Source of the DNA: Hormiphora californensis
Taxonomy: Eukaryota; Animalia; Ctenophora
NCBI GenBank assembly: GCA_020137815.1
Contig: CM035351.1
Span: 372,001 to 436,000 of the forward strand
Reading direction: 5' to 3'
DNA: 64,000 nt
Made by a program: the position numbers and the translations under genes. Positions 1 through 64,000 of this stretch are shown in pieces. Below the pieces are notes generated by a model that had not been told where the DNA came from, ran no database searches, and saw only the letters and a program-made list of their open reading frames with translations. Numbering within the stretch: position 1 is the first letter of the stretch; each line of letters opens with the position of its first letter.

Positions 1-128
1 AATTTGGGTATTTACAATACGAATACACTTTATACAATCTGATAGTCTCTGGTTTTATTTACAAATGTGTACAGTTTTAGTTTACTCGCTCTGCGATCTG
101 AATAGTGTCTTGGTTTAGTTTAGCACCT

Positions 129-2334
<2,206 letters not shown>

Positions 2335-2630
2335 GGCGCCGTCTCTCTGGTCCCGGTAAACAGCCAAGTAGCCCAGTTGCTTATCAAGCAAACCAGTCCG
2401 AACCATCACCAATCAATTGGCTCATCCTTCTAAAGTTGGGGTTGATTGGATACAGAATTGGATAAAAATTGTACAAAACAGGAGGCATTCTCTAAAATAT
2501 TCACTGAAAAACAATCAAAATCGAAATACACACTCAATTACATACTAAAGTACAAACATTCACAATTCCATAAACCCCTGTACAAACATACACACTACTG
2601 ATTCTGATTTCTGATAACATTGTTCCTTTG

Positions 2631-5042
2631 TCAGTAGCAATACCCGCACCCCACCCCCTCCTCCGGCTGACTGCCCTCCACTGGGGAGTGAGGCTGGAAG
2701 GAATGGAGGGCAAAACTTGGCATTGAATCTGGAGAGGGATCAACATCATCCACATCATATCTCTGGTCCAACATCAATTCACACAGCCGGTCAAAAGCAG
2801 CTGCGATGTTGCGGTCCTCTTTAGCGCTCACCAGCGCATATTCCAAACAGTACAGATCGGATAGTCGAGAGAGGGAGGGCTGGAGAAAGCCGGTAGTGGA
2901 CGCCAGATCTAATTTGTTCCCAACCACCAAACCACACATGTTCTCCGGGGATTTATCATACACCTAGTAATAGGAAGGAAAGTTTCGCAACATTTTACCA
3001 GTCAAAGACTGGATATTGCTTCCTGGAAGAAGAGTTTTGTTACCTAGGTAACTATTTTTGTGGCTACATAACCCTTGTAGTTTTACTCGTAGCGCCAGAC
3101 AAGCACAGGAGTAACCACATATCCAATGGATTTAGACGCATACACTAGCACAAGAGTTAAACGGAAAAATTGTTTTTTTTGCCCTGCAGAAGACGGGTTA
3201 GGCCTTTGGGGGTGGTTACTGGTTACTATGAAATATTAAAGTTCTGTAGAAGTACCCGTACACGAGCACAAGACGAAAATAAACATTTCTAATCTAGACG
3301 AGACAGATTCTATGGAATCAGATGACAAGAAGGAATCAGGAAATACTGGTCCCTGATTGGCTAATAACCAGTCACGTGACCTAAATAGCGAGTTCTGATT
3401 GGTTGTTTACTTGTTTCTAATCTAGACGAGACAGATTCTATGGAATCAGATGACAAGAAGGAATCAGGAAATACTGGTCCCTGATTGGCTGATAACCAGT
3501 CACGTGACCTAAATAACGAGTTCTGATTGGTTGTTTACTTGGTCCGGTCGGTTCCTGAGACGAGACAGATTCTATGGAACCAGATGACAAGAAGGAATCA
3601 CCTCTAAACAGTTATCACAGATATCTGACAAGTACCTGGGGTATCCAGGTGTGCTCTATGCTATCCAGAGTCTCCTTTCTCTCCATATCAAACACATAGA
3701 GAACACCGTGTGCGTTGCGATAAAACATGTTGGAGAGAGCATGGTATCTCTCCTCACCCGCTGTGTCCCACAACTGCAACTTTATAGATCGTCCTGGGAG
3801 GGGAGAGGGAGGATGGTGATGTATCCGTGTGGGATGTATCCGTGTGTCGGTTAAATTTGCAATTCGAGAAAATTTCACGGTTAAATTTGCGATTCGGGAA
3901 AATTTTCTCGGTCAAATTTACGATCCGAGAAAAATTTCTCGGTTAAATTTGCGATTTGAGAAAATGTTCTCGGTTAAATTTGCGATTCGAGAAAATTTTC
4001 TCGGTTAAATTTACGATTCGAGAAATTTTTTTCGGTTAAGTTTGCGATTCGGGAAAATTTTCTCGGTTAAATTTACGATCCGAAAACAATTTCTCGGTTA
4101 AATTTGCGATTCGTCAAAATACTTTCGGTTAAATTTGCGACTCTGCAATTTTTCTCGGTTAAATTTGCGATTCGGGAAAACTTCTTCGGTTAAATTTGTG
4201 ATTCGGGAAAATTTCTTCGGTTAAATTTGTGGATAATGTTTTAATTATGCACTGAACTGCTGTAGACATCACCCACTCACTTCACCCACACACAACACCC
4301 ACACACATGACCAAGCCTGTACGACAGGTTATTGATCACCGGCTGTATTACAGCACGAGAGAGCCGTCACTAGTATCGTGCAGTGATCCGAAGATCATGA
4401 TAACAATTAATATGACGTGATCAACTGCTATAGCCCAACTGTTCATTCTGAGAATTCTGATACAAAGATATTATTTGCCGTACTGATATATGAGGTAACT
4501 CCAACCCCCCAGTTTCATCTCCTTGTTTAACATGGGAGTTACCAAGGGAATCCACTGGGTTCGATTAATCTAGGCACATACCCACAGTACTATTCGAATT
4601 GGCGTATCTTTATATCAGGAATCTCGGATAGCAACAATCCTTGTGTTTTTAAATTTGTGATTCGGGAAAACTTCTTCGGTCAAATTTGTGATTCGGGAAA
4701 ACTTCTTCGGTTAAATTTGCGATTCGGGAAAACTTCTTCGGTTAAATTTGTGATTCGGGAAAATTTCTTCGGTTAAATTTGCGATTCGGGAAAATTTTCT
4801 CTGTTAAATTCGCAATTCGAGAAAAGTCCACCCCGCTATCAACCAAAAACACAATGACATCTGTGCTTACCCCGAATGGTGCGTGAAATGGTGGCAAGTT
4901 CAACGCATATTGTAGAGGGACGATTCTGGAAGGTCCCGTCCACTAATCTCCGAACCAAACAGCTCTTCCCTACACTCTTATCTCCAATCAGAAGGACTTT
5001 AAATATGTAATCTGTCAAGTCATAGTCATCAGGGTGAGACAT
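2631..5042 (-). CDS. Rab-family small GTPase (divergent), 3 exons
   Basis: FKVLLIGDKSVGKS (G1), IKLQLWDTAGEERY (G3), FYRNAHG, VVGNKLD (G4), SAK (G5), C-terminal CGYCY; exons about 4871-5042, 3636-3794 and 2631-2963. Confidence 0.88.
3290..3600. repeat. Dispersed repeat family (GGAAATACTGGTCCCTGATTGGCTGATAACCAGTCACGTGACC...), tandemly duplicated here
   Basis: Two to three local copies; the same motif recurs at about 27793-27865 and partially at about 63976. Confidence 0.75.
3848..4825. repeat. Minisatellite of about 31 bp (CGGTTAAATTTGCGATTCGGGAAAATTTTCT) split by a roughly 400-bp insert
   Basis: Arrays at about 3848-4230 and 4650-4825. The insert contains imperfect inverted repeats (about 4440-4490 and 4575-4635). 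Confidence 0.85.
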
Positions 5043-5231
5043 AAACTAGATATCAGAAGGGTCGGGATGAGTATTATATGTGGCACAATTTAATAAGTTC
5101 GGGGACTTTAAAATGTTGTAAAATAGATTCAATATATCTGTCACAAATTAATAAGTTATACATTGATGTTAGAATTCTAACCACATTGATCTGCTAATTG
5201 TTAGAATTCTAACCACATTGATCTGCTATTG

Positions 5232-8200
5232 TTAGAATTCTAACCACTCCTTCATATATTTGCAGGAGCTCGGTGATACCAGTCCCCCGGGTGTACATTG
5301 TGTTGTTAGAGGGCACACCCCACACGGAACCCTGCTGACACCTGGTGGGGGGGGGGGGGGGTGAGGTTTAGTATTACGGTACTGACACCTAGCTGAGAGG
5401 TGAGGTTTAGTATGGTTACTGAGACCTGGCAGCTAGGGAAGGGAGGGGCACACATAACAGGTACTGACACAGACGCCAGGATACAAACTCACTAGGAAAA
5501 GAAAGGGTGTACCTGATGTAAGAGGCTGGTGTTTGATTGCTCTATAAAATGTCATCCTCTTCCCACCCTCTCCTAATGTATAGGTCCTGCACACGAACCC
5601 ATCGAACACTAAAGATTCCAGAATCTGCTTCACTTCTTCTTCCTCCAACTCCACCTGGTACACAACATGGTCAAATGGTTGTCAAGAGGCTGCCCTCTCC
5701 GAGTTCATGTGACATATGACAATCAAACGGGATGTAAACTACACACGGTCAATAAAACTACATGACATATATCATATGGTTGGTAACATCTCAAACAGTA
5801 TTGTAATGTAGAGGGGGCATGTGAAACTCTATACCCGGATGTGGTTCCTTATTTTGAGTTGAAAATAACTCGCTTATACATTGCATATTTAAATCGTTTA
5901 GAATTACATACTGTGAGCTGTCACTTTGATAAAATTATCTAAATACTCATTCTATCACGAACTTAAATAGCTGTCATACCCTGACCCAGTGATGGATGAA
6001 GATGACATGATGCTAAATTCAATCTTTAACCCAAGATTCAGTCAAATTCAATCATGTTTCTCAGTACTACCTTGCTGATTCCTAGTTGGCTGATAAAGTT
6101 CTTAACTTGCTTGATATCAACCATCATATTCCGTTGAGCCGCCATGGGATCGGAGTGAGTTACCTCCGCGTGGGAACGCTGTCTCTGAAGAGAGGTAAAG
6201 AAATAAAGACCAGACGTCATGTAAATAACTGACAAAATTTAAATAGTTTACTAAGAGACAAGGGACATAAATATATGTTATTTCTCTAAAGAGTTATACA
6301 TTACTCTTTAGAGAAAATTCAGTGCTACTTGAGAGATGTCAGACGACCATTGGAGATCACAGTGCTTTAGTCAATACACAATTCATTTTAACGGCTGAAA
6401 ACAGCTGTCTCAACCAGCAAGGGTGGTTGATTGGACAGCGAATAATCTTAGAAATTATGCAGTTGTTAAGAGAGAAACGAAGCGCTATTTCATTGGACGG
6501 TGATTGGATGAGAACCTCATCGTTAGGTTCTAACCGGCGGGGAGCGATAAGAGAGGGTCGAGCAAGGCATGGTTTGTCAATGGTGGGAAAGTCAATACTT
6601 CTAGTTCTACATGGCTTGATACCTCACTAGAAAACACAGTACAATCCCCTACCTGTAGGTATGTGAGAGTTTGTCTCTCCTGTCCCTACCTGTAGGTATG
6701 TGAGAGTTTGTCTCCCCAAAATATCCACAAACTCCGTCTCGAAATCACTCTCACTGTACCAGGCACCCCCAGTAAGACTGCTGTCCGGTTTTGTATCAAA
6801 TAACATGTAAACCTTCTTCTTTGAGTCGTTCACCGGCCGAACTGATTTGATTGTCTTCTTACTTTCCAAAACCTTTAGGACCTTGTTCAGCTGGGTGAGC
6901 TGTAGATTGGATTTGAACCGGATGTCTTTCACCCAAATACCTGGAAAGGTGTTCAATGTTCAGTGTTCACTGTCGTCTGTCAAGGCTATGGGCCGTCCTA
7001 AACACATGGCTTTCACGTTTCCTTAATTAAAAAGGACTCCAAGGAGATATGCCGTCACTTCAGAGATAGGTAGATGGGAGCTTACCTTTGTTACCGGCTT
7101 CTTCGATGATCTTGAAGACAATCTTCTCCTCCTGCCCCATGCCCTTTGTAGAGGCAGAGGTTGCAGGACCACCAGCCTTCAGCTGATAGATCAATATTGA
7201 ACCCTGAAGTAATGAATTGAGTGTTGATATACAGGGCGTGAGTGGCCAATATCACTTGTTGATATTACTTATTGGTGAAATTAATGAGAGTGGAGAACAC
7301 ACCAACGAGATAGAGATGCTAAATGAGAAACTCTGACAACGAAGAAACAGATTGGGGTGATGATCTAGCCCCAACAAACAGAGTGGGGTGATGAATGATG
7401 ATTGAGGTGATCTAGCCCCAACTATATTACCTGAGTTTTCAGATCTATTTTCCCCGCAGTAAGTAGCTTATTAATCAGAGCCACCAACTTGTCTTTCGTT
7501 GTCTTCATCTGATGATGGAGGAATTTACTGTCAATATAATGAAGAGGAAGATATGTCGAAATTCGACATACTTTTTATTAAACCTTGATCTACCAAACCC
7601 TCACATCATAAATGTGGGGTGATCCACCATCTCATCCAAATGATCCACACAACTGTCCGGACGTGAAGGCGGAGTGATCTGGTAAATTTGGTACGCTGTA
7701 GTGTACTTGTCAAAGTACGGCTAGCCAAAGCAGAGATTACCTTGCGTGACCCTCTCTCACCGACGGGTTAGAACAAAAGAAATGAAGGAAGAGTCAAGAT
7801 AGAACGAGAACGAGAAAGGGGCCGACTAAAAGAGGAAGTGAGAAACAGACAAGGAAGGGATGCTAGACAAGTTTATCCTAGTTCAGTTACCATAGTAACC
7901 AGTGAATTTTGAGATGGTTTGGTGAGTACAAAGAATTAATTTTTCTGTGTCAATGTTGGCGAGATTCACACTTAACATTCACACTTCGGGTAATTAAAAT
8001 CACTTTTAATTCCCTTTTAATTATGGCTAAAAATCAAAATCATCTGTGGACGTTTTCTTGATTAAGTCTGAAATGTATATTTTCATTCGTCCATTTACTT
8101 GTTGTGGTTGAAAACACTAATTATTGTCCCCCGAAGCACCTCAATTTCTGTTCTTTCCGCCTCTTGACCACGTCTTCAGGTGTAAGGACCTTGGGTACCC

Positions 8201-11200
8201 CCTTGGTCTCTACCAAACACGCGGACATGAGCCCACCGAGGAGCTGGAGGCAGCCCATTAGAAGAAGAGGAAAACCATTACTTGTCATCTGGGACAGGAC
8301 CCCAAACATCATAGGGGCAAAGAATCCCCCAACTCGACCAGTAGAACTGCCAATGCTAAAGATAAACCCGGCGTGTGAGGCAGGAGGAATCTCCCCAGTC
8401 CACAGGAACACTCCAGAATAGGGAATATCCAAGAAAAACTTCCCAGCCAGAGATGCAATATTACTAACGGTCCAGTCCCCTAAAATTGGGGCGTGTACCA
8501 GGGCAGTGAACATGCAGCATGCCGCTATGAGAAATCCTGATACCATGGTCCACCTCCTTCCCATCGTGTATGCTAAATAAGTCCATGTCAGACCGGAGAG
8601 AACCTCAATAACCCCGTTAACTGTGTACCCAACATAGGGATCAGGGAGGATGTTCACCCACCCAAAGTTGAGAGCATTGTACCCCATTGAGCAGATCATC
8701 CAGAGGTAAAGAAGGGCCAGAGTTTCAGCCACCATGACTTTGTTCCATGTAAGCGATTTATCTTCAATCTGGTCATCAATAGGGGGAGGAAGGATATTAA
8801 TGTTGTCTATAAACTCAGGACCAGTTGGTCCGTCATTGATCCTAAAGAGAGTTTTTAAACACCGATTAGCCGAGTCTTGATCACCCCTGATTAGTTGCCA
8901 CTGGGGTGACTCGGGGGCGGTTGCCATGGGAACCAGAAACACTGCTGACAGGATAGCAACAGCAACATGATAGTGTTGCCAGTGAGTCACAATTGCAGCT
9001 GCCATTGCGAACAGGGCCGATGATCCACCCTGAGCCACCATCACCAGGGTATTGGCTGTGTTAGCGTGAGATGACGGGAAGAACTCTAGAAGGAGGAGGT
9101 AGTTTGCTGCGTAAGAGGGGTACATGGTAGCTCCCTGTAGGAACCGAACCGCTAAGAGGAGAGGGTAACTGAGCGGGTAGGTCAGACCCAGAAGGGAAGA
9201 GAGAACTAGGAGGACAGTCCATGTTAATGAGGACGGTTTCCGACCGAATCGGTCCAAGGTGTAGCTATTTATGAACAGTCCAGCTATACCGCCAATGAAG
9301 AAGACAGAGGATACCATGCTGACTGCAAATGGCTTACAAACTATATCAAGATCGATTGCGAATGAGGTTTTTCCCTCGGCGGGCACCCAATTGAAGTCCA
9401 TTCCCACTTCCCAGTTGCTCTGGTTGCAGGGATATAACGGGTGATTTGTGGTGTTACTAATCATATCATCTTTACAACGGTCTGAGATGCAAATCCAAGA
9501 CTCCGGTAGACGTCCTGAAATGTAAACCATTATTTTCTCCAGCAAATATTTCTTAGCAGTGTGAGCTACACCAGCAAATATGAGAGGGTGCAGGTATCTC
9601 ACTATCTAAAAGAGGGCCTGGCGAACCTGCAAAGGTTGGATAGTAGATGATTAGGGCTTGTGTTAGGGACCACCCTGCAAGAGAGAGCACAAGCACCACC
9701 AACTTCCATTGCCTTTCCCTGTAGATCTTTCCAAGAATCTCTTGAAATACATTATCAGTATCTACTGAGGTCCCCCAGTGGCCCCCAATCCAATCATTGT
9801 CAGTATCATCACCCTCAGATAAGAGTCTAGCTAATTGATCCTTTTCCTTGTTTTGTTTGAACAAGGTAACCTTTTCCTTCATGAGCTAACGCCTAAAAAT
9901 GGTTCAAATGGTTTAGAAACGTCTAATAGTGGAGATATTTCTACCAAGGTCATCCCCCTACCAAGGGGGCCTACAAATTAAAATACGGTATGCAAACACC
10001 ATCAAACACCACCAAAGGAGTCAGGATAAATTGAAGCAACTGAAGTTTATAGGTTTTCTATATCGCAGATCTGTAACAGCAGAAAGCAAAAAAGTGAATA
10101 AGCCGAGACAAAGTATATGCGATATAATGTACTTGAGATGTTCTTCTCAAGAAGAAGAATGGTATAAACCTCAATTTGATAAGCTCCTGTGCCGGCGCTC
10201 CTACACAGCAGCTGTGGACCACAGGTAAGGAGCTGGCTCACAAGGGACTGGAGGATGATACATCCCTCCCTCGCAGGGCCGCTTTTTTAGACAATCCTGT
10301 TGTATGACACATATAACATAACAGGGATGAGGAAAAAACAGAGAGCATAGAACCGTGTGGAGTGAGTGACCCCTGTGGTGATCTCACGTAGTTCAGAATT
10401 TGGTCAGGCATAGGCCATAGTAGACTCAGGATGTTACAAAGTGAACAACTTTAAAACATCAGCCCTACACAGCTGATCCAGAGGAGCATAGAACCGGTTA
10501 AAAAACGTCTTTTTGGTCAGTATCCAACGATTCAACAAGGGTGCCACCCAACTAGCAGGTCAGTAATCCAATGATTCAACAAGGGTGCCACCCAACTAGC
10601 AGGTCAGTAATCCAATGATTCAACAAGGGTGCCACCCAACTAGCAGGTCAGTAATCCAATGATTCAACAAGGGTTCCACCCAACTAGCAGGTCAGTAATC
10701 CAATGATTCAACAAGGGTGCCACCCAACTAGCAGGTCAGTAATCCAATGATTCAACAAGGGTGCCACCCAACTAGCAGGTCAGTAATCCAATGATTCAAC
10801 AAGGGTGCCACCCAACTAGCAGGTCAGTAATCCAATGATTCAACAAGGGTGCCACCCAACTAGCAGGTCAGTAATCCAATGATTCAACAAGGGTGCCACC
10901 CAACTAGCAGGTCCAATGAATTACGACTCATTCTCACACACTGTTGTGCAGGTACACAACACATGTCTCATTATTTACCACGCATTTACCACGCATTATA
11001 TTGGGTTATTAGAATGCTTTCGAAAGCGGGGGTAACGTAGTGTGATAGATGGGGAATGAAATTCTGGATTTAGTTTGGTTACGAATTCACCCCTATCATT
11101 GCTTGCACGGAGAGGGGTAATTTCATTACCAAAGTTTTAGCTGTCAGAGCATTGGCCTGACCCTATTCTTATTTCTCTCAAATAAGGAGCGCGTGTGAAC

Positions 11201-11623
11201 TGTGTTCAGAATATTGGCCTGACAGAGTTTTAGTCAGATACATATTCTTATCACATATATATTCGACACCCCACCCAATAGTTTTGCAATTATGCATCCA
11301 CATTATTGAGCAACTCGTATTATATGCGTCAACGTCTGGCTAGACACCGGAGCGAATAAGTTATATATTTTCTTTGCATTTTAAATTACCCCCCCCCCCC
11401 CCCCCCCCCCGGAGTAACTGCCCCCAGAATAGCCTACCTTTTATTTTAGCAGGTTATCAGTGATCCCCCCACCCCCAGAATAAACTACCTTTTGTTTCAG
11501 TAGGTTTTCAGTGACTCCCCCACCCCCAGAATAACCTACCTTTTGTTTCAGCAGGTTATCAGTGACTCCCTCTGGGTGCTCCTGAAGCAGCGACAGCAGC
11601 TGTTCTTCCTCCTTACTAGACAT
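5232..11623 (-). CDS. POLR3F: RNA polymerase III subunit RPC6/C34, about 7 exons
   Basis: MSSKEEEQLL...|...LINKLL...|...EEKIVFKIIEEAGNK|GIWVKDIRFKSNL...KVLKVLESKKTIKSV...KKVYMLFDTKPDSSLTGGAWY...LGISK|VELEEE...; Fe-S motif PCGVCP...C...SPSSCKYMKEWLEF*. Confidence 0.93.
8121..9882 (-). CDS. SLC22/organic cation transporter-like MFS protein, 2 exons, nested in POLR3F intron 1
   Basis: LDRFGRK, LLEFFP, PESPQW, MGRR and LVETKG motifs. An intron at 9515-9626 (GTTCGC...TTTCAG) joins PTFAG to RLPESW in phase. Confidence 0.88.
10524..10915. repeat. 44-bp tandem repeat, about 9 near-identical copies
   Basis: CCAATGATTCAACAAGGGTGCCACCCAACTAGCAGGTCAGTAAT head-to-tail, with no spacers. Confidence 0.95.
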
Positions 11624-11893
11624 GTTAACCTCAGAAATAGGAAACCTCTTGTCTTTTACATCTCTTCAGCCGTGTGTGTCATTATCTATAGTTAAAAGTG
11701 GTATTTAGCAGTGGTTATTCAGTCAGTTAACAGTTATCCAGTCAGAATGACGGAGTGCTCTCGTATTGATTGAGTTGTTCAGACGATTAACAAACGCGTA
11801 GGGTTTCGATGGCACGGAAAGGCAAATGGTGAATTACACACAGACAAATGCACATGAATTACACACTAATATTCAACTAAATTGTCCTATACT

Positions 11894-13088
11894 CTACCCC
11901 ATGGCTTCCTTCTCCTTGTTAATCTGGGTGGCCATTTTGAAGGATCTAAACAATTTGGCCTGTATCAGGGTGGGAGAATTCTTCAGGGGCGGTTCCGGTG
12001 TTCGGGCTCTCCGGGTCCGGTCTGTTCCAGGCATGGGTACCAATCTAAAGGCATTGGACGCTCTGCTGATGACACTATTAGAAAATGATCCTCTCCCTCG
12101 AACCCTCACCAGCCTGGAGAGGTCCTCAATTCGTGAGAAGTAGATGAGAGGGTTGGCCGCTGCGTTCATCGCAACAGATAACCGAGATACAAATATCTGG
12201 AGGTAAATAGCGACATCACCCCTCAGCCACGTGATTGGATTTAGTTTCCTGCCCAACAGGACACTGTACAGCACCCAACATGGCATGTTAAACACCGCAT
12301 ATACCAGGGTCATTATCAGTATTGTTCCCGTGGCTTGCCGTGTTTTTATCGCCCTGTCAGTCATCACCGCCGCTGCTCCAAGAGCCCCACCGGGAAGGGA
12401 TGCCTGGCCACCAGGCCGGAATCGGGGTGCTAGCCGGCGCCGTGTCCTGTCTGATTGTATCAGGGTTACTATGGAGATGATGGATGAGAGGAACGACAAC
12501 TACACCGGGTACCAGCCAGGGTAGGACAATAGTGGCGTAGGTCAGGGCATACCAGGTGTTAGTAGCCCTCACAAAACTCAGCTCATTAATCCCCCAAGAA
12601 CACTGTCCGAAATGGTGAGAGTAGTGGTAGCCCAGGGGACTGAAGAAAATGGGTGTACCCGCTAGAGCCAGATTTACCACAAAATACACAAATGCTGGAA
12701 TCATAAAGTACCGTGTCCGGGACTTCCTAAAAGGGAACAGCATGGAGATACACCGGGCCAGTCCTAGCAGGGCGATCAGGAACACAGACATCCTGGAGGT
12801 CACATTAAAGAGAAACCCGGATAGAAAACAAATGACGTTGTTACCAAGGAACATTGCTTTTTTAATGTTCATCATGCTGACTGCGGAGGGGAAGGAGGCG
12901 CAGAGAGTGACAATATCTGTTATCACTATTAGCAGGTAGAACCTGCTGGAAAGCTGTTCTATTGTCCGGTGAAAGTAGGGGATTGTTACGATGTTCAGGG
13001 TAGATCCAATAACAACGCTAGCCATTTCAACTACACCAAACAGGTAATCCACCATTTCGGTCTTGGTACCGTCCTCTGTTTCGTTCAT
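11894..13088 (-). CDS. Class A (rhodopsin-like) GPCR, intronless, with one +1 frameshift at about 12494
   Basis: TM1 GSTLN, TM2 D, TM3 LGLARC at the DRY position, TM6 FNMP, TM7 NAAANPLIY. The two ORFs join within TM5 if one base is removed (GTT GTC g TTC CTC). Confidence 0.82.
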
Positions 13089-14202
13089 AGCTGGTAACTG
13101 GAGAGAGGGTTAGGTTTAATGTACTGAGAGAGGTACTGGAGAGAGGTTAGGTTTAATGTACTGAGAGAGGAGAGGTTAGGTTTAATGTACTGAGAGAGGA
13201 GAGATAAGGTTTAATGTACTGGGGAGAGGCTTTACTTGATGTTTGAATTAATTAAGGGCCATAGCAATTAGAAATGGATGGATATGCGAGAGAGGGTCAA
13301 GCAAGAGTCAGGCAAGAGTACTGAGTAGAATGGATGGAGGAATGGTGTAAAATAGGGCAGGATATCTCTAGAACAGATCCATGTGGCAATCAAATCAAGC
13401 CAGCGGGGGTCGGCAAAACAAAATTGTTTGCTTTTGGGGTCAAGTTGGTGGCCATGATACTGTCTACCAGAGGGAGGAAGATTATCAAACTTGTAGCTGA
13501 TTCTACTAGAATCAATAAGATATTTTATTGTTTCGATTCTCTACCTGATCTGCACTGCTATTGAGACAGAGAAATATTCTAAAGCAGCATTAAACCAAGG
13601 GCTCCTCAAGCTGCACGCATGGGATGCTTTCAATCCAAAATATTTTTAAAGGCTCTATAATAGTGGAAACAGCTTTGCTGACGACAGACGCTAACGAAAC
13701 CAAGGGACACCATCTGTTCTTTTTCACGCATGTGATTGTGATAAGCAGTTTGAAAGTCACCGCGTCACACCGCTCAAAAGAGCTTGGTAGAACGTCGGCT
13801 TAGTATCACCAACCAACCAACAGCTTTGCTTTTTCATATTTTATGAGAAATTCTCGTCACATCTACGAGTACGTCGTCCAGTATACACATTATGGGAGAG
13901 ATGCTAGGGGTATGTATGTACTCGCACAATTCATAATAATATCAGCATTTGGATTTTGGTCACACTAATTAATCAGAGATCAAGCACGATATTATGAGTG
14001 TAATCATATGAGGTGAACATTAGTACAACATGACATACTAATTGATCATACTAATTGACAGGAATATTAGAGTCTAATTTAGACGGGCCACCCAGGGAGA
14101 CAATATAATGGAAACTGACAGCGTTTTGAACTAATCTACCTGCTTGCAAGTTATAGCCATCCAATTTGAGACATGAACACTCTAACGCAACGCGCTACTG
14201 TT

Positions 14203-14206
<4 letters not shown>

Positions 14207-14291
<85 letters not shown>

Positions 14292-14310
14292 AAGAAAGAG
14301 AGAAGAGAGC
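14207..14310. repeat. (GA)n microsatellite
   Basis: Direct reading; others lie at about 17958-18140, 20132-20300, 56380-56450 and 57180-57490. Confidence 0.95.
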
Positions 14311-15400
14311 GTATAAATGAAGAATGACAACTCGATGATTGAAAGATGGTGCAGTTGGTGCAATTTAAAGTGTGAACATCAACTGTGTACCCACCCACCC
14401 AGCTTCTCTGAGCCCAGCTTCTCTGAGCCCCTTCAATTGCGCTAAAGCAATTTCATTAAAACATGGCTAACTGCGTATATTGTTGACACCTTAACAATGT
14501 AACTGAGGAAGAGAGTGCGAGAGAAGGGGCATACGTTGAATGAATCAAGAGAGAAGGAGAGAGACCGTGACTGCTTCTAATATCAAAAATAGCGCTCATT
14601 GCCCCCAAAGATAAATCGCACTTACCAACAGATAGATCCATGATACTACTGATAGATCATATATCGGCATGTCCGCTCTGACGTCAGACAGATCCTGTCA
14701 CCTCAACCAATAATCAGGGAGGTAGTAAAATCTTTGATTTTCACATCCTCCTCCCATGAAAGATCCCCCTCCTGTCAATCCCCCAGGAAGGACTTCAGGG
14801 CAGACAATTCAGCGCAGCAGGTAGAGCTCTATTGTAGAGGTCATCGATCATCATGGTGCTAAAAATGGGGATTACGTTTTGAGGTTTTGGGTAATTAAAT
14901 TTTGATTGGAACTGGAGGGGTTCACCAGTCAACAGGAGAGGGTCGGACAGATTAGGGGAGTCTGTTAAATTGGTGGTGAGAGCTATTATTTGTTGCGTTT
15001 TGACGTCATTTGACAACTGACGAAAAGTCTTTTATCTGTAATCTATAACTACGTCAGATAAATCCCATGGGTAATGTAAAGTCACGTATGAGGGCACTAA
15101 GATAAAATAAAATAGCAAAATACACAATAAAAATGTACAAATTATAACCAGTCAGATTAAGAACAATCCATGTTCTATCTATCTACGGAGTGCCTGGGCT
15201 TGCCAACGGCAATCCATGTTGAACTCATGACTAGTGCATTCAAGCGTCTGTCCAGGGGGATTGCAGGGGCCTATGCTCCAGTATCATGACGATTGTTAAT
15301 GTTTCATCTCTCTCTCACACCACTCCCCGGCCTACAACACGTGTTCTCCAATGATATAACGATGTCAGATACACCCACCCACTTCAGAGTTACCCACAAT

Positions 15401-16087
15401 TCAGATCATATCCTCGAGAAACTCCATGGTACCCATGGTAGTAACGCACAGATCTATATCATCCTTCTTAATAGTCTTCCTCTTGTTTCTAACCGCCACC
15501 CTGGCAGCAGCCGTTGCTAGGGTCTTCACAAATAACTCTGTTGCGAACGCCATGGTAACCACGGCATCATTCTTAACCATTACAGTCTCCGGATCAAACC
15601 TCATAATCTTCTTTATCTTTGAGACGGGTAACTGGGAGACAAGACGAACTCGCTTGTTGCCAGTGGTTACCGGTGGAGCGTTCTCCTTATCATCCAGTGA
15701 AGCAGGTATCGGGTTAATGGATGAGATATCGGGATCATAGGAAACTATTGCAGTGTCCCCCTGGGCGCATGGTATCTCATCGTCTCCTAGCAACCCAGCA
15801 TCGTCTCCTAGCAACCCAGCATCCACACTTTCCATTCCCTCATCTACTACTGGGGTAACATTCTCCCCCGCCTCATCCTGGTCAACATCCTGGTCAGGCT
15901 GATTATAATCAAAGGCATCCTCTATCTCTTCCTCCATATCACGTTCTACTGCCCCCGCCTCCAGGGCCCTGTCAATTGTGTCTAAGGTACGGGGCTGGCT
16001 CACCGCATCTGTCAGAACTGCCTGGGAGGTCTCTCCTAGGGCGTCTACCAATAGGGACTGGGAGGACATGGACATGCTATTATACAT
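15401..16087 (-). CDS. POLE4: Histone-fold protein, POLE4/Dpb3 (NF-YC-like) family, with a long acidic N-terminal extension; intronless
   Basis: LPVSKIKKIMRFDPE...FATELFV...KRKTIKKDDID...MEFLEDMI. CHRAC1 is not excluded; the start may be the ATG at about 16075. Confidence 0.75.
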   Translation of the reverse strand: MYNSMSMSSQSLLVDALGETSQAVLTDAVSQPRTLDTIDRALEAGAVERDMEEEIEDAFDYNQPDQDVDQDEAGENVTPVVDEGMESVDAGLLGDDAGLLGDDEIPCAQGDTAIVSYDPDISSINPIPASLDDKENAPPVTTGNKRVRLVSQLPVSKIKKIMRFDPETVMVKNDAVVTMAFATELFVKTLATAAARVAVRNKRKTIKKDDIDLCVTTMGTMEFLEDMI

Positions 16088-16580
16088 GTGAGGGGGAGGG
16101 GGGATTATACAGGAGTATGGGGGAAGTTGAACATGGGAGAGACATTTACTTCATAGACATGAATCATGTCATGATAGATGATTCAAGAGAGAGAACTGTA
16201 ATTGTATGAACTAAAATAGGTAGACGGGGAAGCCAGGGCGGGTGGTTAAGAAACAGAGAGAAATATAATTGTGCAAGAATTCAAGTAATTTACAAAGCAT
16301 ATATTTTACAGCACACAGTACACACACACATTTCACCATCAATATGAGAGAGGGTCAGTTTCACAGTGAATTTTAGGGGTCAACCAGCATTTGGGACAGA
16401 AATTGTGAGCGGGGCTATTCCTGACCGCCCGTAGGACTATCCCTTGGCCCGTTAGCGACAGTATACAGTCTTTCATAATCCACAACACACAAATAAATTG
16501 TCAATGTCTACCGATCACTGTCTGGCAGTGCCGATCTGAGAATCAAAACGGGACCAGACAGATGAAACACACAGCAGTGT

Positions 16581-17918
16581 TCAAGACCTCGCTCCCTCCA
16601 TAAAGACATGTTTGAGTGGTTTCATAAGGTTAATAATCCCAACACCCTTGCTCCGTAGCGCCACCACTGGTTCCGCAGAGACCCCATATAACCTCTGGAT
16701 AGCGTCAATAAAGGCCAACATGGGCACTGCCAGTCTCTGTTGCTTCGTTTCATACTTGTTCAACACCCGATAATCACCGATATCTACCTCAGGAGAACTC
16801 TCAATAGCGCTGACAAGCTCCCTGACACCCCTGTACCCAATGTTGGCACCTTGCCCAGCTAGAGGATGGACTCTATGGGCAGCATCTCCAACCAGAGCCA
16901 CCCTGGGTCCGACATACCGGGCAGAGTTACTAAAACCAAGGGGAAACTTGGCTCTCGGACCCACCAACTCCGCGATGTTGGGAGAGTGGGGTGTCTCGTG
17001 AAGTAGACCCAGCCCCTCCCAGATATTATCCATGGCAGCCACCACACCAGAGGACCGTGGTTCAGCATGAAGGGCAGCGTTAACCCGACCCACAAACTCC
17101 TCTCCATCCATCTCAGTCAGCTCCTGGGCCATCGAGGTGGAGCAGGACCAGACAAGAGAGTAGAGACCTCCATTACCCAGGGGTAGGAGTGCTATGGGAC
17201 CCCCGGGTAGGAACCTCTGGTAGGCAGTGTCCATGGGACTGGTACCTGGATCACCCTGTAATACACACACAACACCGTGCTGACCATACTTCCAGGACAC
17301 GACAGGCACATCCAGGGTCCGCCTCACCATAGAGTTAGCACCGTCAGCACCAACCACTAAATTAGCAGTGTGTCTCTCCCCGGAATCCAGATCCAGAGAG
17401 ACAGGACCACCAATATCATCTTGTGGCAGGGTCAGCTTTGCGACCCGTTCTCCCCTCCGTGTTTCCACATTGTGTGCTCTGGAGAGGACTGTGTTGGTGG
17501 CCTCCTCCAGGACGTTATTCTCCACGATGTACCCCATGGGTTCAGCGTCAAAACTAATGGCCTGCCGGGACCGGGTCTCCCAGCACTGGATCTTGGTGTA
17601 CAGATGAGATCTCATCTTCTCTACTTCCGACCAGACACCTAGTCGCTGCAGAAACTGCTGTGTACCGACAGTGACGTTTATAACTCGCAAATTGAACGGG
17701 TCGGAACTGTCAAAGGGGGCAGGTTCTTTGACCGCCTCATCGAGGAACAGGATGGATTTACCCTCCATACGTTCTAGGAGAGAGAGGGACGTTGCAGCCG
17801 CAGTTCCAATTAGACCCCCACCAATGACTACCGCGTCATAATGGGCAGGCCTCTTAGAGGACAGACAGCTGCTGGGTAGCATGCATGATGAGGTGAGGAT
17901 ACGTCTGGATAACAGCAT
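16581..17918 (-). CDS. COQ6: Ubiquinone biosynthesis monooxygenase COQ6, copy 1 (intronless)
   Basis: IGGGLIG, LVVGADGANSMVR, AYQRFLPGGPIALLPL, FPLG, RVALVGDAAHRVHPLAGQGANIG; N-terminus resembles a mitochondrial leader. Confidence 0.93.
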   Translation of the reverse strand: MLLSRRILTSSCMLPSSCLSSKRPAHYDAVVIGGGLIGTAAATSLSLLERMEGKSILFLDEAVKEPAPFDSSDPFNLRVINVTVGTQQFLQRLGVWSEVEKMRSHLYTKIQCWETRSRQAISFDAEPMGYIVENNVLEEATNTVLSRAHNVETRRGERVAKLTLPQDDIGGPVSLDLDSGERHTANLVVGADGANSMVRRTLDVPVVSWKYGQHGVVCVLQGDPGTSPMDTAYQRFLPGGPIALLPLGNGGLYSLVWSCSTSMAQELTEMDGEEFVGRVNAALHAEPRSSGVVAAMDNIWEGLGLLHETPHSPNIAELVGPRAKFPLGFSNSARYVGPRVALVGDAAHRVHPLAGQGANIGYRGVRELVSAIESSPEVDIGDYRVLNKYETKQQRLAVPMLAFIDAIQRLYGVSAEPVVALRSKGVGIINLMKPLKHVFMEGARS

Positions 17919-17955
17919 ATTACATGTGCTAAAGAGAGGGGTACGTGGTTTGGGA

Positions 17956-18024
<69 letters not shown>

Positions 18025-18141
18025 AACTAGAGAGAGGTACGTGGTTTTGGACGGTTGGCAGAGAGAGAGAGAGAGTGAGAGAGAGAGAGAACTAGAGATA
18101 GAGACCACTGAGAGAGAAAGAGAGAGAAAGAGAGAGAGAGG

Positions 18142-18272
18142 GCCTCTAGGGCCCTGTCAATTGTGTCTAGGGTACGGGGCTGGCTCACCGCATCTGTCAG
18201 AACTGCCTGGGAGGTCTCTCCTAGGGCGTCTACCAATAGGGACTGGGAGGACATGGACATGAGCTATTATAC
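18142..18272 (-). pseudogene. 5' fragment of the POLE4-like gene at the duplication breakpoint
   Basis: Near-identical to 15957-16087; runs into a (CT)n tract. Confidence 0.85.
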
Positions 18273-18746
18273 ATGGGGGAGGGGAGTTATACAGGAGTAT
18301 GGGGGAAGTTGAACATGGGAGAGACATTTAGTTCATAGACATGATAGATGATTCAAGAGAGAGAACTGTAATTGAACTAAAATAGGTAGACGGGGAGGCC
18401 AGGGCGGGTGGTTAAGAAATGGAGAGAAATATAATTGTGCAAGAATTCAAGTAATTTACAAAGCATATATTTTACAGCACACAGTACACACACACATTTC
18501 ACCATCAATATGAGAGAGGGTCAGTTTCACAGTGAATTTTAGGGGTCAACCAGCATTTGGGACAGAAATTGTGAGCGGGGCTATTCCTGACCGCCCGTAG
18601 GACTATCCCTTGGCCCGTTAGCGACAGTATACAGTCTTTCATAATCCACAACACACAAATAAATTGTCAATGTCTACCGATCACTGTCTGGCAGTGCCGA
18701 TCTGAGAATCAAAACGGGACCAGACAGATGAAACACACAGCAGTGT

Positions 18747-20084
18747 TCAAGACCTCGCTCCCTCCATAAAGACATGTTTGAGTGGTTTCATAAGGTTAAT
18801 AATCCCAACACCCTTGCTCCGTAGCGCCACCACTGGTTCCGCAGAGACCCCATATAACCTCTGGATAGCGTCAATAAAGGCCAACATGGGCACTGCCAGT
18901 CTCTGTTGCTTCGTTTCATACTTGTTCAACACCCGATAATCACCGATATCTAACTCAGGAGAACTCTCAATAGCGCTGACAAGCTCCCTCACTCCCCTGT
19001 ACCCAATATTGGCACCTTGCCCAGCCAGAGGATGGACTCTATGGGCTGCATCTCCAACCAAAGCCACCCTGGGTCCGACATACCGGGCAGAGTTACTAAA
19101 ACCAAGGGGGAACTTGGCTCTGGGGCCCACCAACTCCGCGATGTTGGGAGAGTGGGGTGTCTCGTGAAGGAGACCCAGCCCCTCCCAGATATTATCCATA
19201 GCAGCTACAACACCAGAGGACCGGGGTTCAGCATGGAGGGCAGCGTTAACCCTCCCTACAAACTCATCTCCATCCATATCAGTCAGCTCCTGGGCCATTG
19301 ATGTGGAGCAAGACCACACAAGGGAGTAGAGACCACCATTACCCAGGGGTAGGAGTGCGATAGGGCCCCCGGGTAGGAACCTCTGGTATGCAGTGTCCAT
19401 GGGACTGGTACCTGGATCACCCTGTAATACACACACCACCCCGTGCTGACCATACTTCCAGGACACAACAGGCACATCCAGGGTCCGCCTCACCATAGAG
19501 TTAGCACCGTCTGCACCAACCACTAAATTAGCGGTGTGACTCTTCCCGGACTCCAGATCTAGAGACACAGGACCACGAAGATCATCTTGGGGCAGGGTCA
19601 GCTTTGCAACCCGTTCTCCCCTCCTTGTTTCCACATTATGTGCTCTGGAGAGGACTGTGTTAGTGGCCTCCTCCAGAATATTGTTTTCCACGATATACCC
19701 CATGGGGTCAGCGTCAAAACTAATGGCCTGCCGGGACCGGGTCTCCCAGCACTGGATCTTGGTGTACAAGTGAGATCTCATCTTCTCTACCTCCGACCAG
19801 ACACCAAGTCGCTGCAGAAACTGCTGTGTGCCGACCGTGACATTTATAACTCTTAAATTGAACGGGTCAGAACTGTCGAAGGGGGCAGGTTCTTTGACCG
19901 CCTCATCGAGGAACAGGATGGATTTACCCTCCATACGGTCAATGAGAGAGAGGGAAGTTGCAGCCGCAGTTCCAATTAGACCCCCACCAATGACTACCGC
20001 GTCGTAATGGGCCGGCCTCTTAGAGGACAGACAGCTGCTGGGTAGCATACATGATGAGGTGAGGATACGTCTGGATAACAGCAT
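18747..20084 (-). CDS. COQ6: Ubiquinone biosynthesis monooxygenase COQ6, copy 2
   Basis: 445 aa, with about a dozen amino-acid differences from copy 1. Confidence 0.93.
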   Translation of the reverse strand: MLLSRRILTSSCMLPSSCLSSKRPAHYDAVVIGGGLIGTAAATSLSLIDRMEGKSILFLDEAVKEPAPFDSSDPFNLRVINVTVGTQQFLQRLGVWSEVEKMRSHLYTKIQCWETRSRQAISFDADPMGYIVENNILEEATNTVLSRAHNVETRRGERVAKLTLPQDDLRGPVSLDLESGKSHTANLVVGADGANSMVRRTLDVPVVSWKYGQHGVVCVLQGDPGTSPMDTAYQRFLPGGPIALLPLGNGGLYSLVWSCSTSMAQELTDMDGDEFVGRVNAALHAEPRSSGVVAAMDNIWEGLGLLHETPHSPNIAELVGPRAKFPLGFSNSARYVGPRVALVGDAAHRVHPLAGQGANIGYRGVRELVSAIESSPELDIGDYRVLNKYETKQQRLAVPMLAFIDAIQRLYGVSAEPVVALRSKGVGIINLMKPLKHVFMEGARS

Positions 20085-20128
20085 ATTACATGTGCTAAAT
20101 AGAGAGAGGTACGTGGTTTGGAAGGGTT

Positions 20129-20298
<170 letters not shown>

Positions 20299-20852
20299 AG
20301 AGAACTAGAGATAAGGACGGGATTTTGAGGGTTGACATGGGCTAGGGAGAGAGGTACGTGGTTTGAGACGGTTGGCTGAGAGAGAGGGGGAGAGAGAACT
20401 AGAGAGAGGTACGTGGTTTGGGACGGTGGGCAGAGAGAGAGAGAGAACTAGAGATAGAGACCACTGAGAGAGAGGGAGAGATACCACTGACACAAAAAAC
20501 ACAGAACACAGAAATCAGCTACGACGAGCAATGACAACGAGAGAGACAGGAAGAAAACATGACAGAAGAAAACAAGACAGGGCCCAGGGGGAAACAAGAC
20601 AGTAGTCACCTGACCCGCTCTCGCACTTTGTACTGTGCTATCAAAGAGAGGTCAGGAACGGAGATACACTTCACATTTTATGAATTGGCTTGTTTTGGGT
20701 AGGGGGAGTTATCAGGCGTCGGTCCTGACCTCTCTTCGACTTCGCAGATAGCGCGGCGAGTGGGTGTCAGGCGACGCCTGCCAACTTGATTGGACACAAA
20801 ATGAAATGGACTCAGTTTCGGTTGTTGTAAAAACTAAAAAGAACAAAGAAAT

Positions 20853-21607
20853 CTATTTCTTAGCTTGGGCTTTGAGCACTCGTGCCACGACCTTCTGCTC
20901 TTCGATCAGGAACGCCCTGATGATTCGACTTCTGACGCAACCGCTGCATTTGGTTCCTGGGAGGGAGGGAGATGTGGTTAGATTCGATGTATTGAGTTGA
21001 TAGTCTCTCTTGTGCAAGAACAGGGCATGTCAATTAATCACACCGGGATCACACCTTGTTCATTGACAAACTGTTAGCTTCTTACGTAAGAGAACAGTTT
21101 GAGGGGCCCCCAGTTTGAGCATATATAACTCTTAATTATGGGTGTCTAGACAATCCCAAATATACTCAATAACTCTCTCTTTCTCACCTCCGTAGGCCCT
21201 GGAGACGGACTTGACTCGTCGGGAGAGTCCAGCGAGTTTGGTGGGTCGGACAGCGGGGACACCCCTCAGATCACGCTTGCAGTCACCACACTTGGTCATA
21301 CCAGTCTTCTTCTTGGCGTACATGATCACCAACTTACCACCTGGAATAGAGTGGGGAGTCAAGAGAAGGAATCAGATAATCAAAAGAGGGAGTTAGATAC
21401 TCGGCTAGTCAAAGCTGGAGAGAGTCAAGAGGGTTATATGATTGCCCCCGGTGCAATCATGGATCAACAACATATAACCATGTAACGGAAACAGTTATCG
21501 CTCCATCGAAGAAACTAAATTTAACCTGGAGTTTTGTTGAGCCTGACTTTGTTGCTCTTGGTGTTGTAGGACAGGCGGCGCCTGTAGGTGACACGGTTAA
21601 GGACCAT
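20853..21607 (-). CDS. RPL34: 60S ribosomal protein L34 (eL34), 3 exons
   Basis: MVLNRVTYRRRLSYNTKSNKVRLNKTPG|GKLVIMY...KCGDC...L.GV...VSRAYGG|TKCSGCVRSRIIRAFLIEEQKVVARVLKAQAKK*. Confidence 0.96.
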
Positions 21608-21997
21608 GGCTATAACAGGAATAGAAGGTTTGTTAGAGATTAGGTACCGATAAGATATGGGGGAAAATAAAGGTAGTATATTAGGGAGAGAGCGGGATAC
21701 ACTAGCTAAATAGTACACAGAGATATATAACGGAATACTATAACACATGTTCAGACAAATATTAACTCTTTAGGGGGAATCCCCCGGTAAAACACACACA
21801 ATCATGCAACGAACTCTCCTGAAGTAGAAAAACTTAAAAATTGTACTGGAAATGTATATTTTGCAAATACGCAATTTAATAAGAAAATAAGAAATAACAC
21901 GACAAAAACACACAATTGTTGTCTTTTCCACGGCGTATACACATGTTCATCTCTGGCCATAATTTCACAGAATAACCACCACCACCACAGTTAAATA

Positions 21998-23182
21998 TTA
22001 AAGCTGTTCAGATTGATTCAGGATCAGCTCCCTCCACCACTTCTTCATCAATAAACGCAGTCGCATCCTCTGAGGCAAGACTGAGACGTCTGGAGTAACC
22101 CCTGGGAAATTCAGTTTCAGTCAACTTGATTCTATCATTTTCAACAAAACTTGATTTCTGGCAGCTGAAGGTCTAAACCCGGTCTTAACAAAGCTAAATG
22201 TTTGATGATTCTCACCTGGCTATTTGGAAGAGGTAGAAAGCCCATTTGAAGGTGAGAAGACCCCACATTGCCAATATGTAGTGGCTTTCCAGGACAAAAT
22301 CTGCGGAGAGAAACCAAATTATAAACCAATCTATTAGAAAACCTATCGTTCTTGGACGGGAAGGGTTCCTAAACACGTACCGCCACATACACCTACCTTC
22401 TGCTGAAGAGATAGCAGTGGCAAGACAGTACATGGTGAGACCGAGAGAGAATACCATACCCAGAACAGCCACTAGCAGGAGGGCAGGCATCAGTTGTGTG
22501 AGAGTTGAGTTGGGGTTAGGACGTAGGTTGGATCTCAGTGCCGAGATGTGGAGGATCGCTACAATTGTACAGTAGAGTGCCTTGATAAACGCCCACGTGG
22601 CAAGCTGTGGGGAGAGGAGTGGAGTTATTGGTTGTGTTTCCGAAGATAATATGTTGTATGTCATTTTATCGAAAGTAGACATTGGTCTTTACTTTCGATA
22701 AACCCGCATACAAAAATTTAATCTAGATGGTTACTTCTACCCCACCCCATCACTTGAGTCATTTAAACGGCGAAGGAGCTGTCAAGCTATTCAATTCCAG
22801 CCTTATAATCTTGACAAAGACTTCCAATAAATCAGGTACTTAAGGCATTCTGATCATATCTTTATCTCAGCACCGCGACAAAATAACTTAAGTGGCGGGG
22901 AAGTGTATGTGCTTTCTTAGTACACCTTTTACTACTACAATAGAATTTAGCAGCCTGTCTAGTCTAGTTACGGTTGATAACATCCCATTCACTGCTCCCT
23001 ACAGAATCTTTGTATCTCACCATCCTGGTACGAACAACCAAGATGAGACCCCCCAAATCTCTCACCTGGTAGACGTGATAGACGATAGCGAAGATAAGGG
23101 CTCCTGAAAAAGATGCAAGGGCTGATACAACGGCATAACCGAGGATTAATTTAACTCGCGTCTCCCTAGAGGGATACACCAT
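21998..23182 (-). CDS. SLC48A1: Heme transporter HRG1-like 4-TM protein, 4 exons
   Basis: Four hydrophobic segments, a His in TM2, and SHYILAMWGLLTFKWAFYL resembling HRG1 SYYLSSVWSFISFKWAFLL; C-terminal GYSRR plus an acidic/dileucine-like tail. Confidence 0.72.
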
Positions 23183-23560
23183 GGCTAGAACAGGAAGGAA
23201 TGGTTAGTTGTTGTAGAGATATTTGGTAAGGGTTGGGTATTAGATGGGTGATTAATTAGACTCAGATATTTCAAAAAGTTAAAAACAAACAAGATGAGGG
23301 TTGAACAATTCAAGAAACATCCTCCTCCTCCTCCCTTTTGTTGAGTCTCCTCGTGTCTACCTCAGCTTGTGGAATAAAGCCAAATCGTATTCTATCTTGA
23401 TGACTGGTTCAACAGTGGATGGTCCGGGTATAGCGCCAGCAAGGGCACTCTGAATGGTGGCTCCACCAAGATGGGAGGATGAGGAAGCTGGGGTGTAGAG
23501 AGGCATCATATCATTGTAAAGTTCAAGAAACATCCTCCATTTTGTTGAGTCTCCTGGTGT

Positions 23561-23731
23561 CTACCTGAGCTTCTGGAATCCAATGCTCTTGGAGTACTGC
23601 TGGAAGCACTGTCGGCACATGTCAAGTCCGTATTTCCGGATCAGACCGTGGGGGTTGCCGCACACTCGGCAAGTTCTGGATCCGGGTCCGTATTTTCGGG
23701 GGTGGGAGTACCAGACATCGTTGTGGCCCAT
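23561..23731 (-). CDS. RPS29: 40S ribosomal protein S29 (uS14), intronless CDS, 56 aa (below the ORF-track cutoff)
   Basis: [56 protein letters not shown]. Confidence 0.96.
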
Positions 23732-23975
23732 GGTGAAGTAGGAGACTTGCTAGAGAAGGGAGGTTGGTTAGATAGTTTGAGGAAGTGGAGTTGAGAGAGT
23801 GGGTGGTTGAGAGGTTTTGGGGTCAGGGAGGAGAGAAATAGAACGTGCATAATGGCAATTAAATATATTTAATTTACAAATGTCAAAATGTATATATAAA
23901 TGTGGTGCAAGAATGGTAAAATAAATTCTGAAACTGACATAAAAATAATGCAAAAGACGTGGGAAAGGTATTCAA

Positions 23976-29773
<5,798 letters not shown>

Positions 29774-29845
29774 CTCCCATGACTCTTGAGTAAGTGAAGG
29801 AAAGCATAATTTAGTTATTTAGAGCTCTGTTCCGTTCTTACACGG

Positions 29846-30121
29846 CGTCATACACATTTTTATTTGGAATTTCTATCTGGGATTTCTATTTGGAATTTCT
29901 ATCTGGAAGAACCGCACGTGCAGATGCGCCGCGCCGCGGCTCAAGTTCACGTGCGAGATTAAAGAGAGAGACGCACATTAACGTTGTACGTTTGTCTCTC
30001 ACTCTCCCTTGAAAACCCGCACGTGCAGATGCGCCGCGCCGCGGCTCAAATTCACGTGCGTGTTATACAGATTCTGACAGAAAATACGAGGACAAAATTC
30101 CATATAAAAATGTGTATGACG
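29846..30121. promoter_or_regulatory. Inverted-repeat-bounded element upstream of RECQL4 with a duplicated GC-rich E-box module
   Basis: IRs CGTCATACACATTTTTATxTGGAATTT at both ends; two copies of CCGCACGTGCAGATGCGCCGCGCCGCGGCTCAAxTTCACGTGCG (four CACGTG). A regulatory role is inference. Confidence 0.5.
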
Positions 30122-31097
30122 GACTGTTAGAGGTGGGCTTAGAGCTACAAAATCACGAAAAGAGTGGTTTGAAGAAAAATTTGTCGAACGACCGAAAAAA
30201 AAAAATCTGGAACGTGATTTAAAAATTACATCTCATTCTGTCGCGCGCGTTGAATTGCCGCGTAAAAGTAATTATTTTCGCGCGTTACTGCTTTTAAAAT
30301 TTTGAAGAAATGACTCGGATCTTGAGAACGCGGATACGGTTCTGTCTCCTCAGAAGTACCTTGGTCTCACTGAGGGGCACGAGGAAAAAGTTCACGACTC
30401 CACCTCCCATCGCAATGTGTGATTTTACTGACTGACTTTTTATTTGTAATATTTATTGTTTATTTGAGTGAGTGATTTTAAGATTTATTTATTTATTACT
30501 AACCCCAACACCGGGGGCAAATGATCGAACCCAATGTGAATGAGACTCATCGCGATTAACTCTTCATACGGTTACCCCCTTTCTCTCTTCGGCAGCTTCT
30601 CTTCGGCTGTCGGAAAGTGATGCCAATCGGTGTTGGGGTTAAGAAACTCGGATCTTGCAGTGAAAAGAAAAAAGTCCAGACTTTCGAAAAAAGTTTTTCA
30701 AAAAAAAGTTTTAAAAGTTTTAAAACTTTGAAAACTGAAAAGTGCTGCCTTATCCCTGTTTGCCAACGCGTCCATGGACTTTCCAAGCGCTCTCAGATTG
30801 TTAAAATCATCGTGAAAACGTCAGTAACTGGATCCTGCTCACAGGGGCTCTGCCCTATAACACCCCGCGTGGCCTGTGCCCATGAGCTCTGGCCTTTACT
30901 TGTGGAGGGGTTCACCCACGGCTCCTGGCTGCTATATCAGGCTCCAGAAGCATGGGACACACTGTGCGGGAGGGCGGAGGCTCAGCTCCTTCCCTGTAAA
31001 AAAACGTTTTTGTCTGTCAAAATTGAATGGCACTCTTCAGTTATCGACCCCATTCGGTGATCCAACAACCAACGTTAATTTCCAATTTTAGCTATAC

Positions 31098-34000
31098 CAG
31101 GGTGTGAACTGCATGTCGTGTTTGCTAGTCGCGAGCGCACTTGCGAGACAAGCAAACACGTCAAGGTTCATTAACAAGCATGCTGCTCAGTCATTTTAGA
31201 TTTAATACACAATGTAAGGATACCATGTAATAGGTGAGACTCTTGCCGTCACCCTTGTTCAAGTCCCGTGAAAAACGGAGCAGTACACGCAAACTGATGC
31301 CCATTTTCCTCGCGTGACCCCGATTCAGCAGTTTGAGACACCAACTCTTTAGGGGGCCATATCTCAGGAACCAGACAAGATAGGAAAAATCGCCGTCTAA
31401 CGAGGCGTACAGTTTTTAATCTAGTTTACCACTGTACCGGCCGTTTCACTCTCCGACCTAAAACAAAAATCGCAACCCCACAAAACTTCAAAATAATGAA
31501 ATTCGCATCTCGCATGTCGTGTTGCATGTCGTGTTGCATGTCGTGTCATGTTATTGACGCGCTCGCGTTCAACTCTCACACAGCAGCAGCAGAACATGGC
31601 GGGAAACATCGAGGAATAGAGAGAGGGTCGGTGCCGAATCAAATATTTCTTGATCTTGATCTACTCCATCTCTCAGCTATCCTACCCCTCATCAACTCGA
31701 TCTCTCAGCTACCCTACCCCTCATCTACTCCATCTTTCAGCTACCCTACCCCTCATCTACTCTATCTTTCAGCTACCCTACCCCTTATCTAGTCCATCTC
31801 TCAGCTACCCTACTCCATCTCTCAGCTTCCCTATTAGGGAAGCATAGAGATGGAAACGATTAGGGGTAGGGAATCCCTATCCATAATCGTTTCCATCTCT
31901 CAGCTTCCCAACCTCCCATTTACTCCATCTCTCAGCTTCCCTACCTCCCATTTACTCCATCTCTCAGCTACCCAACCTCCCATTCACTCCATCTCTCAGC
32001 TTCCCAACCTCCCATTTACTCCATCTCTCAGCTTCCCTACCTCCCATTTACTCCATCTTTCAGCTACCCAACCTCCCATTCACTCCATCTATCAGCTACC
32101 CTACCTCCCATTTACTCCATCTCTCAGCTACCCAACCTCCCATTCACTCCATCTATCAGCTTCCCAACCTCCCATTTACTCCATCTCTCAGCTTCCCTAC
32201 CTCCCATTTACTCCATCTCTCAGCTACCCAACCTCCCATTCACTCCATCTATCAGCTTCCCTACCTCCCATTTACTCCATCTCTCAGCTACCCAACCTCC
32301 CATTCACTCCATCTCTCAGCTTCCCAACCTCCCATTTACTCCATCTCTCAGCTTCCCTACCTCCCATTTACTCCATCTCTCAGCTACCCAACCTCCCATT
32401 CACTCCATCTATCAGCTACCCTACCTCCCATTTACTCCATCTCTCAGCTACCCAACCTCCCATTCACTCCATCTATCAGCTACCCTACCTCCCATTTATT
32501 CCATCTCTCAGCTTCCCTACCTCCCATTTACTCCATCTCTCAGCTTCCCTACCTCCCATTTACTCCATCTCTCAGCTTACCTACCTCCCATTTACTCCAT
32601 ATCTCAGCTTACCTACCTCCCATTTACTCCATATCTCAGCTTCCCTACCTCCCATTTACTCCATCTCTCAGCTTACCTACCTCCCATTTACTCCATTTCT
32701 AAGCTTCCCTGCCTGCCATTTACTCCATCTCTCAGTTTCCCTACCTCCCATTTACTCCATTTCTCAGCTTCCCTACCTCCCATTTACTCCATTTCTCAGC
32801 TACCCTACCTCCCATTTACTCCATCTCTCAGCTTCCCAACCTCCCATTTACTCCATCTCTCAGCTACCCTACCTCCCATTTACTCCATCTCTCAGCTTCC
32901 CTACCTCCCATTCACTCCATATCTCAGCTTCCCTACCTCCCATTTACTCCATCTCTCAGCTTACCTACCTCCCATTTAATCCATCTCTCAGCTTCCCTAC
33001 CTCCCATTTACTCCATCTCTCAGCTTCCCTACCTCCCATTTACTCCATCTCTCAGCTACCCAACCTCCCATTCACTCCATCTATCAGCTACCCTACCTCC
33101 CATTTACTCCATCTCTCAGCTTCCCTACCTCCCATTTACTCCATCCCTCAGCTTCCCTACCTCCCATTTACTCCATCCCTGCCTCCCATTTACTCCATCT
33201 CTCAGCTACCCTACCTCCTATTCACTCCATCTCTCAGCTTCCCTACCTCCCATTTACTCCATCCCTCAGCTTCCCTACCTCCCATTTACTCCATCCCTGC
33301 TTCCCATTTCCTCCATCTCTCAGCTTCCCTACCTCCCATTTACTCCATCTCTCATTTATCATAACATTCCTACCCCTAAGAGATGGAGTAAATGGGAGGT
33401 AGGTAAGCTGAGAGATGGAGTAAATGGGAGGTAGGGTAGCTGAGAGAAGGAGTAAATGGGAAGTAGGGTAGCTGAGAGATGGAGTAAATGGGAGGTAGGG
33501 AAGCTGAGAGATGGAGTAAGTGGAGGTAGGGTAGGTGAGAGATGGAGTAAATGGGAGGAAGGGAAGCTGATAGATGGAGTAAATGGAAGGTAAGGTAGCT
33601 GAGAGATGGAGTAAATGGGAGGTAGGGAAGCTGAGAGATGGAGTAAATGGGAGGTAGGGTAGCTGAGAGATGGAGTAAATGGGAGGTAGGGAAGCTGAGA
33701 GATGGAGTAAATGAGAGGTAGGGAAGCTGAGAAATGGAGTAAATGGGAGGTAGGGAAACTGAGAGATGGATCAAATGGGAGGTAGGGTAGCTAAGGTATG
33801 GAGTAAATGGCAGGTAGGGAAGCTGAGAAATGGAGTAAATGGGAGGTAGATAAGCTGAGAGATGGAGTAAATGGGAGGTAGGGAAGCTGAGATATGGAGT
33901 AAATGGGAGGTAGGTAAGCTGAGCGATGGAGTAAATGGGAGGCAGGGAAGCTGAGAGATGGAGTAAATGGGAGGTAGGGAAGCTGAGAGATGGAATAAAT

Positions 34001-35087
34001 GGGAGGTAGGGTAGCTGATAGATGGAGTGAATGGGAGGTTGGGTAGCTGAGGGATGGAGTAAATGGGAGGTAGGGTAGCTGATAGATGGAGTGAATGGGA
34101 GGTTGGGTAGCTGAGAGATGGAGTAAATGGGAGGTAGGGAAGCTGAGAGATGGAGTAAATGGGAGGTTGGGAAGCTGAGAGATGGAGTGAATGGGAGGTT
34201 GGGTAGCTGAGAGATGGAGTAAATGGGAGGTTGGGTAGCTGAGAGATGGAGTAAATGGGAGGTAGGGAAGCTGAGAGATGGAGTAAATGGGAGGTAGGGA
34301 AGCTGAGAGATGGAAACGATTATGGATAGGGATTCCCTACCCTTAATCGTTTCCATCTCTATGCTTCCCTAATAGGGTAGCTGAGAGATGGACTAGATAA
34401 GGGGTAGGGTAGCTTAAAGATAGAGTAGATGAGGGGTAGGGTAGCTGAAAGATGGAGTAGATGAGGGGTAGGGTAGCTGAGAGATCGAATTGATGAGGGG
34501 TAGGATAGCTGAGAGATGGAGTAGATCAAGATCAAGAAATATTTGATTCGGCACCGACCCTCTCTCTACTCCTCGATGTTTCCCGCCATGTTCTGCTGCT
34601 GCTGTGTGAGAGTTGAACGCGAGCGCGTCAATAACATGACACGACATGCAACACGACATGCAACACGACATGCGAGATGCGAATTTCATTATTTTGAAGT
34701 TTTGTGGGGTTGCGATTTTTGTTTTAGGTCGGAGAGTGAAACGGCCGGTACAGTGGTAAACTAGATTAAAAACTGTACGCCTCGTTAGACGGCGATTTTT
34801 CCTATCTTGTCTGGTTCCTGAGATATGGCCCCCTAAAGAGTTGGTGTCTCAAACTGCTGAATCGGGGTTACGCGAGGAAAATGGGCATCAGTTTGCGTGT
34901 ACTGCTCCGTTTTTCACGGGACTTGAACGAGGGTGACGGCAAGAGTCTCACCTATTACATGGTATCCTTACATTGTGTATTAAATCTAAAATGACTGAGC
35001 AGCATGCTTGGTAATGAACCTTGACGTGTTTGCTTGTCTCGCAAGTGCGCTCGCGACTAGCAAACACGACATGCAGTTCACACCCTG
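31098..35087. mobile_element. 4-kb foldback non-autonomous element with CAGGG termini, about 750-bp unique arms and inverted 32-bp minisatellite arrays
   Basis: CAGGGTGTGAACTGCATGTCGTG...CACGACATGCAGTTCACACCCTG; arms are reverse complements; repeat unit CCATCTCTCAGCTTCCCTACCTCCCATTTACT; centre at about 33353-33378; flanked by TATAC on both sides. Confidence 0.85.
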
Positions 35088-35447
35088 TATACAAGGTACA
35101 GATTCAATCTGTCAGAAGTCTGTTGTTTTATTTTGTGGTTTTATTGTGTTGAGGTGATCTTATTTCTATGAGTTGAGTAACAGACTACTCAGTATATTAT
35201 TTAGCCTAGCTGCCCTCTTTCTGTCCGACTAATCAAAATATGACTATGAGCACTGAAGACAAAAAAAAAGAGGGCTGCTCATTGAGCAGCCCTCTTTTTT
35301 CTCTTCGTAGTTTGACTCCGTCTCGGCTGACCCGCCTTTAGTTAAAGTCATCACGGGGTCAATCATTTATATTCAATGCATCGCTGTTAGCACTGTTTAG
35401 CCTGTCACTAATGGTACACGTACATTTATATCTCTCAATTTTATCGT

Positions 35448-36090
35448 AAATTTTCTATGTCAATTTTTGCGTACGAATCGTGTTTCGAATCGGCAATGCT
35501 ATACGGGAATGGTATTGCTAATTAGCAGGATTAAACGAACCATGACTCGTGTCTCTCTAAATTTCCTAATTAGATTTGATGGGGGATCACGTATCAGCAC
35601 AATCCATCTCGGACCCACTAAATACCAACATTACTCCCGTTTAGCATTGTCGATTAGAAACACGATTCGTATACCATAATTTACTTAAAATATTTTTCAC
35701 AAAAAAAATTTCACAAAATTTCAGGTAATGATTCTCAATACCTTGATCGATGCTCTCCATGAGTTTTTAGAGAAACATTTAATTTTGTGAAAAAAACTTT
35801 GTAAAATATTTCAAAGTCAATTTCGGGAAAAGAAAAAAAATTATATGTCAATTTTGCCGTACGAATCGTGTTGCGAATCGGTGATGCTATGCGGCAGTGC
35901 TCTCGCTAATTAGCAGGATTTATTGAAACATGAATCGTTTCCCCTAAACTTCCTAATTAGATTTGATGTGGGATCACGTATCAGCATTCAGTATAATCCA
36001 TCTCGGACCCACTAATTAAGCAACATCACTCCCGCTTAGCAATACCGATTCGAAACACGATTCGTACGCAAAAATTGACATAGAAAATTT
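35448..36090. mobile_element. Pair of related MITE-like inverted-repeat elements
   Basis: TGTCAATTTTTGCGTACGAATCGTGTTTCGAATCGG...CCGATTCGAAACACGATTCGTACGCAAAAATTGACA; duplicated at about 39252-40325. Confidence 0.7.
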
Positions 36091-36495
36091 TCCATAAAAT
36101 TGACTTTGAAATATTTTCCAAACTTTTTTTACAAAATTTCAGAGAATGATTCTTAACACCTTGATCGGTGCAGCCTACTGCGGTGCAGCCTACTGCAGTA
36201 CTACTTTCAGACTGCACATAGTGAGATAGGGAGAAGCAAGGTGTTTTCCCACTATGGTGTTGTTAGATATTGTGCAATGTGTGATCTAACATGTGTTGAA
36301 GTAAAGCTATGTGGTCTCTCTATCTTTTTTCCATCTACTAGCGCACCCACCGGGTGCGCCTCAAGTAAGGACTGTTTACTCTGGGGTGCTCTTTATTCAC
36401 ATACGCCAAAATCATGGTTGTCATGGCAACTGCAACGGTAACTATGGGGACTGAATTGTTAAATTCATCCGAAAGTATTACTATTCACGAACTCC

Positions 36496-36855
36496 CAAGG
36501 AATTAAACTTGATGACGCTGCTAAAGGTATGTAGCCACCAACCCCCAACCCCCGCAATTACTAGATGAGGTGCTTGTCCCCCCCCCCCCCCCCGTATGTA
36601 GCCACCCCCCCCCCCCCGTATGTAGCCACCCCCCCCCCCCCGGTATGTGTGGTGTGATCTGCTAGATGGGGTGCTTGTTTTGTAAGATAACACCTGAGAA
36701 AGAGTCTGATATCTCCCCCCCCCCCCCATTTCAGCTGCTGATATAGTGCGAGCCATTGAGACGTGTACTGGAATGGAGGTGTTGAACCTGGCAGGTAATA
36801 CCCTTGGTGTGGAGGCTGCTCAGGAGATTGCTAACGCCCTACAGAGTAGACCTAC
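36496..36855 (+). pseudogene. RanGAP1 5' fragment (end of exon 1, intron 1, exon 2) lacking the start codon
   Basis: Near-identical to 41318-41626; ends at the segmental duplication junction. Confidence 0.88.
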
Positions 36856-37060
36856 TTGTGGAGGGGTTCACCCACGGCTCCTGCCTCCTGGCTGCTATAT
36901 CAGGCTCCGGAAGCATGGGACACACTGTGCGGGAGGGCGGAGGCTCAGCTCCTTCCCTGTAAAAAACGTTTTTTTGTCTGTCAAAATTTAATGGCAAGCT
37001 TCCGTTATCGCCTCCATTCGGTGATCCAACAACCAACGTTAATTTCCAATTTTAGCTATA

Positions 37061-38887
37061 CCAGGGTGTGAACTGCATGTCGTGTTTGCTAGTCGCGAGC
37101 GCACTTGCGAGACAAGCAAACACTGAGAGATGGAGTAAATGGGAGGTAGGGAAGCTGAGAGATGGAGTAAATGGGAGGTAGGTAAGCTGAGAGATGGAGT
37201 AAATGGGAGGTAGGGTAGCTGAGAGATGGAGTAAATGGGAAGTAGGGTAGCTGAGAGATGGAGTAAATGGGAGGTAGGGAAGCTGAGAGATGGAGTAAAT
37301 GGGAGGTAGGGTAGGTGAGAGATGGAGTAAATGGGAGGAAGGGAAGCTGAGAGATGGAGTAAATGGAAGGTAAGGTAGCTGAGAGATGGAGTAAATGGGA
37401 GGTAGGGAAGCTGACAGATGGAGTAAATGGGAGGTAGGGTAGCTGAGAGATGGAGTAAATGGGAGGTAGGGAAGCTGAGAGATGGAGTAAATGAGAGGTA
37501 GGGAAGCTGAGAAATGGAGTAAATGGGAGGTAGGGAAACTGAGAGATGGATCAAATGGGAGGTAGGGTAGCTAAGGGATGGAGTAAATGGCAGGTAGGGA
37601 AGCTGAGAAATGGAGTAAATGGGAGGTAGGTAAGCTGAGAGATGGAGTAAATGGGAGGTAGGGAAGCTGAGATATGGAGTAAATGGGAGGTAGGTAAGCT
37701 GAGAGATGGAGTAAATGGGAGGCAGGGAAGCTGAGAGATGGAGTAAATGGGAGGTAGGGAAGCTGAGAGATGGAATAAATGGGAGGTAGGGTAGCTGATA
37801 GATGGAGTGAATGGGAGGTTGGGTAGCTGAGGGATGGAGTAAATGGGAGGTAGGGTAGCTGATAGATGGAGTGAATGGGAGGTTGGGTAGCTGAGATATG
37901 GAGTAAATGGGAGGTAGGGAAGCTGAGAGATGGAGTAAATGGGAGGTTGGGAAGCTGAGAGATGGAGTGAATGGGAGGTTGGGTAGCTGAGAGATGGAGT
38001 AAATGGGAGGTTGGGTAGCTGAGAGATGAAGTAAATGGGAGGTAGGGAAGCTGAGAGATGGAGTAAATGGGAGGTAGGGAAGCTGAGAGATGGAAACGAT
38101 TATGGATAGGGATTCCCTACCCTTAATCGTTTCCATCTCTATGCTTCCCTAATAGGGAAGCTGAGAGATGGAGTAGGGTAGCTGAGAGATGGACTAGATA
38201 AGGGGTAGGGTAGCTTAAAGATAGAGTAGATGAGGGGTAGGGTAGCTGAAAGATGGAGTAGATGAGGGGTAGGGTAGCTGAGAGATCGAATTGATGAGGG
38301 GTAGGATAGCTGAGAGATGGAGTAGATCAAGATCAAGAAATATTTGATTCGGCACCGACCCTCTCTCTACTCCTCGATGTTTCCCGCCATGTTCTGCTGC
38401 TGCTGTGTGAGAGTTGAACGCGAGCGCGTCAATAACATGACACGACATACAACACGACATGCAACACGACATGCGAGATGCGAATTTCATTATTTTGAAG
38501 TTTTGTGGGGTTGCGATTTTTGTTTTAGGTCGGAGAGTGAAACGGCCGGTACAGTGGTAAACTAGATTAAAAACTGTACGCCTCGTTAGACGGCGATTTT
38601 TCCTATCTTTTCTGGTTCCTGAGATATGGCCCCCTAAAGAGTTGGTGTCTCAAACTGCTGAATCGGGGTTACGCGAGGAAAATGGGCATAAGTTTGCGTG
38701 TACTGCTCCGTTTTTCACGGGACTTGAACGAGGGTGACGGCAAGAGTCTCACCTATTACATGGTATCCTTACATTGTGTATTAAATCTAAAATGACTGAG
38801 CAGCATGCTTGTTAATGAACCTTGACGTGTTTGCTTGTCTCGCAAGTGCGCTCGCGACTAGCAAACACGACATGCAGTTCACACCCT
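37061..38887. mobile_element. Second copy of the CAGGG element, with the left arm reduced to a TIR of about 62 bp
   Basis: Same termini, same 32-bp array and same right arm as 33378-35087. Confidence 0.85.
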
Positions 38888-39501
38888 GTATTATACAAGG
38901 TACAGATTCAATCTGTCAGAAGTCTGTTGTTTTATTTTGTGGTTTTATTGTGTTGAGGTGATCTTATTTCTATGAGTTGAGTAACAGACTACTCAAAATA
39001 TTATTTAGCCTAGCTGCCCTCTTTCTGTCCGACTAATCAAAATATGACTATGAGCACTGAAGACAAAAAAAAAGAGGGCTGCTCATTGAGCAGCCCTCTT
39101 TTTTCTCTTCGTAGTTTGACTCCGTCTCGGCTGACCCGCCTTTAGTTAAAGTCATCACGGGGTCAATCATTTATATTCAATGCATCGCTGTTAGCACTGT
39201 TTAGCCTGTCACTAATGGTACACGTACATTTATATCTCTCAATTTTATCGTAAATTTTCTATGTCAATTTTTGCGTACGAATCGTGTTTCGAATCGGCAA
39301 TGCTATACGGGAATGGTATTGCTAATTAGCAGGATTAAACGAACCATGACTCGTGTCTCTCTAAATTTCCTAATTAGATTTGATGGGGGATCACGTATCA
39401 GCACAATCCATCTCGGACCCACTAATTACCAACATTACTCCCGTTTAGCATTGTCGATTAGAAACACGATTCGTATACCATAATTTACTTAAAATATTTT
39501 T

Positions 39502-39935
39502 TCCCTGCCCGGGTGAATGCCGAAGGCATTCACCCGGATGCCTTTTTACTTTGTAAAAAGGCATAGCAGGGTTAGAATTCGAAAACGACATTTTGGTATA
39601 CTAACTAATCGGTAGAGGGACCATTTTGGTCACACTTTCGTTGCGAGGGCAACGGCGTAGCAACTAGAGCCGCGCACACAGTTACGAGCTGCTCCTTCAT
39701 AAACCACTTCATTGGCACGTTTTCAGGAAATGTGTGGCGCGCAATGTGGCGGCGTGGCGCGCATTTTAGTGCTACTAAAACACAAGGATTTGCTCTATAC
39801 TGTTTGTGTGATATATAAATGATCGGGATTTTGTGTCCCGCTTGCTGCTACAGCGGATCTGGTCATGATTTCCTTTCTTCATACATGGCAGGGAAATTCA
39901 GCATTATGTTAGAACATAATGCAGTTAATCTTGTT
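39502..39935 (+). mobile_element. Non-autonomous Helentron-like (HINE/DINE-1-type) insertion
   Basis: Absent from the paralogous site at about 35697; inserted in a T-run without a TSD; subterminal IR CCCTGC/GCAGGG, hairpin CCGGGTGAATGCCGAAGGCATTCACCCGG and 3' hairpin GCATTATGTTAGAACATAATGC. Confidence 0.72.
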
Positions 39936-40383
39936 CACAAAAAAAATTTCACAAAATTTCAGGTAATGATTCTCAATACCTTGATCGATGCTCTCCATGA
40001 ATTTTTAGAGAAACATTTAATTTTGTGAAAAAACTTTGTAAAATATTTCAAAGTCAATTTCGGGAAAAGAAAAAAAATTATATGTCAATTTTGCCGTACG
40101 AATCGTGTTGCGAATCGGTGATGCTATGCGGCAGTGCTCTCGCTAATTAGCAGGATTTATTGAAACATGAATCGTTTCCCCTAAACTTCCTAATTAGATT
40201 TGATGGGGGATCACGTATCAGCATTCAGTATAATCCATCTCGGACCCACTAATTAAGCAACATCACTCCCGCTTAGCAATACCGATTCGAAACACGATTC
40301 GTACGCAAAAATTGACATAGAAAATTTTCCATAAAATTGACTTTGAAATATTTTCCAAACTTTTTTTACAAAATTTCAGAGAA

Positions 40384-40702
40384 CTAGCGCACCCATTGGG
40401 TACGCCTCAAGTAAGGGCTTTCTAATAACCCACCCGGCTTCGCCGGTTGGTTTTTTTTCCGCCCCTTTCAACGTCAATAACACGGTTGCCATGGCAACTG
40501 AATTGGTAACTATGGGGAGTGAGGACTGGCATGTCAAAAGTCATTCGAAAATATTAACAAACTTCCACTGGAACTTCAGAAAGTGTGAATAACAGCTTTA
40601 CAGCTTTGATCACATAAAGTATTTTATGAAGGAGCAGTCTGTCGCTTAGATACCGCCTAACGAACGGCCATCACGATGTTCATCTCCAAATTATAATAGA
40701 GA
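40384..40702 (-). mobile_element. Non-autonomous Helitron
   Basis: Minus strand begins TC and ends CTAG with a subterminal hairpin; inserted between A and T; empty site CAGAGAATGATTC at about 36140. Confidence 0.85.
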
Positions 40703-40893
40703 TGATTCTTAACACCTTGATCGGTGCAGCCTACTGCGGTGCAGCCTACTGCAGTACTACTTTCAGACTGCGCATAGTGAGATAGGGAGAAGCAAGGTGT
40801 TTTCCCACTATGGTGTTGTTAGATATTGTGCAATGTGTGATCTAACATGTGTTGAAGTAAAGCTATGTGGTCTCTCTATCTTTTTTCCATCTA

Positions 40894-41178
40894 CTAGCGC
40901 ACCCACCGGGTGCGCCTCAAGTAAGGACTGTTTACTCTGGGGTGCTCTTTATTCACATACGCCAAAATCATGGTTGTCATGGCAACTGCAACGGTAACTA
41001 TGGGGACTGAATTGTTAAAATTCATCCGAAAGTATTACTATTCACGAACTCCCAAAAGTGTGAATGATAGCTTTACAGCTTTCGTCATATAAAGTGTTTT
41101 ATGAAGGAGCAGTCTGTCGCTTAGATACCGCTGAACGAACGGCCACTTCGACGCGACATCTCCAAATTATAATAGAGA
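40894..41178 (-). mobile_element. Non-autonomous Helitron of the same family, about 70 bp upstream of the RanGAP1 ATG
   Basis: TCTCTATTAT...GCGCACCCGGTGGGTGCGCTAG; a truncated copy lies at about 36338-36497. Confidence 0.8.
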
Positions 41179-41246
41179 TTTAAAAGATTGAAAATCTTGG
41201 TTCTCTAAAAAATCTTTGAAACTTTGATATATATAATTTCCAAGCA

Positions 41247-44150
41247 ATGGCACAAACGTTAGCAGACACCCTGGCCCAGTGTAATGTGGAAGACTCCGCC
41301 ATTGTGTCATTCGAGGGTCAAGGAATTAAACTTGATGATGCTGCTAAAGGTATGTAGCCACCAACCCCCACCCCCCGCAATTACTAGATGAGGTGCTTGT
41401 CCCCCCCCCCCCCCCGGTATGTGTGGTGTGATCTGCTAGATGGGGTGCTTGTTTTGTAAGATAACACCTGAGAAAGAGTCTGATATCTCCCCCCCCCCCA
41501 TTTCAGCTGCTGATATAGTGCGAGCCATTGAGACGTGTACTGGGATGGAGGTGTTGAACCTGGCAGGTAATACACTTGGTGTGGAGGCCGCACAGGAGAT
41601 TGCTAATGCCCTACAGAGTAGACCTACACTGAAGGTATGTAGAGATATATCCATTATCCCTGGCCCCACCAGTTAAACTACCCCTGTCTCACAGGACCCA
41701 TAATACTAACAGTGTTACTCCCATCTATTCAGTATGCCCTCTGGAAGGACATGTATACGGGACGTCTCCGGTCTGAAATACCTCCATCCCTGAGGGCCCT
41801 ATCTGGAGCAATGATCACCGCAGGAACACAACTTGTAGAACTAGATCTATCAGATAATGCATTTGGTCCGGATGGTGCGGAGGCGATCAGGGGTCTTCTG
41901 ACCAGCCCTGTAGCGTACACTATCAAAACACTAAAGTTTCAGAATAATGGATTAGGAGGGGGTGGAGTGGTGAGTAACATCAATTATTATTAGCATCAAT
42001 TATGATTAGGGTCAATACTCAATTTGGTGTTATTAAAAATCCCCCCGGTCCCCTGGGCCCTGGTATTATTTCTAGACAATTGAACCCCCTGTCATCATTA
42101 GATAATCGCTGATTGCTTGATGACCAACCACGAGAGAGCTAAGAAGGCCGGTAAATCCCTTGATTTGAGGACCTTCATCGCGGGACGAAATAGACTGGAA
42201 AACCCCGGAGCTACCGCCCTTGCTAAAGCGTTCTCGGTAGGTTCAAACGTTCACTTTGACAGTTTTGACATGAATACCTCCGCGTCTATATGATGGATAC
42301 ATTCCATTAACCACACTCGACCTAAAACCCCTCTTGGACCAAGATTCTTGATACACTAGATAGATCCTATAACACCCCTCTCTTGATACACTAGATACAT
42401 TAACAAGATAGACAACGATATAATGGTACTAAATCAAATAAATTGACAGAAGCTTTCGAGATCACTGTGTATCACGTCTTCAGCTACACTAGATACACTC
42501 TCGCCAAGTCCTAACACCCCTCCCTCTCTCGACTAGATGATTGGTACACTAGATAATAGATATGTTTCCACCTAACACCCCCTCTCTCTCTCCACTAGAT
42601 GATTGGTACACTGGAACAGATAGAGGTGATTCAGAATGGTATTCAATATGAGGGGATAGCTGCTATTGCTGACTGTATCAAACACAGCCCTAACCTGAGG
42701 ATTCTAAATCTCAACGATAATATCATGACACCCAAAGGGGCCATTGCCATTGCTAAGGTACACGGGTGGTTGTAGACGGGTCTTCTTCCAATGTTCGGCT
42801 GTCTGATTTTCTATCTACTGCGCTTCAGTTGGCCTTTCTGTTACATAGTTGTTTCGAATCTAATCCTAGTTCCAACACCTGATTTCCCTCAGGCGTTACC
42901 CAGTGCCCAGAAACTGGAGGTTCTGAATATTGGAGATTGTCTGGTTAAGAGTGAGGGTGCTCTGGCTGTTGCTGAAAACATATCCGGTCTCACATCCCTC
43001 AAGGTATGCTACTTAATTCTGTAATAAATTAGCAGAGAAAGTGATTGTCTGTGATGTTTGATGGATAGAGACTCCAGAGGGAGTCTCTACTCCTTTGAAT
43101 TTCAAGACCCAGCTCGGATGTAGATGTAACGCGCGGTGATCTGTTTGTGTTGAAAGTTAGCATTTACAACAATTTCGCGCCATCATCTGTCCGCTCTACA
43201 CACTCGCGGAGTGAACCCAACTTTTGAAATTAGCCGGTATGTCATCACCCGAAGTCCCATTGCTGACAGCCATAACTTTCAGGAGTTGGTTCTGAGTTAT
43301 AATGAGATTAGAACTGATGGCGGGGTTGCTATTGGTAAAGCGTGTTCCTCTCTCTCCGCTCTGACGGTGTTGGATCTAGATGGAAACCAGTTTGGAGATG
43401 ATGGGAAGAAACAGGTAACTTCATTGTGTCTTATCGAGATCTCTGGTCAAGTTATTTTATTAATTACTTCCTTCCCTTGCTCGACTGTCTTTCACTTTGG
43501 CTTGAACAAAACAATTACCCCCCCCCCCCCAAAATAATCCCCAATATTTCCGACAACTAACTCCATCCAGGTGAGTGACTCCCTCGGTTACTCCCCCCCA
43601 CAAGTAGTAACTCCAACTCCTTTTACCCCCAGGTGAGCGACTCCCTTGGTTCTGCTATTGGTATTCTCCAGCCTGGTCTCAGTGAGGATGTTGGAATCCC
43701 TTCAGACGATGAGGAAGAAGAGGAGGCAGAGAAGAAGGATGAAACCCCTGCAGCAGCACCTGTACTTGGGGGATCTCCCTTTGTGTTTGGACAGAGCACC
43801 GCTCCCCCAAAACTGGTCGGGGGAGATGAAAAAGGAGGGTTTGGGTTCGGGGCTCCTTCTACCGGAGGATTCAGTTTTGGGTCTGTGACAGGTTGGTTTC
43901 AATTTTAAAATATATCAACTACCGCCACCTTCTATCGATATCGTGTATTTGAATTCATTTAACTTTATGGCTTGTTACTTGTCAGGGACGAACATATTCG
44001 CTGATAAGGGGAACAGTGAGTTCAAATTCAAGGGGGCTGGAGCTTCACTATTTTCAAAGCCAGCAGAAGCAGGTCAGTGAAATTAAAAACCAAATCACCA
44101 ATTGGAGTATGAATATTGAACAATTAGTTTTACGAGAGTGAAGTAAGCTG

Positions 44151-44184
<34 letters not shown>

Positions 44185-47100
44185 GGTGACGATAACCCAG
44201 AACAAGAGGCAGATGTTCAGTTTGAGCCCCTGGTTCAGCTCACCAAGGTAGATACGAAAAGTGGTGAGGAGGACGATTGTGAGATTTACAAACACAGAGC
44301 TAAACTATTCAGGTAACTATGTGAGGTGTACAAACACAGAGCTAAACTATTCAGGTAACTATGTGAGGTGTACAAACACAGAGCTAAACTATTCAGGTAA
44401 CTATGTGAGGTGTACAAACACAGAGCTAAACTATTCAGGTAACTATGTGAGGTGTAACTAGGTAACCCTGGTGGTGTGCCAAACACTCACAAACAAACGA
44501 TCCAACAGAGTTAGAGAAACGAACTAACTCATATGTTTGACCACATTCCAGGTTTGACGGTGATGCTAATATGTGGAAAGAAAGGGGGGTTGGAGACATG
44601 AGGATTCTCCAAGATAAATTCACCAAGAAATCTCGACTTCTCATGAGACGAGATATCATCCTGAAGATCTGCTGTAACCATCTCATTACCAAGGCGATGG
44701 ACATGCTACCGAATGCGGGCAGTGATAAGTCTCTTGTAAGTCTTGGTGTAATTTGGGGTTTTTGGTAACTGATTCAGCCCTCCCTCGACCAACTCAGAGG
44801 TTTTTAACCTACTTACACAACTATACAGGGTGTCCCATTGTCTTTATGCGACCTGCTGTCCTGTACTATCACTCCCAATTCTTCTCTCCGCAGGTTTGTA
44901 CTATAATGTACTATAATGTACTTCTCCGCAGGTTTGGTTTACCAGTTCTGACTACGCCGAGGGGGAGCCCAAAGCAGAGAGACTTGCAATTCGGTTCAAG
45001 ACTGCAGCCATCTGCCAGTCGTTCCTAGAGGCATTTACTAAGGCAAAGGAAGAGTCACCTGAACCAGGCAGTACTCCTGAGAAAAAGAAACCACCCACGG
45101 AGTCTGTGCCATCCTTTGGTATTTTAGCTGCTAGTGGGGATAAAGCTCCCTTCGCAGCTCTGGGTACCACAACCACTGCTAGCCCTGTTAAAGAGAGTGG
45201 GTTGAGGGAGGAGACTGATACCTATGAGCCAGATGTGCAGTTTACCCCTCTGGTAACATTGGAGAAGGTTGAGACTACTTCTGGGACTGAGGACGAGGAG
45301 ACAAAGTTTATACACCGATGCAAACTGTACAGGTGGGTGTGTGGATAGTTTTATCATATTATCATCTTTATTAGTAGTGGATCCCAGCCGTAATCCCTCT
45401 ATCTTCGAATGTCTTTTCCCTTTCTAATCCCTGCACATTTGACATTATTCCCATGGAATGGATACCACCCGCCCTTCCTAGTATTTGCCTAGCTAGACTG
45501 TGTTTCGCGCGCCCGCTCGCGAAACACAAATGTAAAGAAGGGTTATGTAAAGAAGGGTTAGAACATAACAACCTAGTATAATGCTAAACATTTGACCCAC
45601 TTAGGTTTGATAAGGATACCAGCCAGTGGAAGGAGCGAGGTTTGGGTGACATTAGTGTAATGTGGAACAAGAGGGCGGGTAAAGCTAGGATCCTGATGAG
45701 AAGAGAACAAGTCCTAAAGATCTGCTGCAACCACTCTGTAACACCCGAGATGAAGCTGGATTACAAACAGGGTGAGCAACGTGATGATTAACTTGAGTCA
45801 CTCACTTTAGGTTGACAGAGGATATAATGATGTTTTACAGCCTGTAAAACATCATATCCTCTGCAGTCTGCTGCCTCCAGTGAGCACCCTGTATAACTGG
45901 AGAATATAGTTTTGAAGCATGACTTTACAATTAAAATTAATTCCAGGTAACGATAAGTTCCTCATGTGGCACACCTTTGCTGATTTTTCTGATGGAGAAC
46001 AGAGGTTTGAGCAACTAGCGGCGAGGTTCAAAACAGCCGAGGCTGCTTCTGGGTTCAAATCTGCTTTTGATGAGTGCCAGTCTAACCTAGGAAAGGTAAA
46101 TGTTCTGATTCTTGAAATGTTTGAGTGTGTAATTTGGTCTTCACATGGGTGCTTGTAGTCAGAATACGGTATCGGTTCAACACGGTATGAGTGAAAAACG
46201 GTAAGACGAGACCAATCAGAGCGCCAGATTGAAATCACGTGATTCCTGTCGATACCGAAATATATATGTATTTCAAATATATATGTATTTCAGAAACCGT
46301 AATGGTCAAATACCGTATTATTCAGACACTGTATTCCCACTACAAGCAGCACTGTTAGATTCAACTCTACCCGTTCGTTTATTCACCGGGCCAGTATTGA
46401 CATTGTTCTCCCATTACAGGTGGATCTCAGTGAGGACCCATCCAGTAAGGAGGCCAGTAAGGCGATAGAGAAGGTATCTCTGACAGAGACAGATGGTTCT
46501 GAATCAGCAGTTAGCAAGCCTGCTGAGGGAGGTGGAATTGCGGATTTCATTGCTGCACAGAAACTAAAGTGGACGTGTGACGTGTGTGGGTTGAAGAACG
46601 ATCAGGCTGCTATGTTGTGTATTGCATGCCAGGCACCCAACCCTAATGCACCTGTCGTAGCCCCAGGAGGTGGAGCAGATACCGCCACACCAGCGGCTGT
46701 ACCTTCTTTCACTTTCGGGTGTGCTACCGGTGCAGGACCAGCTGCCTTCAGTTTTGGGAACAAACCAGCTGTCCCCGCCGCTACTACCTTCTCATTTGGA
46801 AATGCTACAACCACACCAGCTGCAGCACCAACGTTCAGCTTTGGTAATACCCCCGCTTCCAATACTTTCCAGTTTGGGGCTCCAGCTCCTGCTACAAAGA
46901 CACCGGAGAAAGAGCCCGCCAAACCGTCACCATTCGCCGGGTTTGAGTTTGGGCCTCGCACTACCACCACCGTTGCAGCTACAGTCAACTGGGATGCTTT
47001 TGTAACTACACCAACAGAAACCGATCTGAAGGGAATATCTGACCCCAAGGTAAGGAAGAATGGAGGGGGGAACAGGGCCGGGATGGGGTTTATCATGCGT

Positions 47101-47568
47101 TCATCTAACTTGATCATAAAGGTCGAATTTAAGAAGAAATTTGTCTACCGAGAGCCCACACCTCCCAAACTCTAACACATCTCTCATTCACAGGCTGTTC
47201 TTAACGCCCTGGACACGGCTAACGCATCCAAGACTGCAGCATTTATTGGACGGCTATCTAAAGTCGTAACCAATGAAACTACAGATACCTGTCAAAAAAT
47301 GGTGAATGCTGTTCTGGCTTCTTCGTACGAGTCATGTAACCATGCGTTCCTGACGAACGAGCTGCTGATAACACTAGACTTCATAAAGAGTGAGGACAAA
47401 GATTTCAAACCGGTATCCGATACTGATGCCATGCTCAATCTCATCTCCAAAACCATCGCTGAGCCGTTCTTCCCTGAGACGAGCAAGAAAACAGTGGCTG
47501 CGTTCGTCCGGAAAGAAGCAAAGAAGATTAAAAACAGTGCCACCGTGATTGAACGATTTGAGATCTGA
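41247..47568 (+). CDS. RANGAP1: RanGAP1 with two internal RanBD, a RanBP2-type zinc finger and FG repeats; 16 exons
   Basis: LRR domain ([45 protein letters not shown]), acidic tract, RanBD1 (RAKLFRF...WKERGVG...LKICCNH...LAIRFK), RanBD2 (RCKLYRF...WKERGLG...LAARFK), [10 protein letters not shown]...CIAC, C-terminal [12 protein letters not shown]. All 15 GT-AG junctions keep phase. Confidence 0.9.
44287..44457 (+). repeat. 42-bp tandem repeat of an exon end plus 5' splice site (4 copies)
   Basis: TACAAACACAGAGCTAAACTATTCAG|GTAACTATGTGAGGTG. Confidence 0.9.
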
Positions 47569-48022
47569 GCTCGTTTTGAATTGTTTATATGCGAGTTGGT
47601 AGACTATCTGAGCTCACTGCGATGTGATCACTGTGAATCACATTGCGATGTGGGGCTGCGATACTGATTGTGTTCTAACCGGTGCGAAAATTTGAAGCTT
47701 TCGCTTTTTACCCTCAGTAAATGGTGTACATTTTGTGTCGAACTAACAAATATATCAGCTTGTGTGGCAAGGAACGGACCGGTGCACCTTCAAATGACGT
47801 CATTCTAAAGGTGCGCGCAAAGATATTTCGCGCAGAGTTGTCACAAAAATGCGCGTTTACGAACTCAAACTTTGAATTTCGGGTTCCAGCTCATCTTGTT
47901 TTTTTAAAACTTTTTGAAACTTTTTGAGTTTTCCTGGGCCGTCTTAATTTTGATGTATGACGTCAAACTTATTACTTTATCACTGCAATTTTCCATCTTT
48001 ATAATTTTTTGTTCGCAGGGGC

Positions 48023-51000
48023 ATGTTCCGAAACTGGTCAGATAAGAAAAATGAAGCTGTCAAGAACACCGGAACCGAGTTTGTGGCACGGGACTACCAG
48101 CTGGAGATGTTGGAGAGAGCCAAAAAGGAGAACAGTATCGTAATGTTACCTACAGGTGCTGGAAAAACTTATGTAGCTGTTCTACTCATCCGCCATTTCC
48201 TTCACGAAGTATTTACCGATCCTTTGTGGGAAGGAAACAGGAATGGAGATCCAAACTGGAAGCGAACATTTTTTCTTGTGAATCAAGTTACTTTAGTGGG
48301 ACAACAGGCAAAGGTTCTTAGGAGTCATCTTGGGGTACAAGTAGCCGAGATTTCAGGAAACTCTAAAAATGTGGATAATTGGGATAAAGCATCGTGGTAT
48401 CAGCAGTTCAAAAAGAGTCAACTGTTTGTAATGACAGCGGCGATTTTCCGTGATCTGCTCGCCAATGGGTTCATCAAGGCAAGAAACGTGAATGTCCTCA
48501 TTCTGGACGAGTGCCATCATGTAAAGAAGAACCATACCATGACAGTGATTATGAGAGACTATTGGAATGTAGAGCAACCACCCGGCAGAGTTCTCGGTCT
48601 AACTGCATCTGTTGTGGATGAGAAGAATGTGAACACTGATAACACTCGGGGTATAGAGCAGCTGATCAATAACCTTCAAGCAATCCTCAAAGCTCGATTG
48701 ATCACTCCAAAGGAGTTCACATTTGATGAAAGCCTTCTTCCATCGCCCGAGATTAGAAAGTTCGACACTGCAAAGTATGGTATTCATCTGTTAACCTGTT
48801 TGTCCAACATCGAAACAGTTTTTGCGGGAGTTGACACCAAAGAACTACCTGTTGAGGAGCAGTCACCCTATCGTCACATCAAGAAGTTCGCCACAAGTTT
48901 GCCCAAGATTATTCGGGAAGTTGGTGTTGATTCTCTGTTGACCTACTTGACTTCTGATCGAGGCCTCATCGTCGAATTGGACAACCTGCTTTGTAATGAG
49001 ATCCTAGCGCCGATTGAGGTGGATGGTAAAACACAGGAGCGATTCACATACATGATTGGAAAGGTCCTTAAAAACAAACTTCAACAGTTGAGTAACATCG
49101 CTATGCACGTCCTAGAAGAGTCTAAGGAAGTCAGAATGGCGCCAAAGTTCTACTCTCTCGTAAAGTTGATACTGGAATTACAAGCCACCAGCAACAACAC
49201 ATCTCGTATCATCGTCTTTATTGAAACAAGACGTGTGGTTCAAGCCATGTACAGTTACATAAGGGAGCTTGCAGACAAGGTGAAAAGTTGTCAAAACATG
49301 AAAGTTGCCTACGTCCTGGGAGGCACATCGTCTGGTGAGCTCCAGGATCGACAGAACATGTCCGAATTTGAGTTTGCTGAAATGGAGGTGGCTAAGAAAA
49401 AACAAGAACGAGCACTCCTCAACTTTAGGGAGGGGAAATGTAACATTTTGTTAGCGACAAGTGTGGTTGAAGAGGGTCTGGATATCCCGGCGTGTAATGT
49501 TGTCATTCGTTACGATTTCCCGCAAACCTATCGGGCTTTTGTGCAGAGCAGGGGTCGAGCACGACAGAAACCAGCCCGATTTGTGTTCTTCATCCCCGAG
49601 CACGAGATGGCTGAGAGAAAGATGCTCCTGGATAAGTTCAATAAAGTTGAGAAGTTGCTAACTAGCTTTGCTGTAAGTAGTGGTGAGGAACTTGATTTTG
49701 ACGATGTAGAGGACTCAGATTATAGTAGACTTATTGCCCCTCTCCAAATAGAAGGGTCACCTGCAAAGATTACTGCTATCGACTGTATACAACGGCTCAA
49801 TTTCTACTGTGAACAGCTCCCGAAGGATGAGTATACCTCAAACAGACCGGTGGACACCCTGGAGGGTGGTCCAGGTGCTTATACAACCACTATTGTCCTC
49901 CCCAAGCTGTGTCCCATAGATCACCCTATCAAGGGTGATAGGATGCCTAACAAGAAACTAGCCAAGATGTCAGCTGCTAGGAACGCTTTGTGGGCGCTAT
50001 GGGAGGCAGGCGAGTTATCTGATGTGTTCCTTCCTATATTCCGACAAAAGGAAAGTGATACTCTGCCAATTGAATCTGAGGAGGGACGAACTGTGACAGT
50101 AGATCAGAAACTAAAAGTCCCCACAATCTTCTGGCGGAAAGATCTGGGTTCACAGGAGCTGTTCCTCTACTCAATCCGGGTATCTCTGGAACCGAACAGT
50201 CCTGATTTCAAGGAGTATTTTGTCCAGGGCAAGAGTCACAAAGTTGTTTGTTTTGGTATCATTACAACTGAGAAAACTCCCCGAACCGTTTCCAGTATTT
50301 GACGTCTTCCCCCGTTATGGAACGGTAACTGTCCGGTTTGTGTTCGAGAAGACGCTTGAAGTTCCCCCTGCATCTCTCAATCGTATGAAGTGGTTCCAAG
50401 AGGCTCTGTTCATTCACACTCTAGAGATAAAGGCTCTGAGTAGCATCCTAAATGCCAGATTCAAGGACTTCCTAGTGGTGCCACTATGTATGAAGCGAGG
50501 TCTGAAGAAGAGTGCCACACTTGAAGTTGATACAAGGTTCATTGAGCAGCTAAGAAAACAGTGGGACTCAGAACATAACCACTGGAAGTTTGGGAACATC
50601 CCTGAAAAGGAAGAGGATTGTGTGGATTGCGTGTTGTTCGCTCACTACAAGTTCCCAACGCATCACAACAATAACCTGATAGGATCCTTCCTCTACGTGG
50701 TGGAAGGAGTTTCAGAGACCATGACTGCAGAGAGCAGGTTACAGGGGAAGAGGGAGGATGGGATGACGTATCTACAGTATCATCAGGAGAAGGGTCAGGA
50801 AATACAGAGACCGGGGCAGAAGCTGCTAACAGCTCGAAACGTAACAAGGCACTATGAGTACCTGAGTGGCGGTAAATCTGGACAGTATAAAATTAACATG
50901 CTACTTGTTGGGGAAATTCACCAAGTTCACCCCATGCCGTCCTCTTTGTGGAATCAAGCTACTTGTCTACCTTCTATCTTGTGGAGACTAGAAACGTGTC

Positions 51001-52790
51001 TTCTAGCACACGAACTAACCAACACACTGTACAAAGAAACAGAGCTGACAATCACCCTTCTGGCTTCTAAATACAACGACTATTTTAGAGAGGAGGTCTC
51101 TAACTTGATGGCAAAACTCCAACGAAACCAGCGATATAATGGCCCTATAGACTGGTTAGAGACTCTTCATGCGATTACCCACAAGGCCTGTAAGGCAGGA
51201 TTCAGTCTGGAGAGATTGGAATACCTGGGGGATAGGTTCCTGAAGTTCGTCTCCACCCTGTATTACTACCGGGTTATGCCTGATAAACACGAGGGGTGGC
51301 TGAGCAGGTTCCGGAGCGAGATGGTTTGTAATAAGAATCTAGCGATCAGATGTAGTAGAACCCTATCATTACCCCGGTATATTCTAAACAAGAATGTTGA
51401 CCCTGGTAAACATTGGATCCCGCCCACACTCCTACCTGAGCGGGTTGTCAAGGGTCTAGCCACTGCTTCCCAACTCCTCGAGAACCCCTGTGATCCCGAG
51501 GGTCTAACGGACAAGGAACGGGAGCAGATGCACGTGCAGAGGAAGTCAGCATTGCAGTGCGCTGAGGTGGACAAGTTCCTGAAGGCAGAACCTGTTGAAT
51601 CGGTAGAGGAATCGTTGGAGAAGTTGTGTGATTTGATACCAGATGAGCTACTTCAGAGGCTGAGCATCAAGGATATTGCAGATAGTATGGAGTCTCTGAT
51701 TGGTTTGTGCGTCAGTCGGTACGGGTATAAGATGGCGGTAGAGTTGATTGATAAGATAGCGATATCTACATTTGAGGGTACTGAGGGAGGACCCCGGTTG
51801 CTGGGTGACTATCTCTACCAACCCACACCCGCACCTGTAATATACAGCAAATCAGAGAGCCAGCAGCGGATAGGACGGGCTCGGTGTCGGGACTTGGCGG
51901 GGCTCCAGGAGACCCTTGGTTACACCTTCAGAGAGCCGCTCTACTTGTTGGAGGCAGTAACCCACGCTACCTTCACTGACATTGATGTGTGTTATCAGAG
52001 GTTGGAGTTTCTGGGGGATGCAGTCCTTGATGTCTTAATGGTGTTCAAGTTTTACGAAGAGAAACCAGAGTACGACCAAGGAGAACTATCCAAACTTCTA
52101 TCCTCCCTGGTGTGTAACACAACCCTCTCCAAAGTGTGTATCCAGCTAGGAATACACCGGTATCTCCTCTACACCTCTCCAGAACTGTACAGCACTCTTG
52201 CTCGATTCTACGCTAACTTTGAGGAACAAGAACTAAAGGAATGGGTCAGCAGTATGACACTAGAGCGGGTGATTGTGGGGAGTATTGCTAGTGACACCCT
52301 TGAGGAGCAGCCCGTAGTAGATCTAGACAGTAAGGTGGTACAAGCCCCCAAGTTGTTAGGTGATCTGGTGGAGGCTGTGATTGGCGCCATCTACCTGGAC
52401 TGTGGGGAGGACATGGAGGTAGTTTGGAGAGTCATATGGCCATGGTTCAGTAAGTTTTACAATGCATACCGGGATAACCCGCCTCAGAATCCACGGGATC
52501 TGGTGAATCTGAGGTGTCCTGGGAACAGGAGGGAGGTGCTGGACCTGCCTGGTAATCAATTCAAAGTGTGTGCTAAAGTTAGTATCGGTGGGGATTACGT
52601 GAAGGGGAAGCAGACACCGGTATATGAGTTTGTAACAACAGGGAGGGATAGAGAGACCGCCATGGATGTGTGTTTTGGTAGGGCTTGGGTCTTCTATAAG
52701 AACTTCCTGGACCCAGACAGGGCGGTGGTGGTGGATCCCCAGGAGGGACCTAGTGGGATGGATCCCCAGGAGGGACCTAGTGGGTCTTAG
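48023..52790 (+). CDS. DICER1: Dicer (DExH helicase, DUF283, PAZ region, two RNase III domains), intronless, with one +1 frameshift at about 50273-50276
   Basis: RDYQLE, LPTGAGKT, ILDECHH, GLTAS, ATSVVEEGLDIP, QSRGRAR; LNFYCEQLPKD (DUF283); LPSILWRL; ERLEYLGDRFL; IADSMESLIG; YQRLEFLGDAVLD; PKLLGDLVEAVIGAIYLD. Confidence 0.93.
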
Positions 52791-53003
52791 TGGATTGTTA
52801 TATGGGAATAATGTGAAATCGTTTTTTGATTTGTCAAACATTACTGGCATGTTTTATCTTTGTTTTTGTAAGATGGCTCTTTTAAAAATGATGAAAGTAT
52901 AATGTTTTAAATTATCAATCTATCCATTTTGTAATTCTAGCTGTTTTCCTAGTTTTCCCTGCCCCAATATATTCTAACCCTCCCCTTCGTTCTAGCACAC
53001 AGT

Positions 53004-56000
53004 ATGTCTCATGAGTATAGTGATCTTGACAGGTAAGATTTAGTAGAGTAAAAGTTGTTTTGTTCGAACAAGGCAAGGTAAAAGTAGGCACTAGCTATGA
53101 TGTCATACAATTGCAGACACCTAGTCCGACCTAGGGCATGGTAACACACTTGTAGACTATAGTAAACCTATTATACCAGTTGTCTGAGAGAGGTCTACGT
53201 CTAGGATATTATATCCCTGTTACACATACAATGTTTACACTTTGTCGTTGCAGGACCCCTTGTTACTGTGTAGTTGTAACACCCTCTACCTACTGCCTAT
53301 TATAGACAGATTGTTGTAACAACCCCTCCTCGCCTCTACACACTGTAACAACTAACACCCCTCCTCTCTACAGGCAGATAGAGCAGCTTAAGAAATGCGA
53401 GACTATTAAGGAGTCTGAGGTTAAAGCTCTGTGTGCTAAGGCCCGTGAGATACTCTCCGAAGAGTGCAACATCCAGAGGGTTGACTCTCCTGTGACTGTG
53501 TGTGGTGATATTCATGGACAGTTCTATGATCTAAAGGAACTTTTTAGGGTAAACCAATAAACCATCTCCCCTCAAGTAGAGATTCTCCAGTAAACCATCT
53601 CCCCTCCAAACCACCCCCCTCTCGCCTTTAAACAATTCCCCCTCTCATCTTTTCTAAACTATCTCCCTCCCCTCTTCCCCTAAACCATCGACATCCCTTC
53701 TTCCCCAAACCATCATGACAACATTTATGTTTTAGTTTAGAGATCCAATTTGATATTAAAACTACATTTTGCTGTATCTTCAGGTTGGTGGCGATGTTCC
53801 CAGTACCAACTATCTGTTTATGGGTGACTTTGTAGATCGTGGTTTCTACAGTGTGGAAACTTTCCTGCTCCTCCTAGCACTCAAGGTAAATAATAATATC
53901 GTGTAGGTGTTCTAGGTGATCTGAGTACACCTTGATTATCTAATCACAATTTCAATTTCCCAAACAAGTAACATGCAACCACCGATAACTAACCCCATTT
54001 CCCTCTTTGTCTCTCCAGAAGGTAACCCTCCCTCCATCTCCAGGTGCGGTACCCAGACCGGATCACACTAACCCTCTCTCCATCTCCAGGTGCGGTACCC
54101 AGACCGGATCACACTAACCCTCTCTCCATCTCCAGGTGCGGTACCCAGACCGGATCACACTAACCCTCCCTCCATCTCCAGGTGCGGTACCCAGACCGGA
54201 TCACACTAACCCTCCCTTCATCTCCAGGTGCGGTACCCAGACCGGATCACACTAACCCTCCCTTCATCTTCAGGTGCGGTACCCAGACCGGATCACACTA
54301 ACCCTCCCTTCATCTTCAGGTGCGGTACCCAGACCGGATCACACTAACCCTCTCTCCATCTCCAGGTGCGGTACCCAGACCGGATCACACTAACCCTCTC
54401 TCCATCTCCAGGTGCGGTACCCAGACCGGATCACACTAACCCTCTCTCCATCTCCAGGTGTGGTACCCAGACCGGATCACACTAACCCTCCCTTCATCTC
54501 CAGGTGCGGTACCCAGACCGGATCACACTAACCCTCCCTTCATCTTCAGGTGCGGTACCCAGACCGGATCACACTAACCCTCTCTCCATCTCCAGGTGCG
54601 GTACCCAGACCGGATCACACTAACCCTCTCTCCATCTTCAGGTGCGGTACCCAGACCGGATCACACTAACCCTCTCTCCATCTCCAGGTGCGGTACCCAG
54701 ACCGGATCACACTAACCCTCTCTCCATCTCCAGGTGCGGTACCCAGACCGGATCACACTAACCCTCTCTCCATCTCCAGGTGCGGTACCCAGACCGGATC
54801 ACACTAACCCTCTCTCCATCTCCAGGTGCGGTACCCAGACCGGATCACACTGATCAGAGGTAACCACGAGAGTAGACAAATCACCCAGGTATACGGGTTC
54901 TATGACGAATGTCTCAGAAAATATGGAACCATTAACGTGTGGTACTACTGCACCGAGGTACGTGCTCTTAGTTCTTACTACTACTGTCTACTAATAGTAG
55001 TAACGGTGCCGGACGGTGCTCTTGTGGTGTTGTAATGTTATTGTCGTTGTTTTGTTTTGTACTCAAATGAAAGTTGTTGACTTGTACTACAGGCTGTAGA
55101 CAAGATGTTGACCTGCACACAAGATGATTCGGTAACTTTTGAGTTTTGACTGCATGTTATGTAATTTGCAAGGATCTCTCTATGAGAGATGATCTTTACT
55201 CAATATTATTATGTAATCTAACATCCCAGGTGTTTGACTATCTGTCACTCTCTGCCATGATTGATAATAAGATATTCTGTGTCCATGGTGGGTTGTCTCC
55301 CTCTGTTCAGACCATTGATCAGATCAGGGTGATAAACAGAAAACAGGAAGTCCCCCATGATGGACCCATGTGCGATCTACTGTGGTCTGACCCAGAAGGT
55401 AAATAGGAGAGTCGAGAGAGTATTATCATGTTGTACTGAGTACCATATATTGTGCCAATGTCACACACACACTGTGACAGAAATACCTTGTGTAACATGA
55501 GAACACATGTGTGTGTGTGTGAGACACAAACACTCTGTCTTGCTTCCTTACTACTCATATCCGTCTATACATATTAATTGGATTCATATCATGAATTGAA
55601 ATTCTAGACCTCAAATTAGATATTATTAATACCAATCTATCATCATTCCCCCAGACATTGAGGGTTGGGGTCTATCTCCCCGAGGTGCTGGCTACCTATT
55701 CGGGGTGGATGTGGTCCAAACATTCAATGAGACTAACAATGTCGAGATGATATGTCGTGCCCATCAGTTGGTTATGGAGGGGTACAAGTGGCACTTCAAT
55801 AACATGGTCCTAACTGTCTGGTCCGCACCCAACTATTGCTACAGGTAGGGAACAAGCAAGGGAAGCACACGGGGTCTGTGTGCCGTATGTTGTACTCGCA
55901 CGATAGACTCATAATAAACGTAGGATCTCACAGCCCTTGATTTTGGATGTCTAATGTCGAACACTCTTCTTCTTTGTAGATGTGGTAACGTAGCAGCCAT

Positions 56001-56379
56001 CCTTGAGCTAGATGAGAACCTTCAACAGAACTTTACTATCTTCGAGGCAGCACCCACTGTAAGTACTGCAGCTGGGGGACGTGAGTGGCCGAACCAGGGT
56101 GGTGGGGGTTGTACAGCACCGGGGGGTGCTGAAAGTACCGCTGCTGCTGCTGTGGGTGTCAGGAACCAGAGGGTGCCACCATTGGGAGCGTGGTAGAAAC
56201 TGGAAAGAAGTCCATTTGATACTCCGGTGTAGAGCGGGAGATGTTCCGATATTGTTTGTGATAGTATCTATCTCCGCTCTATCAACCACTTTTGACTGAT
56301 GTGTAGTGTACGGCGTGTGTGAGGGAGTCACTTGATTAATAAATGCGGGGGTCTTTACTTTTCTCCCTCTCTTCCTATT

Positions 56380-56411
<32 letters not shown>

Positions 56412-56532
56412 CACACTATTTTGAGAGATGATCTCTCTCTCTCTCTGACAGTGCTTCTAACACTTATTCTCTCCCCTCCAGGACAGTAGAGGAGTACCGT
56501 GCAAGAAGCCCCAGCCTGACTACTTTTTGTAA
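53004..56532 (+). CDS. PPP4C: Serine/threonine protein phosphatase 4 catalytic subunit, 8 exons
   Basis: SDLDR|QIEQL...[17 protein letters not shown]...[15 protein letters not shown]|VGGDVP...[21 protein letters not shown]|[15 protein letters not shown]...WSAPNYCYR|CGN...PDYFL*. Confidence 0.96.
54022..54850 (+). repeat. 46-bp tandem array of the 3' splice site plus exon start in PPP4C intron 3 (17 full units before the true exon)
   Basis: GTGCGGTACCCAGACCGGATCACACTAACCCTCTCTCCATCTCCAG repeated from 54044 to 54825. Confidence 0.95.
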
Positions 56533-57331
56533 CAGACAACTCTGCTTTATCTCTTTGTATTGTGATGTAGAGTCAGACGATGATCATACCGAACGATCCG
56601 CAATGCTGATATGTGTCTATTAAATATTTCTCTCTCCCTCTCTCAATTCGAATCTTATTAAAAGTACAAACTCGGTGTCTTCTTGTTTCTGGTCCATGAG
56701 TGATGTAATTCACCGGGTGGAGTGGCGGAGAGTGTTTTCGATTGTAAACGGGTACATTTGCCAATCGGTGCTGTAACGCGCGATGACAAGTTGCATACTG
56801 AGCTGGCGCAGAACGCGCCATATTTGTTGGCACGCGCAAATAAAAGCCGCGCCGCGCGATGAGCATTTTACCGAAAGTCAGCTCATATCAGCTTCAGTCC
56901 ATGATGAGATTTTAGTTACTATGAGCATACTCGGAAATGTTCAGGTAGTGCACAGGTCGAGAACACAGGTAGTGCACAGTCACGCGCAAATCAAAATCAG
57001 GTAAGTCACATTGATGAGCCGCGCGAGTTTGAAAAATAGATTAAAATGTCTGGAATCTGTTCATTTCATAGCAGACCTTCTCCACGACCGTGTCCAGACC
57101 TTGTGCTGACCTTGTGCTCGACCTCGTGCTCGACCTCGTGCTTGATCTCGTGCTTGATCTCGTGCTTGACCAATGACCTCTCTCTGTCTCTCTCTGTCAC
57201 TCTCTCTCTCTCAGAGAGAGAGAGAGAGAAGAGAGAGTAGACGAGAGAGACGAGAGAGGGAAGGAAAGAGAGATGACACGAGATAGAGAGAGAGGAGATG
57301 AGCCGAGAAGGAGAGGAGAGATGAGAGAGAG

Positions 57332-57379
<48 letters not shown>

Positions 57380-57384
57380 GAGCG

Positions 57385-57418
<34 letters not shown>

Positions 57419-57901
57419 TCTCTCTGTCTCTCCCTCTGTCTCTCTCTGTCTCTCTGTCTCTCTCTCTCTCTCTCTCTCCCCTCCCTCTCTATCTTTTGTA
57501 TGTCCCTGACCTCTGTTAGGCCGGTTGTCGATTGGGTTGGGTTGAGGTTTACCATATTAAATGTACCAGAACGCCCTATACCAAGTTAGGGCCTAACATT
57601 TACCGCTTACCGATGTGAAAGCCACCCTTTCCATTTAGGATGTTTGTAAAAATGAAAAAAACAGGATAAATTAGTAAAACTACAATCCCAGAAGCAGTTG
57701 GAGGTGTTTACTATCATGATGGAGGAGCTTGAGGATATTCACTAAAATTATAGCTTTGACTTTACTCATAACTCCAGGTAAGGTCCGCCGGCTACCTCCC
57801 CCTGGCCCCTCCCCTACTCCTGGACAGTGGACGTCATCTTTGAATCACCCATTTATGTCTAATTGGCTTTCTTTTCTTCATGAGTCCTCCCTGTGTCGAA
57901 C

Positions 57902-58911
57902 TAGTTAGGGAAAATTAGCTAAAAAACCAGCAAATTATCGGCAAAATTTTTAACAAGCTAATTCCTTCACTAAGTGACCCTAATGGGTCCTCTGAATCAC
58001 CAAAAAAAAGTTCCAGCCGATCGGGCTTGCAGAAGGCCCTTATTTCCGGGTGGGCGCGGCACCTGTATTTTCAGCCTGAGGCTAAAACCATAAGTACCCT
58101 TAAAATAGGAGTAGAGATAAAATCGAGGGCACTAAAGTGATCAGCGACCTCGCATTAGTGGGGGTAGGTGCCGGAATTAAGTCTCTATCTCATCTGGTTA
58201 ATTAGATAATTGGATAATTAGGTTTGTGCGTGTACCGTTTTTTGGCTATATGGCTATAGCCACTTAGGAATGATTTAGAGACTTTTCATTGGTGCCATTT
58301 TGTTCAGAAGAAAATTTTAGAGAGGAGTTGTGGAAAAATTTAGGGCCTATCTCTTACCGTTTTGGCGTTATTAGCCGTCAAACTAGGCCAATTAACTCAA
58401 TTTTTGACATTTTCGCGAAATTTCGACTAATTTGGCCTAGTTTGACGGCTAATAACGCCAAAACGGTAAGAGATAGGCCCTAAATTTTTCCACAACTCCT
58501 CTCTAAAATTTTCTTCTGAACAAAATGGCACCAATGAAAAGTCTCTAAATCATTCCTAAGTGGCTATAGCCATATAGCCAAAAAACGGTACACGCGCAAA
58601 CCTAATTATCCAATTATCTGATTAACCAGATGAGATAGAGACTTAATTCCGGCACCTACCCCCACTAATGCGAGGTCGCTGATCACTTTAGTGCCCTCGA
58701 TTTTATCTCTACTCCTATTTTAAGGGTACTTATGGTTTTTGCCTCAGGCTGAAAATACAGGTGCCGCGCCCACCCGGAAATAAGGGCCTTCTGCAAGCCC
58801 GATCGGCTGGAACTTTTTTTTGGTGATTCAGAGGACCCATTAGGGTCACTTAGTGAAGGAATTAGCTTGTTAAAAATTTTGCCACTAATTTCGGCTAATT
58901 CTCCCTAACTA
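57902..58911. mobile_element. Near-perfect palindromic foldback element of about 1 kb with a 3-bp TSD (AAC)
   Basis: TAGTTAGGG...CCCTAACTA; arms are complementary over about 490 bp; the empty site GTCGAACAGCTGG is present in neighbouring repeat copies. Confidence 0.9.
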
Positions 58912-59386
58912 AACAGCTGGGAAGCAGAGCTGTCCCAACAAGGGCGCCACCCAACTACCATTTCTTTTCTTCGCTTCAATTACGTTTATCTATCTCTAGT
59001 CATGAATGTGCGTTTTGCATGGAGATGGAGAGATGGATATGAAGAGATAGAGAGATGGAGAGATGGAGAGATAGAGAGATAGAGAGATAGAGAGATAGAG
59101 AGATAGAGAGATAGAGAGATAGAGAGATAGAGAGATTGAGAGATTAAGGGATGGAGAGATGGAGAGATGGAGAGATGGAGAGAGTCCTCCCTGTGTCGAA
59201 CAGCTGGGAAGCAGAGCTGTCCCAACAAGGGCGCCACCCAACTACCATTTCTTTTCTTCGCTTCAATTACGTTTATCTATCTCTAGTCATGAATGTGCGT
59301 TTTGCATGGAGATGGAGAGATGGATATGAAGAGATAGAGAGATGGAGAGATGGAGAGATAGAGAGATAGAGAGATTGAAAGATTAA

Positions 59387-60057
59387 AGTAAGAGTGGCGC
59401 GCCGTGTTTTCTCACAAAACTTAGTGGATGAACGGGGAGTACCACCAGGACCATTGGTACGGTATCGAAAATTTCCAATTCTGTCTCGTTCATTAGTTAT
59501 GACGTAATATGTTCATTATTTCAACTTTCATAAAATTGCTATACAGAAAAATCTGTACATTGTGGATTAAAATGGATGCTTGCATCGTGTTCAGCGTCAA
59601 AAAATAGCCGGGGTACCAAATTTTGGTGTCTCTACCTTGTCTGTGACGCGAGATATCGACAATTATCAAAAACGATCAAAAATGGGAGAAAGAGAGTTTG
59701 TTATCTTTGGGTGCTAGTTGTTTGTGCGCGCCACCCACTTGTAACAAACTCTCTTTCTCTCACTTTGGTCGTTTTTGATATTTGTCGATATCTCGCGTCA
59801 CAGACAAGGTAGAGACACCAAAATTTGGTACCCCGGCTATTTTTTGACGCTGAACACGATGCAAGCATCCATCTCAATCCACAATGCACAGATTTTTCTG
59901 TAGAGTAATTTTATAAAAGTCGAAATAATGAACATATTACGTCATAACTAATGAACGAGACAGAATTGGAAATTTTCGATACCGTACCAATGGTCCTGGT
60001 GGTACTCCCCGTTCATCTACTAAGTTTTGTGAGAAAACACGGCGCGCCACTCTTACT
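59387..60057. mobile_element. 671-bp palindromic MITE with a TTAA TSD (Kolobok-like AG...CT ends)
   Basis: TTAA|AGTAAGAGTGGCGCGCC...GGCGCGCCACTCTTACT|TTAA; empty site GATTAAGGGATGG at about 59142 and 60096. Confidence 0.85.
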
Positions 60058-60329
60058 TTAAGGGATGGAGAGATAGAGAGATAGAGAGATTGAGAGATTA
60101 AGGGATGGAGAGATGGAGAGATGGAGAGATGGAGAGAGTCCTCCCTGTGTCGAACAGCTGGGAAGCAGAGCTGTCCCAACAAGGGCGCCACCCAACTACC
60201 ATTTCTTTTCTTCGCTTCAATTACGTTTATCTGTCTCTAGTCATGAATGTGCGTTTTGCATGGAGATGGAGAGATGGATATGAAGAGATAGAGAGATGGA
60301 GAGATGGAGAGATGGAGAGATGGAGATGG

Positions 60330-61378
60330 GAGAATTTGAATATGGAGGATGGAGAATGGAGAATGAGAGATGGAGAGATGGCTAGATTGGAGAGATGTAT
60401 AGAGATTATATGGAGATGGCTATAGGGATATGGAGACGGTGGAGATGGAGATGGCTATTGAGATGGAGTGTAGATGGAGATGGAGATGGAGATGGATATG
60501 GAGATGGAGCTGGACGCTTGCTCTGTCGCTGGCGCTGGCGCTGGCGCCTGGACTGGCGCTTGGCGCTGTCGCGGCGCTGGCGCCTGGCGCTGGACGCCTT
60601 GCGCCTTGAGCGCGCGGCGCTTGGCGCTGCTCTGCGCTGGCGCTGTCGCTGGCGCCTGCACTGGTGCTCTGTCGCTGGCTCTGGCTCTGCTGCTGGCGCC
60701 TGGCGCTGGGCTGCGGGGCGCTGGCGCTGGCTCTGCGCTCGGCGCTGGCGCTGGCGCATGGCGCTGGCGATGCGCTTGGCGCTGGCGCTGGCGCTGGCGC
60801 TGGCGACTGGCGCTGGCGCTGGCGCTGGCCTGGCGCTGGCGCTGGCGCTGGCGCGGCGCCTGGCGCTGGCGCTGGCGCTGGCGCTGGCGCTGCGCCTGGC
60901 GCTGGGCTGGCGCTGGCGCTGGCGCTGGCTCTGGCGCTGGCGCTGGCGCTGCGCTGGCGCTGGCGCTGGCGCTGGCGCTGGCGCTGGCCTGGCGCTGGCG
61001 CTGGGCTGGCGCTGGCGCTGGCGCTGGCTCTGGCGCTGGCGCTGGCGCTGGAGCTGGCGCTGGCGCTGGCTCTGGCGCTGGCGCTGGCGCTGGCGCTGGC
61101 GCTGGCGCTGAGCGCCTGGCGCTGGCGCTGGCGCTGGCGCTGGCCTGGCTGGCGCTGGCGCTGGCGCTGGCGCTGGCGCTGGCGCTGGCGCTGGCGCTGG
61201 CGCTGCGCTGGCGCTGGCGCTGGCGCTGGCGCTGGCGCTGGCGCTGGCGCTGCGGCTGGCGCTGGCGCTGGCGCTGGCGCTGGCGCTGGCGCTGGCGCTG
61301 GAGCTGGCGCTGGCGCTGGAGCTGGCGCTGGCGCTGGAGATGGCGTTGGCGCTGGACTGGAGCTGGAGCTGGAGCTTC
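60330..61378. repeat. Hexamer low-complexity tract, (GGAGAT)n grading into (GGCGCT)n
   Basis: Direct reading; it generates spurious long ORFs in all frames. Confidence 0.9.
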
Positions 61379-62149
61379 TGGGTTTGGGAAGGGAGGGGGA
61401 TGCGGAGGGGGGAGGGGTGTGGTAGTAGTGGGTGTTTGTGTGGGGTGTCTGTGTGAAGGGTGAGCATGTGTGGGTCACCATGAACTGATTTGTAATCTCT
61501 AAATTAGGCGATCTAATTTAGGCCCTACCCAGTACCCCACATCAGCGGAGAAAACCTTACTCTCGTTAATTAAGCTCTCATATTTCAAGAAACTTTTCAA
61601 TAAGAAACTTTTTCTAGGAAACTTCAAGTGTAAGCAATCCAAAAACAAAAAGAATTTCTTCTATATCAAGAAACTAAACAAGTTGGGGGTGTTCTATTTT
61701 GTTGTGGTGTCTCTGAATTGTGTGATTTACATTTGAAAAGTTTCTTATAAAAAAGTTTCTCACTAAAGCGTTTCTTAAAAATCGAGAGTAAGGTATATCT
61801 AAAAAGATGATGACAGTAGATAAATGTAGGATTTCCTAAAACCTGCTCCCAACCTCCGTACTGATATCTAATCTCTTCATTAGGCCCTACCTCTCCACGT
61901 CCCAACAACCGATAAAAAACTAAATAGATGTTGGATGTCCCTAAACCTGCTCCCATCCTTTGTACTGACTACTGATATATTCTCTCCTCATGCAGGGTCG
62001 AGACAGTGATATCTATTTGTTTGGAATATGACCAGATAGTATATGGGATCGCCTCATAACAAGCACAAAGCTGACAAAAAGCCCAGGACCAGTACACGAT
62101 ATTTAAATTAACCCTGTGCGATAGAAATTGGTAAGTCTCGTTAAAGTCA

Positions 62150-62632
62150 GAGTAGACAGAAAAAGAATTGGACAAGCTTGATTGATGTAGTAGAGCAGAA
62201 CTCTCCGAGTATTTTCACTTTTCCCGCTCTGAAAAGATACATTCCTCGCTCTATTATATTTGTTACCAGGGGGCTGGAACTCTATCTCGCTATGTTCTGT
62301 GGGCACTGGGCGTGTATGCCCGAACAGTGAACCTGCCCCGCCGTGTGTATAATAGAGAGCAATTTCACAGCGAGGAATGTATCATTGTATCTTTTGAGAG
62401 CGGGAAAAATGGAAAATACTCGGAAAGTTATATGCTCTAAAGTCGGATTTTTTGAAGTTGTCACCCCCCGTTTCGTGCACGGAATGTTTTTGCGCGTCAC
62501 ATCACATGTTAACGTGTGGTGTGCGCGTCAAAATTGATAAATTTCACATGCGCGGTCATTTTGGGGTGACAACTTCAAAAAATCCGACTCTACTACCTCA
62601 ATCAAGCTTCTCCAATTCTGCTTCTATCCACT
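62150..62632. mobile_element. MITE-like element with imperfect TIRs and an internal inverted repeat
   Basis: AGAATTGGACAAGCTTGATTGAxGTAGTAGAG...CTCTACTACCTCAATCAAGCTTCTCCAATTCT; internal AGTCGGATTTTTTGAAGTTGTCACCCC / GGGGTGACAACTTCAAAAAATCCGACT. Confidence 0.6.
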
Positions 62633-64000
62633 CTCACTTCAATGCGTACGTCAGTATTCCCCACTGACCGGCTTCCTTCATTCATAGCTGTGACATGCAT
62701 AACTAGAACTGTGACGTGTGTATGTGTGTGTGTTTATAACTGTGTCAATACATTAATTGTCACTGAAAAGATAGTAATGTTGTTACTGTCCGAGTTATCT
62801 AGCTTATTCGGGTTTATAAATAAAAATATCAATATCCCCTATAACAAATGAAATTTTCATTTGTTATTGGGGATATTTCTTTGAAAAGGGTACGGGTGTG
62901 GTTGTACCATAGTTTTGTGTTAGGACTATCCACTACAACTGTGTTACTGTTATTGTAAACTTAAATTGTAAATTGTTTTTTCCATTTCAGTAACTGAAGG
63001 AGCTGCTAGTGCAAAACTATATGTGGAGGACTACAAAATATATATATAGAGGACTACAAGTGCAAGTGCAGTACAGTGCAAGGGGATCGCTAGTGTCTAA
63101 TGAAGCCGGCTTATCAATTATTGGCGTAATGACGTGGCTGCTCTGACTTACGATGACATTGGATCTGGTATTAATAAAGATTTGACTCTACAAAGACCAT
63201 AAAAAGGCCATGGACTCTATATTCTAAAATACTCGAAGCTTATAAGAAGAGTCATACGACATACGGGCTGTGATTGTGGCTGTGATGAGCTGTCGAGGTG
63301 AGAGGACATGTAGATTTCATGGGTGTAAAGTAACTGTGAAAGTTGTGTTTTCTCCTTTTGGTCGGGATACGAACTGAATAGGGTTTTATTGTAGAACAAC
63401 GCTACGTTCTACAATATGATATCAAAATTAAAACCCGTCGAATACTCTAGTACTCATTTCATAAAGCTGGTCAGTGGTCCAGATCCGGCCGGAAGGAGAA
63501 AACACAGCTTCCTCGTTAATTATGCGGCTAATCAACAATTTTCTCTCAATAGCTGAGAAACTGATACTGATAGTTCCCATAATTTATGTGAAAAATGCGG
63601 ATCTGTGTGTTATATTTATAATTATCAATTGCCTGATTACCATGCTATTCATTATCATATTTTAAATTTTGTTACCTTATTTATAAAACTAAAAGATGTT
63701 TATAATTTGACTCCCTAAACTGGCGAAAAAAAGGAAGATGCTACTGGTTCAAAGTTTCAAACATTGTTTGGTAATGTCATGTCATGTTTTTGTTCATCAG
63801 CAAGCTGCCGTCTGCCCTGGTAAATTGACGCCAGGGCGCGAATGTTTGTCTGTTTGTCTGTGACTTGATGGGAGAAACGGCTGACGCGGAGATCAACTCT
63901 GTGGGAATTTCGCGCGAGATTTCACGGCGCGCACGTCGTATGAAAGGTCGAGCACGAGGTCGAGCACAAGGTCTGACCAGTCACGTGACCACTGCGCGTC

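Follow-up and report, generated by a model that had tools for sequence, protein, structure and literature searches.

The window, the 64,000-nucleotide stretch of Hormiphora californensis DNA analyzed here, contains at 41247..47568 of the plus strand a RanGAP1 gene into which a cassette of Ran-binding domains (RanBDs), a zinc finger, and FG repeats is inserted. The gene was assembled from splice sites and then translated, and comprises 16 exons at 41247-41349, 41507-41634, 41733-41969, 42102-42236, 42599-42757, 42893-43003, 43283-43414, 43633-43891, 43986-44072, 44186-44312, 44552-44735, 44932-45332, 45605-45771, 45947-46095, 46420-47049, and 47194-47568. All 15 introns, 94-362 nt in length, are GT-AG, and the spliced coding sequence of 3384 nt yields a predicted open frame of 1127 aa with no internal stop, which bears out the claim of an earlier, sequence-only reading of this DNA that the 16 exons splice in phase. 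Exon boundaries at residues 35, 77, 156, 201, and 254 of the protein are also found in other genomic RanGAP loci, and by these common boundaries and its grouping in trees the gene is a RanGAP1 ortholog. Possible alternative splice sites include four copies of the exon 10 donor in a 42-bp repeat at 44278-44456 and second copies of three acceptors (42537, 43571, 44894) a short way upstream of those in the model.

Several other features lie in the window. At 35764-36855 lies a truncated copy, 97-99% identical, that takes in the region upstream of RanGAP, a portion of exon 1 lacking the ATG, intron 1, and the greater part of exon 2. It is either a transposon capture or an assembly duplicate, and adjoins a 2.3-kb element that is itself duplicated (33376-35697 and 37155-39501, 98%) and contains a 32-bp minisatellite; an inverted copy of the element lies at 31094-32863. 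The adjoining Dicer gene (48005-52790) is read in two long frames that overlap, the frame changing once near 50283 at a short run of A, reflecting either an assembly indel or a broken copy. A tandem 2.2-kb duplicate (93%) at 15957-20303 carries two intronless FAD monooxygenase genes, which we take to be COQ6-like, and a receptor-like gene split over two frames at 11894-13109 of the minus strand is presumably of the seven-transmembrane type.

Domain organization of the predicted protein

A Pfam scan was run on 12 of the 16 exons. LRR_6 passes the cut-off in exons 3, 5, and 7 and misses it in exon 6; Ran_BP1 falls in exons 10-14 as two split domains, Zn_ribbon_RanBP in exon 15 (E 7.6e-8), and RanGAP1_C in exon 16 (E 7e-10); exon 8 has no Pfam domain. 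Together with a motif scan, these results give the order read earlier from the letters alone: an LRR GAP followed by the acidic tract and an FG segment, then the two RanBDs and the zinc finger, and finally another FG segment and a C-domain with IKSE. The N-terminal segment (41247..41294) has the hydrophobic spacing (L5, L9, C12, V14) of the Crm1 export signal of human RanGAP1 and is a predicted export signal. The LRR GAP domain (41298..43690, by Pfam and the model of the relative P0021) is formed by exons 1-7 and a cap at the start of exon 8, and includes a TGRLR motif at 41757-41771. Exon 3 matches human RanGAP1 with an E value of 2e-27, including the GRLR motif. Arg93 lies near the nucleotide according to a RanGAP structure paper (PMC12246119), and this residue would occupy the GRLR position, assuming that the chain carries a 4-residue tag offset. 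The GAP had been drawn from 41247 to 43413; the domain itself holds, but its end point does not, as the cap helix and the acidic tract (SDDEEEEE, 43702..43746) continue into exon 8, the exon that also bears the first FG motifs.

The first FG segment (43777..44056, exons 8-9) ends in a motif resembling that before the last RanBD of RanBP2. It is followed by RanBD A (44194..45057, exons 10-12) and RanBD B (45217..46092, exons 12-14), both assigned by Pfam and both split at the same Arg codon by a phase-2 intron. Exon 15 encodes the RanBP2-type zinc finger (46558..46644, Pfam) and a second FG segment of FxFG repeats (46702..46953). The C-terminal domain of RanGAP1 (46970..47565, by Pfam, profile, and the P0021 model) has its first helix in exon 15 and the rest in exon 16; the earlier reading was right about its presence and wrong about its start, which falls at the tail of exon 15 (about 46970-47049) rather than within exon 16. 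Adding the tail of exon 15 (its last 25 residues) brings the score against a profile of 59 canonical C-domains up by 9.5 bits, from 63.6 to 73.1, a level reached by 0 of 500 shuffles. The IKSE at 47383..47394 lines up with LKSE in the C-domain chains of human RanGAP1 and, as had been proposed, is the counterpart of the vertebrate motif. A psi-K-x-E site was found in 70 of the 80 C-domains scanned and is kept in all four ctenophore-type sequences.

These additions set the protein apart from animal RanGAP1, with which it shares the LRR with GRLR, the acidic tract, the C-domain with psi-K-x-E, and the common exon boundaries. Between LRR and C-domain the window protein has about 600 extra residues, holding the two RanBDs, zinc finger, and FG repeats, and P0021 has 636, against a median of 37 and a maximum of 335 in 73 other RanGAPs; the window protein has nine FxFG motifs, and none of the 119 other RanGAP matches listed has more than one. 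Several RanBDs, a RanBP2-type zinc finger, and FG repeats are features of RanBP2/Nup358. The N-terminus is that of RanGAP1, and the N-terminal TPR/helical anchor region of Nup358 is absent; neither the IR1-M-IR2 E3 ligase region nor the cyclophilin domain has a Pfam match in P0021 or in a second relative, P0124. The sequence classes the protein as a RanGAP1, one that would work like the RanBP2 complex, and not as a Nup358.

Continuity of the chain in relatives and putative transcripts

Both seams of the insertion lie within exons: exon 8 combines the GAP cap, acidic tract, and FG motifs, and exon 15 combines the zinc finger, FG repeats, and the first C-domain helix. Three proteins (P0021, P0124, and P0278), taken to be ctenophore proteins because they are the nearest relatives, have intact RanBD signature motifs. 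P0021 is a single protein of 1153 aa on a 3751-nt Logan contig and has the same domains as the window protein, with which it is colinear and identical at 645 of 1127 residues (57%) in an alignment over all 16 exons. Its contig is probably a spliced transcript, because 3459 coding bases in 3751 leave no space for introns like those of the window. P0124 (755 aa, a partial call) reads FG-RanBD-RanBD-ZnF-FG-C-domain and is called without the LRR, from a Met within its FG segment, and P0278 (317 aa, also a partial call) is the FG-to-C-domain end of the same architecture. An AlphaFold model of P0021 is confident for the LRR and the C-domain, has RanGAP structures as its best fold matches, leaves the linkers unstructured, and gives low confidence to the RanBDs, where two rows were aligned.

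A sequencing run guessed to be RNA (X1) joins exons 2-3, 4-5, and 10-11 of the window gene on its contigs, and loose contig ends fit the neighbouring exons at joints 1-2, 3-4, 5-6, 11-12, and 12-13. The contigs bridge neither the LRR-RanBD nor the zinc finger-C-domain seam, exons 8, 9, 14, 15, and 16 having no usable cover, a gap that speaks neither for nor against the gene model, and the matches at 43705-43743 being of low complexity. The run bears the same species label and is only 80-95% alike in the exons, suggesting a hidden species or a loose label.

An assembly or gene-model artefact, or a separate RanBD gene nested in the locus, would be in keeping with the apparent frame breaks elsewhere in the window (Dicer near 50283), with the duplicated region just upstream of the RanGAP gene, and with the calling of P0124 without an LRR from a Met in its FG segment. 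This explanation is nevertheless close to refuted, and we consider it very improbable, because the independent P0021 is colinear over the 16 exons and the seams fall within exons; moreover, there is no Met between residues 244 and 500 of the window protein or between residues 342 and 526 of P0021. The seams, P0021, and the exon joins of X1 together uphold the earlier statement that the extra modules sit inside RanGAP1 and do not form one of two neighbouring genes.

Exon 16 can be joined in frame to exon 7, or to phase-0 GT sites within exon 8 (43761, 43782), by skipping what lies between, and short isoforms of the gene are possible. It is improbable that a RanGAP1 shortened in this way is the main product and the long form a minor isoform: the in-frame skip from exon 7 and the cryptic exon 8 donors would permit it, but the modelled exon 8 donor is in phase 1 and exon 16 in phase 0, skipping exon 15 would remove the first C-domain helix, and P0021 is the full form. 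For this architecture, neither outcome named in advance as fatal to the fusion was encountered, the first being transcripts that skip from the acidic exon directly to the last exon with the RanBD exons in a separate nested mRNA, and the second a layout already widespread in databases. As judged from sequence, the window gene is a real RanGAP1 fusion in one chain, conserved in distant relatives.

Rarity of the architecture and source of the cassette

Among the best 120 of 1075 RanGAP matches to exon 3, a RanBD occurs in one, P0021; in this set three named RanGAPs from sponges, several from cnidarians, and many from bilaterians lack it, and no named ctenophore RanGAP is among the matches listed. 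None of 46 metagenome RanGAP loci has a RanBD (ten carry LRR and C-domain in one frame without it, and many others are too short), a metagenome scan using P0021 matched 0 of 588 stretches, and exon 16 searched against longer proteins gave 0 of 321 candidates. By the first two of these counts the architecture is not widespread in databases. No description of this fusion or of the copepod type discussed below was found in literature whose coverage leaves out most subscription journals. The earlier suggestion of novelty survives for the exact layout; the presence of GAP and RanBD in one chain is not unique, a point the earlier reading missed, and recurs in reverse order in 17 Nup358-type proteins. 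A RanGAP1 with a built-in RanBD/ZnF/FG cassette is apparently undescribed so far, and its parts are all well known. RanGAPs with doubled or tripled GAP domains were also seen in nematodes, a bee, and others (P0001, P0013, P0019, P0243, P0305, P0321, and P0339).

The GAP tree groups the window lineage with animal RanGAPs at an unstable place, outside cnidarians and bilaterians in one tree and beside tunicates in others (starred in one); a position with sponges is not rejected (p 0.71). The tunicate affinity was rejected on account of the neighbouring Dicer, which matches that of Mnemiopsis leidyi at 40 of 48 residues in the RNase IIIa core and at 40 of 48 in the IIIb core, the IIIa core agreeing with human IIIa at 25 of 48 (all counted by eye); the resemblance points to a ctenophore. 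Translations of seven neighbouring genes had no exact match (0 of 7).

GAP and RanBD occur together in 18 of 356 stored proteins, P0021 and the 17 others. In most of the 17, the RanGAP LRR is embedded in a chain resembling Nup358, with one to three RanBDs ahead of it and, in records of sufficient length, another RanBD behind it; a C-domain is present in 0 of 17. The named members are sea lice, namely Lepeophtheirus salmonis (RefSeq XP_040581801.1) and, in another cluster, EukProt transcripts of Caligus rogercresseyi, and the database names of these fusions are RanBP2 or Nup153 only. In P0181, P0357, P0177, P0359, and 15 further proteins a whole RanGAP LRR with acidic tract precedes the last RanBD(s) of Nup358, without a C-domain. 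The copepod-type GAP lies near the site where human Nup358 docks SUMO-RanGAP1. Both the copepod and the ctenophore type unite a GAP LRR, an acidic tract, an FG segment, and a RanBD in a single chain, with the same order locally; they differ in that the copepod host is Nup358, with RanBDs upstream of the GAP, no RanGAP1_C, and GAPs placed among arthropods, whereas the window protein is not a GAP inside Nup358 and retains the C-domain. Fifteen of the 17 copepod-type GAPs form a single clade (support 99, starred) among arthropods, P0155 and P0192 having been left out of the tree as near-copies, and three keep this position in a careful tree (97/91). One clade of window-type and copepod-type GAPs is rejected by the AU test under LG+G4 (p 0.029) and not under a mixture model (p 0.082). 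Because their topologies are opposite, the two fusions likely arose separately.

The cassette itself is likely derived from Nup358. RanBD B together with the zinc finger has its best alignment with RBD1 and the first finger of human RanBP2, and RanBD B leans to RBD1; the core of RanBD A scores almost equally against yeast Yrb1 (65.6 bits) and RBD1 of human RanBP2 (64.8 bits). Against a profile built on the stretch that precedes the last RanBD in 43 long RanBP2-like proteins, P0124 scores 22.8 bits, P0021 12.2, and the window segment 13.0, a value reached by 0 of 500 shuffles (maximum 12.6); the 119 other RanGAP matches listed score at most 1.2 bits. The window score is for the segment by itself, the whole protein not being reported in the profile search, and a pairwise search with the P0124 motif gave no match to human RanBP2. 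RanBD trees, which contain no RanBP1 or Nup50 rows, give no donor, and among the matches listed in 747 rows no stand-alone RanBP2-like protein falls within the RanBD A and B clades, a weak result. The two RanBDs are sisters among 64 rows (support 92) and not among 747, and an origin by tandem duplication is not claimed since the sister relation is lost in the larger tree.

A candidate one-chain machine for export-complex disassembly

By analogy with the human system, the product of the window gene is probably, though by no means certainly, a single-chain machine acting at the cytoplasmic side of the pore to break up nuclear export complexes. Human RanBP2 with SUMO1-RanGAP1 and Ubc9 binds Crm1 complexes via two FG patches, its RanBDs release cargo in cis and outcompete RanBP1 in trans, and Ran-GTP is hydrolysed (PMC4866044). 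Cryo-EM of the human complex shows the GAP acting on a Ran that RBD4 holds, next to an FG patch located on Crm1, and identifies the N-terminal export signal of RanGAP1 (PMC12246119). In the ctenophore chain, the FG segments would bind Crm1 and other karyopherins as in human RanBP2, a RanBD of the same chain would grip Ran-GTP with release of cargo, and the LRR GAP, which lies about 100 flexible residues upstream of RanBD A and has its catalytic motif, would trigger hydrolysis without a separate RanBP1 or RanBP2. The C-domain, to go by its IKSE motif, may still bind Ubc9 and take SUMO at the lysine, K1068. The window protein has the same parts as the human machine (GAP, two RanBDs, two FG patches, and C-domain; PMC4866044 and PMC12246119) in one chain, not in a SUMO-bridged complex, and the IR/E3 ligase domain, N-terminal anchor, and cyclophilin were not found in the ctenophore-type protein.

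The window protein may bind the pore, though it lacks the Nup358 N-terminal anchor region. The chain could be real and self-sufficient but soluble, a covalent RanGAP and RanBP1-like co-activator of the bulk cytoplasm whose FG repeats only catch karyopherins. The lack of a Nup358 N-terminal region and of an IR/E3 domain in the Pfam matches, the near-equal scores of RanBD A against Yrb1 and RBD1, and the location of yeast RanGAP away from pores (PMC11825100) fit such a protein; the zinc finger, FxFG repeats, and RanBD-then-zinc-finger order fit the nucleoporin RanBP2 instead, and the retained psi-K-x-E site also speaks for the pore. We regard the soluble form as unlikely, though deserving of serious attention. 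The zinc fingers of Nup153 are of the same type, and Nup50 has FG repeats and a RanBD, so the cassette might serve the nuclear basket or, given that the human RanBP2/RanGAP1 complex goes to kinetochores (PMC12246119), the mitotic spindle, with transport at the cytoplasmic face secondary. An active GAP in the nucleus would, however, drain Ran-GTP, and the N-terminus of the window protein resembles an export signal, which leaves little room for a basket or spindle role.

Disassembly by one chain at the cytoplasmic side, the favoured reading, can be set beside other lineage-specific couplings of RanGAP to the pore or envelope, namely the 23-aa Nup358 motif of flies and the WPP domain of plants (PMC9067512 and PMC11825100); these are non-covalent or consist of a targeting domain only, and the RanGAP chain has no RanBD. 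The reason for the tethering of RanGAP to the pore in many lineages is a stated open question in PMC9067512, according to which cutting the tie has little effect in human cells and causes developmental defects at pupation in flies. The two natural fusions separate the variables of coupling, location, and SUMO: the ctenophore type couples the GAP to RanBDs and FG repeats without the Nup358 anchor, and the copepod type does so with the anchor and without the SUMO domain. The window gene also bears on what the early animal pore's cytoplasmic face was like. A tentative wider proposal, which we hold possible but short of probable, is that ctenophores disassemble export complexes with this single protein in place of Nup358/SUMO-RanGAP1, perhaps without a full Nup358, and that copepods reached the same covalent machine by bringing RanGAP into Nup358. 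If true, GAP-RanBD-FG coupling would have become built in on at least two occasions among animals, and selection would keep the coupling itself, not pore position or SUMO.
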